Shown: one piece after another, positions 1 through 64,000 of the stretch | Layout of the letters: every line of letters starts with the position of its first letter | Position numbering within the stretch: position 1 is the stretch's first letter | DNA from: Clostridia bacterium | GTDB lineage: Bacteria > Bacillota > Clostridia > Oscillospirales > CAG-272 | Reading direction: 5' to 3' | Length of the DNA: 64,000 nucleotides | Assembly: GCA_017501245.1 (NCBI GenBank) | Contig: JAFVXI010000030.1 | Span: 7,821 to 71,820 of the forward strand | The notes under the pieces: model-generated | Seen by the model: only the letters and a program-made list of their open reading frames with translations | The model's database searches: none | Told to the model about the DNA's origin: nothing | Translations under genes and position numbers: made by a program

Positions 1-13
1 GCTTTGATGTGTT

Positions 14-2230
14 ATGATATCTGCCGATAGAAGCAAATTTTTGCCTGTTTCTGCCGCCGACGTCAAGGAGCGCGGCTGGAGCGAGGTAGACTTTATTTAC
101 GTGACGGGTGATGCCTACGTGGACCACCCGTCCTTTGGCGTTTCCATCATCTCAAGGGTGCTTGAGGCGGCGGGCTACCGTATTGCCATCCTCGCCCAGC
201 CAGATTATAAGTCGGCGGAGGCGTTCAAGCGCTTTGGCAGGCCTCGCCTCGGCTTCCTCGTCACGGCGGGAAACATCGACTCGATGGTGGCGCATTACAC
301 CGTATCAAAAAAACGCCGCACCTACGACTACTATTCCGCGGGCGGCAAAATGGGCGCAAGACCCGACCGCGCCGTCATCGTCTACTCAAATAGGATAAGG
401 GAGGCGTATGGCGACGTCCCGATCATCATAGGCGGACTTGAAGCGTCGCTTCGCCGCTTTGCGCATTACGACTACTGGGAGGACAGGGTGCGCCGTAGCG
501 TGCTTGTCGATTCGAGGGCGGATCTCCTCTCCTACGGTATGGGTGAGAGCTCGCTACTTCGCATCGCCGAGCTGCTCGACCGAGGCGTCCCCGTAAAGAA
601 GATCAGAGACGTCAGAGGCACCGTCTGGCTCGGCAAGGTTGGTGACGCCGTGCATTACGACTCTATCGAGGTCGGCGACTTCGACACCCTCAAGGAGGAC
701 AAGCGTGCCTACGCCCGTGCCTTCGCAATACAGTATAAAAACACCGACTCCGTCAAGGGGAAGGCTGTCGTCGAGTATTACGGCGATAAGATGCTGGTCG
801 AAAATCCGCCGATGCCTCCCCTCAGTCGCGAGGAGCTTGACAGAGTTTATTCGCTCCCCTACGCCAGAGATTTTCACCCCGACTATATCGCCGAGGGCGG
901 CGTGCCCTCTATCACGGAGGTCAAGTTCTCTATCACGCACAACAGGGGCTGCTTCGGCGCATGCAACTTCTGCGCCATCGCCTTCCACCAGGGGCGCCAG
1001 GTGCGCTCGAGGTCCGAGGAGAGTGTCTTAAGGGAGGCGGAGCTGATCGCCAAAATGCCTGACTTCAAGGGCTATATAAACGACGTCGGAGGCCCTACGG
1101 CAAACTTCCGTTATCCCTCCTGCACCGAGCAGGAGAAGTGCGGCGTCTGCCCGAACAAAAAGTGCCTTGCCCCCACCCCGTGTAAGAATTTGAAGGTAGA
1201 TCACACCGAATACGCCGAGCTCTTACGCAAGATAGAAGAGATCGACGGCATCAAAAAGGTGTTTGTCAGATCGGGCATCCGCTTCGACTATCTCATCCTC
1301 GACGAGGACGACACCTTCTTCCGTCAGCTCGTCACGCATCACGTATCGGGTCAGCTGAAGGTTGCACCCGAGCATTGTGCGCTCTCGGCGCTTAATATGA
1401 TGGGCAAGCCGCCTATCGAGGTCTTTGAAAAATTCAAAAGGAAGTTCTTTGAGATCAGCCGTGAGGCAGGGCTCGAGCAGTATCTCGTCCCCTATCTTAT
1501 GTCGAGCCACCCCGGCACGACGATGAGAGACGCCGTGGATATGGCTCTCTGGCTCAAGGAGTGGGGCTATTCGCCCGAGCAGGTGCAGGATTTCTATCCC
1601 ACGCCCGGCACGATCTCTACCGTTATGTACTACACGGGCATCAACCCCATGACGGGCAAAAACGTCTACGTCGCAACCGACTATCATGAAAAGCAGCTCC
1701 AGAGGGCTCTTTTGCAGTTCTCAAAGCCCGAAAACGCAAATCTCGTCAGAGAGGCTCTGCGCCTCGCAGGCAGGGAGGATCTTATAGGAAACGGACCCTC
1801 TTGCCTCGTTCGTCCCGACCGCCAGGGCTCGGGTGCCTACGTCCCCAAGGGCGGCAAAAAGCCTAAGGATCAGAGGGGCGCAAAGCATGGCGGAGGCGCC
1901 TCGCAGGGCATAGGCCGCTCTCATAGATCGGATAACGGTCAGGGCGGCACACGAGGTCGCGCAGGCTCCCATCAAGGCTCGTCCTATGGGCATGGAGGCT
2001 CGTCTCACGGCTCTCACACCGGCAATATGTCAACTAATGTTGGCAAGGGAAGCTCAAAAAGAGGCTCGGGAAAGCACGCCTCCTCCGAAAAGGAAAAATT
2101 CTATCAGCCCTTCGTCGATGCCAAAAAGCCTAAAAAAACAAAGCTCGAGCGCATCTTCGGCGACGAGGCAACTAAGATCAGGCTGGAGGCGGCACGCCTG
2201 TCCGATAAGGAAAAGCGCAAGAAGAAATAG
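14..2230 (+). CDS. YgiQ/UPF0313-family radical SAM protein with Gly/Ser/His/Lys-rich C-terminal tail
   Basis: N-terminal GDAYVDHPSFG motif, radical SAM CxxxCxxC (CFGACNFC), QVQDFYPTP motif typical of YgiQ. Confidence 0.9.
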   Translation: MISADRSKFLPVSAADVKERGWSEVDFIYVTGDAYVDHPSFGVSIISRVLEAAGYRIAILAQPDYKSAEAFKRFGRPRLGFLVTAGNIDSMVAHYTVSKKRRTYDYYSAGGKMGARPDRAVIVYSNRIREAYGDVPIIIGGLEASLRRFAHYDYWEDRVRRSVLVDSRADLLSYGMGESSLLRIAELLDRGVPVKKIRDVRGTVWLGKVGDAVHYDSIEVGDFDTLKEDKRAYARAFAIQYKNTDSVKGKAVVEYYGDKMLVENPPMPPLSREELDRVYSLPYARDFHPDYIAEGGVPSITEVKFSITHNRGCFGACNFCAIAFHQGRQVRSRSEESVLREAELIAKMPDFKGYINDVGGPTANFRYPSCTEQEKCGVCPNKKCLAPTPCKNLKVDHTEYAELLRKIEEIDGIKKVFVRSGIRFDYLILDEDDTFFRQLVTHHVSGQLKVAPEHCALSALNMMGKPPIEVFEKFKRKFFEISREAGLEQYLVPYLMSSHPGTTMRDAVDMALWLKEWGYSPEQVQDFYPTPGTISTVMYYTGINPMTGKNVYVATDYHEKQLQRALLQFSKPENANLVREALRLAGREDLIGNGPSCLVRPDRQGSGAYVPKGGKKPKDQRGAKHGGGASQGIGRSHRSDNGQGGTRGRAGSHQGSSYGHGGSSHGSHTGNMSTNVGKGSSKRGSGKHASSEKEKFYQPFVDAKKPKKTKLERIFGDEATKIRLEAARLSDKEKRKKK

Positions 2231-2395
2231 CGCCATACGCACATTCTTCACGCCATAATAGTAAATACGGAAGAAAGGGTAGCACCTCGCACTTCGGGCG
2301 CACAGCTATACGCTCTAAGCTCCTTTCGCGGGATGAAGTCGATGTTATGCTTTATCCGATATTTGCTTTTCAACGTGGTATAATATAGCGTTTGC

Positions 2396-2527
2396 TTATC
2401 AGATCCGTGCTGATCATAGATCGCAGAGAGCATTGTTTATTATCAGATCCGTGCTGATCATAGATCACAGAGAGCATTGTATATTATCAGATCCGTGCTG
2501 GTCATAGATCACAGAGAGCATTGTATA
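2396..2527. repeat. Tandem repeat, 3 x 44 bp
   Basis: Unit TTATCAGATCCGTGCTGATCATAGATCRCAGAGAGCATTGTWTA starts at 2396, 2440, 2484. Confidence 0.95.
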
Positions 2528-2539
2528 AAAAAAGTAATG

Positions 2540-2750
2540 AGCCGCCGCTATCGCCTTAACCGCGTCGGAGCATAGCCGCTGCTATCGCCTTAACCGCGTC
2601 GGAGCATAGCCGCTGCTATCGCCTTAACCACGTCGGCATAGCCGCCGCTATCGCCTTAACTGCATCGGAGCATAGCCGCCGCTATCGCCTTGATCACGTC
2701 GGCACATAGCCGCCGCTATCGCCTTGACCACGTCGGCACATAGCCGCCGC
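2540..2750. repeat. Tandem repeat, about 6 x 34 bp
   Basis: Unit AGCCGCYGCTATCGCCTTRACYRCGTCGG(AG/CA)CAT starts at 2540, 2574, 2608, 2640, 2674, 2708, partial at 2742. Confidence 0.95.
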
Positions 2751-3012
2751 ACTTTTATGCATCCGTTTTATGGATCTGTACTTGTCAATCCATAAATTTT
2801 CACGAAAAAATAGCCCGAAATTCGTTATTTGTGTCAATTGACACGCCGAAAATTCGTACTTGCTACGAACCTCTCGGACAAGATAATCGAGGGCAGAAGA
2901 GGCTTGTCAATATTTCACGCGAAAGGCTGATTTTTCCCCCGTAATGCGGAAATTACGGAAAAGTGTATTTTTCTCATCTCGGCTCGCAGAATAGCGAAAA
3001 ACCGCCGCAAAA

Positions 3013-3119
3013 TGTTGAAAACTTGTCGATTTGAGTATCCGATATCCGAAAATCCTTGCTAAATCGCCCTTTTTCGACTCGGAGTTTTCAACATTTTCAA
3101 CATTTTGAAATGTGGAAAA
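3013..3119. promoter_or_regulatory. Cluster of DnaA-box-like 9-mers
   Basis: TGTTGAAAA 3013-3021, TTTTCAACA 3085-3093 and 3094-3102, TGTGGAAAA 3111-3119; 1-2 mismatches to TTATCCACA, in AT-rich intergenic DNA. Confidence 0.45.
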
Positions 3120-3289
3120 CCTAAAACAGCTGAAAATTCCCACCTGCATAAAAACGGAAATAAGGCATATTTGAGTGCATAAAAGCTTCCCTGACGTTTT
3201 TCCTCATTTACAGATTTTTTGACAAGGCTTGAAAATTGAATTACTAAGAATTACGAAAACCGCCCACAAGGGCGAAAGGAATATCACAG

Positions 3290-5779
3290 ATGCCATATAC
3301 TGAGACAGAAAAGGAATTTCTAGAAATAAAAAGAAGACTCTTTGACAAGGTCTACGGAAAGCTGCTCAACCCCGAGCAGCGCAGAGCCGTTTTCACCACT
3401 AAGGGTCCGGTTCTCGTGCTTGCGGGCGCAGGCTCGGGCAAGACGACCGTCCTCGTCAACAGGATAGTATATCTGATCAAGTATGGCGACGCATATTACA
3501 CAGATCATATACCCGAGGGCGTGGATGCAGACACGGTCAGCGCCCTCAGATTTGCCGAGAGTATGACCGAGGAGGAGATAGACTCCATCCTCCCTCAGTT
3601 TATCCACGAGCCGACGCCCCCATGGTCAATCCTCGCCTTCACCTTCACTAACAAGGCGGCGGGTGAGATCAAGGATAGGCTGCTCGCTCGCTTCGGCGAT
3701 AAGGAGCTGGCAAACTCCATCTGGGCAGGCACCTTCCATTCGATCTGCTTACGCATCTTACGCAAGTATGCCGACAGGCTCGGCTACCGCGAGGGCTTCT
3801 CTATCTACGACGCCGACGACGCAAAGAGGATGATAACCCTATGCATGAGAGAGCTTGAGATAGATGAAAAGCGCCTGGCGCCCAAGGCCGTCGCTAACCT
3901 CATCAGCCGTGCCAAGGATCAGCTGCTCGAGCCGGAGGACTACGAGGTCACGTTTGATCCCCGCACGCGCGACGTACGTGAGATATATAAATTATATAAG
4001 AAGAAAATGCTCGAGTACAACGCCGTTGACTTCGATGATATTATTATGAGAACCGTCCAGCTCCTCGAGGAGCATCCCGACGTTAGAGAGTATTATCAGC
4101 GTAAGTTCAAGTACGTGCTTGTCGACGAGTATCAGGACACGAACCACGCTCAGTTCGTCCTCACGAAGCTACTCTCCGGCGGATATAGAAATATCATGGT
4201 CGTCGGCGACGACGATCAGTCCATCTACCGCTTTCGTGGAGCAACCATCGAAAACATCCTCGACTTTGACAAGACCTACCCCGACGCAACGGTAGTAAAG
4301 CTTGAGCAGAACTACCGCTCCACCTCAAATATTCTCGGCGCCGCAAACGCCATAATCAAAAACAACGATGAGCGCCATGACAAGATGCTCTGGTGCGAGA
4401 GGGGCGAGGGAGAGAGGATAACGGTCAAGGAAGCGTATAACCAGGAGGACGAGGGAAAGTATATAGTTTCAGAGATAGTGGGCGCTGTATATAAACAAAA
4501 GCGTACATATTCTGACTTTGCGGTTCTTTACAGGCTAAACGCCCTTGGCAGAACGCTCCAGACTGCGTTTGCAAAAAGCGGCGTGCCCTTCAGGGTCGTC
4601 GGCGACCTCGGCTTCTATGAGCGCAAGGAGATAAAGGATATGCTCGCATATCTCTCGGTTGCCGCCTCCTCGGGCGATAACCTGCGCTTGAAGAGGATCA
4701 TTAACGAGCCGAAAAGAAAGATAGGAAACGCAACGGTCGAGGCTGTCGAGCAGCTCGCCGAGATGAACGGGCTGTCGATGTTCTCGCTCCTTGAGCGTGT
4801 TACGGAGTACCCCGTGTTAAGTAAAAGCTTTGATAAGCTCTCGGAGTTTGCCGCTATGATAAACGGCTGTAAGGAGCGCTCGACGCTCCCCTCGGCTCTC
4901 ATCGAGGATCTCTTCCTGTCCTCGGGATATAAGGCTATGCTCGAGGCTGAGGGCTTTGAGGGCGAGGGAAAGATCGAGAACGTCGAGGAGCTTATCTCCG
5001 CCGCTGTCGAATATGAGAAAAAATGCTCCGAGTCCGAGATTGAGCCCACGGTCGGCGGCTTCCTTGAGGAGGTTGCGCTGATCACCTCGGTTGATAAATA
5101 TGATGAAAACGCCGACGCCGTCGTGCTTATGACGGTGCATGCGGCAAAGGGACTTGAGTTCCCCGTGGTGTTCCTCGCCGGTATGGAGGATGGAATATTT
5201 CCCTCCGAGTCGGACAGAAACGACAAAGCCGAAATGAACGAGGAGCGCCGCCTCGCCTACGTTGCGATAACGAGGGCAAAGGACAAGCTCTATATCAGCT
5301 ACGCAAAGCAGCGTATGATGTATGGCAGAACCATCTACGGAAACCTCTCGATGTTCATCCGTGAGGAGGTGCCCGAGGAGTTCCTCGTGCGTGACCTGCC
5401 TAAGCGCATACCCCCCAAGGCTCCCTACGGACAGCCCTATAATTCGACACGGGGCGGCACTTATGGCTCTCGCAGCTACGGAGAGGACGGCTTTTCGACC
5501 TATGGCGGCTCGTCCGAGATGCGCCGCTCGGTAAGAATAAACAACACGCCTACGGCACCCGCAAGGCAGGCGGCAACCGGCGGCGCCACACGAGGCGCTG
5601 AATCCTTCGGAGTAAAGAAGCTTGCTGTCGGCGCAAGGGTAAAGCACGCAGCATTCGGCGAGGGAGAGATAGTTTCCTCCCGTGATATGGGCGGCGACGT
5701 CCTCTACGAGGTGCGCTTTGACACGGGAGTAACCAAAAAGCTTATGGCAACCTACGCCAAGCTTGAAAAGCTCTCGTAA
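3290..5779 (+). CDS. pcrA: ATP-dependent DNA helicase PcrA/UvrD
   Basis: AGAGSGKT Walker A, VDEYQD, GDDDQSIY, LEQNYRS, TVHAAKGLEF, EERRLAYVAITRA, C-terminal Tudor-like domain. Confidence 0.95.
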   Translation: MPYTETEKEFLEIKRRLFDKVYGKLLNPEQRRAVFTTKGPVLVLAGAGSGKTTVLVNRIVYLIKYGDAYYTDHIPEGVDADTVSALRFAESMTEEEIDSILPQFIHEPTPPWSILAFTFTNKAAGEIKDRLLARFGDKELANSIWAGTFHSICLRILRKYADRLGYREGFSIYDADDAKRMITLCMRELEIDEKRLAPKAVANLISRAKDQLLEPEDYEVTFDPRTRDVREIYKLYKKKMLEYNAVDFDDIIMRTVQLLEEHPDVREYYQRKFKYVLVDEYQDTNHAQFVLTKLLSGGYRNIMVVGDDDQSIYRFRGATIENILDFDKTYPDATVVKLEQNYRSTSNILGAANAIIKNNDERHDKMLWCERGEGERITVKEAYNQEDEGKYIVSEIVGAVYKQKRTYSDFAVLYRLNALGRTLQTAFAKSGVPFRVVGDLGFYERKEIKDMLAYLSVAASSGDNLRLKRIINEPKRKIGNATVEAVEQLAEMNGLSMFSLLERVTEYPVLSKSFDKLSEFAAMINGCKERSTLPSALIEDLFLSSGYKAMLEAEGFEGEGKIENVEELISAAVEYEKKCSESEIEPTVGGFLEEVALITSVDKYDENADAVVLMTVHAAKGLEFPVVFLAGMEDGIFPSESDRNDKAEMNEERRLAYVAITRAKDKLYISYAKQRMMYGRTIYGNLSMFIREEVPEEFLVRDLPKRIPPKAPYGQPYNSTRGGTYGSRSYGEDGFSTYGGSSEMRRSVRINNTPTAPARQAATGGATRGAESFGVKKLAVGARVKHAAFGEGEIVSSRDMGGDVLYEVRFDTGVTKKLMATYAKLEKLS

Positions 5780-5930
5780 GTAATTTATGGTGCGGGTGTC
5801 TGCGTCGGTAATATACTGCGCATCCTTAAATCTAGTTTGTATTAATTTCGTTTTGCCTGATATTTGACAACTATTATTGTCATATTTTGGGTTTTGAGCT
5901 TCAAAAGAGCTGATATTTACAGGAGAAAAA

Positions 5931-6590
5931 ATGAGCAAGTGCGTTATCTTTGATCTTGATGGCACGATACTTGACACTATCACGACCATCACCTATTACG
6001 TAAATAAGACCTTGACGGGCGAGGGCATTCCTACCGTCACGGTGGATGAATGCAAGTACTTTGCCGGAAACGGAGCCGGGCTGCTTATCGAGCGTGCGCT
6101 AGCATCGAAGGGTATAACCGACGAGGCGGAGATAGAGAGGATCCTTGTCATCTATAAAAAGAACTACGATGACGCCCCCCTCTACCTCACCGAGCCCTTT
6201 GCCGGAATTAAGGAGATGCTCGCAAAGCTGAGAGAAGCAGGCTTAAAGCTTGCCGTCGTTTCTAACAAGCCGCATTCCGCATCGCTTCCTATCGTCAAGC
6301 ATTTCTTTGGTGATGCCTTTGATGCTGTTTCGGGTGCTATCGACGGTCTGCCCATCAAGCCCGACCCCACCATACCGGGGAGGATACTCTCCGAGCTTGA
6401 TATCCCTGCTGATCGCTCAATCTTCGTCGGCGACACCTACGTCGATATGGAAACCGGCAAGAACCTCGGCTCGTCGAAGGTCATCGGCGTACTCTGGGGC
6501 TTCAGACCGAGGGAGGAGCTGATCGGCGCAGGAGCTGACGCCACCGTAACTACGGCTGACGAGCTGTATGCCGAGATCCTGAAGGCGTGA
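5931..6590 (+). CDS. HAD-family hydrolase (phosphoglycolate phosphatase-like)
   Basis: FDLDGTILDT motif I, VVSNK, KPDP, VGDTYVD. Confidence 0.9.
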   Translation: MSKCVIFDLDGTILDTITTITYYVNKTLTGEGIPTVTVDECKYFAGNGAGLLIERALASKGITDEAEIERILVIYKKNYDDAPLYLTEPFAGIKEMLAKLREAGLKLAVVSNKPHSASLPIVKHFFGDAFDAVSGAIDGLPIKPDPTIPGRILSELDIPADRSIFVGDTYVDMETGKNLGSSKVIGVLWGFRPREELIGAGADATVTTADELYAEILKA

Positions 6591-7093
6591 TGAAAAGATC
6601 TGTCGCTCTCCTTCTTGTTATTCTTATTTCGTCGCTTGCGCTCTTTAGCTGCGCACCCTTGGAGCGTGGTTATCTTGAGGTAAAGCTCGACCTCCCCGAC
6701 AGCTTTCGCACTCACGATTCGGGCGGCACCTACGACGCCTCCTACACCGACGGGCGTATGATCGTCGGCGTGCTTCGCCTCTCCTTTGACGCTATGGAAA
6801 ACGAGGGCATCCCCGCAACGATGACACCCTTAAGATTTGCTGAATATTATAAGGATCACTTTGTAAATAGCCTTGACCCCACTGAGGTACGGGAGGAGGG
6901 CGACGTTCCCTATCTCTCTTATTCCTCTGGCGACGGCTTCTCCTATCTTGCCACGTTTTATTTCTCCCCCTATGCCTATTTCGTCGTCACCTACGTCGCG
7001 AGGGATGAATATTTTGAGGCCCTTAAGCCGATCATGCTGTCCTACGCCTCTCTTGTGACCGTCGATCCCTATATAATCGATAGGGCAGAGTAA
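6587..7093 (+). CDS. Putative lipoprotein, unknown function
   Basis: Basic N-terminus, hydrophobic stretch, LFSC lipobox; start overlaps the upstream stop. Confidence 0.7.
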   Translation: MMKRSVALLLVILISSLALFSCAPLERGYLEVKLDLPDSFRTHDSGGTYDASYTDGRMIVGVLRLSFDAMENEGIPATMTPLRFAEYYKDHFVNSLDPTEVREEGDVPYLSYSSGDGFSYLATFYFSPYAYFVVTYVARDEYFEALKPIMLSYASLVTVDPYIIDRAE

Positions 7094-7348
7094 AATCCTT
7101 CATAAAGTATAACAAAATAAAGATTTAGAACCGTTATGACCCCTAAATAATGGTTCTTTTTCTTTTTTGTCAGGCAGATATAGCAAGCGCGGCATATCCT
7201 GCCCTTATTCAAGCTGATCTCCTGCTCACTTACTCTTCGTGTGACCTTAATCCATGCTTTTGTTTCTTTGCTCGATATACGCAATATTGCTGTTTTCTAT
7301 AACAAAACAAAGATCTGCTCCCGTCATGGTGCATCAAAAATATAAGAA

Positions 7349-7388
7349 AAAAGGCGAGGAGCTTTTAAGACTCCTCGCCCTTATTTCT
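7349..7388. terminator. Intrinsic terminator (likely bidirectional)
   Basis: AAAA-GGCGAGGAG...CTCCTCGCC-CTTATTT between convergent genes. Confidence 0.75.
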
Positions 7389-7444
7389 TGATAAGCTGCT
7401 ATTAGTTATGAGTTGTGCTAATCGATTTTGAGTTTTATCGCAAA

Positions 7445-8188
7445 TTAAACGAGATCAACGGGGTAAACGATCTTGAGCTGGTTGATCTTAGACTCGTATG
7501 CCTTTCTGCGCTTCTCGCCGAGGAGCATCTCTTTCAGCTGATCCTTGATCTCTGCTAAGGGAGCGATCCTTGCGTCCTCCTTGGAGTTGAGCTTGATTAC
7601 GTGATAGCCGAACTGAGTCTTTACGGGCTCCTCGCTAAGCTCACCGACCTCCATAGAAAATACAGCCTGATCAAACTCGGGCACCATCTGACCCTGACCG
7701 AAGTCACCGAGGTTTCCGCCGTTTTCCTTAGAGGGGCAGGAGGAATGCTCAATAGCCGCATCCTCAAAGCTGATCTCGCCTGCCTTGATCTTTGCGATGA
7801 GCTCCTTTGCAAGCTCCTCGGAGTCTACGAGGATGTGGCTTGCGTTTACGGTCTTCTCGCCCTTGAACTTCTCCTTGTTCTCCTCGTAGTAATCCTCTAC
7901 CTCCTTGTCGGAGATAGTTACGCCGCTGATAACCTTGTTGCCTGCGTAGCTGATGAGGAGGTTCTCCTTGAGCTTTGCAAGCTCCTCACGGAATGCTGCT
8001 TCGCCCTCGAGGAGGTTTCTTTTTGCATCCTGGAGCAAGAGCTTGTTGCCGATGAGCTGCTCAAGGATGATCTTTCTTCCCTCGGGATTGTTGTAGGCTG
8101 CGCCGCGCTGACCGAGTCCCTGGAGAAATGCGTCTACCTCCGCCTCGGTGACTGTGAGGGCGCCAACCCTTGCTAAAATCTTGTCCAT
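7445..8188 (-). CDS. Parvulin/PpiC-type peptidyl-prolyl isomerase
   Basis: ASHILV, SCPSKENGGNLG, GQMVPEFD, PVKTQFGYHVI. Confidence 0.92.
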   Translation of the reverse strand: MDKILARVGALTVTEAEVDAFLQGLGQRGAAYNNPEGRKIILEQLIGNKLLLQDAKRNLLEGEAAFREELAKLKENLLISYAGNKVISGVTISDKEVEDYYEENKEKFKGEKTVNASHILVDSEELAKELIAKIKAGEISFEDAAIEHSSCPSKENGGNLGDFGQGQMVPEFDQAVFSMEVGELSEEPVKTQFGYHVIKLNSKEDARIAPLAEIKDQLKEMLLGEKRRKAYESKINQLKIVYPVDLV

Positions 8189-8259
8189 TTTTTTTGTGTC
8201 CTCTTTCTATTTTTATTATTAATTATTTTCTGTTTGTTACACCTTTTTTTCGGTTAGGT

Positions 8260-9621
8260 TCAGCTATTTCTCAGTCCTTTAGGATAGTGGTTTTTTATCC
8301 TTCCGCCGGAGATCTTTCCTCCGCCGACAGTCGCTCCGAGATAGGAAACGGCGCACCATCCGCTCTCATTGATGGTTGCTTCTATCTCCTCGCCTCTCAG
8401 ATATCTCTCGCATCTTCCGTCCCCTGCGTTAAGCTCCTCGATGCGCTTAAAATGACACCCGTATGCCGAAAACAGCTGATGATGAGGGTAGAGAATACCC
8501 TTTCTGATCTCTCCGACCAGAACCCCCGCCATAAACACCGAGTGCGGCGGTATCGGGACGTCATGTCCTACGTGGACGATGTTCTCCCCGACCTTGACCG
8601 TTCTGCCGCAGGGCATCTCTTTTAGATTATCACGGAAGAAGCCGTCGACTATGCGTTTTTCCTCCCTTGATAGAGGTTTTGCGCTGTCTTTGTAAATTAA
8701 AGTTGGCAAATCGGCGTCATCTTCAGCCTTTTTAAATAATGCTATGAACTGTCCCTCGCCATCCGTCATGTGCGGATAGCAGCGCCTCGTCAGCCTCAGT
8801 GTCTCCTCGCCGTCTATCACTATTCCGTCGCTTGTTGCCGCCCTCAGCTCCTCCCTTACGGGTATGAGGGTCATATCGGGGTGGCTCTTCATCAGGGCGA
8901 GGCAGACCTCCTCGTTCTCCTCCATAGACCAAGTGCAGGTCGAATAGAGCAGCTTACCCCCGGGGCGTGTTAAGTTATATGCGTTTTCTATGATCTCGAG
9001 CTGCCTTTCTTTGCATAGTGCGGGGCTCTCGGGAGTCCATTCCTCTCTTGCTTCCTCACTCTTGCGGAACATTCCTTCGCCCGAGCAGGGCGCATCCACG
9101 ATCACGAGGTCAAAATAGGGGCCGAAAAGCTTAGCTATCTCACCTGTGTCCATAGAGGTGACCATGGCTCTTTTTGCTCCGAGCCTCTCCAGGTTTCCGA
9201 CCAGGATCTTTGCCCTCTTAGGCACGAATTCGTTAGACAGAAGGAAGCCGCCCTCGCCGAGCCTCTCTGCAGCCTGCGAGGATTTGCCGCCGGGTGCGGC
9301 ACATAGGTCGGCGACTCTGTGGTCGGGCTCGATCTCGGTGGCAGCGAGCGCCGCCATAGCTCCCGGGTCCTGCATATAGATCATGCCTGCGTGATGCTCG
9401 GGGCTCCTTCCGATCTGCCCCTCGCCCTCGAGGATATATCCGTTTTCTACGTAGGGAATAGGCTCCGCACGGTAGCCCTCGGGCAGGTGTATTTCTGTCG
9501 CCTTCATCAGGTTGAGCCTTGCGCCTCTCACGGGCGGTGCGTCCTCGAGCGCTCTGATAAAAGCGTCGTATTCATCGCCGAGCATAGTCTTCATCCTCGC
9601 CTTGAATTCTTCTTTTATCAT
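8260..9621 (-). CDS. rsmF: RsmF/RsmB/NOP2-family rRNA m5C methyltransferase
   Basis: DLCAAPGGKS, VDAPCSGEGMFRK, YSTCT, C-terminal KNHYPKGLR. Confidence 0.88.
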   Translation of the reverse strand: MIKEEFKARMKTMLGDEYDAFIRALEDAPPVRGARLNLMKATEIHLPEGYRAEPIPYVENGYILEGEGQIGRSPEHHAGMIYMQDPGAMAALAATEIEPDHRVADLCAAPGGKSSQAAERLGEGGFLLSNEFVPKRAKILVGNLERLGAKRAMVTSMDTGEIAKLFGPYFDLVIVDAPCSGEGMFRKSEEAREEWTPESPALCKERQLEIIENAYNLTRPGGKLLYSTCTWSMEENEEVCLALMKSHPDMTLIPVREELRAATSDGIVIDGEETLRLTRRCYPHMTDGEGQFIALFKKAEDDADLPTLIYKDSAKPLSREEKRIVDGFFRDNLKEMPCGRTVKVGENIVHVGHDVPIPPHSVFMAGVLVGEIRKGILYPHHQLFSAYGCHFKRIEELNAGDGRCERYLRGEEIEATINESGWCAVSYLGATVGGGKISGGRIKNHYPKGLRNS

Positions 9622-9888
9622 AGCCTCACCTCCCCGGCTTCCGTCGTTTTTTTAGCGAATGATCTACTCATCCGCCACTAATTTATTATACAGGATAGAC
9701 GCTCTAAAGTCAATTATATTTTTATAGCAGGAATAAATATCGGAGGGCGGTGGCAGTTCCTAAAAATACAAAAAGGCGATAAGCCAAAACAAAAAGCCCC
9801 GAAGCCTTGATAAACCGGGCCGAATATGCTACAATATCCTTGTATAGATAAAGGGTGTGCCAGGCACACCCTCCTTCGGAGGAAAAAT

Positions 9889-11148
9889 ATGGAAAAGAGG
9901 ATAACAACCTCGTCCGGCATACCGATCTACACCTATCCGAACATGGATCAGGGCTCCTTCTTCATCTCGATGTACGTGAGGGCGGGCAGTATGCACGAGG
10001 TCGAGAGCGGCATAACGCATTTCTTCGAGCATATAGCGATCAGAAATATAAATTATCGTATGGGCGGCGAGCTTTATCGTCTGCTCGACAAGCACGGCCT
10101 TGAGTTCAACGCCTCGACGTCAAACGACCTCGTTCAGTTTTACGTTGCGGGTGCGGCTGAGCATTTTGCCCTCGGCGCCGAGATCATAACGCATATGCTC
10201 TCGTCGGTTTCGCTCCCCTCCTCGGAGGTCGACAGGGAGAGAGACCGCATCCGTGCCGAGATCAGGGAGGTCGACGAGCGCTCCACCCTCGCAGGCTTCA
10301 CCGCTTCGAAGGTCTGGGGCGGCACGACGCTTGAGCGCCCGATAACCGGCACGCTCGGCTCGGTCTCGCATATCGGAGTCCGTGCGCTGGAGCGCTTCAG
10401 GCAAGAGACGATGGTTTCAGAAAACGTCTTCTTTTATCTGACGGGCAGAGTCAGCGACGCTGATGCCGAGCGCCTCGCCTCGCTCATCGAGGAGTATGAG
10501 GTTCCGCACGGCTCATTTAACGATAATTTAGCACCCGTCCCCGAGAAATTTGGCAGAAGGGGTGCCGAAATATTCATCAAGGGTGCCGACTTCACCAAGC
10601 TGCGTTTTAACTTTGACGTCGATATGAACGAATGCACCCTCCCGGAGCTTGATCTGCTTTACGAGCAGCTGCTAGGCGGCTACAGCTCCGAGTTCTTCCT
10701 TGAGCTATCCGAAAAGAGGGGCTACGTCTATGACCTATCGGGCAGCGTCGAGAGATATAAAAACGTCGGCAGCTTCTATTTTTCCTATGAGCTGAAGGAC
10801 ACGAGGGCAACCGACGCCGTGCGCCTCACCGTGGATATCCTAAAGCGCTTCAAGGAGCAGCTTATACCCGAGGATAGATTTATGCGAGCGAGCTACGTCG
10901 ACAATGCTATGATGCTTTATGACGATTCTCGTGAACTAAACTTTACATTTGCCTATGATAATCACATTATGGGCTGCAAATACGAGAGCCTTGAGGCTCG
11001 CAGAGCTGCATACGAGGCAGTAACGCCCGAGCGCATTCTCGCCCTTGCAAATCGCATCTTCACCCCCGAAAACCTCACCCTTACTATGAAGGGCAAGCGC
11101 GCAAGAGTCGACCTCGAGAAAATTGGCGAGATCATAAAGGAGCTGTGA
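9889..11148 (+). CDS. M16 (pitrilysin-like) zinc peptidase
   Basis: Inverted zinc motif HFFEH, NAST motif; ATG 9889 preceded by GGAGG. Confidence 0.85.
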   Translation: MEKRITTSSGIPIYTYPNMDQGSFFISMYVRAGSMHEVESGITHFFEHIAIRNINYRMGGELYRLLDKHGLEFNASTSNDLVQFYVAGAAEHFALGAEIITHMLSSVSLPSSEVDRERDRIRAEIREVDERSTLAGFTASKVWGGTTLERPITGTLGSVSHIGVRALERFRQETMVSENVFFYLTGRVSDADAERLASLIEEYEVPHGSFNDNLAPVPEKFGRRGAEIFIKGADFTKLRFNFDVDMNECTLPELDLLYEQLLGGYSSEFFLELSEKRGYVYDLSGSVERYKNVGSFYFSYELKDTRATDAVRLTVDILKRFKEQLIPEDRFMRASYVDNAMMLYDDSRELNFTFAYDNHIMGCKYESLEARRAAYEAVTPERILALANRIFTPENLTLTMKGKRARVDLEKIGEIIKEL

Positions 11149-11190
11149 TAGGATGTATGTGCTGATGCACGTGGGCGGCAATCCTTGGCG

Positions 11191-11230
11191 CCCGGCGCCG
11201 TAAGGAGTATATACACACTTCGTGTGATAT
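11191..11230 (+). repeat. Single unit of the GATAT-linker hairpin-array family
   Basis: CCGGCGCCGTAAGGAGTATATACAC differs by one base from 16381-16405, followed by hairpin CACAC-TTC-GTGTG. Confidence 0.7.
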
Positions 11231-11272
11231 AAAAAGGACAGATCGCCCGAACGAAGGCGCTCTGTCCTTTTT
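11231..11272. terminator. Bidirectional intrinsic terminator
   Basis: AAAAAGGACAGA...TCTGTCCTTTTT between convergent genes. Confidence 0.8.
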
Positions 11273-11315
11273 ATGTCTATTGCCCCTAAATGGGGCGAAA
11301 AATTAAACCCGTGTC

Positions 11316-12080
11316 TTAATAGACGAGCTTCAGGGTGTTTGAGTCGAGGATCTCGACGTACATCTCGGGGTCCATGCGCATAAGTAGCGACTGGAAGAAG
11401 CTCGTTACCGGCTGCTCGGTGAAGAAGTGGCCTGCCTCGATGAGGTTGATGCCCATCTCGACGCCCTCAGCCATCACGTTGTAGCCTATTCTGCCCGAAA
11501 GGTAGGTGTCTGCGCCCATCGCGAGCGCATCTTTAACGTAGCCCTTTCCGTCGCCGCCAACAACGGCAACCCTCTGGATCGGGATGCAAGCGTCGGCAAC
11601 GAGCAGACCCTCGGCGCCTAAGAGGTCCTTGACCATATAGGAAAAGTCCTCCATATTAAGCTCCTCGTCGAGCGTGCCTATCCTGCCGAGGTCGCCCTCG
11701 CCAAAGGGTATGGCGTCCTTGATGCCGAGCAGCTCGCAGAGCGTGTCGTTTACGCCGCCCTCGACCTTGTCTGCCCTGGTGTGCAGCGAGATGACGGAGA
11801 CGTCGTGCTTTATCAGCTTTATGACCTTTCTCGCTACGTGCGAGTCCTCGGTCAGAGAAGGGAGCGGACGGAAGATGAGCGGATGATGCGAGAGGACGAG
11901 GTCAAAGTGATTTGCCACAGCGTAGTCCACGACCTCCTCGGTCACATCGAGGGTAACGAGCGCTCGGCGCACCTCTCTCGCCTCGTCGGACGAGCACATA
12001 ACGCCGTCGTTATCCCAGCTCTCTCTGAGGCTCTCGGGTATACGCTCGGAAAGCCTCGAATATATCTCTCTTACTGTCAT
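11316..12080 (-). CDS. Nif3-like dinuclear metal centre protein
   Basis: WDNDG, SHHPLIF, HTRAD, EAGHFFTE motifs; downstream of trmK. Confidence 0.9.
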   Translation of the reverse strand: MTVREIYSRLSERIPESLRESWDNDGVMCSSDEAREVRRALVTLDVTEEVVDYAVANHFDLVLSHHPLIFRPLPSLTEDSHVARKVIKLIKHDVSVISLHTRADKVEGGVNDTLCELLGIKDAIPFGEGDLGRIGTLDEELNMEDFSYMVKDLLGAEGLLVADACIPIQRVAVVGGDGKGYVKDALAMGADTYLSGRIGYNVMAEGVEMGINLIEAGHFFTEQPVTSFFQSLLMRMDPEMYVEILDSNTLKLVY

Positions 12081-12778
12081 AGGTCTTTCTCCTTTACAGA
12101 GCTTATCATTTTTTGTATCGCACCTGCGATCCTCTCGTCGCCCGAGGCGTCGACGCCGCCTCGCCTCTTGCCCGCTATCTGCGAGGTGTAGGAAGCGAGC
12201 TTCGCCGTGAGGTAGCCGACGTACTCCGCCGCCGTTTCCTCCGCATATGAGAAGCCGAGCTCCGCCGTGATGTCGTCGATCTCACTTGACTCGCCGCAGT
12301 ATTCCGCCAGCATAGTCAGATAATATCTGCCGTCGGCAAAGGAATATCTCTCCTCGAGGATCTCAAAGCCGAGCCTGCACAGCTCTCGCCTCAGATGCGC
12401 CTGCCTCGTCATAGGCTGGAGGATAAGGCGCACACCCGTGTCAAATAAATGCTCGCCCGAGGCTATAATATCGGCGATAAGCTCGCCGCCCATACCGCAT
12501 ATGGCGTAGTCGGTTATCCCCTTGCCCCCGAGGCCGCGCACGCCGTCGGTCAGCACAAGCTCGACCCTGTCGGACAGGCCGTTTGCCTCGGCGTTTTCCT
12601 TAGCTGAGAGCAGGGGTCCCTCGTTTATATCCGAAAGCACCGCACGCCCGATGACCCCCGCCTTAAGCAAAAAAATAGGCAGGTGCGCATGGTCGGTGCC
12701 AACGTCGGCAAAGACTGCGCCCTGCCTGACAAGCAGAGCAGCCGAACGCAGCCTTGCGTCTAGCTGAGTGCTTTTCAT
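12077..12778 (-). CDS. trmK: tRNA (adenine22-N1)-methyltransferase
   Basis: DVGTDHAHLP, DINEGPL, ICGMGGELI, ILQPM. Confidence 0.9.
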   Translation of the reverse strand: MKSTQLDARLRSAALLVRQGAVFADVGTDHAHLPIFLLKAGVIGRAVLSDINEGPLLSAKENAEANGLSDRVELVLTDGVRGLGGKGITDYAICGMGGELIADIIASGEHLFDTGVRLILQPMTRQAHLRRELCRLGFEILEERYSFADGRYYLTMLAEYCGESSEIDDITAELGFSYAEETAAEYVGYLTAKLASYTSQIAGKRRGGVDASGDERIAGAIQKMISSVKEKDL

Positions 12779-12975
12779 TTGGAAGCGAGATATGCGTTGA
12801 TCTTCTTTACAAGCTCGTCAGCGTCGGTGCCGTGAACCTGGCAAGCCTCCTCGATGGACTCGCCTCTCGAGTGGGGGCAGCCGAGGCAGTGCATACCGAT
12901 CTCAAAGAAAAATCTTGCGGTCTCGACGTCGAAGTCAAGCACGTCGCCGATAAGAGTGTTCTTAGTTACCTGCAT
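12775..12975 (-). CDS. DUF1858-domain small protein
   Basis: GMHCLGCPHSRGESIEEACQVHG signature; ATG 12975 with GGAGG upstream. Confidence 0.85.
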   Translation of the reverse strand: MQVTKNTLIGDVLDFDVETARFFFEIGMHCLGCPHSRGESIEEACQVHGTDADELVKKINAYLASK

Positions 12976-13193
12976 TATATAAAAACCTCCGATATATTTT
13001 TTCGTGTTTATTGTATCATAGCCCGTCCTAAAAATCAATATATATTTTAAAATTACTATTTACTTTTAGTGGCTTTTATGCTAGAATGTATCTGTTAAGG
13101 ATAAATCGGGAAGAATGGAAGTAGCCTTTGAGAGCTGTATTAGGTGCGCCTCGGCGCTCCCTGCCCGATAATTTTTTTGAAGGGAATAGATAT

Positions 13194-14312
13194 ATGATTG
13201 TTGCGCTTGAGGAGTCCTGGCGCAGGCTAGTTGCCATGAAGGACGTTTTAGCCGAGCTTGGAAACCAGCTCCGCATCGAGGAGGCAAAGGAAAGAGCAGC
13301 CGACCTCGAGAGAGAGACCCAGGTAGGCGATTTCTGGGCAGACGCTGAAAAGTCGTCTAAGAAGCTCAGAGAGATAAAGCAGCTTAAGGACAAGGTCGAG
13401 AGCTATGAGAGCCTCTGCCAGCGCCTTGAGGACGCATCTGCCCTCTGCGAGATGGCGATGGAGGTCGGCGACGAGGATTCGGTCGACGAGGTCGTCAGCG
13501 AGACCGATTTCATCGAGGAGGAGGCAGAAAGAAAGAGAATTGAGGTGCTGCTCAGCGGCCCCTACGATAAGAATAATGCTATCCTCTCCTTCCACCCCGG
13601 TGCGGGCGGAACCGAGGCGCAGGACTGGGCGTCGATGCTCTACCGTATGTATACGAGGTGGGGCGAGTCTCACGGCTTTAACGTCAAGCTCGTCGACTGG
13701 CTCGACGGCGACGAGGCAGGCCTCAAGTCCGCCACCATTATGGTAGAGGGAATAAACGCCTACGGCTACCTCAAGAGCGAAAACGGAGTTCACCGCCTCG
13801 TGCGTGTCTCTCCCTTCGACTCCTCGGGCAGGAGACACACCTCCTTTGCCTCCGTCGAGGTCATGCCCGAATTTGAGGATGACAACACGGTTGAGCTTCG
13901 TGACGAGGACCTTGAGATCACGGCGCACCGCTCGAGCGGCGCAGGCGGTCAGCACATCAACAAGACCGACTCGGCGATCCGCATCGTGCATAAGCCTACG
14001 GGCATCGTCGTCGGCTGTCAGACCGAGCGTAGCCAGCTTCAGAACAAGGAGACGGCGCTTAAGATGCTCCGTGCAAAGCTGATGGAGATCAAGATCCGTG
14101 AGAAGCTCGATCGCATCGAGGACATCCAGGGCAATAAGGCAAACATCGAGTGGGGCAGCCAGATCCGAAGCTACGTCTTTATGCCCTACACCCTCGCCAA
14201 GGATACGAGGACGGGCTACGAGGATGGAAACATCGACGCCGTAATGGACGGAAAGATCGACGGCTTCATCAACGCTTATCTTAAGGATCTCTCTAAGGAA
14301 GAGGGAAAGTAA
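13194..14312 (+). CDS. prfB: Peptide chain release factor 2, encoded in a single frame
   Basis: GGTEAQDW, SPF recognition motif, GAGGQ, WGSQIRSY. Confidence 0.95.
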   Translation: MIVALEESWRRLVAMKDVLAELGNQLRIEEAKERAADLERETQVGDFWADAEKSSKKLREIKQLKDKVESYESLCQRLEDASALCEMAMEVGDEDSVDEVVSETDFIEEEAERKRIEVLLSGPYDKNNAILSFHPGAGGTEAQDWASMLYRMYTRWGESHGFNVKLVDWLDGDEAGLKSATIMVEGINAYGYLKSENGVHRLVRVSPFDSSGRRHTSFASVEVMPEFEDDNTVELRDEDLEITAHRSSGAGGQHINKTDSAIRIVHKPTGIVVGCQTERSQLQNKETALKMLRAKLMEIKIREKLDRIEDIQGNKANIEWGSQIRSYVFMPYTLAKDTRTGYEDGNIDAVMDGKIDGFINAYLKDLSKEEGK

Positions 14313-14481
14313 GCTCACATAGGAGAGCATTTTCAGCGGCATTATCGCCCTGATAAACTTTGTTTTGCTAAGTATTATTTGCAAAACGGCGTTAAAAACG
14401 CTACACCGTGGCGATATCGCCGCTGCCTGACACTGCGCTTTTATTTTCAGCAAATAAATTATTACACCTTTGGAGGCACAC

Positions 14482-15045
14482 ATGAAATACTACTACAAGA
14501 CAGTTTCCGTGCCGATCGTCTTTCTCGATGGATGGCTTGTCAACCTTGAGAGAAGATGCTTCGGCTGGAGAAAAGCCGGCGACCATTCCGAGTCTTACGA
14601 GTATGACGAGCATTCGACCAGAAACTACACCGAGTATCACGACGGCGTAGAATGGGACGTCACCGAGCATACCACCGAGCGCAAGACCGGCTGGAGAAAC
14701 TATCAGGACTTCTATCGCATCAGCCCCTTCACCTTCAATCCCATCTTTGCTGTGTTTGAGTGGCTCAGCGGCATCTTCTCCTTCATCAGAAGGCTCGTTA
14801 TGTCGCTCGCAAAGTATCTCATCGGCTTTATCGTAGTGCTTGCGGTCATCGGCATGATCCTTGACCCCTCTATGACCACCGATGCCCTTCAGGTCGTTGG
14901 CGGCGTCGCACTGATCTACCTCGTTGCCGTCGTGCTGCCCTCCGTGCTTGTCGCACTTGTGGCGCTCCTTATGAGAAAGGTGTTCGGCATAGACAAGCAC
15001 CTCGCACAGAATATGGAGAAAAACGGCTACGACCCTGAGTGGTAA
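14482..15045 (+). CDS. Hypothetical membrane protein (two C-terminal TM helices)
   Basis: GGAGG RBS, host-like codon usage, two hydrophobic segments. Confidence 0.7.
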   Translation: MKYYYKTVSVPIVFLDGWLVNLERRCFGWRKAGDHSESYEYDEHSTRNYTEYHDGVEWDVTEHTTERKTGWRNYQDFYRISPFTFNPIFAVFEWLSGIFSFIRRLVMSLAKYLIGFIVVLAVIGMILDPSMTTDALQVVGGVALIYLVAVVLPSVLVALVALLMRKVFGIDKHLAQNMEKNGYDPEW

Positions 15046-15118
15046 AGCTCGCCTAAAGCCTTTTTGGAAGGCGTACGGTTTGGAGCGAGCCTCATAACTT
15101 AAGACTAAAAAACACTTG

Positions 15119-15157
15119 AGAGAGAACATTTCGCCCGATCTGTTCTCTCTTTTTTTA
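15119..15157 (+). terminator. Intrinsic terminator
   Basis: AGAGAGAACA...TGTTCTCTCT followed by a T-run. Confidence 0.7.
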
Positions 15158-15321
15158 TCATCCGGATGCTCGCCGAAGCTAATACGATGAGCTTTGTCTC
15201 GTATGGACGCAGCTCTCCAGATGGCTGCACCCGGGAAGCAAGACGCAGTCGGATCGGGCATACGTTAAGCAATAAAAAAGCACCCAAGGTAGGGCGATCG
15301 CTATACCACGGGTGCCGTTTT

Positions 15322-15657
15322 TTATAGATCTTTAAATTTATCAACCTCAATGAGGATGCGGTAGAGCGCTTCCTGCTCGGCTCTTGGCCTTGACAAGATC
15401 AATTCGTAGCATTCGAGCGGAATGCTGCGCTCGTCCTCCTCGGCGCCAAGCTTCTCGAATAGCTTAGAGAGTGAAACGTTCAGTGCAGAGGCTATCCTTT
15501 CGATGCTTTCGATAGTGGCGTTCTTTTCGCCTCGCTCAAGCTGCCCGACGTAGGTAGCGTGGCAGCCCGAAAGCTCTGCCAGCTTCTCCTGGCTTAAGCC
15601 CATCTCGGTCCTGTAATTTCTTATCCTCTGGCCTAAAATCTTAGCTATCCTGCTCAT
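15322..15657 (-). CDS. XRE-family HTH regulator (C-controller-like)
   Basis: GQRIRNYR..GLSQEKLAELSGCHATYVGQLERGEKNATIESIERIASAL. Confidence 0.9.
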   Translation of the reverse strand: MSRIAKILGQRIRNYRTEMGLSQEKLAELSGCHATYVGQLERGEKNATIESIERIASALNVSLSKLFEKLGAEEDERSIPLECYELILSRPRAEQEALYRILIEVDKFKDL

Positions 15658-15748
15658 ACCTTTTCCTCGTATAATCAAATCTATATATAGTCTAAAAGTA
15701 TTCAAACTATTTTTCTATATACTATTGATATTCTTTTTGGGCGGATAT

Positions 15749-15790
15749 ATACTATAAGTATTATTAATCAAATTATCGTGCTTATAGTAT
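15749..15790. promoter_or_regulatory. Putative operator: perfect 10-bp inverted repeat between divergent genes
   Basis: ATACTATAAG (15749-15758) N22 CTTATAGTAT (15781-15790). Confidence 0.55.
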
Positions 15791-15799
15791 TGAGATTGA

Positions 15800-16297
15800 G
15801 TGGAGGATAACGTGGATATTTTGACAGTTTCCCTATTTGGAAATCGAGAGATAACCGATCTGAGGAGGGTTTCTACACGACTTAAGCCCTTGATTGAGGA
15901 GCTGATGAGGGGTGAGATGTACGTCAGCTTTCTAATCGGTCGAAACGGCGAGTTTGACGAGTATGCTGCTTCAATAATAAAAAAGACAAAGAGTGAGTGC
16001 GGGGCGGAAAATTGCGAGATCTCGCTAGTGCTACCGTATTCAGTGGCAGACGTTGATTATTACGAGAGGTATTACGATAGCGTTATTATCCCTGATAAGT
16101 CCTGCTCCGTGCATGTTAAAGCTGCCATAACAGCGAGAAACAGATGGATGATAGACAGATCGGATATGGTCATTTTTTACGTGGAGCGCACGGGTGGAGG
16201 AGCTTATGACGCTATGAAATATGCTAAGTGCCGTAACAAAAGATGCATAAATCTATATGATGACGGAAAAAGCGGAGAAGATGCCCTGGATGGTTGA
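15800..16297 (+). CDS. SLOG-superfamily (YpsA/DUF1273-like) protein
   Basis: FGNR, GRNGEFD, LVLPY, RNRWMIDRSD..IFYV..GGA..AMKYA pattern; AT-richer than flanks. Confidence 0.7.
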   Translation: MEDNVDILTVSLFGNREITDLRRVSTRLKPLIEELMRGEMYVSFLIGRNGEFDEYAASIIKKTKSECGAENCEISLVLPYSVADVDYYERYYDSVIIPDKSCSVHVKAAITARNRWMIDRSDMVIFYVERTGGGAYDAMKYAKCRNKRCINLYDDGKSGEDALDG

Positions 16298-16380
16298 CGA
16301 TAACCTGAAAAAAGATGCATAAAAAAGATAAAGTGAGGATACCTCCGGGATATCCCCACTTTTTTCTTTGACGTGCTATG

Positions 16381-16560
16381 CCGGCGCCGTAAGGCGTATA
16401 TACACGGCAGAGCCGTTGATATACAACACTCCGTGTTGATGATATACACGGCAGAGCCGTGATGATATACAACACTTTGTGTTGATGAGATACAGCGACA
16501 GTCGTCGCTGATGATATACAAGGCTGTCGCCTTGATGTAATTCACGGCGGAGCCGGGACA
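16381..16560 (+). repeat. Array of about 7 short hairpins joined by GATGATATAC linkers
   Basis: Hairpins ACGGC-AGA-GCCGT, AACAC-TCC-GTGTT, ACGGC-AGA-GCCGT, AACAC-TTT-GTGTT, AGCGAC-AGTC-GTCGCT, AAGGC-TGTC-GCCTT, plus a degenerate last unit. Confidence 0.9.
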
Positions 16561-16584
16561 GATAGTTTGCCCGGGTGGAGCAAA

Positions 16585-19500
16585 TTATCTGTCGAAGAGG
16601 TGATCGATCATTATGATCGCATAGTCGCCGCCGTAGCCGTAATCCTTAAAGGCGGTGAGGGTGAGATAATAGGTCATGCCTGCCTCAAGCTCGAGCGAGA
16701 AGCTGCAATTAGAGCCATAGAACAGGTCGTTGCCGTTCTCGTCGGTGACAGTGATCTCGATCTGATTGTAGTTAGCGCTGTTGACGTAGATCTCCCACAT
16801 CGACGCCGTCTCGGGGGTGAGCATAACGGTGAAGCTTGCGCCCTCGGGAAGATACTCGACGATGAACTCATCGGAGGTGATGCCTGCGCCTGCGATAGCT
16901 TCGGAGCCGGGCAGATCACCAAAGGTGATAGCGTAGTCGAAGCTGCTGTCCGCACCGTCGGGCACGAAGGAGATGCGTGCATCGTACTGATCGGGCTCAA
17001 AGCCTATCTCTCTTGCCGCCTCCTCAACGATGGCGATCGGGATCGAAAGACCGACGAAGCTTCCATCGTAGTAGGTGAATGCGGACTCCTCGATAAAGAG
17101 CACGAGCTGATCGGTTCCATCCTCGAGAGGAGTGTGGAGAATGATGCTCACCATAGGAGTGAAGGAGGCATAGGTGTCCATAAAGTAGCCGATAACGTAG
17201 TTTTCGCCGCCTCCGAGCTTGTCGGTCAGATCCTCCATAACGATGCTGCCGTCCGCTCCGTTAACGTTCTGCAGAGCGCATCTCTGGCAGAAGTAGAGTC
17301 CGTTGGGAAGCATTATCCAGCTGTGGCCGAGGGGACTGACGGGCTGGTTATCAAACTCGGTGTCGCAGAAGTAGCAGGCTAAGCCCTCGACGCCCCACTG
17401 CGTGCAGGTGGGAGGAACGATAGTCGTCCAGCTTGTGTCGTGATACTCGTTGTTCTCATTGAGGTAGGACTCACCGTCCGAATACTCGTGCAGGACGTCG
17501 TAGCGGCAGATGCAGCCGTCCTCGTAGAGGTAGGTGTACTTATGCCAGTTTCCGTAAGCGTCCTCGTAGTATTCAGAGAGGTCGAGCATTCTTACGTTGT
17601 TTCCGTGGTGGTAGAAGCTCCTCTCATAGATCTCACGGGAGATGAAGCCCTCGGAGCCCGTCTGAGTTACGGTCATTCTGTAGCCGTCCACGCCTACGGG
17701 AGCGTCGATAAGCTCGTAGGTATAGTTGAGCTCGGTGTAGGTCACGCTGCCGTCAGCGTGGAGGATCTCGGTCCTCTCCTGGGAAATGGGGTCTTGAAGG
17801 TGAGCGTTTATCACCTCGTTAAGGTCGGTCCTCGTTGTCGTGCGCTTGACCGCTCTGCCGTTGTCAAGAGCGTTATACCAGGTTTGAGTGTATACCCATC
17901 CGCCAAGCTCGTTGTAATACTGCTCGGACTCAACGTAGCTGTCGCAGAGGGTGCAGGTCTCTCTCCAGTGGTATCTGCCGTTGCCGTCGGATTCGCTCGT
18001 GTGCTCCATTTCCTTATGGTAGACGTCGCGCTCGAGCTCGAAGGTTATCTCCTCAATGCAGCTGCCGTCAGCCTCGTTATATCCGAGCTGGAGGGTCATA
18101 TAGCGAACGACCGTGCAGTTGCCCTCGTAGACCCAATAGGTAGCATGTCTGTATGCGAAGCCGCATTTCTCGGGATCGGTAACCGCACAGACGCTCTTAT
18201 AGAAGTAAGACCAATAGCCGTGGTAGCCGTCGGCATGCTCCTGCGAGGCGTTGATCGCATCATCTATCCACCAGACCTCGCCCTGCTCGTCAAACTCGCA
18301 TCTCGCATCATATACGTTGCAGTTATAGGAGCGTCCGCAGGGGCAGAAGGCGACGACGAGCTTGCCGCCGCAGACCGAGCCGTATTTCTCGAGGTCATAT
18401 TCGGTTTTGATAACCAGATTGTGCCAGTAGATCTGCTCCTCGTAGCACTCTCCGCAGACCGAGCAGCTGTAATAGATGTTGATTCCGCTCTCACAGCCCG
18501 CATCGGGATCGTGGAGGTAATAGGAGACGTCATAATCGTGAGCAAGCTCGCTATTTTCGTACGAGTCCTCGCAGATAAGCTCGCCGCCAACCGAAACGTA
18601 GTAGTCGTTGTTATAGTATCTCGTGCAGCCATCGATGCGGTTGAGATAGCGTGTGGTCTGATATCTGAAGCCGCACTCACAGCTGTAAGCCTCGACCATG
18701 TAGATCACGCCGTCCTCGACGTAGGTGTTGGAGCTGTGGCGAGCGTTGCCACAGATATTTACGTTGTAGTGGGAGTTTGCGCCGCAGGGGCAGAACTCAT
18801 GGTTTACCCAGCCTCCGCAAGCGCCGTAGCTCGTGAGGTCGATCTCCTCACGGAAGGTGTGGTGACCGTAGAGGGTCTCCTCCTCGGAGTGATCGCAGTT
18901 CCTACAGGTCCTCGAGATGATAAAGCCGTCGTCGCAGCTATCGCCGAGGAGCTTGTAGGTCACGTCGAAGTCGTGCTCGTAGTGGCTTCCGTTAGTCCAT
19001 TCAAGATTCTCTACGACCGAGACGTCGCCGACCCTGACGTTGATAACGGTGTCTGTCTCGACCTTACAGCCGTAGTAGCTGCGCACGTCGTCAAACTCAA
19101 TATAGAGTCCGCACCCTCTGCAGTGGTAGTAGTGGAGGTCGTGCTGGATTCCGTACTCGTCGTGGTTGACCTCGTGCCACTCTTCAAGATCGCAGCCGGA
19201 ATAGATGCCCTCAAGGCTCCTCCAGCCGTTCTCGCCGCAGGCACAGGAGTAGAGGTAGATGTAGCCGCCCGAGCAGGTGCCGTAGTCGGCAAGGCGGATG
19301 GTCTTCCTCAGCACGGTGTTGTGGCCGTAGCTCTCGTGGCTCGACGATTCGCCGCAGTCGGGGCAGTATCTATGCTCGGTATAGCCGTCGGTGCAGCTCT
19401 CGCCGTAAAGCTCGTAGGTGTATTCGAAGCTATGGTCGGTCAGATGATAGGACCAGGAGACGTCGAGCAGAAGCTCACCGTCACGGTAGTAGCGTCTGAT

Positions 19501-22500
19501 CTCGTTAACGGGAATAGTGCAGCTTGCGTCCTTCTCTCCGTATTCGGAGCGGCATTCTCTCGTAGCGCCGCAAATCATGCAGAACTGCTGGCCGCCCTTG
19601 CCCTCCTCATACTTGCCTTCCTCGTCGTAGCTCTCGGAGACCCACTGACAGCCGGGCTCGCCGTTCACGGAGGTGACGGTGCCGCAAATACGGCAAACGC
19701 CCTTCTCTCCCCATCCGGGGCAAAGACCGTACTCAGCGAAGTTGAACTCGACCCACTCGGTGGAGTGTCCGGAGGACTCGTAAGAATAGCTGTTGCCGCA
19801 GGCGGAGCAGGTCGCAACCACGGTATAACCGTCATCGCAGCTATCTCCGTTGAGCGTGTACTCGTATACGTAGTTATGGCTGCTGTTGTGGCTGCTCTCG
19901 CTGCTCTCGGCTATAAGGGTGTCGCCGATGTAAACGTAGTAGAAGGTATATATAGTGCTTACGCAGGGGCTCACCGACTCAGCGTACATATCGCCGACGA
20001 TGCGCAGACCGCACTTGGGGCAGTAAAGCTCCTGGTACATATGAGGTCTGCCGAATTCGTCAACGAACTGATCCATCTTAGGCTCGAAGGGACAAACCTG
20101 AGTGACGTCGTTGAAGGAGGTGATCTTGCCGCATCTCGTGCAGGCTCTGACGTAGATCTCGGAGCCGCAGGTCATGTCGGCTATGCCGAGGGTGGTCTCG
20201 GCGGTGCTGTGGTTCTCGTTCCTCATCTCGCCGCCGGCTTCGAAGACGGTCTCGCCGTCCTCGGTGTAGAACCTGTAGTCAACGCTCATAACCTGTACAC
20301 AGGGCGAGGGCTGAGACATGATCATATAAGCCTCAACGAGGATGCCGCAGTCACGGCACTTGCCGAACATATGCTGATAGGGCATACCCTCGGGGGTCAT
20401 GCCGGTCTCACCGGAGATGGTCTCGATGTCGCAAAGAATAGCGGAGGTCATCGGGTCAAAGGTCTTGACGAGTCCGCATTCGCAGGACATATAAGGAAGC
20501 TTGGATGCGCAGTAGCCGAGCTCGCCGAAGTCAAATACGAGATTGAGGGTAGGCTCGTGCGTGCAGGAGAGATCCTTGCCGCAGTCGGCGCAAGTGTTTC
20601 CAACCTTGTTATGCTCGATCCTCGTCTGCTCATCCTTGAAGGAGCAAAGAAGCTTACCGCCTACGTAGTAGCTCTCGGTGACAGTCGTGGTAAATGCGCA
20701 GTTTTCGTCCTTCTCACTGACAGAGACGGTGACGGTCCTTTCAGCGCCGCATACCGAGCAGACGTATCTTTCGGCGTCCTCACCCTCGACAAGAACCCAG
20801 TCGCAGGTGGTCTTGATATCGGTGTAGACCTTCTCGTCGCAGAATGCGCAGCCCTCGTAGCGCACCTGTCCTGCGCACATTCCAAGGCTCTCGAGATCGG
20901 TGTATCCGCTGCCAAGATAGTGGCCGAGGATGGTGATGGTGGTAGTGAAGTCGCAATTCACACAGCGGGTAACCATAGAGTGGCCGTCCTCGCACTTGTC
21001 GCCAAGGCTGACAAGCTCCTCGGTCAGCTCGTGCTCGGAGCTGCTCACATCCGTGGTAACGGTGAAGAGCTCGTTGCCGTCTATGCTTACGGTAACGGTA
21101 GACGCCTTGATCACAAGGCAGAGCTCGCTGTAGACGAAGCTTTCTTCCTTAATGGTAAGGCCGCACTTCTCACAGCTCTTTACGGTAACGGTATAGGGAT
21201 TGCCGTTGTCGTCGAGATACTCCTCGGTGACGACGTTGAAATCACACTTGGTTCTTACGTCATCAAGAGAGAGGATCTCGCCGCATTCCGTACAAGCGGT
21301 AACATAGATATCGCCGCCGCAGATCTTGCCCTTAAGTCCGTATGCGCCGCTGATGACGTTGCTGTGGTTGTCGGAGCTTCCCATGGGGGTCTCGTTGAAG
21401 GTGGCGATAGCCTCGCCGTCCCTACCGATAATAGAAAGGCAGCCAAAGATGGGAGTGCTGCAGTCGGCGTATACCGACGAGCCCTCGTAGGTGGTCTCGA
21501 TGGAAAGTCCGCACTTATCGCAGTGGCTCTTCGTCGAGGAGATGGCGGTGATAGGGTTCATATGCTCGTCGATGACGATCTCTGCGCTCGACTTGACTAA
21601 AGTGAAGTCGCAATTGACCGTGCTTTCCTCAAGGTTGAGCTGCTTATTCTCGCCGCACTTGCAGGACCAGTAAACGAGCATACCGTCGCAGTAGCCGAGC
21701 TCGCCGAGGTCGATAGCGTTCATCACTTCGGGGATGTGGTTGCAGGGTGCGTTTGCGGTGTTGCCGCAGTCGATGCAGACGCCGTCAACGTAGTAGTGAT
21801 CGCCGGTAGGAGCGGTCTTTTCTACCATAACGTAGCCGCATACGCAGGTGTAAGCGATCTCGCCCTCGCTTGCGCAGGTCGGACGCTTGAGGATGGAAGA
21901 GCCCTCGAAGATATGCTCCTCCTCGGTTGCCTTGCCGCCACAGCCCGAGCATTCAAGCCAGTGGCCGTGCTTGTTGAACTTATATCCGTTATCAAACTTA
22001 TGCTCAAGGAGCTTTCCGTTTTCGCTGATAGCGGAGGAATAGGTGATGCCGTTGTAGACGAGCTTAGCGGTGTACTCGGTCTTGCCCTCTTTCGTACAGG
22101 TCGCAACGTGCTCGCGCACGGATGCCACGACGGTCTCTACTATTCTCTCGCCGCAGCCGTTCTCACAGGTGAGGATGACGGTAGCGGAGAGCTTATCCTC
22201 AGCGAAGCTCCACTCGTCGGAGAAGACGTGGGAGAGAGGATCGGTGAAGCCGTCCTTGTAGCTGTATCCGCAAAGGACGCATTCGTGGAGTCTGTATCCG
22301 CCGGCGGCACAGGTGGGCTCTACCGTCGAATGCTCGTAGGAGTGGTTAAGTCTGGGGGTAGTAACCGTGATCTTAGAGCCGCACTCGCCGCAGACGCTGG
22401 TGACGGAGCCGACCGCCTCACAGGTAGCGTCGATGCTCTCGGTGATCTCGTAGTTATGTCCGAAGGCCGAAATTCTCTCGTAGTGGGAGTAGCCGCAGCC

Positions 22501-25500
22501 TCTCGTACACTCAACGAAGGAGTGGCCGTCCTCGGTGCAGCTTGCGGGAGTGGTAGTCGCAGAGAGGGAATGGCCGTAAGCCTTAACGACGTCGTTCTTC
22601 TCGTAGTAAGCGCATCTCGAGCAGCGATGAAGGGTATAGCCGTCGGTCGTGCAGGTCGCCTCTACGGTCTTGTCGAGCCAGATATGTCCGTAAAGCGCAC
22701 AGCGCTCAGCGGGAGTAAGGCTCGTGACGGTGTAGTAGGAGAAGTGATTGGTCCTGAAGGTGACGTAGCCGCCCGCATAGGTCGCCTCGATGGAAACGGG
22801 AGTTCCGTCCGAAACGTACCAGATAGCGATGGAGTCAACGTCCTCGCCCTCAGCGGGAGTGTAGGGGATAGTTACGGTGACGTAGTTGTCGCCGAAGTCG
22901 GTGATGGCGTTGCCACCCTCGGTGATGGTAAAGTTGTAGATCGGGCTGTCGCCGAGCTGAGCCTTCTGCTCCTCGGTGAGGAGCTTCAGAGCCTTCTCGA
23001 GGTCCTCGCCCTCAAGCGTGCCTGCAGAGACGGTGACGTCCTTGTTGGCGATGGCGCCGCCCTCACCTGCGATCTCGCCGAGGTTAAGGCTTGCGTCCTT
23101 GAGTGCAACCTCTCCGGATGCGGAAAGGTCGGAGGAGCCGAGCGATGCGGAGGTGTCGGCAGAGGCGTCGATGACCTCCTTGGTTGCGCCGCATTCGTCA
23201 TGCTGACAGGTGTAGGTCCTGACGTTTCCGACGAGGACGCCCTCGTCCCACTTATGGTTGTCGTTTTTGGGGATGGTGGTTCTTGAGCCGTACTCGCAGA
23301 GCTGGCAGTCGTAGCGCTTGGAGCCCTCGGACGAGCAGGTCGCCTCGATCTCGATGGTTGCGATCTCGGTGTGTCTTGTAATGGTCTGACCGTCTACGAG
23401 CTCGCCGCAGACGTTACACTTGAACTTCTGAATGAACGTACAGGTTCCGATAGCCTCCTCGATGGCCTCAACGCCCTTGATATCGTGGCCGAGGGCAGGT
23501 GCGGTCTCGTTCATATAGGAGCCGCCGCATCTCTCGCAGGCGTAGGTCTCGCTTGCGGGTGCGGAGCAGGTTGCGTCCTCGGACTTAATGAGGACGTAGC
23601 TATGGCCGAGCTTTTCCTCGCTCTCGCCGCATCTCTCGCAAGTGTGGCCACTCTCACAGGTCAGATCCCCGTCCCAGCTGTGGCCGAGGGGGTCGGTCTC
23701 GTCAGCGGTGTAGGTCTCGCCGCAGACCGAGCAGCCGTAGGTGGTGTAGCCGCCCTCGGTGCAGGAGGGCTCGGTGATCTCGGTGTACTGGCTGTGTCCG
23801 ATGGGAGCGATAGCCTCGGTCATCTCGCCGCCGCACTTCGAGCAGGAATAGGTGAGAACACCCGCCTCGGTGCAGCCGGGCTGCTTCGTGATGATGCCAT
23901 CAGACCATGCGTGGCCGGGCTCCTCGCCGTAGTCGCCGCCGCAGACCGAGCAGATAGCCCTGTCGGTGCAGGTGGTCTCGCCGCCTGAGCAGCTCTCGCT
24001 CTCGGTGTGGTTGCGCTCTGTGTCGTTGATGCAGTATCTGACGTGGATTCCGTCCTGCGACTGCCATTCGGTCCATACGTGGCCGAGCAGAGTTCCCTCT
24101 GCCTCAAAGCTCTCGTCGCTTCTGTCGCCACAGTTAGCGCAGGAGTAGTAGTAATATGCGTTAGTCTCGCAGGTCGCCGCCGAAGCAAGATATTTTGCAT
24201 CGGTGCTCATACTGTCGAAGCTGTGCTTCAGGGTCTGTCCGTAGGTGCTTCCGCAAACCTCGCAAACTGCCTTATCTGCGCAGGTTGCCTCGCCGCCCAC
24301 GTGGCCGAGAGCCTCGCCCTCGGTGTAGTCACATTTTGCGCAGCGGACGGGCTCGGTGCAGTTTGCCTCGAGCAGCTCGTGGCCGAGCGCCTCGGTCTCC
24401 TCAGCGGTATAGCTGTCGCCGCAGACGGAGCAGACGTAGGTGGTGTAGCCGCCCTTATCGCAGGTGGGCTCGGTAACGACAGCCTCGTAATTATGTCCTG
24501 CCGCCTCGGTCTCCTCAGCGATATAGCTGTCGCCGCAGGCGGAGCAGACGTAGGTGGTGTAGCCGCCCTTATCGCAGGTGGGCTCGGTAACGACAGCCTC
24601 GTACTTATGTCCTGCCGCCTCACCCTCGGTAGCGCCGCACTTCTCGCAGGTCATAGGCTCGGTGCAGGTCGCATCCTTCCAGCTATGATCGAGCAAGCTG
24701 CCGTACTTAGCGCCGCAGGCCTCGCAGACTGCCTGCTCTGTGCAGGACGCCTCGCCGCCGTAGCAAACGCCGCTCTCGGTGTGGGAGTTATTTCTTACGC
24801 AATATCTGATGTGCTTTCCGTCGCCGATGGGCTGCCATTCGCCAAACTTACAGCCGACGGGGTCGGTCTCATCGGAGGTGAAGGAATGTGCGCACACAGC
24901 GCAGGTGTAGGTGGTATATCCGCCCTCGAAGCAGGAGGGCTCGGTAACGATCGCCTCGTAGTCATGGTCTGCAAGCTCGCCGTACTTAGCGCCGCAAGCC
25001 TCGCAGACTGCCTGCTCGGTGCAGGATGCCTCGCCGCCGGCGCAGGGTGCGGTCTCGTTATGAGAGGCGTCTCTCTCGCAGTATCTTACGTGCTGGTCGC
25101 CGCCGATGGGCTGCCACTTGCCAAACTCACAGCCGAGTGCATCGGTCTCATCGGCAGTGTAGCTGTCGCCACAAACGGAACAGGTATAAGTGGTGTAGCC
25201 ACCCTCGAAGCAGGTGGGATCGGTAACGACAGCCTCGTAGCTATGTCCCTTAGGCGGTGTGTAAACGACGCCACAGACCTCGCAGGCAGCGCCGACCTTA
25301 CAGGTTGCCTCGCCGCCGGAGTGACCGAGCGCAGCTACCTCGTCAGCGGTGTAGCTGTCGGAGCAGACGGAGCAGGTATAGGTGGTATAGCCACCCTCAG
25401 TACAGGTAGGCTTGGTTACGACAGCCTCGTAGCTGTGTCCTGCCGCCTCGGTCGCATCAGCAGTGTAGCTGTCGGAGCAGACGGAACAGGTATAGGTGGT

Positions 25501-26949
25501 ATAGCCACCCTCAGTACAGGTAGGCTTAGTTACGACAGCCTCGTAGCTGTGTCCTGCCGCTTCGGTCGCATCAGCAGTGTAGCTGTCGGAGCAGACGGAA
25601 CAGGTATAGGTGGTATAGCCGCCCTCTGTGCAGGTGGGCTTGGTTACGACGGCACCGTACTCATGATCTGCAACCTCACCGTAAGCAGTGCCGCAGTCAG
25701 TGCAGACGGCAGGCTTCGTGCATGTCGCCTTACCGCCCGAGCAGGGCTTGGTTTCGGTGTGGCTGTTGTTTCTGATACAGTATCTGATGTGGTTGCCGTC
25801 ACCGAGCGACTGCCATTCGCCATATTCACAGCCGAGAGCCGCAACCTCGTCGCCCTTATAGCTGTCGCCACAAACGGAGCAGACGTAGGTGGTGTAGCCG
25901 CCCTCGGTACAGGTAGGCTTGGTAACCGTCGACTTGTAGCTGTGTCCTGCCGCCTCGGTCTCCTCGGCGGTGTAGCTGTCGCCGCAGGCGGAGCAAACGT
26001 AGGTGGTGTAGCCGCCCTTATCGCAGGTAGGCTTGGTAACCGTCGCCACGTATGCGTGCTTGAGGGGCTCGCCCTCGGTAGCGCCGCAAACTGTACAGGT
26101 CTTGGGTGCGGAGCAGGTAGCGTCAGCGAAGCTATGCTTCAAGAGCTCGCCGTACTTGCCGCCGCAAACGATACAGGATCCCTGCTCGGTGCAGCTGGGT
26201 GTGCCGCCAAGGCAGAAGGATGCCTGAGTGTGAGAGGGATCGTTTTTGCAGACCCTTGAGTGAGTGCCGTCGCCGACGGGCGTCCAGTCACCCCACTCGC
26301 ATTCAAGCTTGTTGCCCTCGGTCTCGCCGCAGACCGTGCAGGTCTTGGGTGCGGAGCAGGTAGCGTCAGCGAAGCTATGCCCGCCGAGCTCGCCGTAGGG
26401 CTCGCCGCAAAGCGAGCAAACAGCCTTATCTTTACAGTTAGCGGTGCCGCCGGTGTGCTTAAGGGGCTCACCCTCGGTCTCGCCGCAGACCGTACAGGTC
26501 TTGGGGGTGGTGCAGGTAGCGTCAGCGAAGCTATGCTCGCCGAGCTCGCCGTAGGGCTCGCCGCAAAGCGAGCAAACAGCCTTATCCTTGCAGTTTGCGG
26601 TTCCGCCGGTGTGCTTAAGGGGCTCACCCTCGGTCTCGCCGCAGTCCTTACAGGTCTTGGGAGTGGTGCAGGTAGCGTCGGCAAACGAATGTGCCGAATA
26701 GTCGCCGTACTCCTCTCCACATCTGTCACAAACGGCCTTCTCGGAGCAACTTGCCTTGCCGCCCACGTGTCCGAGAGCCTCGCCCTCGGTCTTGCCGCAG
26801 ATCTCACAGTGCTTAGGCTCGGTGCAGGTTGCATCGGCCCACTCATGCTCACAGCCAAGCAGGCCCGCAAGCACGTCGCAGCCCGTCAAGCTACATAAAG
26901 CAGCAAGGATTACGAGCAGCACGAGAAGAAGTGTCAATGATCTCTTCAT
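16585..26949 (-). CDS. Giant (3454 aa) Cys/His-repeat surface lipoprotein with central HFS-motif domain
   Basis: GGAGG RBS, signal peptide with LTGC lipobox, dozens of H...PTC..G.....CxxCG repeats, FRTNHFS at 22738-22746, host-like codon usage. Confidence 0.85.
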   Translation of the reverse strand: MKRSLTLLLVLLVILAALCSLTGCDVLAGLLGCEHEWADATCTEPKHCEICGKTEGEALGHVGGKASCSEKAVCDRCGEEYGDYSAHSFADATCTTPKTCKDCGETEGEPLKHTGGTANCKDKAVCSLCGEPYGELGEHSFADATCTTPKTCTVCGETEGEPLKHTGGTANCKDKAVCSLCGEPYGELGGHSFADATCSAPKTCTVCGETEGNKLECEWGDWTPVGDGTHSRVCKNDPSHTQASFCLGGTPSCTEQGSCIVCGGKYGELLKHSFADATCSAPKTCTVCGATEGEPLKHAYVATVTKPTCDKGGYTTYVCSACGDSYTAEETEAAGHSYKSTVTKPTCTEGGYTTYVCSVCGDSYKGDEVAALGCEYGEWQSLGDGNHIRYCIRNNSHTETKPCSGGKATCTKPAVCTDCGTAYGEVADHEYGAVVTKPTCTEGGYTTYTCSVCSDSYTADATEAAGHSYEAVVTKPTCTEGGYTTYTCSVCSDSYTADATEAAGHSYEAVVTKPTCTEGGYTTYTCSVCSDSYTADEVAALGHSGGEATCKVGAACEVCGVVYTPPKGHSYEAVVTDPTCFEGGYTTYTCSVCGDSYTADETDALGCEFGKWQPIGGDQHVRYCERDASHNETAPCAGGEASCTEQAVCEACGAKYGELADHDYEAIVTEPSCFEGGYTTYTCAVCAHSFTSDETDPVGCKFGEWQPIGDGKHIRYCVRNNSHTESGVCYGGEASCTEQAVCEACGAKYGSLLDHSWKDATCTEPMTCEKCGATEGEAAGHKYEAVVTEPTCDKGGYTTYVCSACGDSYIAEETEAAGHNYEAVVTEPTCDKGGYTTYVCSVCGDSYTAEETEALGHELLEANCTEPVRCAKCDYTEGEALGHVGGEATCADKAVCEVCGSTYGQTLKHSFDSMSTDAKYLASAATCETNAYYYYSCANCGDRSDESFEAEGTLLGHVWTEWQSQDGIHVRYCINDTERNHTESESCSGGETTCTDRAICSVCGGDYGEEPGHAWSDGIITKQPGCTEAGVLTYSCSKCGGEMTEAIAPIGHSQYTEITEPSCTEGGYTTYGCSVCGETYTADETDPLGHSWDGDLTCESGHTCERCGESEEKLGHSYVLIKSEDATCSAPASETYACERCGGSYMNETAPALGHDIKGVEAIEEAIGTCTFIQKFKCNVCGELVDGQTITRHTEIATIEIEATCSSEGSKRYDCQLCEYGSRTTIPKNDNHKWDEGVLVGNVRTYTCQHDECGATKEVIDASADTSASLGSSDLSASGEVALKDASLNLGEIAGEGGAIANKDVTVSAGTLEGEDLEKALKLLTEEQKAQLGDSPIYNFTITEGGNAITDFGDNYVTVTIPYTPAEGEDVDSIAIWYVSDGTPVSIEATYAGGYVTFRTNHFSYYTVTSLTPAERCALYGHIWLDKTVEATCTTDGYTLHRCSRCAYYEKNDVVKAYGHSLSATTTPASCTEDGHSFVECTRGCGYSHYERISAFGHNYEITESIDATCEAVGSVTSVCGECGSKITVTTPRLNHSYEHSTVEPTCAAGGYRLHECVLCGYSYKDGFTDPLSHVFSDEWSFAEDKLSATVILTCENGCGERIVETVVASVREHVATCTKEGKTEYTAKLVYNGITYSSAISENGKLLEHKFDNGYKFNKHGHWLECSGCGGKATEEEHIFEGSSILKRPTCASEGEIAYTCVCGYVMVEKTAPTGDHYYVDGVCIDCGNTANAPCNHIPEVMNAIDLGELGYCDGMLVYWSCKCGENKQLNLEESTVNCDFTLVKSSAEIVIDEHMNPITAISSTKSHCDKCGLSIETTYEGSSVYADCSTPIFGCLSIIGRDGEAIATFNETPMGSSDNHSNVISGAYGLKGKICGGDIYVTACTECGEILSLDDVRTKCDFNVVTEEYLDDNGNPYTVTVKSCEKCGLTIKEESFVYSELCLVIKASTVTVSIDGNELFTVTTDVSSSEHELTEELVSLGDKCEDGHSMVTRCVNCDFTTTITILGHYLGSGYTDLESLGMCAGQVRYEGCAFCDEKVYTDIKTTCDWVLVEGEDAERYVCSVCGAERTVTVSVSEKDENCAFTTTVTESYYVGGKLLCSFKDEQTRIEHNKVGNTCADCGKDLSCTHEPTLNLVFDFGELGYCASKLPYMSCECGLVKTFDPMTSAILCDIETISGETGMTPEGMPYQHMFGKCRDCGILVEAYMIMSQPSPCVQVMSVDYRFYTEDGETVFEAGGEMRNENHSTAETTLGIADMTCGSEIYVRACTRCGKITSFNDVTQVCPFEPKMDQFVDEFGRPHMYQELYCPKCGLRIVGDMYAESVSPCVSTIYTFYYVYIGDTLIAESSESSHNSSHNYVYEYTLNGDSCDDGYTVVATCSACGNSYSYESSGHSTEWVEFNFAEYGLCPGWGEKGVCRICGTVTSVNGEPGCQWVSESYDEEGKYEEGKGGQQFCMICGATRECRSEYGEKDASCTIPVNEIRRYYRDGELLLDVSWSYHLTDHSFEYTYELYGESCTDGYTEHRYCPDCGESSSHESYGHNTVLRKTIRLADYGTCSGGYIYLYSCACGENGWRSLEGIYSGCDLEEWHEVNHDEYGIQHDLHYYHCRGCGLYIEFDDVRSYYGCKVETDTVINVRVGDVSVVENLEWTNGSHYEHDFDVTYKLLGDSCDDGFIISRTCRNCDHSEEETLYGHHTFREEIDLTSYGACGGWVNHEFCPCGANSHYNVNICGNARHSSNTYVEDGVIYMVEAYSCECGFRYQTTRYLNRIDGCTRYYNNDYYVSVGGELICEDSYENSELAHDYDVSYYLHDPDAGCESGINIYYSCSVCGECYEEQIYWHNLVIKTEYDLEKYGSVCGGKLVVAFCPCGRSYNCNVYDARCEFDEQGEVWWIDDAINASQEHADGYHGYWSYFYKSVCAVTDPEKCGFAYRHATYWVYEGNCTVVRYMTLQLGYNEADGSCIEEITFELERDVYHKEMEHTSESDGNGRYHWRETCTLCDSYVESEQYYNELGGWVYTQTWYNALDNGRAVKRTTTRTDLNEVINAHLQDPISQERTEILHADGSVTYTELNYTYELIDAPVGVDGYRMTVTQTGSEGFISREIYERSFYHHGNNVRMLDLSEYYEDAYGNWHKYTYLYEDGCICRYDVLHEYSDGESYLNENNEYHDTSWTTIVPPTCTQWGVEGLACYFCDTEFDNQPVSPLGHSWIMLPNGLYFCQRCALQNVNGADGSIVMEDLTDKLGGGENYVIGYFMDTYASFTPMVSIILHTPLEDGTDQLVLFIEESAFTYYDGSFVGLSIPIAIVEEAAREIGFEPDQYDARISFVPDGADSSFDYAITFGDLPGSEAIAGAGITSDEFIVEYLPEGASFTVMLTPETASMWEIYVNSANYNQIEITVTDENGNDLFYGSNCSFSLELEAGMTYYLTLTAFKDYGYGGDYAIIMIDHLFDR
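25340..25660 (-). repeat. Intragenic tandem repeat, about 3 x 114 bp (38 aa)
   Basis: GGTGGTATAG recurs at 25381, 25495, 25609; encodes HSYEAVVTKPTCTEGGYTTYTCSVCSDSYTADATEAAG. Confidence 0.9.
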
Positions 26950-27209
26950 ACGAAAGAAACCTCCTAAAATAATATAAATAAGGATGACACAACTTTACTC
27001 CTCCACCGCCGAAAAGTCAATCGAAAAAACCGAAAAAACTAAAAGAAAATCCCAAACCGCAGAAATAATCACCAAAAGCCAAAACCACCCTTTGTATATA
27101 TCTCACATAATGCAAAATATCTAAAAGAAATACTTTTAAATTAGTAAAATTGCTAAAAACCCAGCCTTTTCCGGTGTCATCCGCCCTTAAAAACGCTGCT
27201 CTTACGTCG

Positions 27210-27403
27210 GCTGATCCGCCCACCATCTGCGCTTCGCCTCTTGCCGATCCGCCCCCATCTGCGCTTCGCCTCTTGCCGATCCGCCCCCATCTGCGCTTCG
27301 CCTCTTACTGATCCGCCCCCATCTGTGCTTCTCCTCTTGCTGATCCGCCCCATCTGCGCTTCGCCTCTTGCTGATCCGCCCCACCTGCGCTTCGCCTCTT
27401 GCT
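27210..27403. repeat. Tandem repeat, 6 x 31-33 bp
   Basis: Unit GCYGATCCGCCCC(C)ATCTGCGCTTCGCCTCTT starts at 27210, 27243, 27275, 27307, 27339, 27370. Confidence 0.95.
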
Positions 27404-27549
27404 TAGCGATCGTCGGCAGAGGTATGCATCGGATTTTTGATGCGTATGACCTGCGGCGGATCTCGGGCGCTGTGCCAAAGCGCTAAGCGAGCAGAGAGGC
27501 TCTTCTGCCGTCGTTGAGTGTTCCCCCGTCTTTCGCTTCGCCCGCAGGC

Positions 27550-28431
27550 TTAGATTATATCCGAAAGCCCGAGGAGCATCTCCTCGATCACGCCTGCGCT
27601 CGCCGCCTCCACCTCCGCCATCGGCAGGCGCATCTCTTCCTTACATAGTCCCACGTATGCGAGTGCGTGCTTTATGGGTGCGGGGTTCGTCTCGATAAAC
27701 ATAGCGTCGATAAGAGGCGTTATCCTCCTCATCATCTCCTCTGCCTCCCCGAGCCTGCCAGAGGCGCAAAGCTCGGTCATCCTTGTCATATATGCAGGGC
27801 AGAGGTTTGAGATGACGGAGATCGTGCCGTCGCCACCCATTTTCAGCACCTCGACGCTCTCTTGGTCGCACCCCGTGTAAAGTTTTAGGCCGTTTATCCT
27901 CTTTAACTGCCTGAGGCGCTCGGGGTCTTGTGCTGCCTCCTTGATCCCGACGATATTTTCTATCTCTGCGAGCCTTCTCACCGTCGCAATAGGCATATTT
28001 ACCCCCGTTCTTGACGGCACATTGTAAAGTATTATTGGCAAATCCGTGCTATTTGCTATAGTTTTATAGTGCTGATAGACACCTTCCACCGTTCCTTTGT
28101 TGTAATACGGCGTAACGATAAGAACGCCGTCGCAGCCTATCCTCTCGGCCTCCCTCGTGCGCTCTGTCGCCTCCCTCGTCGAGTTTGAGCCCGTGCCGAG
28201 TATGAGCTTGGTGCGCCCGCCTATAATATCCCCGGCACGCTTGTATAGCTCGCCCCTCTCGCTTCTATGTAGCGTCGCCGCCTCGCCCGTCGTTCCTCCT
28301 ATAACTATCGCCCCTACCTTCGCCTCGATCTGCCGCTCTATCAGCCTCTCAAGCGCCACGTAGTCGATCTCTCCGTCCGAAAACGGCGTAACCAGCGCAG
28401 TTCCAACACCGTAAAACAGCTCTCCCTTCAT
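27550..28431 (-). CDS. dapA: 4-hydroxy-tetrahydrodipicolinate synthase
   Basis: TALVTPF, GTTGE, VTPYYNK, LYNVPSRTG, GIKEA, ETNPAPIK. Confidence 0.95.
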   Translation of the reverse strand: MKGELFYGVGTALVTPFSDGEIDYVALERLIERQIEAKVGAIVIGGTTGEAATLHRSERGELYKRAGDIIGGRTKLILGTGSNSTREATERTREAERIGCDGVLIVTPYYNKGTVEGVYQHYKTIANSTDLPIILYNVPSRTGVNMPIATVRRLAEIENIVGIKEAAQDPERLRQLKRINGLKLYTGCDQESVEVLKMGGDGTISVISNLCPAYMTRMTELCASGRLGEAEEMMRRITPLIDAMFIETNPAPIKHALAYVGLCKEEMRLPMAEVEAASAGVIEEMLLGLSDII

Positions 28432-28564
28432 AATCAACCCTCCTTTTGTGATTGCTACTTGCAAAAATATTTAAAGTATAGTATAATAGATTAGTTAAAC
28501 TGCCCTCACCCCTATGCTATGCTCCGGGGTGCCGTGCCGTTAATCGATAAATGAGGCAAAAATA

Positions 28565-29647
28565 ATGCAGGAAAATTCTAAGAACATAACCAACGAGCGT
28601 ATTCCAACCGCTCTTTCAACCTCTGATTTCTATTACGATCTGCCCGAGGAGCTTATTGCTCAGTCGCCCTGCGAGGAGCGTGACGGCTGCCGTATGATGG
28701 TCCTTGACCGTAAGAGCGGCAAGCTCGAGGATAGGATTTTCAGAGATATAATAGACTACCTTAACCCCGAGGACGTCATCGTTGTTAACTCCTCGAAGGT
28801 CATCCCCGCGCGCCTCCTCGGCAAAACCGACAAGACGGGCGCGGACATCGAGCTTCTCCTTCTCCGCACCACCGAAACGGGTGAGTGGGAGACCCTCGTT
28901 CGCCCGGGCAAGCGTGCTAAGGTCGGCGCCTCATTTACGTTTGGGGGCATCCTCTCTGCTGTGGTCACCGACGTCGTCGAGGGGGGGAACAGGCTCGTCA
29001 GATTTGACTACGATAAAGAAAAATATAAGAGCATCTACGAGGTCCTCGACGTCGTAGGAAATATGCCCCTCCCCCCCTACATCACCAAAAAGCTCGAGCG
29101 CCGTGAGGACTATCAGACCGTCTACGCTCGCACCGAGGGCTCTGCCGCCGCTCCGACCGCAGGCCTCCATCTCACGACCGAGCTTCTCGAGCGCATCAAG
29201 GCAAAGGGCGTCGGCTACGTTGAGGTGACACTCCACGTCGGTCTCGGCACCTTCCGCCCCGTCAAGGTGGACAAGATCGAGGAGCATCTGATGCACTCCG
29301 AGCATATAGAGGTGGACGAGGCGTCCGCCGCCGAGCTTAACCGTCGCCGCAAGGCGGGAGGCAGGATCATCGCCGTCGGCACGACCTCCTGCCGTGTTCT
29401 CGAAAGCGTCTCGGACGAAAATGGCATCATCCACCCGACAAGCGCAGAAACAGCCATCTTCATCTACCCGGGCTACACCTTCAAAGCCACAGACGCTCTC
29501 ATAACCAACTTCCACCTCCCCGAATCCACCCTCATAATGCTCGTCAGCGCCCTCGCCACCAAAGACCTCACCATGAAGGCGTATAAGGAAGCGGTAGAGA
29601 AGAGGTATAGGTTCTTTTCCTTCGGCGACTCCATGTTCATTCAATAA
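28565..29647 (+). CDS. queA: SAM:tRNA ribosyltransferase-isomerase
   Basis: [50 protein letters not shown]. Confidence 0.97.
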
Positions 29648-29656
29648 ATCACCGAT

Positions 29657-29815
29657 AGCTTCGTTGTCGGGCGACGCCCTCGGCTCGGAGTAGGTTTCTA
29701 CACCGTCGCCTCGCTTGCGCCCTTACGCCTTGCTCTAGGCGATTTATTGTAATGAACAGCTGATTGTATAAATCGCCGTATACTTCGTTAAAGCGTCGAC
29801 TTGTCGCCCTCAGAG
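29657..29815. repeat. Dispersed REP/MITE-like element (GTAGGTWWCTAC family)
   Basis: CTCGGAGTAGGTTTCTACACCGTCG and CTTCGTTAAAGCGTCGACTTGTCGCCCT match the 125-bp unit at 35692-35975. Confidence 0.7.
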
Positions 29816-29957
29816 CAGGGAAGAGTGGTCCGATTATTCGCTTAATCCGACTACTATTATTTACATATTTATGCGTTTTGTACGCTGATCATCGTTTTTT
29901 AAGGCTCATCAAGTGAGCTTTGCATATTAAAAAAAGAAATGCAAAAGAGGAGGCTGG

Positions 29958-31229
29958 ATGAAAAGACTGACAGATCTTAAATATATAGCCGCTCTTCTTT
30001 TTGCGTTATCTATGCTCCTTATGCTTTCGGGCTGTGATTTTGGCGGCACGGGTGACGAAAAGGGCATAAATGCCACCCTTCACGGCGTAGGGGTTGCTAA
30101 TTCCCCCGAGGAAAACACGAGAGCCCTGCAGGCGCTCGTCGATAGCCTTGCTGCGGATGGCGGTGGCACCGTGTATATCCCAAGCGGAGTTTATCGCTTC
30201 GCCGCAGGCGGCAGCCAGACCATAGGTCAGCACGCCATCAAGCTGCGCTCGGGCGTTTCCTTCGTCGGTGACGGAGAGTCCACCGTGCTTATGCCCGTCG
30301 GTGAATCATACTACGGGCTCGATATGTTTTACTTCAACGATCTCTTGGACGTCGGTGAGCCGATCTATCTTGAAGGCTGTTCCTTCGAGGGCTTTGTGAT
30401 CGACGGAGCCGAAACCTCCTCCGAGGTCTACACCTCGGCAGGCAAGGGCTTTATGATAAATCTGTTTTCAGATTGCCACCTCAAGGACGTAACGATCAAA
30501 AACACCGATGCCACGGGCTTCGGCATTGACTGTCCCATAAACAGCAGCATTCGGGGCTGTACGGCGATAGCCTGCGGCAAGGCTGCAACCGAGGATCAGC
30601 CCGGCGCATCAGGCTTCGGCATCGGCTACGGCTACTCCCCGGACGAGAGCCTGACCATCTCCGATTGCTCCGCCTACGATAGCAGGCGCTTCGGCTTCTT
30701 CTTCGAGCATCAGGGCAGGTTTAACAGCTCGCTCTATTCGGCTCTGCCCGGACAGGGCGCCTTCACAGTGACCTCGTCAAGCTCCTCGGGCGATCTCTAT
30801 GGCTTCGGCGGTATTGCCGCCGCTTCGGTTTCGTATATAGGCTGTAATTCCATAGCCGCCCGTCGCTCTGGCTTCTATTTCGAGGATTCCGTCGGCTGCT
30901 CCGTCAGCTCATCAGCCACAAGCGGCGCAGGTCAATGCGGGCTTTCGATCCTTGCTACCGGGCGTGAAGCATACCTCGGCGAGCCCTCCCTAAGCGTGGT
31001 CGGACTAGATATAAAGGCATCTCCTACGGCGGTCTCCATACTCTCCGAGGGCGAGGCAAGGCTCGCTTCTATCTCCCTTTCATCCGTTGACGTAAACGGC
31101 GCCACCGTGGGAGTATTCTCACGGGCAAGCATCTGCCGCCTCGTCATCGACCCCACACTGTACACATCGCAGAAAAACGATATTGACACCTCACGCATCG
31201 GCGAGCTGACTACCGACCAAGCGGCTTGA
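29958..31229 (+). CDS. Lipoprotein with right-handed beta-helix (pectate lyase superfamily-like) domain
   Basis: LSGC lipobox; NTRALQALVD..GGGTVYIPSGVY..IKLRSGVSFVGDGESTVL. Confidence 0.75.
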   Translation: MKRLTDLKYIAALLFALSMLLMLSGCDFGGTGDEKGINATLHGVGVANSPEENTRALQALVDSLAADGGGTVYIPSGVYRFAAGGSQTIGQHAIKLRSGVSFVGDGESTVLMPVGESYYGLDMFYFNDLLDVGEPIYLEGCSFEGFVIDGAETSSEVYTSAGKGFMINLFSDCHLKDVTIKNTDATGFGIDCPINSSIRGCTAIACGKAATEDQPGASGFGIGYGYSPDESLTISDCSAYDSRRFGFFFEHQGRFNSSLYSALPGQGAFTVTSSSSSGDLYGFGGIAAASVSYIGCNSIAARRSGFYFEDSVGCSVSSSATSGAGQCGLSILATGREAYLGEPSLSVVGLDIKASPTAVSILSEGEARLASISLSSVDVNGATVGVFSRASICRLVIDPTLYTSQKNDIDTSRIGELTTDQAA

Positions 31230-31318
31230 CAGTCACGACGCAAATATAGCAAAAACGACAACAACTATTGTCATTTATACACCTAAACGCATCTAAATCC
31301 GGATAAAGAGAGGTAGCT

Positions 31319-32359
31319 ATGGCTTCATCTATTAAAAACAGAAACGGAAACAACAAGGTTTTGATAATTTACACGGGTGGCACCATAGGCATGAAAAGGA
31401 CGCCCCACGGCTACACCCCCTCGCCCGGCTTTTTTGCCGAGGCTGTTGCCGCCATTCCGGATATGACGAGGGAGGATTTCCCGGATTTTGAGCTGGTGGA
31501 GCTTTCCCCCTTGCTCGACTCCTCGGATATGGCGCTCTCGGATTGGAACAAGATAGCCTCCGTCATCTACGAGGGCTACGACAGATATGCGGGCTTCGTC
31601 GTCCTGCACGGCACCGACACTATGGCATACACGGCTTCGGCTCTCTCCTTCATCCTCGACGGACTCGACAAGCCTGTTATCCTCACGGGCTCGCAGATCC
31701 CCCTCTCCGAGCTTCGCTCCGACGGGCGTGACAACCTTATTACCTCGGTTATGATCGCCGCTGATGGCGTCGTCAGAGAGGTTGCGCTCTATTTCTCGGG
31801 CAGGCTTCTACGTGGAAACCGTGCGATGAAGATGAGCGCCGACGGTCTTATAGCCTTCGACTCGCCGAACTATCCGCACCTCGCCGAGGTCGGCATATCT
31901 ATTCGCTATAACTATCCTGCCCTGAGGCAGGGCGGCACAAAGCCGCTGACATTCCGCCCCTTCTCCGAGCTTCCGATCGGCGTTCTCAAGGTTTTCCCCG
32001 GTATTCAGTTTGGGCTCTTTGAGGATATAATGGCGGACAAGCTCTCGGGCATCGTCCTTGAGACCTTCGGCGCAGGAAATATCCCCGGCGGTGGCGACAG
32101 GCTCCTGCCCATCATCAAAAAGGCGTTCAACAACGGCGCAGTGGTCGTCGTCTGCTCTCAATGCCCCTCCGGCACGGTCACCCTCGGTGCCTACGAAAGC
32201 TCCTCGGCTCTTAAAAATGCCGGAGCCGTCAGCGGCAGAGATATGACAACCGAGGCAGCCGTAGCAAAGCTCTATCATCTCTTCAGCCTCGGCATCCCAA
32301 AGGATGAGATCAAGCGCCTCATCGAAAGAGATCTCGCAGGCGAGCTGTCCGAGCTTTGA
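31319..32359 (+). CDS. ansA: Type I L-asparaginase
   Basis: IYTGGTIGM, HGTDTMAY, LTGSQIP, FDSPN, DMTTEAA. Confidence 0.93.
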   Translation: MASSIKNRNGNNKVLIIYTGGTIGMKRTPHGYTPSPGFFAEAVAAIPDMTREDFPDFELVELSPLLDSSDMALSDWNKIASVIYEGYDRYAGFVVLHGTDTMAYTASALSFILDGLDKPVILTGSQIPLSELRSDGRDNLITSVMIAADGVVREVALYFSGRLLRGNRAMKMSADGLIAFDSPNYPHLAEVGISIRYNYPALRQGGTKPLTFRPFSELPIGVLKVFPGIQFGLFEDIMADKLSGIVLETFGAGNIPGGGDRLLPIIKKAFNNGAVVVVCSQCPSGTVTLGAYESSSALKNAGAVSGRDMTTEAAVAKLYHLFSLGIPKDEIKRLIERDLAGELSEL

Positions 32360-32630
32360 TCGCCGCATCTATATTTTGCTTACGGCTGTGCATCTGCAAG
32401 CCATCATCACGGCTTACGCTCTGTATCTCCGAGCCTTGACATAGGACTTATGTCTCTCAAGGCTCACGTCTTTTCGGCACCTATAAAAACAGTTCCTTAA
32501 AGCTCGCGGTTTTTTGGTGTCTACGAGCAACCCTCTAAGCGACGATCGCCAATATAGCGGGCTATAACGAGCGATATATTAAAAAAGTAAACAAAACATG
32601 ACATTATAAGTATAATAGAAGGGAAGCACA

Positions 32631-33446
32631 ATGGATTTTTGCTGTCCGATATGCCGCCTTCCTCTCATCGAGGAGGAAGGAAGAATAAAAAAATGTGCCG
32701 TCGGCCATTCCTTTGACCGAGCTAAGGCAGGCTACTATAACCTCCTTATCGGGCAGGGCTCCGGCACCCACGGCGACAACCGTGAAATGGTTGAAGCAAG
32801 GCGCGATTTTCTCACCCGTGGTCACTATTTGCCCCTTGCTGAGCATATCTCGAGGCTCATCTCGATCCATCTTGCGCCCGAAGGCTCGCTCATCGACCTC
32901 GGAGCAGGCGAGGGCTATTATACCGATCTCGTTGAGCGCACGGTTTTCGATAGAGACGGCTCCTCAAACGTCCTTGCGTTAGATATATCAAAGGATGCTA
33001 TCAAGCACCTAGCTAAAAGAAATCAGAGGATCAGCACGGCGGTTGCCTCCTCCTACGACATACCCGTAGCCGATGCGTCGGTGGATCTCGCCCTCCTCGT
33101 TTTTTCACCCCTCGCCCTCTCGGAGATACGCCGTATACTGAGGCCCCGTGCTAAGTTTATTATGGTTTTCCCGGATGAGATGCACCTCTTTGGGCTTAAG
33201 TCTGCTATCTACAAGACCCCGTATAAAAACAAGCCCGAGCCGACCGACATCGAGGGCTTCACCCTCCTCACCGACGACAAGCTATCCTATGAGATCACGC
33301 TCAGGGGCAGAGAAGAGATCGAGAGCCTCTTTATGATGACCCCTTACGCCTACCGCACCTCAAAGGAGGACAAGGAGCGCCTCTATTCAAACGACGTAAT
33401 AACCACCGAGGTCGCCTTCCGCATCCTCGTTTATCAGAAGTCGTGA
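32631..33446 (+). CDS. rlmA: 23S rRNA guanine-N1 methyltransferase RlmA-like
   Basis: CPIC...C..GHSFDRAKAGYYNLL zinc finger, DLGAGEGYY, LFMMTPY. Confidence 0.85.
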   Translation: MDFCCPICRLPLIEEEGRIKKCAVGHSFDRAKAGYYNLLIGQGSGTHGDNREMVEARRDFLTRGHYLPLAEHISRLISIHLAPEGSLIDLGAGEGYYTDLVERTVFDRDGSSNVLALDISKDAIKHLAKRNQRISTAVASSYDIPVADASVDLALLVFSPLALSEIRRILRPRAKFIMVFPDEMHLFGLKSAIYKTPYKNKPEPTDIEGFTLLTDDKLSYEITLRGREEIESLFMMTPYAYRTSKEDKERLYSNDVITTEVAFRILVYQKS

Positions 33447-33605
33447 GCGACAGCCGATAGCTTCTTTTATCGGCTCTCAATTCCCCACGCCCCCTTCGGC
33501 TCAGCCCCACCCGAGCACCTTAGCTCGCCTGTCGGCTCTATCCGACACGCACCGGGTGCCAAGGAGGCATTCCCTCAAAACACCCTAAAAAAGGAGACAC
33601 GGGTT

Positions 33606-34043
33606 ATGAATTTATCCCATGGAAAATACCTCGCCGTTGACTATGGCGACAAGCGCACGGGCCTTGCGGACTGCGACCCCTCGGGCATGCTTGCCAGCGG
33701 CATCGGCACCATCTCGGAGAGCGGAATGACAAAGACCGCCGAGCGAGTTGCCCTCGAGGCGAAAAACCGCAGCTGCAAGAGGATCATCGTCGGCCTGCCT
33801 AAGAATATGGATGGCACCGAGGGTGAGCGTGCGGGAGTTATCCGCCTCTTTGCGGATATGCTGAGGGGCATGACGGATATCCCCGTTGAGCTATACGACG
33901 AGAGGATGACTACTATGGTCGCCTATCGCTATCTCGATGCCTCCGGCACCTTCGGCAAAAAGCGTAAGGGCGTCGTAGACACCCTCTCCGCCGAAATAAT
34001 CCTTCAAAACTATCTCGATAGAGAAAGAGCCTTAAATAAGTAA
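33606..34043 (+). CDS. ruvX: YqgF/RuvX-family nuclease
   Basis: LAVDYGDKRTG, VGLPKNMDG, DERMTT, VDTLSAEIILQNYL. Confidence 0.93.
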   Translation: MNLSHGKYLAVDYGDKRTGLADCDPSGMLASGIGTISESGMTKTAERVALEAKNRSCKRIIVGLPKNMDGTEGERAGVIRLFADMLRGMTDIPVELYDERMTTMVAYRYLDASGTFGKKRKGVVDTLSAEIILQNYLDRERALNK

Positions 34044-34058
34044 ACTAAACTTGACATA

Positions 34059-35303
34059 ATGGAGAAAAACACAATGGATTTCCTTAGCTTTGTTGAGAAA
34101 AAGGAAGAGAAAAAATATGAGGAGGTCATTCTCTGCAAGTTCGGAGAGGTCATCCTCAAGGGCGCAAACAGAATGAACTTTGAGTCCATGCTCGTAAAGG
34201 AGCTGCGCCGCAGAGCCTGCCCCTTTGGAGCCTTTAAGATATACGTAAAGCAGTCGACGATCTACGTCGAGCCCCTCTCGCCCGACTGCGATATGGACGG
34301 TATGTATAACGTCGCTAAGCGTGTGTTCGGCATCATCGCCGTAAACCGTGCCGCCGTTTGCGAAAAGAATATCGACGCTATCCGCGAGATGGCGGCTATC
34401 TACCTGCCCGACAAGCTCTCGGGCAAGCGCTCCTTCAAGGTTGAGGCAAAGCGCTCGGATAAGAAGTTTCCCCTCACCTCGCCCGAGATCTCAAGGGAGA
34501 TCGGCGGCGTCATCCTCTCCAAGGTCAGAGGCATTAAGGTAAACGTCAAGGAGCCCGACGTCGTCGTTACCGTCGAGGTGAGAGACGAGCATGCATACAT
34601 CCGTGCAGGCCAGGAGCCGGGTGCCGGAGGTCTGCCCCTTCGCTCGGCAGGCAGGGGACTTCTTCTGCTCTCGGGCGGCATCGATTCACCCGTCGCGGGC
34701 TGTATGATGGCGAAAAGAGGTATGGAGATCGAGGCTCTGCACTTCGAGTCCTTCCCCTACACCTCTGAGCGTGCGCACGAAAAGGTGATGAAGCTCGCAG
34801 AGGAGATGTGCGAGTTCTGCGCCAGGATCCACGTCCACGTCATCTCTCTTACTCACGTGCAGGAGGAGATCCGCGACAGATGCAACGAGGACTACTTCAC
34901 CCTCATCCTGCGTGTCTTTATGATGCGTCTTGCAGAGAGGTGCGCAAGAGAATATAAGTGCGGCGCACTCATCACGGGTGAGTCGCTCGGTCAGGTCGCC
35001 TCACAGACGCTCGCCGCCATCGGCGTAACCGACTCCGTGGTGGATATCCCCGTTTTCCGCCCCTGCATCGGCATGGATAAAAACGAGATCGTCATCGAGG
35101 CAAGGCGCTACGGCACCTTTGAGACCTCTATCCTCCCCTTTGAGGATTGCTGCACCGTTTTCACCCCTCGCCATCCAAAGACGCAGCCTAAGCGTGAGGA
35201 CGTTATGCACGAGATAGAAAAGCTCGACTTCGACGCTCTTATGGAGGAGGCTTATTCCTCTATGACGACCGAAACCAAGCTCGTTTTCCCCGAGTATAAG
35301 TAA
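34059..35303 (+). CDS. thiI: tRNA 4-thiouridine synthase
   Basis: GEVILKGANR, THUMP domain, LSGGIDSPV PP-loop, TGESLGQVASQT, EDCC. Confidence 0.95.
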   Translation: MEKNTMDFLSFVEKKEEKKYEEVILCKFGEVILKGANRMNFESMLVKELRRRACPFGAFKIYVKQSTIYVEPLSPDCDMDGMYNVAKRVFGIIAVNRAAVCEKNIDAIREMAAIYLPDKLSGKRSFKVEAKRSDKKFPLTSPEISREIGGVILSKVRGIKVNVKEPDVVVTVEVRDEHAYIRAGQEPGAGGLPLRSAGRGLLLLSGGIDSPVAGCMMAKRGMEIEALHFESFPYTSERAHEKVMKLAEEMCEFCARIHVHVISLTHVQEEIRDRCNEDYFTLILRVFMMRLAERCAREYKCGALITGESLGQVASQTLAAIGVTDSVVDIPVFRPCIGMDKNEIVIEARRYGTFETSILPFEDCCTVFTPRHPKTQPKREDVMHEIEKLDFDALMEEAYSSMTTETKLVFPEYK

Positions 35304-35374
35304 AAACTCCCCATCTCAGCCGCCCGTCCGCACCTGCCCGAAGCCGCAAACCTGAACTTCCTCGAAGAATGTTC

Positions 35375-35403
35375 TTGACAAGCTTCTTATAATATGCTAA
35401 AAT
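35375..35403 (+). promoter_or_regulatory. SigA promoter of the valS leader
   Basis: TTGACA (35375) N17 TAAAAT (35398) with extended TG. Confidence 0.75.
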
Positions 35404-35409
35404 ATATCG

Positions 35410-35674
35410 ACCCCGAGGAGGAGTAATATATAGGAACGCTAAAGAGAGAGCGCGGTCGGTGTGAGCGCTTGCGTGCCGTGTATGAAGGTAGCCTCGCTGT
35501 ATCCGAGAAGAACGGTGGCATATAGCCGCTCACTAGACCTCGGCGTCCGCCGCGCCCGGCGAGAAATAAGGGAAGCCAAGCTTCCGAACCTTGGGTGGTA
35601 CCGCGTTACTAACGCCCCGAGAGATCAGGTATGGATGATATCTCATGCCGTGATTTTCTCGGGGCTTTCTTTTT
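35410..35674 (+). ncRNA. T-box riboswitch (Val)
   Basis: AGAGA box, specifier GTA at 35488-35490, T-box AACCTTGGGTGGTACCGCG at 35587-35605, terminator GCCCCGAGA...TCTCGGGGC plus T-run; upstream of valS. Confidence 0.92.
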
Positions 35675-35975
35675 GGGATAAACCGTCCACAGCTTCGTTA
35701 AAGCTTCGGCTCGTCGCCCTCGGAGTAGGTATCTACACCGTCGGGCTTCTCGCTCGCTTTGCCTTGCTGTAAACACTTTCTCCTGCAAAACGAGTTTTTT
35801 GGATAAGCTGTCTACGGCTTCGTTAAAGCTTCGGCTTGTCGCCCTAGGAGTAGGTATCTACACCGTCGGGCTTCTCGCTCGCTTTGCCTTGCTGTAAACA
35901 CTTTCTCCTGCAAAACGAGTTTTTTGGATAAGCTGTCTACGGCTTCGTTAAAGCTTCGACTTGTCGCCCTAGGAG
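35670..35975. repeat. Tandem repeat, about 2.4 x 125 bp (GTAGGTATCTAC family)
   Basis: GCTTCGTTAAAGCTTCG starts at 35692, 35817, 35942. Confidence 0.93.
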
Positions 35976-35980
35976 CTTGC

Positions 35981-36096
35981 ATACAGCGACAACTGTCGCT
36001 GATGATATACACGACTAAGGTCGTGATGATATGCACTCACAAAGTGAGTGATGATATACAGCGACGGACGTCGCTGTATATCAGGCTGAAGCGCCT
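35981..36096 (+). repeat. Array of 4-5 hairpins joined by GATGATATRC linkers
   Basis: AGCGAC-AACT-GTCGCT, ACGAC-TAAG-GTCGT, ACTCAC-AAA-GTGAGT, AGCGAC-GGAC-GTCGCT. Confidence 0.9.
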
Positions 36097-36193
36097 ATGA
36101 GATGCTGCGTGCCTGTCCGCTCGGGATAGCACGCACCCCATACCCCCGTAAGATTATTTAATTTGCCGGAAAACGGCGAAAGGATATAGAAAA

Positions 36194-38830
36194 ATGAGAA
36201 AAGAACTTGCTAAAAACTACGATCCTAAGGAGTTTGAGGAAAGGGTCTATTCAGAGTGGTGCGAGAAGAACTATTTCGCTCCCGATCCCGACCCCAAAAA
36301 GCCCGCCTTCTCCATCGTTATCCCCCCTCCAAACGTAACCGGTCAGCTTCATATGGGTCACGCTCTTGACCAGACCCTCCAGGATATCCTCGTGCGCACC
36401 AAGCGTATGCAGGGCTTCTCGACCCTTTGGGTCCCCGGCACCGATCACGCCGGCATCGCAACGCAGATCAAGGTTGAGGAAAATCTCCGTGTCAACGAGG
36501 GCCTCACCAGATACGACCTCGGCAGAGAGAAGTTCCTTGAGCGTGTCTGGGCATGGAAGGAGCAGTACGGCAACCGTATCATCAGCCAGCTCAAGAAGCT
36601 CGGCTCCTCCTGCGACTGGTCCCGTGAGCGCTTCACGATGGACGAGGGCTGCTCGAGAGCCGTCCGCGAGGTGTTCGTAAACCTCTATAACAAGGGCCTC
36701 ATCTACCGTGGCTACCGTATCATCAACTGGTGCCCCCATTGTCTTACCGCACTTTCCGACGCCGAGGTCGAGTATAGCGAGCAGGCAGGCTCCTTCTGGC
36801 ATATCCGCTATCCCGTCGTAGGCTCCGACGAGTACGTGACCATAGCGACCACAAGACCCGAGACCATGCTCGGAGACACCGCCGTTGCAGTTCATCCCGA
36901 GGACGAGAGATACACCCACCTCGTGGGCAAGAAGCTCCTCCTCCCCCTCGTAAACAGAGAGATCCCCGTCATCGCCGACGAGTACGTTGAGCGCGATTTC
37001 GGAACCGGATGCGTCAAGATCACCCCCGCCCACGACCCCAACGACTTCGAGGTCGGCGGTCGCCACGATCTCCCCGTCATCAAGGTGATGAACGATGATG
37101 CCACCATCAGCGAGGAGTTTGGCGGCAAATATGCGGGCATGGACAGATACGAGGCACGCCGTGCCATCGTAAAGGATCTCGAGGAGGGCGGCTTCCTCGT
37201 CAAGATCGAGCCCTGCTCGCACAACGTCGGCACCTGCTATCGCTGCAAGACCACCGTTGAGCCCCTCACCTCCGATCAGTGGTTCGTAAAGATGGCTCCC
37301 CTCGCTAAGCCCGCTCTCGAGGCCGTAGTCAGTGGCGACATCAAGTTCGAGCCCGAAAGGTTCTCTAAGACCTATATTAATTGGATGGAAAACTGCCACG
37401 ACTGGTGCATCTCCCGTCAGCTCTGGTGGGGCCACAGGATCCCCGCCTTCTATTGCGAGGAGTGCGGCCATATGGAGGTTTCCAAGACCGACATAACCGA
37501 GTGTCCCAAGTGTGGCGGCAAGGTAACGCAGGAGTCCGACGTGCTTGACACCTGGTTCTCCTCGGCTCTCTGGCCCTTCTCGACGATGGGCTGGCCGGAT
37601 AAGGATGCTCCCGACCTCGCAAGATATTTCCCAACCGACGTCCTCGTCACGGGCTATGACATCATCTTCTTCTGGGTTGCGAGAATGATCTTCTCCGCCC
37701 TTGAGCACACGGGCAAGAAGCCCTTCAGCACCGTATTCATCCACGGCCTTGTGCGTGATGCGCAGGGCAGAAAGATGTCCAAGTCGCTCGGCAACGGCAT
37801 CGACCCCCTCGAGATCATCGACAAGTACGGCGCAGACGCTCTCCGCTTCGCCCTCGCTACGGGCAACGCACCCGGAAACGATATGCGCTTCTCCGACGAG
37901 AAGATCGAGGCGGCGCGAAACTTCGCAAACAAGCTCTGGAACGCATCGAGATTCGTGCTTATGAACCTCACCGAGCCCGACGAGGAGCTGCTGGAGATGC
38001 CCGAGGAGAGCGAGCTTGAGCTTGAGGACAAGTGGATCCTCGAGCGCCTCAACGGAGTAGTCAAGTCGGTCAGAGCAAACGTAGATAACTACGAGCTTGG
38101 TATAGCCCTTGCGGAGATCTATTCCTTCACCTGGGATCAGTTCTGCGACTGGTATATCGAGATGGTCAAGGGACGCATCTTCGAGGGCGGCAAGAAGGCT
38201 CTTAACGCTAAGCGCATCCTCCTCAAGGTCCTCACTGACATCCTTAAGCTCCTCCACCCCTATATGCCCTTCATCACCGAGGAGATATATTCCGCAATTC
38301 CTCACTCCACCGAGAGCATCATGATCTCTAAGTATCCGGAATTTGACACGGGTATGGACTATAAGTGTGAGGAGGCAGACGTAGACAGGATAATCACTGC
38401 CATCGTTGCCATCCGTGCGCGCCGTGCGGAGATGAACGTTCCTCCCTCGAAGCGTGCTAAGCTCTTCGTAGTAACCAAGTATCAGGAGAGCTTCAAGAGC
38501 GCAGAGAAGATCCTTATGAAGCTTGCCTCCGCAAGCGAGGTAGAGCTTGTAGACGAGTATACCGCTGACGACGCCGTAATGATCGCGACCGATGCGGGCA
38601 ATATGTATATTCCTCTCGCCGAGGTCATCGACTTCGAGAAGGAGCGCGCAAGACTCACCGCCGAGATGAAGAAGAATGAGGGCGAGATCGAGCGCATCGA
38701 GAAGAAGCTTTCTAACGAGGGCTTCGTTTCCAAGGCTCCCGCCGCTGTCATCGAGGGCGAGAGAGCAAAGCTCCGCAAGTATCTCGACACCCGTGAGTCG
38801 CTCGCTCAGGCGCTCGCAAAGCTCGGCTGA
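36194..38830 (+). CDS. valS: Valine--tRNA ligase
   Basis: [31 protein letters not shown]-terminal coiled coil. Confidence 0.98.
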
Positions 38831-39029
38831 TAGCTATATCACCACCCTCAAAGACTGATTTATCCCTGTGTATTGACATTAATAGTTGTCAAAAGCCTTC
38901 TTGCAAGCGCTAGTCAGGTCGCATTGGATAATATCTCTTTGATCGCAAAATAACATAAAAACGGCTCGGAGCAAAAAAGCTCCGAGCCGCATCCACCTCT
39001 TTGGGGCATCGCCCCGAGAAAGGGAAAAT

Positions 39030-39932
39030 ATGGAAACAAAGAAAAAGGACGAAATAACCGTCATTCATTCGGACAGCTACCCCGACACCGAGGAAAACAG
39101 AATAATTCACATCCCCGAGGGCATAGTGGAGATAGCCGAAAACGCCTTCAGAGAAAACGCAAGCCTTGAGGAGATCTACCTCCCGAGGAGCCTGAGACTC
39201 ATCTCGGCTTCGGCGTTTGCCGGCTGTGCGAGGCTTCGCCGCGTCGTCTTTTCGGATGGGCTTCGTGAGATAGGTGACGAGGCGTTTTCCTCCTGCCCGT
39301 CCATAACCGGCATATCTCTGCCCGACACGGTCTCGAGGATAGGTGAGGGTGCCTTTGAGGCATGTGCCTCGCTCACCTCGCTTAAGCTCTCCGAGTCGCT
39401 CTATATGGTCGGCTCAAACGCCTTTGCCTTCTGCTTTAACCTCACTCACGTCACCGTGCCCGACAGCTGCGTGCTGGTCGAGTTCTCCGCCTTTGCAAAT
39501 TGCTTCAGCCTTGAGTCTGTCAAGCTCTCTTCAAATATGACGCTTATCGACGACTCTACATTTGAAGGCTGCAGATCGCTAAAGGATGTCGATATGCCAA
39601 CAAAGCTTGTCAAAATCGGGCGTAAAGCCTTTGAGGGCTGCTCCTCTTTAGCCTCGCTTATTCTCCCCGTTGGAGTAAGGAGCATAGGCTATGACGCCTT
39701 CGTCGGCTGCTCCTCTCTTGTGCGCATAGCCCTGCCGAGGGCGCTCTCCGAGCCGCTTGACCCCGACGTCTTTCGTGGCTGCGAGTCACTCACCGACATC
39801 TCCTTCGGCGGCAGTGAGGACGAATGGGCGCACCTTGGCGGCAGCATCGGCGTAACGCACGACGATATGACCATACATTACCCGAGGGTAACAGCCCTCG
39901 ACCTTGATCTTAAAGGAGGCTCACTCTCTTGA
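39030..39932 (+). CDS. BspA/TpLRR-type leucine-rich repeat protein, no signal peptide
   Basis: 23-aa repeats of the form I..xAF.gC.sL..i.LP. Confidence 0.9.
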   Translation: METKKKDEITVIHSDSYPDTEENRIIHIPEGIVEIAENAFRENASLEEIYLPRSLRLISASAFAGCARLRRVVFSDGLREIGDEAFSSCPSITGISLPDTVSRIGEGAFEACASLTSLKLSESLYMVGSNAFAFCFNLTHVTVPDSCVLVEFSAFANCFSLESVKLSSNMTLIDDSTFEGCRSLKDVDMPTKLVKIGRKAFEGCSSLASLILPVGVRSIGYDAFVGCSSLVRIALPRALSEPLDPDVFRGCESLTDISFGGSEDEWAHLGGSIGVTHDDMTIHYPRVTALDLDLKGGSLS

Positions 39933-40588
39933 AATACAAGTGTCTTCTCTTAGACCATGACGACACCGTCGTCGCAAGCACCGAGGCGATACATTATCCC
40001 TCGCTGATAGCCTATTTTGAGGACTATAAGCCGCATTTTTTAGGAAAGTATTCCTTCGAGGAATTCATCCTCAAAAACTTTGATCCCGGCGTCCTCGAGT
40101 TCTTCCACGGAGAGCTTGGGATGAGCGACGAGGAGATGGCTCTTGAGGATAAATATTGGAAGGATTTCGTTGCCACGCGCATACCCACGGCGTACGAAGG
40201 AATAGCCGGGATAATCTCCGAGTTCCGCACCCGTGGCGGCATTATCGGCGTCGCATCGCATTCCTACGAGGAGTATATAAGGCGAGACTACGAGCATAAT
40301 TCTCTCCCCCTGCCCGACTGCATCTACGGCTGGGATCTGCCGCGTGAGCATCGCAAGCCCTCACCTTTCACCGTGCTTGACATCTGCCGCCGCTATTCGA
40401 TAGAGCCCTCCGAGGTCCTCGTCGTCGACGATCTCAAGCCGGGCTACGACATGGCGCGTGCCGCAGGAGCGGACTTTGCCGCCGCAGGCTGGGCTTATAA
40501 CGTGCCCCGCATCGAGGAGTTTATGCGCAAAAACTGCGACTACTACCTCACCTCCGTCGCCGAGCTTTCCGACCTCCTCTTCGGCTGA
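39929..40588 (+). CDS. HAD-family hydrolase
   Basis: LDHDDTVV, KPSP, VVDDLKPG; TTG start overlapping the upstream stop, GGAGG RBS. Confidence 0.85.
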   Translation: MKYKCLLLDHDDTVVASTEAIHYPSLIAYFEDYKPHFLGKYSFEEFILKNFDPGVLEFFHGELGMSDEEMALEDKYWKDFVATRIPTAYEGIAGIISEFRTRGGIIGVASHSYEEYIRRDYEHNSLPLPDCIYGWDLPREHRKPSPFTVLDICRRYSIEPSEVLVVDDLKPGYDMARAAGADFAAAGWAYNVPRIEEFMRKNCDYYLTSVAELSDLLFG

Positions 40589-40608
40589 TGTTACCGACGT
40601 TTTCCACC

Positions 40609-40642
40609 AAAAAAGCCTCATCCGGATAGGGTGAGGCTTTTC
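40609..40642. terminator. Bidirectional intrinsic terminator
   Basis: AAAAAAGCCTCA...TGAGGCTTTT between convergent genes. Confidence 0.75.
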
Positions 40643-40724
40643 TGGTTATAAAAAACTCGTCTGAGTTATGATTTTTCACTACTTATGATTATTCACTACT
40701 TATGATCTTGTCTGAGTTGCGATC

Positions 40725-41375
40725 TCACCCGAAGAAGTAGTCGTATTCGCCGCGAGCCTCTCTGAGGAGGCGCTGCTCCTCACGCATCATACGCTCGGCG
40801 TAGCGCTCGAAGGTAGACGCCGTAAACACCTTGATGCCGTATAATTCGTCACCCGTGAAGGCGATCTTGATCGAGGTCTTCTCCTCCGTAACGTAGGAGA
40901 GCATACCCGGAGCGGGATTTAGTATCAGCGCTCTGACGATATGCTTTTCGCTCTCACTGTATTCCTCGGGGATAGGGAAGGGCGGTGTGTAAACGACCTT
41001 GGCATAGAGGTTTATGCCGGAGGACATAGCAAGTGACGAGCGCCCCATCCCCCTCACGCCGCGAAGGCCCTTCAGGCGCATATAAATGCAGGAATAGCTC
41101 TCGTTTGCAAAGTGGACGCTCTTGGATATGCCGCCGCCCGAATAGAAGCGGATGAGGTATACCGTGTTCATTATCTCTACTCTTGCGTCAGCCCCCTCAC
41201 GCACGAGCCACATAGGTCTGTATGGGAAAGAAAGTAAACTAACCTTTGCATTACAGCTCTTTTTCAGCCCGAGGAGCTTGAAGATCAGCGCCGTGCGCTT
41301 GATAAACCAGGTTAAGAAATTAAAGCCTATCCATACGATTATGACGGTTAAAATCAGCTTGATAATATCGTTCAT
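40725..41375 (-). CDS. Hypothetical protein with N-terminal TM helix
   Basis: ATG 41375 with AGGAGG RBS; hydrophobic N-terminus; follows the 41974 gene closely. Confidence 0.7.
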   Translation of the reverse strand: MNDIIKLILTVIIVWIGFNFLTWFIKRTALIFKLLGLKKSCNAKVSLLSFPYRPMWLVREGADARVEIMNTVYLIRFYSGGGISKSVHFANESYSCIYMRLKGLRGVRGMGRSSLAMSSGINLYAKVVYTPPFPIPEEYSESEKHIVRALILNPAPGMLSYVTEEKTSIKIAFTGDELYGIKVFTASTFERYAERMMREEQRLLREARGEYDYFFG

Positions 41376-41383
41376 AGCCCCTC

Positions 41384-41974
41384 CTAACCGACGTCGCCTG
41401 AGATCCAGGCTGCACGCCACGCCGACAGCGTCGAGGGGATGAGAATAAGCCTCGCCACAACCGAGATCAGCACCGTTATCGCCAAAGCGGGGAAAAGCTC
41501 GGCATATCCGTAGAGTGCGCCGCCGCACCAGATGAGGGGAAAGACGGGCGCCACGTATTCGTATGGCACGAGATAAGCCACCAAAACCATCACCACGGGT
41601 GCAAAAACGGCACTGATAAGATCCGTGATCCAGAACTCCTTGAGATACCAGACTGTCCTCTCGGGGATCCGGTATAGCCCCTCGGTCAGCCTCGTCAGAT
41701 ATTCAAAGCGCTTGTTGTCAAGTCGCATAGCAAAGACGGTCACGACGAGGGTGATGAGCGCAACGGTCACTATCCGCAGCCCCCTCTCCATAGCGAGGTA
41801 GGCCTCCGGCTCCGAGATCGGGCTCGGCCTCGTAAAGAGGGCGGGGAAGTTTAAGACAAGATAGTCGAACACGATTAAGACGAGTGGCTCGGCGATGGGA
41901 TAGATCGCCGCACCGAAAAGGAAGCATAAAAGCCCGAGCAGGGGCGGCAGAACGTATTTGTGCAGTATTTTCAT
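41384..41974 (-). CDS. Hypothetical multi-pass membrane protein
   Basis: AGGAGG RBS; several hydrophobic segments. Confidence 0.72.
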   Translation of the reverse strand: MKILHKYVLPPLLGLLCFLFGAAIYPIAEPLVLIVFDYLVLNFPALFTRPSPISEPEAYLAMERGLRIVTVALITLVVTVFAMRLDNKRFEYLTRLTEGLYRIPERTVWYLKEFWITDLISAVFAPVVMVLVAYLVPYEYVAPVFPLIWCGGALYGYAELFPALAITVLISVVARLILIPSTLSAWRAAWISGDVG

Positions 41975-42191
41975 CCTTGTCCCCTCCTCTCAAAAACGGC
42001 TCGCCGACAGAGCCTCTACCTTCATTATATTGAAGAATGCCCGTCTTGTCAAGCCTTGCCGCCCCGATAGCTCCCCCTCTTTATTTACATTTTGGAAATC
42101 CCCCGCCCTCCGTTTTATCACGCACGCATAATACTTTTTCTTTTTAAGTATTGATTTATTTAGGAAAATATGGTATCATACAGGAAAAGGG

Positions 42192-43838
42192 GTGATCATC
42201 ATAATTAATTTAAAGCTTTTACGTGAAAACGGCGACGTTAAGTTTAAAGCGTACGGCACCGACATCGACGAGCACTACCTCGGAGAATACGAGGCAGGAG
42301 ATAAATATCGTATCGAGCTCTGCGACGGTGAGTTTGTTAAGCTGAGGCTTGATCCTACGCTCGCCGAAAGTATAGTCTACGTGCCGGACGGCGTGTTCGA
42401 GTATCTCATACCCTTCGACAAGGAAAGACGTGCGGGCTATCATCCCGACGCCTTCTCGGGTGAGGACCATCGTATACAGGTCAGTGAGCCCTCCGAGGCA
42501 GAGATCTACGCCGAGCGTCTCATCTCGCTCAATTCGCACGACAGGCACAATATCCCGAAGTACTTCCCCCACGCTGTTGCGAATTTCGTGACCCGTGAGG
42601 ACCCAAGCTTCTTTGAGCGAAACGCCATCGACGGCGTCATCGACAATTCGAGCCACGGCGTATTCCCCTATCATTCCTGGGGCGGCGGCCTGCGTGAGGA
42701 TCTTGAGTTTGAGGTCCATTTCGGAACGGAGGTTCTCGTCAGCTCGGTAGTCCTCTTCCTGCGTGCCGATTTCCCGCACGACACCTATTGGCGTGAGCTG
42801 GACGTCGAGTTCTCCGACGGAACGAAGGCGCACGCACAGCTCGAGGGCGTTGCCGAGGGGCAGAAGGTCAGCTTTGAAGCCAAGACCACCGAGTATATCA
42901 AGCTGACGGGCTTCCGCCAGCAGAGAGTAGAGGGAGATAAGCTCTCCTTCGCAGCACTTACACAGATCGAAATTTACGGTAATTATATCAAAAAGGAGAA
43001 TAAAGGAATGGAAGTCAGAGACGCAGCTAACGCAAAGGACGTCAAGTATTATACAACGGATAGACTCAGAGAGGAGTTCCATATTGCGAACCTCTTCACC
43101 AAGGACAACATCAGGATGGTTTACAGCCATATCGACCGTATCATCGTTATCGGCATGATGCCCGTAAAGGCGGTGCTTCGCCTCCAGGCAGGCAAGGAGC
43201 TCGCAGCAGACTACTTCCTCCAGCGCCGTGAGCTCGGATGCATCAACATCGGCGGTAAGGGTGTCATCACCATCGACGGCGTCGAGTATGAGATGAACCC
43301 CCGCGACGGTATCTACGTCGGTATGGGCAACAAGGAGCTCACCTTCAAGTCCGTCGATGAAAACGATCCCGCTAAGTTCTATATGACCTCCTGCCCCGCG
43401 CACACCTCATATCCCATCGTCAAGATAGATATCACAAAGGCGAGAAAGGTTCCCTGCGGCTCCGTCGAGGACTGCAACAAGAGAGTCATCAACCAGTACA
43501 TACATCCCGAGGTTATGAAGTCCTGTCAGCTCGCTATGGGTCTCACTCAGCTTGAGGTCGGCTCTAACTGGAACACCATGCCCAGCCACACCCACGACAG
43601 ACGTATGGAGGTCTATCTCTATCTCGATATGGGTAGAAACGACGCAGTCTTCCATATGATGGGCGAGCCTAAGGAGACGAGGCACATCGTCATGCACAAC
43701 GAGGAGGCTGTCATCTCTCCCTCCTGGTCGATCCACTCCGGTGTAGGAACCAAGAATTATTCCTTCATCTGGGCTATGTGCGGCGAGAACCAGGAGTTCA
43801 CCGATATGGACCATATCGAAACCAAGGAACTCAGATAA
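42192..43838 (+). CDS. kduI: KduI (5-dehydro-4-deoxy-D-glucuronate isomerase) fused to an N-terminal ~270-aa putative carbohydrate-binding domain
   Basis: C-half from 43008: YSHIDR, RRELG, QLAMGLT, WNTMPSHTHDRRMEVY, SPSWSIHSG, WAMCGEN; the N-half is in the same frame. Confidence 0.88.
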   Translation: MIIIINLKLLRENGDVKFKAYGTDIDEHYLGEYEAGDKYRIELCDGEFVKLRLDPTLAESIVYVPDGVFEYLIPFDKERRAGYHPDAFSGEDHRIQVSEPSEAEIYAERLISLNSHDRHNIPKYFPHAVANFVTREDPSFFERNAIDGVIDNSSHGVFPYHSWGGGLREDLEFEVHFGTEVLVSSVVLFLRADFPHDTYWRELDVEFSDGTKAHAQLEGVAEGQKVSFEAKTTEYIKLTGFRQQRVEGDKLSFAALTQIEIYGNYIKKENKGMEVRDAANAKDVKYYTTDRLREEFHIANLFTKDNIRMVYSHIDRIIVIGMMPVKAVLRLQAGKELAADYFLQRRELGCINIGGKGVITIDGVEYEMNPRDGIYVGMGNKELTFKSVDENDPAKFYMTSCPAHTSYPIVKIDITKARKVPCGSVEDCNKRVINQYIHPEVMKSCQLAMGLTQLEVGSNWNTMPSHTHDRRMEVYLYLDMGRNDAVFHMMGEPKETRHIVMHNEEAVISPSWSIHSGVGTKNYSFIWAMCGENQEFTDMDHIETKELR

Positions 43839-43881
43839 TCACAAGAAAAGTAAATTTAAGTTAACATAAGGAGAATAAAAA

Positions 43882-44685
43882 ATGGCAAACGAAAAGAACT
43901 TTGACCTCACCGGTAAGGTCGCTCTTATAACCGGCGCATCCTACGGCATCGGCTATGCTATCGCAAAGGGACTTGCTGCCGCAGGCGCAACCATCGTCTT
44001 CAACGATATCAAGGCTGAGTTCGTCGAGCGTGGACTTAAGTCCTACGAGGCAGACGGCATCAAGGCTCACGGCTACGTCTGCGACGTCACCGACGAGGAT
44101 GCTGTAAACGCATTCGTCGCCCAGGTTGAAAAGGAGGTTGGCGTTATCGACATCCTCGTAAACAACGCAGGTATCATCAAGAGGATCCCCATGATCGAGA
44201 TGACCGCCGCAGAGTTCAGACAGGTTATCGACGTTGACCTTAACGCTCCCTTCATCGTATCTAAGGCTGTTATCCCCTCCATGATCAAGAAGGGCGCAGG
44301 CAAGATCATCAACATCTGCTCCATGATGTCCGAGTTCGGCCGTGAGACCGTCTCTGCTTACGCTTCCGCAAAGGGCGGACTTAAGATGCTCACCAGAAAC
44401 ATCGCTTCCGAGTACGGCCAGTATAACATCCAGTGCAACGGCATCGGTCCCGGCTATATCGCAACTCCTCAGACTGCTCCCCTTCGTGAGCGTCAGCCCG
44501 ATGGCTCCAAGCACCCCTTCGACAGCTTCATCACCGACAGCAAAACTCCCGCCGGTCGCTGGGGCGATCCCTCCGACCTCGCCGGCCCCGCCGTATTCCT
44601 CGCCAGCACCGCCTCCGACTTTGTCAACGGTCAGATCCTCTATGTAGATGGAGGAATTCAGGCATACTTCGGCAAGCAGCCCTAA
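43882..44685 (+). CDS. SDR oxidoreductase, gluconate 5-dehydrogenase/KduD-like
   Basis: TGASYGIG, NNAG, YASAKGG; adjacent to kduI. Confidence 0.88.
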   Translation: MANEKNFDLTGKVALITGASYGIGYAIAKGLAAAGATIVFNDIKAEFVERGLKSYEADGIKAHGYVCDVTDEDAVNAFVAQVEKEVGVIDILVNNAGIIKRIPMIEMTAAEFRQVIDVDLNAPFIVSKAVIPSMIKKGAGKIINICSMMSEFGRETVSAYASAKGGLKMLTRNIASEYGQYNIQCNGIGPGYIATPQTAPLRERQPDGSKHPFDSFITDSKTPAGRWGDPSDLAGPAVFLASTASDFVNGQILYVDGGIQAYFGKQP

Positions 44686-44724
44686 TTTTTAGCGGTTGTT
44701 TTTGCCGTAAATCTCCGCCCGCCC

Positions 44725-44910
44725 GCCTTGCCGTAGGTTTCTACGGCTGGCGGCAGCCGTGGCGAGATTTCCAATCAAAAACACCTCGCTAAAAATACTC
44801 TTTTGATGCTTGGGCGCATATCGCGCGACCCTCGCCAAGCTCGCCGTAGGTAACTACGGCTTCGGGCAGGACTCCCACAATCTGCATCAAAAACACCTCG
44901 CTAAAAATGC
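44725..44910. repeat. Degenerate ~113-bp duplication with GCCGTAGGTWWCTACGGC hairpins
   Basis: GCCGTAGG at 44730 and 44843; ATCAAAAACACCTCGCTAAAAAT occurs twice. Confidence 0.75.
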
Positions 44911-45091
44911 CCGATAAAGGCTTTTTTACGAATAATCTTACTATTATCTCTTGTGGCTTATGCCTTTGCTTTCAGCATGTGGCGTGCATATGATATATTG
45001 CCAAGAGATATATCCGCCTTCGGTCACTGCGAAGGCTCCTGCGGCTATGTCGCAAACTATCGACGTTTTAGAAAAAAGAAAGGCTTCAATA

Positions 45092-46252
45092 ATGAAGAAT
45101 TGTAAAGAGCTTCTCGCTGAAAACAAGCAGTGGCTTGAGGATCTGTTCGCTAAGATAGATGCGAAGATGTCTCGTGTCACCCTCCGCTCTGCTGACATGC
45201 TCGTTGACGGAGTTAACGCACAGGGCAGACACAATAAGATCGGCCCCACCGCTTGGACCTCCGGCTTCTGGGGCGGCCTTAACTACATGCTCTATAACTA
45301 CACCAAAAACGAGGATTACCTCACCACGGCTAAAAACTGCGAGGTCCTTATGGACGCCGCATTCTCGCCCGAGGGCTATCCCCGTCTGCATCACGACGTT
45401 GGCTTCCAGTGGCATATCTGCTCCGGAGCAGGCTATCGCATCACGGGCGACGAGCAGTCTAAATACCGTGCGCTCATCGCATCAAATATGCTCGCTTCCC
45501 GCTATATCCCCTCCGCTAAGCTCATCCGCTCTTGGAACGGCTCCTGGCGTGGCCTCGACACCACCGGCCTCACCATCATCGACTGCCTTATGAATCTCCC
45601 CCTCCTCTATTGGGCAAGCGAGACTCTCGGCGACGATAGATTTAAGCAGGTCGCTATGGATCACGCCGACATGGCTATGCGTGATCACCTCCGTCCCGAC
45701 GGCTCTATCAATCACATCGTTGAGCACGACAGATCCACCGGCGAGATGATCAGAACCTACGGCGGTCAGGGCTATTGCGAGGGCTCCTCCTGGTCCCGCG
45801 GTCAGTCCTGGGGCGTTTACGGCTTCGTCCTCTCCTACATTCACACCGGAGAGCAGAGATATCTCGACGCCGCTAAGCGTGTAGCTCACTACTTCATAGC
45901 AAACTGCTGCGACGATTGGCTCCCCCGTGTCGACTTCCGTGCGCCCTCCGAGCCCGTCTACTACGATGCGACGGCAGGTGCTTGCACCGCTTGCGGCCTC
46001 ATCGAGATCGCTAAGGCTGTCGGTGAGCACGAGGGCGGAATGTATATGCATGCAGCTATAAGGATCCTCAAGGCAATGGCGGAAAAGTTCCTCGATCTCG
46101 ACCCCGAGACCGACGGCCTGCTCGGCTTCGGCACCTCCTCCTATCCCGTGGACGGCCCCGTCGCTAAGCTCCACACCAACATCACCTACGGCGACTTCTT
46201 CTACATCGAGGCGATCCTTAAGCTCTTAGGCTCGGATTTCCTCCCCTGGTAA
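45092..46252 (+). CDS. Glycoside hydrolase family 88 (unsaturated glucuronyl hydrolase)
   Basis: WTSGFW, HHDVGF, IIDCLMNL, SSWSRGQSW, YGDFFYIEA. Confidence 0.92.
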   Translation: MKNCKELLAENKQWLEDLFAKIDAKMSRVTLRSADMLVDGVNAQGRHNKIGPTAWTSGFWGGLNYMLYNYTKNEDYLTTAKNCEVLMDAAFSPEGYPRLHHDVGFQWHICSGAGYRITGDEQSKYRALIASNMLASRYIPSAKLIRSWNGSWRGLDTTGLTIIDCLMNLPLLYWASETLGDDRFKQVAMDHADMAMRDHLRPDGSINHIVEHDRSTGEMIRTYGGQGYCEGSSWSRGQSWGVYGFVLSYIHTGEQRYLDAAKRVAHYFIANCCDDWLPRVDFRAPSEPVYYDATAGACTACGLIEIAKAVGEHEGGMYMHAAIRILKAMAEKFLDLDPETDGLLGFGTSSYPVDGPVAKLHTNITYGDFFYIEAILKLLGSDFLPW

Positions 46253-46378
46253 AAATATACCCCGTCGTGTGCGGCGCCTCACTACTGTGGTGGTCGTGCG
46301 TCACGCTCGGTAGACAAAAAGCCCTGACCTATCCTAAAGGACGGGGCTTTTTATTTTTTGAAAAACAAATATCAAACG

Positions 46379-46416
46379 AAAAAGATCCGAAGGGCAGAGC
46401 CGATCGGATCTTTTTT
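46379..46416. terminator. Intrinsic terminator of groESL (bidirectional form)
   Basis: AAAAAGATCCGA...TCGGATCTTTTTT; a second hairpin at 46316-46352 likely terminates the GH88 gene. Confidence 0.75.
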
Positions 46417-46460
46417 CTATTAAAAGCAAACTAATATTTACTTATCTTTGCATTTCGGGA

Positions 46461-48116
<1,656 letters not shown>

Positions 48117-48404
48117 TTAGTCCTCGACAACTGCGAGGATGTCAGCCTGGCTGACGATAGTGTAGTCAACGCCGTCGAGCTTGACCTCCGTGCCGGTGTA
48201 CTTACCGGTGATGACCTTCTCGCCGACCTTAAGAGTCATAACGACCTCCTTGCCGTCAACGAGTCCGCCGGGGCCGACCGCAACGATCTCGGAGACCTGG
48301 GGCTTCTCCTGAGCGGAGCCGGGGAGGAGAATACCAGCCTTGGTAACCTCAACCGCCTCGACCTTCTTTAAAACGACCTTATCAAGTAAGGGCTTAAGCT
48401 TCAT
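48117..48404 (-). CDS. groS: Co-chaperonin GroES
   Basis: [28 protein letters not shown]. Confidence 0.97.
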
Positions 48405-48428
48405 TATTAGTTCCTCCGTTTTTCTAAT

Positions 48429-48455
48429 TTAGCACTCTTGTGCCGTGAGTGCTAA
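48429..48455. promoter_or_regulatory. CIRCE element (HrcA operator)
   Basis: Perfect TTAGCACTC-N9-GAGTGCTAA upstream of groS; minus-strand TTGATT-N17-TAGAAT promoter at 48498-48470. Confidence 0.97.
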
Positions 48456-48551
48456 TCTTCACACGCTATATTCTATAACAACATAGCCCGAAAATCAATA
48501 GCTTTCATTAATGTTCACAATTTATTAACACTTGGGCGTTTCAAATCCCCA

Positions 48552-48805
48552 AAACGCCCCGAAGGGGCATATCGCTTGTCTGGGGCAAATATCGCATTTT
48601 GGACGTGAGTGGCCAAAATATATCGCAGATCACCCTATGTGATCTATATCGCTGCGCACCTGCGCACAGATACTCTTTGTCTGTTAAACGCCCCGAAGGG
48701 GCATATCGCTTGCCCACAGGGCAAATATCGCATTTTGGACGTGAGCGATCAAAATATATCGCAGATCATCCTATGTGATCTATATCGCTGCGCACCTGCG
48801 CACAT
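48552..48805 (-). repeat. Two copies (134-bp period) of a five-hairpin array with GCGATAT linkers
   Basis: Plus strand: GCCCC-GAA-GGGGC, TTGYC..GGCAA, ATTTTG..CAAAAT, AGATCA..TGATCT, TGCGCA-CC-TGCGCA, each separated by ATATCGC; copies start at 48552 and 48686. Confidence 0.9.
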
Positions 48806-48821
48806 ACGGTAGCACCCACCT

Positions 48822-49559
48822 CTATTCCATCTCATGCCTCAGCTTTTCGATGATCTTTTTTTCCTCTCTTGACACCTTGACCTGCGATAGCCCGAGCAGC
48901 CTTGCCACCTCGCACTGGGACAGGTCCTTGAAGTATCTGAGGATGATTATCCTGCGCTCGGTTTCCCCGAGCCTCTCTATGGCGAGGCGCAGGGCGAGGC
49001 GGTCGAAGCAGCGCTCCTCCTCCCCCTCCTCGGCAACCGTCGAGCCCAGTGTAGCTCCCTCGTCGCCCTCGTAGATGCATTCCTCAAGCGACCTGACCGG
49101 CGACTCGGAAAAGAGTGCGGAGGCGGCATCCTCCATCGAGACGCCGAGCGCCGCCGCCAGCGATGAAACGTCGCACCGCTCACCGAGGTTCAGCCGCCTC
49201 TCTCTTTCCTTATTTAAGAGGGCAGAGAGCCGCTTTTCCGCTCTTGACACCTTGATTATCCCGTCGTCGCGCAGGAAGCGGCGTATCTCACCGAATATCA
49301 GCGGCACCGCATAGGTAGAGAAGGCGCAGCCCCTCTCGGTGTCAAAGGTGTTTATCGCCTTGACCAGCCCGACCGTCCCGCAGTCGACCAGCTCGCCCAT
49401 GTCCGCTCCTCTATCCTTAAATCTCGCCGAGATGGAGTAAACGAGCGGTATATTCAGCCGCACCAGCTCCTCTCCCGCCTCCTTGTCGCCGCCTCTGTAG
49501 CTTTTTATCAGCTCGGGGTTTTTGTCGTAGCCTGCCCCTCTTTTTAACCCTTGTGGCAC
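48822..49559 (-). CDS. sigF: Sporulation sigma factor SigF
   Basis: FSTYAVPLIFGEIRRFLRDDGIIKVSR, LRYFKDLSQ..VA..LGLSQVKVSR; third gene of the spoIIA operon. Confidence 0.9.
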   Translation of the reverse strand: MPQGLKRGAGYDKNPELIKSYRGGDKEAGEELVRLNIPLVYSISARFKDRGADMGELVDCGTVGLVKAINTFDTERGCAFSTYAVPLIFGEIRRFLRDDGIIKVSRAEKRLSALLNKERERRLNLGERCDVSSLAAALGVSMEDAASALFSESPVRSLEECIYEGDEGATLGSTVAEEGEEERCFDRLALRLAIERLGETERRIIILRYFKDLSQCEVARLLGLSQVKVSREEKKIIEKLRHEME

Positions 49560-50017
49560 GTCTTCTCCTCGGCGTAGGGCTTTAGATTTTTCCGCAAAAG
49601 AACCGTCGTCCCCCTCCCGAGCTTAGACTTTACGCTCATCGAGTCGGTGAAGCTCTCCATAACGAGAAATCCCATGCCGCATCTCTGCCCGGGGTCGCCC
49701 GTCGTAAAGCTCGGGGTCCTCGCACGGTCGATATCCTCGATGCCACAGCCGGTGTCTGCGATCTCGACGGTTACCTCCCTGTTATCGTATATCCTGGCAG
49801 ATATGTAAATAAAAGTAGGGATATTTTGGCTATAACCCTTATATCCATGCACAATGGAGTTCGTCACCGCCTCGCTTATAGCGCATCTAAGGTCGCAAAG
49901 CTCCTCGACCGTCGGGTCAAGCTCTGCGATAAATGCGGAGATGCAGGCTCTGGCAACCGCCTCGTTTTCTCCTATCGCTCTTAAGCGCAGCTTCATCTCA
50001 TTTATTATCCTTTTCAT
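49544..50017 (-). CDS. spoIIAB: Anti-sigma F factor
   Basis: ENEAVAR, SEAVTNSIVHGY, DTGCGI, GMGFLVMESFTD. Confidence 0.93.
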   Translation of the reverse strand: MKRIINEMKLRLRAIGENEAVARACISAFIAELDPTVEELCDLRCAISEAVTNSIVHGYKGYSQNIPTFIYISARIYDNREVTVEIADTGCGIEDIDRARTPSFTTGDPGQRCGMGFLVMESFTDSMSVKSKLGRGTTVLLRKNLKPYAEEKTCHKG

Positions 50018-50026
50018 TTGTCCTCC

Positions 50027-50353
50027 TCATCTCTCGCAGGGTGCGACGGTCAGATTATCTATCCTCTCGACGCCCGAGAGGCGAATGAGCTTTGATAGCT
50101 GTGCGGACAGCCCCACGAGGCGCACCGTCGCCCCCATAGAGCGTGCGACCTCGCATCTGCCTATTATCAAGGCTATGCCCGACGAGTCCATAAACCCGAC
50201 CGACCCGAGGTCGAGCGTCAGCCTCCTTGGCCGCCTATAAAACATCCGCCTGTCTATCTCCTCTCTTATCCCCACGACGGTGTGATGGTCTATCTCGGCG
50301 GATATCCCCGCTATCAGCTCGTCCTGCCTCTCGATAAAATCAACGTGCGTCAT
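50027..50353 (-). CDS. spoIIAA: Anti-sigma F factor antagonist (STAS)
   Basis: EIDHH, FMDSSGI. Confidence 0.93.
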   Translation of the reverse strand: MTHVDFIERQDELIAGISAEIDHHTVVGIREEIDRRMFYRRPRRLTLDLGSVGFMDSSGIALIIGRCEVARSMGATVRLVGLSAQLSKLIRLSGVERIDNLTVAPCER

Positions 50354-50531
50354 CCTTTGCCTCCCAAGTCCTTCCTCGGCGTATAGCCTCGGCTCTTTTT
50401 TTATTCCTTCCTATCAATTATATCCCCCCCTCAGTGTGAATTTTGTCGCACCGTGGCACATCGAAAAATATATTTATCCCGAAAAAAACGAGTGCGCCTG
50501 CCGTCCTCTCGCTCCGAGTGGTCATATCGGA

Positions 50532-50864
50532 TCAAAAGAGATGCAGCTTTTTTGCGATGTTCATCTTCACAGCCTGCTTTGAGAGCTTGTAGGTGTTTTC
50601 ATCGACGGCGGGATGCTCGGTCTTAGCGTAGCCTATTCTCCTTCCTATTTCATTGATATATAGTTCGGCGTACCTCTCCCCGACGACCTCTGCCGCCCCC
50701 TCGAGCATCAGATAGTTTATGTATTTATACTCCATGGCGCAGCGCTTGTTGACCGAGCCGAGCGTCATGGCGTCCTTCCTCCGCTCATAATCTGCGCAGA
50801 GCGCACCCACGAGGGCGTCGAGCGTGTCCTTGTAGCCGTGGTTGGTCAGTCCTCTAAAGCCCAT
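50532..50864 (-). CDS. Hypothetical protein, possibly ArpU/RinA-like transcriptional activator
   Basis: AGAGG RBS; C-terminus ENTYKLSKQAVKMNIAKKLHLF resembles ArpU/RinA ends by eye. Confidence 0.55.
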   Translation of the reverse strand: MGFRGLTNHGYKDTLDALVGALCADYERRKDAMTLGSVNKRCAMEYKYINYLMLEGAAEVVGERYAELYINEIGRRIGYAKTEHPAVDENTYKLSKQAVKMNIAKKLHLF

Positions 50865-51166
50865 TTTGCATCCTCTAATTCCGCCTTAAGTATATCGAGG
50901 CTCCCACGCAGATCAAACAGGGCGCTGAGCGTGCTGTCCGCATCCTCGACGAGCGCCCTCAGCCTGGGGATCCAGCTCTCGGGCTCGCTGCCTGCGTAGG
51001 CGTTCATCGCCCCCTCAAGCATGCGCCTTACGTTCAGCATCTCGTAGACCTCGCATATGCGTGCTCTTATCCTGCCGATATCTCTGCCGATCTCCTCGGT
51101 CGAGCGATAGAGGGTCGGCGGATCCCCCTCGTATCCGTTATAGCCTTGGTAAAAAATTGATGGCAA
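50846..51166 (-). CDS. Hypothetical helical/coiled-coil protein
   Basis: TTG start after AAGGAAGGA; overlaps the downstream gene. Confidence 0.6.
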   Translation of the reverse strand: MPSIFYQGYNGYEGDPPTLYRSTEEIGRDIGRIRARICEVYEMLNVRRMLEGAMNAYAGSEPESWIPRLRALVEDADSTLSALFDLRGSLDILKAELEDAKWALED

Positions 51167-51272
51167 CGTTATCCTTCCTTTCCTTTATTATTTCTCACCG
51201 CCCGGTAGGACAGGGCTGCCCCGAGCCGACGTGAGATAGGGCGCGGTAAAGCTGACGCCCTCCTTTGCAACT

Positions 51273-51373
51273 ATCTTATCACGGCAAAAAGTCACCTGTC
51301 AAGTGACTTTTCAGGGCAATTTCGGTTAATATTTCGCATCCTTGTTGCAAATCACGTGACTTTATGCTAAACT
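51273..51373. promoter_or_regulatory. Divergent SigA promoters with GTCAC/GTGAC operator sites
   Basis: AAAAGTCAC-N7-GTGACTTTT (51287-51311) encloses the minus-strand TTGACA; ATCACGTGAC (51351-51360) lies between TTGCAA (51345) and TAAACT (51368). Confidence 0.65.
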
Positions 51374-51468
51374 AAACTTAACCCGTGGCAGAAATAAAAA
51401 AAGCTCTGCCTACGTCCGGCGGGGCGACGCACGCCCCCGGACACCAAGCTAAAGGAGCAATATAGAAA

Positions 51469-52041
51469 ATGGAAGCTTTACCGATAAAAAAACTGAGAAA
51501 AGAAAGAGGTCTGACCCTCGCCGCCCTCGCAAGGCTGGTCGGCACGAGCAAGCAGACGATACACAGATACGAATGCGGCGTGATAACAAACGTCCCGAGG
51601 GAAAAGCTCGAGCGCCTCGCCGACGCCCTCGGAGTTACCCCCAGCGAGCTGCTGGGCTGGTCGGGCGGCGAGCGCCTGCCCGTGCTTGGGCGCATCTCCT
51701 GCGGCGTGCCGAGCTTCGCCCTTGAGGAGAGGGAGGAGCTGTCCTTTGGCGGTGCTGATTTCTGCCTTATTGCCAAGGGCGACTCAATGACGGGGGCAAG
51801 GATCCTCGACGGCGACGCCGTGTATATCAGGAGCCAGCCCACCGTCGGCCGGGGCGACATCGCCGCAGTCATCATAGGCGACGAGGCAACGCTCAAGAGG
51901 GTGTATTATTATCCGGAGGAGGAAAGGCTCATCCTCTCGGCAGAAAACCCCGCCTATCCCCCGATAGTCCTCTCGGGCAGCGAGCTTGCCTCGGTCAGGA
52001 TCCTCGGCAAGGCCGTCGCCTTCAAAAGCCGCCTGGGTTAG
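51469..52041 (+). CDS. XRE-HTH plus peptidase S24 (LexA/CI-like) self-cleaving repressor
   Basis: N-terminal HTH, LGRISCG cleavage loop, GDSM catalytic Ser, ATLKR catalytic Lys, AENPAY. Confidence 0.9.
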   Translation: MEALPIKKLRKERGLTLAALARLVGTSKQTIHRYECGVITNVPREKLERLADALGVTPSELLGWSGGERLPVLGRISCGVPSFALEEREELSFGGADFCLIAKGDSMTGARILDGDAVYIRSQPTVGRGDIAAVIIGDEATLKRVYYYPEEERLILSAENPAYPPIVLSGSELASVRILGKAVAFKSRLG

Positions 52042-52050
52042 ACAGCCGTG

Positions 52051-52079
52051 TTGACAAGTGGAGGGAATGGTGCTATAAT
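52051..52079 (+). promoter_or_regulatory. Consensus SigA promoter with extended -10
   Basis: TTGACA-N17-TATAAT, with TG one base before the -10. Confidence 0.8.
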
Positions 52080-52178
52080 GAGGTTAAAATTTAAATATTT
52101 AAAAATAATTCGGGGCTTCCGTGGCTGACGCCGACGGGCTCCGAGACCGGCAAAAATAACAAAGAAAAGGGAAGAAAG

Positions 52179-55100
52179 ATGAAAAAAAGCATTTTGAGAA
52201 TTCTGATAGCGGCCCTTATACTGTCCTTAGCGCTGATTGCGCTCTCGTCCTGCGATATACTGTCCTCCATTCTTGGTGGCGGTCCGGACGACGGCGTGCA
52301 CGAGCATAGCTTTGGCGAGTGGGAGATCACGAGAGAGCCGAGCTGCACCGAGGTGGGCGAAAAGACCCGCACCTGCTCGGGCTGTGAGGAGACCGAGACG
52401 ATGAAGATCCCCGTGATCGATCACACCCTTGGCGAATATATCTCCGACGGCAACGCAACCTGCACCTCCGACGGCACCAAGACCGCCCACTGCACGCAAA
52501 AGAACTGCCCATACGAGGAAACCGTCCTAGACGAGGGCTCTAAGCTTCCGCACAGCGGCGGCATCGTCACCTGCGTAACCAAGGCAAACTGTGACGTCTG
52601 CGGCGAGCCCTACGGCGAGCTCGATCCCGACGCTCACGCCTCCAACGGAACAAAGCTCGTTTCCACGGGTGCGGAAAAGCACGAGGAGAGATATCTCTGC
52701 TGCGGCGCAGTAAAGGCTGAGGCGGCGCACGAGTGGGGCGAGCCCACTCTCGACGAGGCCGAGAGCGTTAACGTCTATAAGTGCGAGTGCGGAGAGGAAA
52801 AGAAGGTAGCTCTTGAGGGCCACCGCCACTCCGTCAGCTTCACCGCCGCAAAGGCGGCAACCTGCACCGAGGCAGGAAACATCGCATACTACCTCTGCTC
52901 GAGCTGTGGCAAGGCGTACACCGACGAGGCACTCACCGCTGAGGTCGCCCTCGCTGACACGGTCATAGCTGCGGCACACAGCTCCGTCAGCTTCATCGCC
53001 GCAAAGGCGGCAACCTGCACCGAGGCAGGAAACATAGCATACTACCTCTGCTCGGGCTGTGGCAAGGCGTACACCGACGAGGCACTAACCGCCGAGGTTG
53101 CCCTCGCCGAAACGGTCATAGCTGCGGCACACAGCTCCGTCAGCTTCATCGCCGCAAAGGCGGCAACCTGCACCGAGGCAGGAAACATAGCATACTATCT
53201 CTGCTCGGGCTGTGGCAAGGCGTACACCGACGAGGCTCTCACCGCTGAGGTCGCCCTCACCGACACGGTCATAGCTGCGGCACACAGCTCCGTCAGCTTC
53301 ATCGCCGCAAAGGCGGCAACCTGCACCGAGGCAGGAAACATAGCATACTACCTCTGCTCGGGCTGTGGCAAGGCGTACACCGACGAGGCTCTCACCGCTG
53401 AGGTTGCCCTCGCTGACACGGTCATAGCTGCGGCACATAGCGGAGAGGCTAACGTCTACGCCCCCGTTGACAGCGACCCCGATCATCACGAGGTCAGATA
53501 CAGCTGCTGCGGCACCCTTTATAAGACCGAGGCGCATAACTACGTCGCAACCTCGGCAAGCGCCGCAGATTGCGATAGCCCCACCGTCGTCACCTTCGAG
53601 TGCTCAGGCTGTAAGAAGTCCGTTTCCGAGACCGACGGCGATCCCCTCGGCCATAGAGTCGTCGTCTGGAGAGCAAACGGCGAGGCTCCGATTTCGGGCG
53701 AGACCTGTAAATTCACCGTAACCTACGTCGGCAGCTGCTCCGTCTGCGGCGAGATCGACACCAAGGAGGAGACGGTAGTAAGGCATAAGACCTCCGCCGT
53801 TATCTCCACTCCCGCAACCTGCACGACCCCCGGCGTTAAGTCCTACACCTGCGCCTTTGGCTGTGACCTCGGTGAGGCGGCGAGAGTCAGCTACACTAAC
53901 GCATCCGCCCACGCATGGGGCGAGCCCACCGAGGAAAATGGCGCCCTCGTCTACACCTGCACGCTCTGCTCCGAGACTAAGAGAACGGTCGTCTTTGAGG
54001 AGAATTCCGCAAGCGTTGGCGTCGGCACTCTGGATGGCACCGAGATCGCCCTTGGCGACATCTCCCTCAGCCTTGACTCCGCCCTCGTCGGCAAGCTTGA
54101 TTCGGCATCCGAGGTCGCTCTCGGAGCAAGAGCTCTTACCGACAGCGAGCTTGAGGCGGCGCTCAGCGGCCTCTCCGAAGCCGAGCGTGCGGCAGTCGTC
54201 GGCGCAGTCTATTCCTTCACTATGACTCAGGGCGGCGCGGGCGTCGTCTTTGACGGTGGCAAGGTTACCGTAACCGTACCCTACACCCTCACGGGTGACG
54301 TCGACGCCGACAGGCTCGCCGTCTGGTATCTCACCTCCGACGGCGCTATTGAGTCCGTCAAGGCTTATTATCACGACAACACCCTCAGCTTCACGGTCAG
54401 CCACTTCTCGGATTACGCTCCCGTAGTGCTTCCCGAGGCTGACGCCTGCGAGATCTACGGTCACAACTTCTCCCGCACGGAATACGGCGCAACCTGCACC
54501 GAGCCCGGCTACACCGTCCTCACCTGCGCACGCTGCGGCGCCGTGGATATGGGCGAGATCATCCTTCCCCTCGGTCATATGCTCTCTGCGGGCGTTGGCA
54601 CCGCTCCCACCTGCTCCGCCCCCGGCAGCTACACCTACTCCTGCGAGAGAGGCGAATGTAAGCACGTCGTCACTATGGAGGTCGCAAGGCTTGAGCATAG
54701 CTACACTACCATAAGCTACGTGGAGGCAACCTGCGAGACCGAAGGCACAACCACCGAAAAATGCTCGGTCTGCGGCTATACGAGAACCAGAACGATCGCT
54801 CCCCACGGCCACTACTTCGGCTCCGCGACCGCCGAATTGAAGCCCGGCGCCACCTCCTGCCTTGACGGCGTTATCATCTACCAGCTCTGCGGCAACTACG
54901 GCTGTAACGCAAAGATCTTCAAGGAGGAGCTTCACGAGCACGTATCCTTTGATAAGTACGTCACCTCCGAGGGCAACTACTTCGAGGGAGAGCGCAAAAA
55001 GATCTATCTTAAGGATTATCTCGACTTCAGCTCTCATCCCTTCTTTGATCCGAATGCCGAGGGCCCCTATTTTGAGGTCCAGGACGGATGTATGTGCGGC

Positions 55101-56921
55101 GCCTTCGTCAGCAACGTATACTTCGCTCCCGACTATTCTATTTTCCAGATGGGCGGCGAGCTTTACGCCTCCAGCCATAGCATGCCTAACCCCGGCGATG
55201 ATTATTTCTACACGGCAAACAGTGAGTACGCCGAGATGGGTCCGATGATGCCATCTCAGATCTATACCGTTGCCCTCAGGGCATACTCGGTCAAGGACAG
55301 CGATTGCACCGTCCGCGGCTACGCCGAGATCTGCATTGGCTACGACCCCTCCACCGGCACGTCGGTGAAGACATTTACCTATCAGCTCGGCGAGAGTAAG
55401 TGGCATTCGAACATCAAAACTACTGCTACCCTCGTCGAGGAGGGTCTCACCTGCTACGAGGCTAGCCTTAAGTATAACTTCGAGGGCATCAAGGTCGTTG
55501 AGACCTGCCTTGACTGCGGCCAGGTCACAAGTGAGAGGTTCGAGTCCGTCAGCTCCTCCGGCTCGCACTACTGGGTCGCAACCGACGAGAAGTATCAGTA
55601 TAACCCCACCTCCACAAGAGGCGGAAATCACACCATAACCTTCACCAAGAGGGTCTGTCCCTGCGGCGAGAGCGACTATTATATCTATAAGCCCAGCTGC
55701 TATTGGGGCAGGATCTACGACGCCACCCTCCCCGACGGAACTGCGGTAAAGATCTATGCCTGCACCTGGGGCTGTAACTTCGCTTACGCCGTCCACGAGC
55801 AGCAGATAACCGCTAACTGCCGCGACACCAAAACCGTCACCTACTACATCAATATTAACGAGGAGACCCTCGAATACGACAAGGCTCTGACCTTTAACGC
55901 ATTTGATTACGATTATCACAGAAAGAGCGAAAGGGTAGAGACCAAGACCCCGACGGGCAACCCCTGCGAATATCTCGTCGAGTATAAGGATATCTGCGTC
56001 GAGTGCGGCGAGGTCTCCCGCTCCGGTAGCTATAAGACCACCTACCACGATATGGAGGAGCTCGTCGTTATCTCCCCCTCGGGCATCACTACTCTTACTA
56101 GCTCCTGCAAAAACGAGGGCTGCTTCACAAGGAGCGAGGAGATCCGTGATGCAAACGGAAGGATATTAAGAGAGTACGGCTCTTACTTCGATTATGCTAA
56201 CGGCGTCGTCGTAACCACCCTTTCGGTCTACGGCTTCGTCACACCCGAGATGTACGAGTGCCTCTTTGAGCGCACCGAGCGCCGCGATCCCGAGAGCGGT
56301 GAGCTTATCAGCTTCTACCAGACCGAAACGAGCATCGTATTCGGCGGTCCCGAAGGCTGCGTCCGCATTCAGAAATCGGTAGGTTCTAACGGCGAGCGCA
56401 GCGAGTATCAGCAGAATATCTGCCGCGAGGGCGAGAGCGTTCACAGCTCCGGAAGCTGCACTCAGCCCGGATTCGACGGCTATCGCTGCACGGTGTGCGA
56501 CCAGATCAGATATTATTGGTTCGATTATCCCTACGGTCACGATCTTCAGTGCTCGGAGATGGACGAATACGGTACTCCCATCGGATATAGCTGTATGAGA
56601 TGCGGCTACTATTCGACCACCGAATGGACGTACACAGACATCGAGGTGCTTTATTCCGAGAATAACTACGTCATCGGCTACTTCAACAAGGGCTATGAGG
56701 GCGGCCTGAAGGGCGAGACCTCGCTTTACGCCTTCATCGACGGCGAGGAGCCCGTCACCCTCTCTGTGGCTCTCACCGACGACGGCAGGTCCAAGCTCTA
56801 CGTCAGCAAGGCTGATGTCGAGGAGGCATTGATCGCCGCTTTGGGCGACGCCTGGCAGAATTACAGCGTATTCTTCTCGCTCACCGTCAACGGCAGTACC
56901 CAGACCCTGAAGCTGGCGTGA
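52179..56921 (+). CDS. Large (1580 aa) Cys/His-repeat surface lipoprotein, paralog of 16585-26949
   Basis: LSSC lipobox, CxxCG repeats, FTVSHFS at 54402-54410, shared C-terminal NYVIGYF. Confidence 0.85.
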   Translation: MKKSILRILIAALILSLALIALSSCDILSSILGGGPDDGVHEHSFGEWEITREPSCTEVGEKTRTCSGCEETETMKIPVIDHTLGEYISDGNATCTSDGTKTAHCTQKNCPYEETVLDEGSKLPHSGGIVTCVTKANCDVCGEPYGELDPDAHASNGTKLVSTGAEKHEERYLCCGAVKAEAAHEWGEPTLDEAESVNVYKCECGEEKKVALEGHRHSVSFTAAKAATCTEAGNIAYYLCSSCGKAYTDEALTAEVALADTVIAAAHSSVSFIAAKAATCTEAGNIAYYLCSGCGKAYTDEALTAEVALAETVIAAAHSSVSFIAAKAATCTEAGNIAYYLCSGCGKAYTDEALTAEVALTDTVIAAAHSSVSFIAAKAATCTEAGNIAYYLCSGCGKAYTDEALTAEVALADTVIAAAHSGEANVYAPVDSDPDHHEVRYSCCGTLYKTEAHNYVATSASAADCDSPTVVTFECSGCKKSVSETDGDPLGHRVVVWRANGEAPISGETCKFTVTYVGSCSVCGEIDTKEETVVRHKTSAVISTPATCTTPGVKSYTCAFGCDLGEAARVSYTNASAHAWGEPTEENGALVYTCTLCSETKRTVVFEENSASVGVGTLDGTEIALGDISLSLDSALVGKLDSASEVALGARALTDSELEAALSGLSEAERAAVVGAVYSFTMTQGGAGVVFDGGKVTVTVPYTLTGDVDADRLAVWYLTSDGAIESVKAYYHDNTLSFTVSHFSDYAPVVLPEADACEIYGHNFSRTEYGATCTEPGYTVLTCARCGAVDMGEIILPLGHMLSAGVGTAPTCSAPGSYTYSCERGECKHVVTMEVARLEHSYTTISYVEATCETEGTTTEKCSVCGYTRTRTIAPHGHYFGSATAELKPGATSCLDGVIIYQLCGNYGCNAKIFKEELHEHVSFDKYVTSEGNYFEGERKKIYLKDYLDFSSHPFFDPNAEGPYFEVQDGCMCGAFVSNVYFAPDYSIFQMGGELYASSHSMPNPGDDYFYTANSEYAEMGPMMPSQIYTVALRAYSVKDSDCTVRGYAEICIGYDPSTGTSVKTFTYQLGESKWHSNIKTTATLVEEGLTCYEASLKYNFEGIKVVETCLDCGQVTSERFESVSSSGSHYWVATDEKYQYNPTSTRGGNHTITFTKRVCPCGESDYYIYKPSCYWGRIYDATLPDGTAVKIYACTWGCNFAYAVHEQQITANCRDTKTVTYYININEETLEYDKALTFNAFDYDYHRKSERVETKTPTGNPCEYLVEYKDICVECGEVSRSGSYKTTYHDMEELVVISPSGITTLTSSCKNEGCFTRSEEIRDANGRILREYGSYFDYANGVVVTTLSVYGFVTPEMYECLFERTERRDPESGELISFYQTETSIVFGGPEGCVRIQKSVGSNGERSEYQQNICREGESVHSSGSCTQPGFDGYRCTVCDQIRYYWFDYPYGHDLQCSEMDEYGTPIGYSCMRCGYYSTTEWTYTDIEVLYSENNYVIGYFNKGYEGGLKGETSLYAFIDGEEPVTLSVALTDDGRSKLYVSKADVEEALIAALGDAWQNYSVFFSLTVNGSTQTLKLA
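52830..53440 (+). repeat. Intragenic tandem repeat, 4 x 153 bp (51 aa), near-identical
   Basis: CCGTCAGCTTCA starts at 52831, 52984, 53137, 53290. Confidence 0.95.
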
Positions 56922-57004
56922 GCGGCGCTGTTCTGTAAAAAAATCTAAAAGCCCTCAGGCGCTAAGCTCGTTTAAGATATCTTTACCGATATCTGCGATT
57001 TAAG

Positions 57005-57042
57005 AAAAAAGGTGCATACGGACGCTTCCGTATGCACCTTTT
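57005..57042. terminator. Bidirectional intrinsic terminator
   Basis: AAAAAAGGTGCATACGGA-CGCT-TCCGTATGCACCTTTT between convergent genes. Confidence 0.88.
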
Positions 57043-57051
57043 ATATTTAAA

Positions 57052-60000
57052 CTAATTAAAATCATTCTTGATGACGGCGCTGCGGCAGATCTCCTTGTAT
57101 CTGCACCACTTGCAGTTTCTGCCGCCCTTGGTCGCAGGGGTCGCACGCAGGTCGCCCGAGGTCATATCGTCGGCGACGCTTCTCGTGACCTCGATCAGGG
57201 TCCTTTCTATCTCGGCCCAGCCCTCGGAGGTGTATCTTAAGGATTCCTTGCGCTTTTCCTCCTTGGGGATGTAGTCGGGGTTCATAGCCGAGAGGCTAAC
57301 CTCGTCGTCAAGCAGCATTCCCTCACGCTGATATAGCTCCTTGACTGCGCCTATCGCCTCCTCGTCAGAGGGGTGTCTGACGGTCGTGTCGTTCACCTTC
57401 GTCTTGACGTATATAACTCCCGCAGGAATGACCCTGCCGCCCTCTCCGACTCCGAGCGCATCAAGGAAGCCCTCTCGCCTCGTGTCGCTGACGGCCTTAA
57501 GGTATAGGAACATCTGGAGGTTTTCGCCTGCCTTCAGCTTGCTCGGCAGGAAGTCTATCGAGCCCGTCTTGTAGTCGACTATACGCACGTAAACGTCCTC
57601 GCCCGACTTAAAGGTGTCAACCCTGTCGATCGTGCCTCGCAGGATTATCCTGCCGCCGCCATCTCTCTTTATCACGAGATGCTCGGGCGCATTCGGGTCT
57701 GCTCCGTCGGTTTTAAGCTCGAAGAATGTCGGCTTGTAGCCGCAGCCCGCCAGCTCCTCGCAGAGCCCGTCGACCACGGGTCTTGTTGCACGTGCGAGCC
57801 TTGAGATGGCAATCCTCGTTCTTGCGCCTGCATCGGAGCCGCCGAGCAGAGCCTTGGCGTAGCTCTCTGCCGCTCTTTCGGTTATCTCACCTCTGTCGCT
57901 CTCGGACAGCAGGGCGGCGTCCGCCCCCCTTCTCTCAAGCTCACGGAAGAACCCTTCGATGACTCCGTGGACGAACGAGCCGATAACGTTCGAGCCAAGC
58001 TCGGCAGGCTCGTTCTCGCCGAGGTGGAGATTATATTTGCAGAAGTAGCTCATCGGGCAGCCGAGGAACTTGGAGATCTTCGTCTCTGAGAGATAAAGGT
58101 CGTTTTTGTATAGCATAGCGAGCGAGTCGCCGTCGAGGGTCAGCTTGTCGTTTCTGATGCTTCCGTCACTCACCGCAACCAGCTCGCCGTAGCCGGCATC
58201 TAGTAGCGCCTGCCTTGCCGCCTCGCCGTCAGCCTCGCCAAGCTCGCCGAGCTTGTCCAGCGTTGCCATCGGACTATACAGCATATCGGTGAGAGGGAGC
58301 GACGAGGCTCTCACGGGCAGAACGCGCTCTCTCGTTATCTCGCCTATCCTGCCTATTACCTCGGAGGGATTTAGGGGGGATAGCATCGGCGTTTTCTCGG
58401 CGTAGAGTATGGTGACGCTCTCTCTTCCGATGCTGAACGCCCTCGAGAAGGAGTAAAGCTCTCTTGCGCTCCTCATCTCAAGCTCGGGCGTAAAGGGCAG
58501 CCCGAGCATAGAGAGCATAGTGCGCTCTCCCTCGCCAAAATAGGAGGAGTCGTCGACCGAGGCGGGGAATTTACCCGCATTCACCCCGAGGAGGTAAACG
58601 TGCTTCTTATCCCTCACCCTCAGCATATCCGCGCATCCGACGGTGATAGCGTCTGAAAAGCTGGGGATCCTTCCGACAGCCGACTCGGCAAGCACGGCGT
58701 TCAGCTGATCGAGGAAGCCCTCGGGGCTGGCTGCCATATCTCCGACCACCTCTACAAGCACGTCAAGCGCATCGCAAAGGATGCCCCACGCTCTTGCGGT
58801 CAGGTCTGCACTCTCTCCGTCACCCGACGCCCTCTCTGCCTCGGCTCTCTTTGCCATCCTCTCCTCAAGCTCAAAGGAGGTGAGGAAGTCGAGCAGGGCT
58901 ATCGCATGCTCCTTTACCGTCGAGGCATCCTTAAGCTTCAGCTCAAGCTCGCATAAGGGCGAGATCAGCCTCTCTCTGACGTCGGCTATCCTGATGAGAA
59001 GCTCGGCGTCCTCGGCATTCGGCTGCTCGTAGCCTCGGGGGTTCATATTCCAGTCTATCCCGTCGGTGAAGCGGCGTCTGTCGATCCCCCACTTCTCGAC
59101 GTAAAGCTCAAAGACGTCGGCGTCGTCACGCCCAATGCCCGAGAGACCGCACTTCAGATAGGTCAGAACGTCCTCGCGGCGATAACCCGTCGCAACGATC
59201 TTGTAGGCCGTGGATATCATCTTCATCAGCGGAATGGAGGAGAGGTCCTGCACCCTCGATATAAAGTGTGGGATCCCCGCCTCGTCGAGCGCAACCTCAA
59301 GTATGCCGGCGTAGTCCTCCGCTCGCCTCATAACTATCGCAAGGTCGGAATATCTTTCGCCCGCCATTATCCTGCGCTTGACGTCAGCCGCAACCAGCGC
59401 ACACTCCTCATAGACCGTCTCAGCGCTGAAAATGCGCAGCCTTCCGCCGTTATCATCTAAATATTGTAAACTATCATTGTCAATACAGCCATCGGAATGC
59501 CAAAGCAAGTCACGAACCTCGGATAGCACCGACTCTCTCGTGCCTCTCACCTCGGCAAATTTCTTCAACTTTTTTTCTACCCCGGCGCCGTCTGCCGACT
59601 GCATCAGCCTCGACCTCGTCCTCGCCGTCTCGGAAAACTCAAAGCCGCCGTGCGTCCTGTCGTGGGTGAGCGCCACCGTCAGCGGTATCTTCTCCATTAT
59701 GAGCGAGATGAGTGCGTGCTGCGGCTCGGTAAAGGAGGTAAAGCCCTCGATGAAGATCTCGGTGTCAAGGAGGAAGGAGGCGTCCTCCCTCAGCATCCTC
59801 GCCAGCGCCTCGGCGTCGCCCTCGTTGTTCTTGTAGCCGCCGCCGATTAGCTCGGTAAAGAGGGTATATATGAGCGACAGATCGGATAGCTTTTCCTTTA
59901 ATCGGTTGTCACCGATCTGTGCTCCTGCCGCCTCGGCGAGCATCTCGGGTGAGATGCCGAGCGCGCCAAGCTCGCTGAGTGCCGCCATAGCACGGCGCAC

Positions 60001-60348
60001 GGCGCCGACTCGCACGCTCCGTCTGCCCCTCATCATATGCAGCTTCGGAGCAAGCTCTGCCAGCGTTCGCCACATAAAGAGCGTCTTTGCCGCACCTCGG
60101 CAGTATTCGCCCGAGATGCCTCCGATCGCGCGGAAGGCGGTGTTTGTAAAGCGCGTGAAGTTCGTAACCTCAAAGCTTAGCGGTGCGGACGGCGGCAAAA
60201 GCTCGCTCATCTCGACCTCGGCTCTGACGGTGTCCTGCTCGGGCACGATGAGGTAGACCTGCCCCGAGCGCTCCATAGCCGCCCTGATCTCCTTGATCAC
60301 CTCGTCGTGCATAGGGGAGGTGAAGCCGCCTTCAAATATCCTTAGCAT
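57052..60348 (-). CDS. addB: AddB/RexB-like helicase-nuclease subunit
   Basis: LIVPEQ, IEGFTSFT, LGVNAGKFP, CPMSYF, GTIDRVD..IVDYKTG, LQMFLY, C-terminal CKWCRYKEIC. Confidence 0.88.
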   Translation of the reverse strand: MLRIFEGGFTSPMHDEVIKEIRAAMERSGQVYLIVPEQDTVRAEVEMSELLPPSAPLSFEVTNFTRFTNTAFRAIGGISGEYCRGAAKTLFMWRTLAELAPKLHMMRGRRSVRVGAVRRAMAALSELGALGISPEMLAEAAGAQIGDNRLKEKLSDLSLIYTLFTELIGGGYKNNEGDAEALARMLREDASFLLDTEIFIEGFTSFTEPQHALISLIMEKIPLTVALTHDRTHGGFEFSETARTRSRLMQSADGAGVEKKLKKFAEVRGTRESVLSEVRDLLWHSDGCIDNDSLQYLDDNGGRLRIFSAETVYEECALVAADVKRRIMAGERYSDLAIVMRRAEDYAGILEVALDEAGIPHFISRVQDLSSIPLMKMISTAYKIVATGYRREDVLTYLKCGLSGIGRDDADVFELYVEKWGIDRRRFTDGIDWNMNPRGYEQPNAEDAELLIRIADVRERLISPLCELELKLKDASTVKEHAIALLDFLTSFELEERMAKRAEAERASGDGESADLTARAWGILCDALDVLVEVVGDMAASPEGFLDQLNAVLAESAVGRIPSFSDAITVGCADMLRVRDKKHVYLLGVNAGKFPASVDDSSYFGEGERTMLSMLGLPFTPELEMRSARELYSFSRAFSIGRESVTILYAEKTPMLSPLNPSEVIGRIGEITRERVLPVRASSLPLTDMLYSPMATLDKLGELGEADGEAARQALLDAGYGELVAVSDGSIRNDKLTLDGDSLAMLYKNDLYLSETKISKFLGCPMSYFCKYNLHLGENEPAELGSNVIGSFVHGVIEGFFRELERRGADAALLSESDRGEITERAAESYAKALLGGSDAGARTRIAISRLARATRPVVDGLCEELAGCGYKPTFFELKTDGADPNAPEHLVIKRDGGGRIILRGTIDRVDTFKSGEDVYVRIVDYKTGSIDFLPSKLKAGENLQMFLYLKAVSDTRREGFLDALGVGEGGRVIPAGVIYVKTKVNDTTVRHPSDEEAIGAVKELYQREGMLLDDEVSLSAMNPDYIPKEEKRKESLRYTSEGWAEIERTLIEVTRSVADDMTSGDLRATPATKGGRNCKWCRYKEICRSAVIKNDFN

Positions 60349-60986
60349 TACTTCTCACCTCCTAAAAATTTCGCATCGATCCTATATCCCAGCTTCCTTG
60401 AGGAGAGGATGACCTTCTCGCCGCCCCTCTCAAGCTTTTCTCTCAGATAATGTATGTAAACGTTGAGGCTTCCGCCGTCGACCCCCTCGCCAAAGGTGCC
60501 GAGTGTCAGCTCCTCCCTCGTGGCAAATTTGCCGCCCTTCGCTATCAGCAAGGACAGAAGCTTATATTCGCTCTCGGTCAGCCTTATGCGCTCGCCGTCA
60601 AGCCTTGCGTGTCTGCCCTCACCCTCAAGGAATAGGCGCTTTGCGCCCCCGTGGGCGTGACCCGTGTCAGATATAAGCGCAAAAAGCTCGGAAAACCTGA
60701 AGGGGTAGGGTAGAGCGTCGGGGCGCCCCGACGCCTCGTCCGACCTATTGAACACGTAGAGCGTAAAGAGGTCTTTCGGCGTCACGCTCTCGCCATCATC
60801 CTTGGGGCTGCCCTCTCTTTTATCGACGATAAGGAGGTCGAGCCCGCCCATCGTGTCGTCCGATGGCGAGCTTATAGTCGTCGCCCTGCCAAGGAGCGCA
60901 AGCTCCAGCTTGCGGATTAGCCTCGTATCACTCGAGCGCAAGCCGATAACGGGCAGCTTTGCCTCTTTGTCGATCAGGTTTTTCAT
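60348..60986 (-). CDS. OmpR/PhoB-type winged-helix regulator with degenerate receiver-like N-terminus
   Basis: LTESEYKLL..TREEL..SLNVYIHYLREKLE..RKLGY; PFRFSEL remnant of the receiver KPF motif. Confidence 0.78.
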   Translation of the reverse strand: MKNLIDKEAKLPVIGLRSSDTRLIRKLELALLGRATTISSPSDDTMGGLDLLIVDKREGSPKDDGESVTPKDLFTLYVFNRSDEASGRPDALPYPFRFSELFALISDTGHAHGGAKRLFLEGEGRHARLDGERIRLTESEYKLLSLLIAKGGKFATREELTLGTFGEGVDGGSLNVYIHYLREKLERGGEKVILSSRKLGYRIDAKFLGGEK

Positions 60987-61259
60987 TCTCCCGTGCCTCC
61001 TTTTTTCTCCGATCTATCCCGTAAAGTGCTCCCTCGTCGCAACCAAGTGACGGGCTTATCAGGACGAGCTTCTAATTTATTAGAATATCACTATTATTAT
61101 ACACGATATATATAGCCTTGTCAATATGGCAGGCTTGGATGTTTAAGGCAAAAATAGCAAGATTTACAATATCTAAGAGCAATATTTGCAATTTTAATGA
61201 CAATGCGTATGTAGTATAATAGACGTGTAAAAATATATATTTTTAAGGAGATTTTCATT

Positions 61260-62225
61260 ATGAATAAGATGATGTCCGAGCTTTATTCCATCGGTCTTAT
61301 CCCCGTTATCAAGATCGAGAACCCCGATGACGCAGTTCCGCTTGCTAAGGCGCTTATCGACGGCGGACTTCCCGCAGCTGAGATCACCTTCAGGACCAAG
61401 TGTGCCGCTGAGGCTATCAAGAATATCACCGAGGCATATCCCGAGATGCTCGTAGGTGCGGGCACCGTGCTTACCACCGAGCAGGTTGACGCCGCTATCG
61501 CAGCGGGCTCCAAGTTCCTCGTTTCCCCCGGTCTTAACCCCAAGGTAACCGCATATGCGCTCTCCAAGGGCGTTCCCATGCTCCCCGGCTGCTCTAACCC
61601 CTCTGACATCGAGGCGGCTCTTGAGCTTGGTCTCTCCACCGTTAAGTTCTTCCCCGCAGAGGCTGCAGGCGGTCTTAAGATGCTTAAGGCTATGGCTGCT
61701 CCCTACGGTCAGCTCACCTTCATGCCTACCGGCGGCGTAAACGAGAACAACCTTCTCGACTATCTCAAGTTCAACAAGATCGTTGCTTGCGGCGGCTCCT
61801 TCATGGTTAAGGACGAGCTCGTAAAGGAGAAGAAGTGGGACGAGATCACCGCCCTCACCAAGAATGCCGTTAAGATCATGCTCGGCCTTGAGTTCACTCA
61901 TATGGGCATCAATGCAGGCTCTCCCGAGGAGGCTGCAAAGGGCGCTAAGCTCTTCGACGCTATGTTCGGCATGGCAAACAGAGAGACCAGCAAGTCCATC
62001 TTCGCAGGCGATGCGTTTGAGTTTATGTGCAAGCCCGCACCCGGCGCACACGGCCACATCGGCATCAAGACTCATTTCGTAGACCGTGCGATGGCATACT
62101 TCAAGAGGCAGGGCTTCGCCTTCGACGAGGAGAGCATCACCTACGACGACAAGACCGGAAAGCCCAAGTTCGTTTACTTCAAGGATGAGGTCTGCGGCTT
62201 CGCTATCCACCTCGTTCAGAAATAA
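61260..62225 (+). CDS. eda: KDPG/KHG aldolase with C-terminal extension
   Basis: AEITFRT, VGAGTV, VSPG, VKFFPAE, MPTGGV; extra ~110 aa ending GFAIHL. Confidence 0.92.
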   Translation: MNKMMSELYSIGLIPVIKIENPDDAVPLAKALIDGGLPAAEITFRTKCAAEAIKNITEAYPEMLVGAGTVLTTEQVDAAIAAGSKFLVSPGLNPKVTAYALSKGVPMLPGCSNPSDIEAALELGLSTVKFFPAEAAGGLKMLKAMAAPYGQLTFMPTGGVNENNLLDYLKFNKIVACGGSFMVKDELVKEKKWDEITALTKNAVKIMLGLEFTHMGINAGSPEEAAKGAKLFDAMFGMANRETSKSIFAGDAFEFMCKPAPGAHGHIGIKTHFVDRAMAYFKRQGFAFDEESITYDDKTGKPKFVYFKDEVCGFAIHLVQK

Positions 62226-62253
62226 TAGCTATTATCCCGTCGGCATCCCGACG

Positions 62254-62292
62254 AAAAAAGGCTCGGACAGAGATCTTCTGCCCGAGCCTTTT
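62254..62292. terminator. Intrinsic terminator
   Basis: AAAAAGGCTCGGACAGA...TCTGCCCGAGCCTTTT. Confidence 0.8.
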
Positions 62293-62455
62293 GCTTTTTA
62301 TTATTCAAGCTCTATTCAAGTATGATCTTTGAAACGCTAAAGCCCGTTCTCGTTGTGCTTCATCGGTCGTGGCTTGTGCGTCGATGCACATCAGGGCGTC
62401 GGTCGTGGTGTGTGCCTCGTGGAGCTTCCGAGCGTCGGTCAGGAGAGCTATAAGG

Positions 62456-62665
62456 CTATAACGGCCGATCATTTGCGTCGGTGTCGGCAGGGGGCGGCAT
62501 CTCGATCTTTCCCTCCGCCTCCTCAAATGCACGGATCTCCTGACGGATGAGATAAAGAATCTCGCCGTTTGCCGACCTTCCGTAATACTTTGAAATATAG
62601 TGTAGCTTGTAGTGAAGCTCGGGGTCGATCTCTATGCCAAGATGCTTATTTTTCTTATTTCTCAT
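62456..62665 (-). CDS. Arc/ribbon-helix-helix family DNA-binding protein
   Basis: KHLGIEIDPELHYKLHYISKYYGRSANGEILYLI strand-helix-GRS-helix pattern; GGAG RBS. Confidence 0.78.
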   Translation of the reverse strand: MRNKKNKHLGIEIDPELHYKLHYISKYYGRSANGEILYLIRQEIRAFEEAEGKIEMPPPADTDANDRPL

Positions 62666-62693
62666 AATAACAATCTCCAAATAAACTTAAATT

Positions 62694-62754
62694 AAGTATA
62701 TTTTAAGATTATTTTGTGGTATAATGTTGTAAGTATACTTAAAATGAGTATACT
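62694..62754. promoter_or_regulatory. AGTATACT palindromes in a divergent promoter region
   Basis: TAAGTATACTTA 62730-62741, AGTATACT 62747-62754, AAGTATATTT 62694-62703; TGGTATAAT extended -10 between them. Confidence 0.55.
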
Positions 62755-62776
62755 AAAAATTGGGGGTGAGAGAATA

Positions 62777-63139
62777 GTGAGGATAGCGGTTATAGGGTCG
62801 AGATCAATAAAAGACATAGAGCTTGAGGGGTTATTACCGCCCTGTGAGGAGATTATTACGGGCGGTGCCGTTGGCATAGATCGGATAGCAGAGCAGTATG
62901 CAAGGCATATGCGCATCCATCTCACGGTGATAACTCCCGATTATGCTCACTATGGTAGAGCGGCACCGCTGGTACGGGATAGGTAGATCGTTGATAGAGC
63001 GGATTATGTTTTCGCCTTATGGGACGGCTTTTCACGTGGTACTAAATACGTGATAGATTATGCTGTTAAAACAGGCAAGCCTTGCGAGGTGAAGATTATA
63101 AGCACATCTGATAATCAATCGATTTCAGAAAGGAAATAA
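62777..63139 (+). pseudogene. SLOG-superfamily (YspA/DUF2493-like) gene interrupted by an in-frame TAG
   Basis: RIAVIGSR..ITGGAVGID..PDY..YGRAAPLVRDR*IVDRADYVFALWDGFSRGTKYVIDYA; TAG at 62984-62986, frame open to TAA at 63137-63139. Confidence 0.8.
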
Positions 63140-63214
63140 GGAATTCCCCGGAGATATAGATAAAGCATTTCTACCCATAATACATAAAAAATGTAAATAA
63201 AACCTTTCAAAAAT

Positions 63215-63252
63215 AAAGCAAGTCCCGAAACAATCTCAGGACTTGCTTTTTC
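63215..63252. terminator. Bidirectional intrinsic terminator
   Basis: AAAGCAAGTCC...GGACTTGCTTTTT. Confidence 0.78.
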
Positions 63253-63285
63253 ATGCTATTGTATTATAGAAGTGTAAAGTCGGAT

Positions 63286-64000
63286 TTACTCAAGTATGAT
63301 CTTCGTTACGCCGATGCGTGCGTTTCCGATCGCCTTAACGATGCTGACGAGCAGCTCGCCCTCGGATGCGGGCATCCTGAGGATGTCGAGGTTGATTACG
63401 TCTCTGTCCTCCTGATATGCCTTCATATGGATGCGCACGTTCTGCTTTCCGTTTGCGATGATGGTCTCTTCAACGATCTCTCTTATCCTGCTGATAATCA
63501 GCTGATCGGTGGGGCGGCGGAAGATGATCTTTGCACGCTTGGAGATGAAGCGAGCCTCCTCTGCGCGTCTTGCCTCCTCGGCAAGTCTCTCGGCTTCGAG
63601 TCTCTTTGCCTCTTCCTCCTCACGGCGGCGCTCCTCAGCGAGCCTCTCGGCCTCAAGTCTCTCGGCTTCAAGCCTTTCAGCCTCCAGCCTCTCACGCTCC
63701 AGGCGTATAGCCTCGTTGCGTGCGTCGAGCTCCTTTCTGCGTTGCTCCTCAACGGCGATCCTCGCCGCCTCGGCAAGCCTGTCACGCTCACGTGCCTCGG
63801 CTCTCTCCTTGGCCTCAAGCTCGGCTCTGAGCTGCTCCTCGGTAGCACGGGCACGCTCTGAGGTTTCAAGATGGTCGCTGACCTCTCTTGCGTGCATCTC
63901 CTCGGCGCTCCTCGCCGCTCTCGCAAGCCTCTCGTTTTCTTCCTTCAGCGCACGGCTCTCGGCTAGGAGTCTCTCGATCTCGGCCTCTGCCTTCGCTCTT
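63286..64000 (-). CDS. Hypothetical E/R/A-rich coiled-coil protein, 5' end outside the window
   Basis: Frame is open from the window edge (RAKAEAEIERLL...) through LEAER repeats to a globular C-terminus. Confidence 0.75.
   Translation of the reverse strand, partial: RAKAEAEIERLLAESRALKEENERLARAARSAEEMHAREVSDHLETSERARATEEQLRAELEAKERAEARERDRLAEAARIAVEEQRRKELDARNEAIRLERERLEAERLEAERLEAERLAEERRREEEEAKRLEAERLAEEARRAEEARFISKRAKIIFRRPTDQLIISRIREIVEETIIANGKQNVRIHMKAYQEDRDVINLDILRMPASEGELLVSIVKAIGNARIGVTKIILE

Follow-up and report, generated by a model that had tools for sequence, protein, structure and literature searches.

The stretch of DNA analysed here, 64,000 nucleotides of a Clostridia bacterium contig and hereafter called the window, carries at three intergenic loci a repeat whose unit is a perfect hairpin of variable sequence set between copies of a constant 10-nt linker, GATGATATAC. 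Two of these loci are arrays (16396-16555 and 35981-36082) and the third is a lone unit (11207-11230), and all known copies of this linker-hairpin family are likewise intergenic. Together with a second type of array that is built on another linker, they comprise the following features:

11191..11230, plus strand: lone unit, made up of a head (11191-11206), GTATATAC (11207-11214), the hairpin ACACTTCGTGT (11215-11225) and a truncated linker GATAT (11226-11230)
16330..16362, minus strand: terminator-like hairpin with a T-run on the minus strand, and a T-run after the hairpin on the plus strand too
16381..16403, plus strand: head of array 1, with a small 4-bp hairpin that has a GTAA loop, and then the palindromic 8-mer GTATATAC at 16396
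16404..16555, plus strand: array 1, seven perfect hairpins of 12-16 nt alternating with linkers
16404-16416, 16425-16437, 16448-16460, 16471-16483, 16494-16509, 16520-16533 and 16544-16555, plus strand: hairpins of array 1
16415/16417-16424, 16438-16447, 16461-16470, 16484-16493 (GATGAGATAC), 16510-16519 and 16534-16543 (degenerate), plus strand: linkers of array 1
16557..16593, no strand assigned: long hairpin beside the stop codon (16585) of a 3454-aa minus-strand ORF, outside the repeat family and the right boundary of array 1
35375..35675, plus strand: context of array 2, with a promoter-like site at 35375-35403 (11/12 matches, with TG), a T-box leader at 35401-35622 and a terminator region
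35981..36082, plus strand: array 2, ATAC at 35981-35984 and then four hairpins and three linkers
35985-36000, 36011-36024, 36035-36049 and 36060-36075, plus strand: hairpins of array 2
36001-36010, 36025-36034 (GATGATATGC) and 36050-36059, plus strand: linkers of array 2
36083..36135, plus strand: degenerate tail of array 2 and an uncertain member of the family, made up of a weak hairpin, the sequence ATGAGATGC that resembles a linker (36097-36105) and a large-looped hairpin of 7 bp (36106-36135)
48552..48805, minus strand: GCGATAT array, of the same grammar as the GATGATATAC arrays, in two tandem 136-nt copies

The final C of each linker pairs with the first G of the next, and the hairpin between them usually has A...T at its ends, so that the unpaired spacer is 8 nt long (ATGATATA). 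Given this pairing between linker ends the true unit is ATAC-hairpin-GATG, which when concatenated reads as 'GATGATATAC + hairpin' with the 8-nt unpaired spacer. The palindrome has a constant C-G pair and usually an A-T pair at its base, followed by 3-6 free pairs and a loop of 3-4 nt. In array 1 the 8-mer GTATATAC replaces the first linker, and the first four hairpins are a 46-nt two-unit block that occurs twice. The head of this array (16382-16407) and that of the lone unit have 26 nt in common with one mismatch, a sharing that had been noticed in an earlier sequence-only reading of this DNA, and a TAAGG-N-GTATATAC head opens the array of a locus in another genome (L065). Array 2 ends in GTATATC (36076-36082), a reverse-complement linker fragment that lengthens its last hairpin to 13 bp. 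The stem AGCGAC/GTCGCT occurs three times, at 16494, 35985 and 36060, with the loops AGTC, AACT and GGAC respectively; the sequence-only reading had described this stem along with the units and their dispersed sites, and we find every detail of it in the sequence. In the window the hairpins joined by GATGATATAC have the loops AGA, TCC, TTT, AGTC, TGTC, GGA, AACT, TAAG, AAA, GGAC and TTC. Of the 10 distinct ones, four recur unchanged in other genomes, and the 11-nt hairpin of the lone unit (ACACTTCGTGT) recurs in arrays elsewhere.

The minus-strand array at 48552-48805, also pointed out in that reading as having the same grammar, is present as described. Each of its 136-nt copies consists of five different hairpins (5-7 bp) and four GCGATAT linkers, and the array sits between the sigF stop codon (48822) and the groES-groEL region. 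We found no GCGATAT array among the at least 123 loci listed for the GATGATATAC family in reference genomes (see below), and this second linker is therefore known from the 64-kb window only.

The copies in the window differ in their genomic setting. Array 1 lies downstream of the plus-strand ORF 15800-16297, flanked by the terminator-like hairpin at 16330..16362 and by the stop codon of the giant minus-strand ORF, and the lone unit at 11191-11230 lies between the stop codon (11148) of a plus-strand M16 peptidase gene and a bidirectional terminator hairpin (~11236-11275). Array 2 follows a T-box that scores 80.9 bits (E 9e-18), under the Rfam cut-off of 93. Between the T-box promoter and valS (36194) no further plus-strand promoter-like site was found, and array 2 therefore most likely belongs to the leader RNA of valS. 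This leader has about 500 nt of repeat DNA between the T-box and the start codon. Upstream of arrays 1 and 2 the only promoter-like site is that of the T-box, some 600 nt away, and the lone promoter-like site inside array 1 is a linker look-alike. Relative to transcription the copies stand sense in a 5' leader, sense in a 3' region, and antisense behind a minus-strand gene; all three are probably transcribed, so that an effect at the RNA level is possible at these sites. On the plus strand the window has a mostly negative GC skew, by which the GTATATCATC strand of each of the three copies would lie on the template of the lagging strand; with three loci and a gene-driven skew this is only a hint. 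No candidate gene for a trans-acting partner was found in the window, either with Pfam on 34 ORFs or with NCBIfam, nor among 106 ORFs that flank 45 loci in other genomes.

Several counts show that the hairpin-linker grammar of the window is not due to chance. Allowing at most one mismatch, GATGATATAC has 14 matches in the window against 3.2 +/- 1.9 in shuffled sequences (0/100 shuffles reach 14), and 8 of the 14 fall in the two arrays. The pattern 'AT[AG]C + perfect hairpin >=4 bp + GAT' has nine matches on the plus strand, all of them in the three loci, and two on the minus strand, compared with 0.88 on average and never more than 3 (strands pooled) in fifty Markov-1 controls. Moreover, folding 16381-16560 as DNA gives z-scores of -7.3 and -6.8, one for each strand, and folding 35976-36140 as RNA gives -8.0, with 0/200 shuffles folding as well in each case. 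An unanchored search for chains of hairpins of any kind was too noisy, with shuffles reaching chains of seven hairpins, and the window counts are therefore anchored on linkers.

The sequence-only reading had proposed a genome-wide search and a covariance model as checks, and both bear it out. Scanning reference genomes, we found at least 123 loci with the linker family, a lower bound on its distribution, 118 of which carry Clostridia labels; the carriers are over a hundred genomes of uncultured Clostridia, and the family is both large and unnamed. At least 12 assemblies have two or more loci among the matches listed. The window's own genome is not among these loci, and their similarity to the window is confined to the arrays. 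A model (R1) built solely from units of other genomes identifies the units of array 1 at 16461-16493 (52.3 bits, E 9e-8), 16415-16447 (47.2 bits) and 16510-16543 (24 bits, E 0.011), and those of array 2 at 36001-36034 (43 bits, E 4e-6). Across genomes the linker is almost invariant and everything between linkers changes. In the listed loci the 359 inter-linker slots, 9-21 nt long, hold 221 distinct sequences, some of which recur between genomes, and 311 of them (87%) contain an end-anchored Watson-Crick stem of at least 3 bp, compared with 172 of 7180 shuffled slots (2.4%). These stems are 3-9 bp long (mode 5) and are accompanied by the one constant C-G pair; the base usually reads C-G, A-T, A-T. 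In these loci successive linkers are 19-31 bp apart, most often 23 bp (111 of 414 spacings).

Pairing is kept while sequence changes. In an alignment of 54 distinct 13-nt units, selected by their linkers alone, 96.9% of cells are paired versus 69.3% after shuffling (0/500 shuffles reach this value), changes on both sides of a pair occur in 89 of 324 cells versus 20.1 expected (0/500), one-side changes are absent, and there is not a single G-U pair in the 324 cells. An alignment of 39 composites (the two-armed full form described below) gives about 209 double and about 7 single changes over the local hairpin pairs. The earlier claim of a non-coding family with a constant linker and variable hairpins that keep their pairing is thereby upheld, with significant covariation and many further copies. 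Internal mismatches in 217 distinct slots comprise 7 A.C and 1 G.T in the sense orientation (A.C being G.T on the GTATATCATC strand), an asymmetry drawn from few cases. The loops are polar: of 114 triloops in the listed loci 54 are TNC and 3 GNA, with a C-G closing pair in 106, and of 70 tetraloops 36 are TNNC and 1 GNNA. This polarity corresponds to the cGNAg type on the GTATATCATC strand and is present in both arms of the composite; in the window's 10 distinct hairpins it is not clearly visible.

Multi-unit blocks are repeated in two loci (L037 and L078), and two copies on one contig (L044) are alike in linkers and loops and differ in the stems of their terminator, first hairpin and centre. 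Three arrays (L037, L074 and L117) lie directly upstream of a ribosome-binding site. For solo arrays the upstream gene is on the same strand in 11 cases and on the opposite strand in 5, small counts from crude and unreliable ORF calls. Eighteen of the at least 123 listed loci lie within 150 nt of a contig end, an excess that may reflect neighbouring tRNA genes.

In its full form the element is a composite of about 190-250 bp, in the order tRNA CCA end, bidirectional terminator, reverse-linker array, centre, forward-linker array and promoter -35. Among 139 linker clusters in the listed loci 87 are reverse-then-forward, none is forward-then-reverse and 51 have a single orientation. Three linkers in each arm are found in 43 of 72 listed composites; the copy numbers of the two arms are uncoupled, equal numbers being observed in 44 cases compared with about 43 expected from the marginal counts. 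In 46 of 70 composites the first hairpin and the centre are complementary for 10 nt or more, and the variants that covary number at least six. Directly after the CCA of a called tRNA gene begin 36 of the 70 composites in the listed loci, covering 14 isotypes, and a further 21 of the 70 have CCA and an A-run at the same place; one type of terminator follows the different isotypes. At the 3' end the hexamer TTGATT or GTGATT (48/55) acts as the -35 of the next promoter, and a -10-like hexamer follows exactly 17 nt later in 18/55, other spacer lengths being represented by at most three each. The flanking terminator is on the tRNA side and the promoter points outward. Of the 41 composites with sufficient flanking sequence, 30 are followed by a co-directional ORF and 7 by one on the opposite strand, and we saw no promoter belonging to the composite itself on either strand. 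Folding of whole composites predicts that reverse and forward linkers pair into a rod of four-way junctions, but this pairing between the arms is without covariation, its variants being position-specific and mismatches such as C.A present. Fragments of tRNA 3' ends occur at non-tRNA sites as well, and in one locus (L032) a serine recombinase adjoins the element.

No described family matches these repeats, as the sequence-only reading had suspected. With Rfam 15 at its gathering cut-offs there are no matches on the window and 24 matches in 15 of the loci, none overlapping an array; in E-value mode the best match is snoU61 on array 1 (16.7 bits, cut-off 55) and sR7 on array 2 (16.9 bits, cut-off 37). 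Matches of C/D-box type to the arrays score 9-19 bits against cut-offs of 37-55, and the weak archaeal ones among them arise because UGAUGA lies inside the linker; with these scores, far under threshold, a link to Nop-domain proteins or C/D-box biology fits poorly. Blastn of array 1 gave no plasmid or phage match, and none of the open-access papers listed for the literature searches describes the family.

Taken together, we conclude that the arrays in the window are solo members of an unnamed Clostridia family of extragenic modular repeats, which accounts for three odd intergenic stretches of the 64-kb window. We observe the anatomy of the units, the family, its covariation without wobble pairs, the polarity of its loops, and its tRNA and promoter context; the wide spread in Clostridia MAGs, the fixed composite, the fusion to tRNA 3' ends and the loop polarity are the main facts beyond the sequence-only reading. 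Perfect pairing, strand-polar loops and indifference to the direction of transcription argue for hairpins at the DNA level rather than RNA, and we tentatively favour, at somewhat less than even odds, a family that acts on DNA through arrays of hairpins and a linker read by a protein, with the composite insulating a tRNA unit from the next gene. The single-stranded DNA form, the protein partner, the insulator role and the origin of the solo arrays as spread-out derivatives are what we infer beyond these observations. The active form is probably a single-stranded DNA hairpin: the palindromes would be maintained as hairpins that form on single-stranded or torsionally stressed DNA, best on the GTATATCATC strand, where the loops are of the very stable cGNAg/cGNNAg mini-hairpin type. 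The constant linker would serve as a sequence-specific handle for a putative trans-acting protein, and the composite may punctuate or insulate the border at which a heavily transcribed tRNA unit gives way to the following gene. Arrays would expand and contract through duplication of units and blocks, and since copies keep their pairing but change their stems, only about 10 nt of identity is left between them. The solo arrays of the window could be spread-out derivatives that are merely tolerated in untranslated regions.

Some points count against a DNA-level function. With 5-8 bp the stems are on the short side for a cruciform to extrude from duplex DNA, and 'correction' by template switching can keep palindromes perfect without selection. 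The window's own hairpins have no clear loop polarity, and the predicted pairing of linkers between arms could equally serve RNA.

Among the alternatives we consider a selfish REPIN-like mobile element unlikely. The units would then be substrates of a single-copy HUH nuclease (RAYT or IS200 TnpA) encoded elsewhere, which binds the single-stranded hairpin, reads its flank and copies it to tRNA 3' ends or terminator hairpins. Dispersal over many loci and genomes fits such an enzyme, strand-specific loop polarity and the lack of wobble pairs are what is expected of a single-stranded DNA substrate, and the junction falls exactly at CCA in 36/36 tRNA-adjacent cases with one terminator type and varied isotypes. 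The first hairpin and the centre form a covarying inverted repeat of ~11 nt, like terminal inverted repeats; unpaired tags beside a structure-conserved hairpin are as in REP recognition (PMC6006769, PMC3733652), and the two inverted arrays recall REP doublets (PMC3116915, PMC3337134). However, we found no Y1/HUH transposase in the window or in 106 ORFs flanking 45 loci (of 259 ORFs listed; 2-kb flanks), the hallmarks of REPs (GTAG/CGTC tag, GC-rich stem of at least 7 bp, conserved palindrome) are absent, the two copies in one genome (L044) are not near-identical, contrary to recent replication, and island integration could have left behind the tRNA 3' fragments seen at non-tRNA sites. Somewhat further down we would place a structured RNA, as a cis-acting stabiliser or processing platform, a sponge for a protein with affinity for the AUGAUAUA spacer, or a precursor RNA processed into small RNAs of unit length. 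Covariation is strong, folds are stable and composites fold with their reverse and forward linkers paired into a four-way-junction rod; the window copies are in regions that are likely transcribed (the leader of valS after its T-box, and 3' regions upstream of terminators), and the arrays that directly precede a ribosome-binding site in L037, L074 and L117 fit as well. Yet G-U pairs fill 0/324 cells with ~7 single versus 209 double changes; the full form stands between terminator and promoter without a visible promoter of its own, the window copies keep no fixed orientation to transcription, no Rfam family fits (C/D-box-like scores of 9-19 bits versus cut-offs of 37-55), and the slot lengths modulo 3 (138, 135 and 83) prefer no frame. 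The protein sponges and processed small-RNA arrays put forward in the sequence-only reading hence fit poorly, given the missing G-U pairs, the place between terminator and promoter and the occurrence in either orientation. An independent small-RNA gene of the CsrB-like sponge kind would have its own promoter and terminator around the array, and these were not found. Mini-ORFs starting at the linker ATG were likewise rejected: hairpins of 13 or 16 nt would overlap each stop with the next start, yet slot lengths favour no such frame, and the linker AUG is therefore not the start of conserved mini-ORFs.

Two further explanations assign the function to duplex DNA or to termination. Sites in duplex DNA for a regulator, a nucleoid protein or gyrase, arranged like iterons or operators and with the palindromes as spacers or as a guard against recombination, seem improbable to us. 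An almost invariant linker with changing sequence between, fairly regular spacing (mode 23 bp in 111/414), a forward array that adjoins a promoter and supplies its -35, and a position downstream of heavily transcribed tRNA units all suit such sites, and REP/BIME elements of E. coli bind gyrase and IHF. They give no account of hairpins in 87% of slots, of polar loops or of C-G closing in 106/114 triloops, and the spacing of 19-31 bp means that the sites are not all on one face of the helix. Least probable of all, in our estimate, is a backup terminator, in which a cluster of hairpins would stop or pause polymerase that has read through. In the window the arrays lie 30-60 nt past stop codons or terminators, and in other genomes they follow the tRNA terminator immediately; according to PMC8355165, termination sites of many bacteria are marked by groups of hairpins with less than 15 nt between them, several such hairpins lying within ~80 nt of a stop codon. 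For array 1 and the lone unit the spacing (8-10 nt) and the distance to a stop codon agree with this pattern, in units without T-runs. Against such a role, the units carry no U-tract, array 2 lies between a T-box and the start codon of an essential gene, where a terminator would do harm, in the composite the forward array has the same direction yet adjoins a promoter, and neither the constant linker nor the missing wobble pairs are explained.

If DNA-level hairpins with a protein-read linker are the right reading, tRNA units and many further intergenic sites are marked, in a large gut Clostridia clade represented almost exclusively by metagenomes, with a grammar that is the reverse of known repeats: the unpaired linker is fixed and the stems are free but always paired. 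It would offer a clean natural test of recognition of 'structure, not sequence' on DNA, the 10-nt linker would be a handle for fishing out the reader protein, and the repeats would be a practical marker for annotating and binning the genomes that carry them. It would also caution that strong covariation alone is no proof of RNA, as wobble absence and loop polarity here point to DNA. At present we can only speculate on a bolder version, which we hold to be possible and on balance doubtful: that sequence-free DNA mini-hairpins (cGNAg) on an invariant 10-nt linker, read on single-stranded DNA by a dedicated protein, are a new class of chromosomal signal, in which a two-armed module at the CCA of most tRNA units in this large clade of uncultured gut Clostridia couples termination, a replication or topology boundary and the next promoter, its stems being kept different against recombination among dozens of copies.

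Among known systems, CRISPR arrays also alternate constant and variable segments in tandem. They consist of direct repeats of ~23-50 nt and unique non-palindromic spacers of similar length, usually with cas genes. Here the logic is inverted: a constant segment of 10 nt stays unpaired, and the variable segment is a palindrome of 9-21 nt that recurs between genomes; with no cas genes among the 34 ORFs of the window (Pfam), we reject a CRISPR array. Integron attC sites are recombination sites read as folded single-stranded DNA, with conserved structure and free sequence, and in this respect are like the linker-hairpin units. They are, however, solitary, 57-141 nt long and equipped with extrahelical bases, and they stand between gene cassettes, unlike the perfect, tiny and tandem hairpins described here, which have no integrase nearby in the window or the flanking ORFs. 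The modules of BOX and STAR are conserved in sequence. Like the present family, BOX of Streptococcus pneumoniae (boxA, a variable number of boxB, boxC) and STAR of staphylococci are modular intergenic repeats of Firmicutes with internal modules that vary in number and a stable predicted structure (PMC3049150, PMC3532100). Only the 10-nt linker and the loops are conserved here, which would set the family apart from BOX and STAR. A likeness in the hairpins themselves is to DNA mini-hairpins, as most units on the GTATATCATC strand have a C-G-closed GNA triloop or GNNA tetraloop. PMC13037366 reports that GNA alone among GCNNNGC loops gives an extraordinarily stable DNA mini-hairpin (Tm 70-76 C), that such hairpins (GCGNAGC / GCGNNAGC) occur at single-strand initiation sites and in phage N4 promoters, and that on single-stranded DNA primases and the N4 RNA polymerase make use of these stable loops. 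Those known are single and belong to phage or plasmid origins or promoters rather than to chromosomal arrays with a constant linker, and the exact 7-mer GCGNAGC occurs in only 13 of 184 hairpins here.

The REP/BIME/REPIN elements share the most with this family: as PMC3733652, PMC6006769, PMC3116915 and PMC3337134 describe them, they are short extragenic palindromes with conserved unpaired tags, often behind genes and in inverted pairs or arrays, and they are believed to function as hairpins of single-stranded DNA, with an influence on termination, mRNA stability and supercoiling. REPs are recognised by a conserved unpaired tag beside a structure-conserved hairpin, the tag being GTAG/GTGG (or CGTC) at 0-2 nt from the hairpin foot (PMC6006769, PMC3733652), and their basal stem is 7-20 nt and fully paired with at least three G/C in the first four pairs (PMC6006769). 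In place of a GTAG/CGTC tag on one side we find ATAC 5' and GATG 3' (CATC and GTAT on the other strand), in place of a GC-rich stem of at least 7 bp one of 5-8 bp with an A/T-rich base, and in place of a palindrome kept throughout the family 221 distinct sequences in 359 slots of the listed loci. REPs are substrates of RAYT nucleases and their hosts are Proteobacteria, whereas the hosts here are Clostridia, with no RAYT found in the window or in the flanking ORFs scanned. A REPIN is two inverted complementary REPs; inverted arrays make up 87 of 139 clusters here, but only their linkers are complementary and the hairpins differ. BIMEs are palindromic units in alternating orientation with set linker motifs between them, while here orientation switches once per element and 51 clusters have a single orientation. 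The likeness to REP/BIME proposed in the sequence-only reading therefore does not extend to the features that define REPs, and it stands in so far as theirs is the closest known logic to that of the linker-hairpin arrays.

The grammar of a constant linker plus a variable hairpin that the sequence-only reading had proposed is present at all four of its loci, at 16381, 35981 and 11207 and on the minus strand at 48552. Reading the sequence again we found its stem and loop details to be exact, and saw the head that it had described, with one mismatch, as common to the single unit and array 1.

Hairpin-linker loci of the window and the neighbouring T-box leader
16381-16555, plus strand: array 1 region; seven perfect hairpins (12-16 nt each), preceded by a small head hairpin and the palindromic 8-mer GTATATAC
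35981-36082, plus strand: array 2; three linkers joining four hairpins, with a reverse-complement linker piece after the last hairpin
11207-11230, plus strand: single unit, preceded by an array 1-type head (26 nt, one mismatch)
48552-48805, minus strand: GCGATAT array; five differing hairpins and four GCGATAT copies, the entire 136-nt block being present twice
35401-35622, plus strand: T-box leader (80.9 bits, below Rfam's cut-off of 93)

The hairpins of array 1 are joined by the linker GATGATATAC or its near variants TGATATAC, GATGAGATAC and GATGTAATTC. At up to one mismatch the linker occurs 14 times in the window versus 3.2 ± 1.9 in shuffles, with 8 of these 14 matches in arrays 1 and 2, and all nine plus-strand occurrences of AT[AG]C followed by a perfect hairpin and GAT fall in the three plus-strand loci (Markov-1 controls, 0.88 per sequence, both strands together). 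Compared with shuffles, the arrays have folding energies lower by 7-8 standard deviations, as either DNA strand and also as RNA, and the predicted fold is a row of hairpins with 8 unpaired bases between them, since a linker's final C pairs with the G that opens the following linker. Neither a tRNA gene nor a composite, the full two-armed form of the element, was found in the window, whose copies are solo arrays resembling the reference-genome loci L065, L037, L034 and L074; L065 is the best BLAST match of array 1 and shares its head motif. The GCGATAT linker represents a second type that obeys the same grammar, seen in this window only and without a counterpart among the matches listed in our reference-genome scan. 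Its array lies between spoIIAB-sigF (48822-50017; sporulation genes, named by Pfam domains) and the groES-groEL region (46461-48089), and from these sporulation genes we take the source organism to be a spore-forming Firmicute.

Scanning the reference-genome collection once for two perfect linkers 9-24 nt apart, a requirement that favours well-kept arrays, gave at least 123 loci, against about 17 chance matches in the whole collection by our own estimate, which assumes uniform base composition; L012, L033, L067 and L091, where the spacers are not hairpins, look like such matches. Clostridia labels (e.g. Acutalibacteraceae, Oscillospiraceae, Eubacteriales, 'Clostridia bacterium') are carried by 118 of the 123 listed loci. 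Arrays of the family have 1-12 units, and their period in the listed loci is 19-31 nt (mode 23). The 359 inter-linker segments of these loci comprise 221 different sequences, and 311 of the 359 segments carry an end-anchored Watson-Crick stem of 3 bp or more, versus 172 of 7180 when shuffled. In an alignment of 54 distinct 13-nt units, chosen solely for having linkers on both sides, 96.9% of cells pair (69.3% in shuffles), 89 cells are changed on both sides (20 expected) and the covariation score is 0.70 (0.15), values that none of 500 shuffles reached, while one-side-only changes were absent. Pairing is thus kept while the hairpin sequence varies, as the sequence-only reading had claimed, and of the two outcomes that it had named as refuting, lack of covariation and lack of further copies, we observed neither. 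A covariance model built from this alignment, in which the window sequence was absent, matches the window at 16461-16493 (52 bits, E 9e-8), 16415-16447 (47 bits), 36001-34 (43 bits) and 16510-43 (24 bits, E 0.011), all in arrays 1 and 2, and nothing else of note. Together with the finding that 4 of the 10 distinct window hairpins are letter-for-letter identical to hairpins in other genomes' arrays, these matches make the window arrays members of the family.

The full form has a fixed polarity. Reverse-complement linkers precede forward linkers in 87 of 139 linker clusters of the listed loci and the opposite order never occurs; 51 clusters have a single orientation (many cut by contig ends) and one is mixed. 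Orienting 73 non-identical composites by their flanks gave the following order.

Parts of the composite, left to right
1: A-run
2: hairpin then T-run, a terminator in both directions
3: ATCC
4: hairpin X
5: reverse linker plus hairpin, about three repeats
6: small central hairpin
7: stretch with complementarity to X (its 5' arm and loop)
8: forward linker plus hairpin, about three repeats
9: GATT

Three linkers per arm are found in 43 of the 72 composites with both arms counted, and equal arms in 44 versus about 43 expected by our arithmetic. Complementarity of at least 10 nt between X and the centre is present in 46 of 70 composites and kept by at least six differing sequence variants. The left boundary TTATCCA is nearly invariant (composite alignment A1, columns 5-12) and may resemble the core of a DnaA box; its reverse complement stands beside a T-run in each 125-nt repeat before array 2 (e.g. 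window 35796-35810).

Among 70 composites with enough left flank, 36 begin directly after the CCA of a same-strand tRNA gene called by ARAGORN (e.g. L005:1900-2300, L023:1880-2250), covering 14 isotypes, with 49-61 nt from tRNA end to first linker in every case and the A-run following without a gap. A further 21 have CCA and the A-run without a called tRNA, several being recognisable tRNA 3' fragments that could be leftovers of island integration, and 13 have neither. One terminator stem type stands behind several isotypes and one isotype before several stem types; the terminator is thus part of the repeat, not of the tRNA gene. The right end of the composite, made of the final hairpin's last T(s) and the truncated linker, reads TTGATT in 31 and GTGATT in 17 of the 55 composites that could be scored. 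Of these 55, 18 have a -10-like hexamer at a downstream distance of exactly 17 nt, versus at most three for any other spacer between 8 and 29 nt. In the 41 composites with enough right flank, simple longest-ORF calls show the next ORF pointing the same way as the composite 30 times and the opposite way 7 times. An excess of listed loci (18/123) lies within 150 nt of a contig end, for which the tRNA genes nearby, and not the repeat itself, may be responsible. Flanks of family loci also hold a Gut-1 RNA (L018:879-955, 74 bits), a lysine riboswitch (L060:2549-2715, 103 bits) and a 5S rRNA followed by tRNAs (L044:180-296).

Several observations bear on whether the hairpins act as DNA or as RNA. 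Structured RNAs tolerate G-U pairs freely, and wobble pairs were absent from all 324 cells of the unit alignment. In the 39-composite alignment, changes in the hairpin pairs are one-sided about 7 times and two-sided about 209 times (our sum of the per-pair table), and internal mismatches in 217 distinct hairpins, small in number, are 7 A.C and 1 G.T in the GATGATATAC sense, or 7 G.T and 1 A.C on the opposite strand. The loops are strongly polar relative to the linker: read in the sense direction, the 114 triloops include 54 TNC and 3 GNA, 36 of 70 tetraloops are TNNC and 1 GNNA, and a C-G pair closes 106 of the 114 triloops, the polarity being present in both composite arms, each in its own orientation. 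On the GTATATCATC strand the hairpins therefore read cGNAg or cGNNAg. According to passages of a review of DNA mini-hairpins, of all 64 GCNNNGC triloops only GNA is extraordinarily stable (Tm 70-76 °C), GNNA tetraloops are similarly stable and a T4 loop melts at 33 °C, and hairpins of this kind are found at signals for single-strand initiation (phage G4 origin, ssiA of RSF1010) and in the early promoters of N4 (PMC13037366). As to placement, the composite sits between terminator and promoter, array 2 in the valS leader in sense orientation, and the single unit between a plus-strand stop codon and terminator; array 1 lies between the stop codon of a 3454-aa minus-strand ORF and the minus-strand terminator 16362-16330, and is therefore antisense in that transcript. 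Absence of wobble, mismatch asymmetry, loop polarity and placement independent of transcription argue for action at the DNA level. Two points weigh against this: in the window itself the loops show no clear polarity, and its three copies probably all lie in transcripts, where a side effect at the RNA level, e.g. mRNA stabilisation, may arise. An RNA element we consider quite unlikely.

We observe that each unit joins a constant tag pair to a structure-conserved, sequence-free mini-hairpin, and that a fixed two-armed composite stands at tRNA ends and before promoters. Our leading, still tentative, reading is a DNA-level module in which the hairpins would form where DNA is single-stranded or under torsional stress, a putative protein would read the linker, and the composite would mark off a heavily transcribed tRNA unit from the gene that follows, with terminator, structural or topological buffer, and -35 in one element. 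Copies within one genome are alike in linkers and loops and unlike in stems (the two L044 copies, 87% identical, have coordinated differences in terminator, X and centre), and such differing stems may leave copies with no more than about 10 nt of identity, a limit that would guard the genome against recombination between many copies. A selfish element of the REPIN kind, mobilised by an HUH nuclease, is unlikely. No HUH enzyme was found among 106 scanned flanking ORFs (of 259 listed) or the window ORFs. In the scanned flanks are ordinary housekeeping genes, a single large serine recombinase, which adjoins the L032 element and would fit the island-integration origin suggested for the tRNA fragments, and two genes for PF05635 ('23S rRNA-intervening sequence protein') adjoining the repeat in 2 of 45 loci scanned (L010:1607-1957, L016:1514-1933), an adjacency that may be coincidence. 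That the arrays are plain duplex binding sites is improbable, and termination by hairpin clusters highly improbable. What weight is left we give to a neutral origin, with the arrays as a by-product of slippage and palindrome correction. Block duplications are seen in array 1 (a 46-nt block), in L037 (repeated triplets) and in L078 (repeated runs).

The window holds further repeats. Before valS a plus-strand promoter-like site (35375-35403), the only one there, is followed by the T-box leader, and about 520 nt, unusually long for such a leader, separate the T-box terminator from the valS start codon (window 35375-36193), a gap filled by array 2 and a 125-nt tandem repeat (2.4 copies, 35670-35975, 95% identical). 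Adjacent tandem repeats of 44 nt x 3.0 (96% identical) and 34 nt x 6.3 (89% identical) lie at 2396-2750 between a radical-SAM gene and a PcrA/UvrD helicase gene, the 34-nt unit carrying a constant small hairpin without the linker-hairpin grammar. A 32-nt repeat (x 6.1, 93% identical; 27210-27403), in which no hairpin was seen, lies 260-450 nt upstream of the 3454-aa ORF start. That ORF (16585-26949, minus), with long internal DNA repeats of 114, 156 and 279 nt, and a 1580-aa ORF (52179-56921, plus), with an internal 153-nt repeat x 4, have no Pfam match at E 1e-5.

The absence of a named family noted by the sequence-only reading is consistent with the Rfam comparison it had proposed, in which no family matches the arrays; the plasmid and phage collections gave no match, and none of the literature searched describes the family. 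CRISPR, C/D-box RNAs and attC sites fail on defining features, as does the CsrB-like sponge RNA that had been suggested. BOX and STAR elements, compared by description only, share the modular idea. Closest in logic are REP/BIME/REPIN elements; however, a REP is tagged with GTAG or CGTC, its stem is GC-rich and 7 nt or longer, and its palindrome is conserved within its family, whereas our family, tested for each, lacks the tag and the stem and does not conserve its palindromes. As far as the searched literature and databases go the family is undescribed, and we place it among extragenic palindromic repeats; its inverted grammar is unusual, and its association with tRNA 3' ends is exact.
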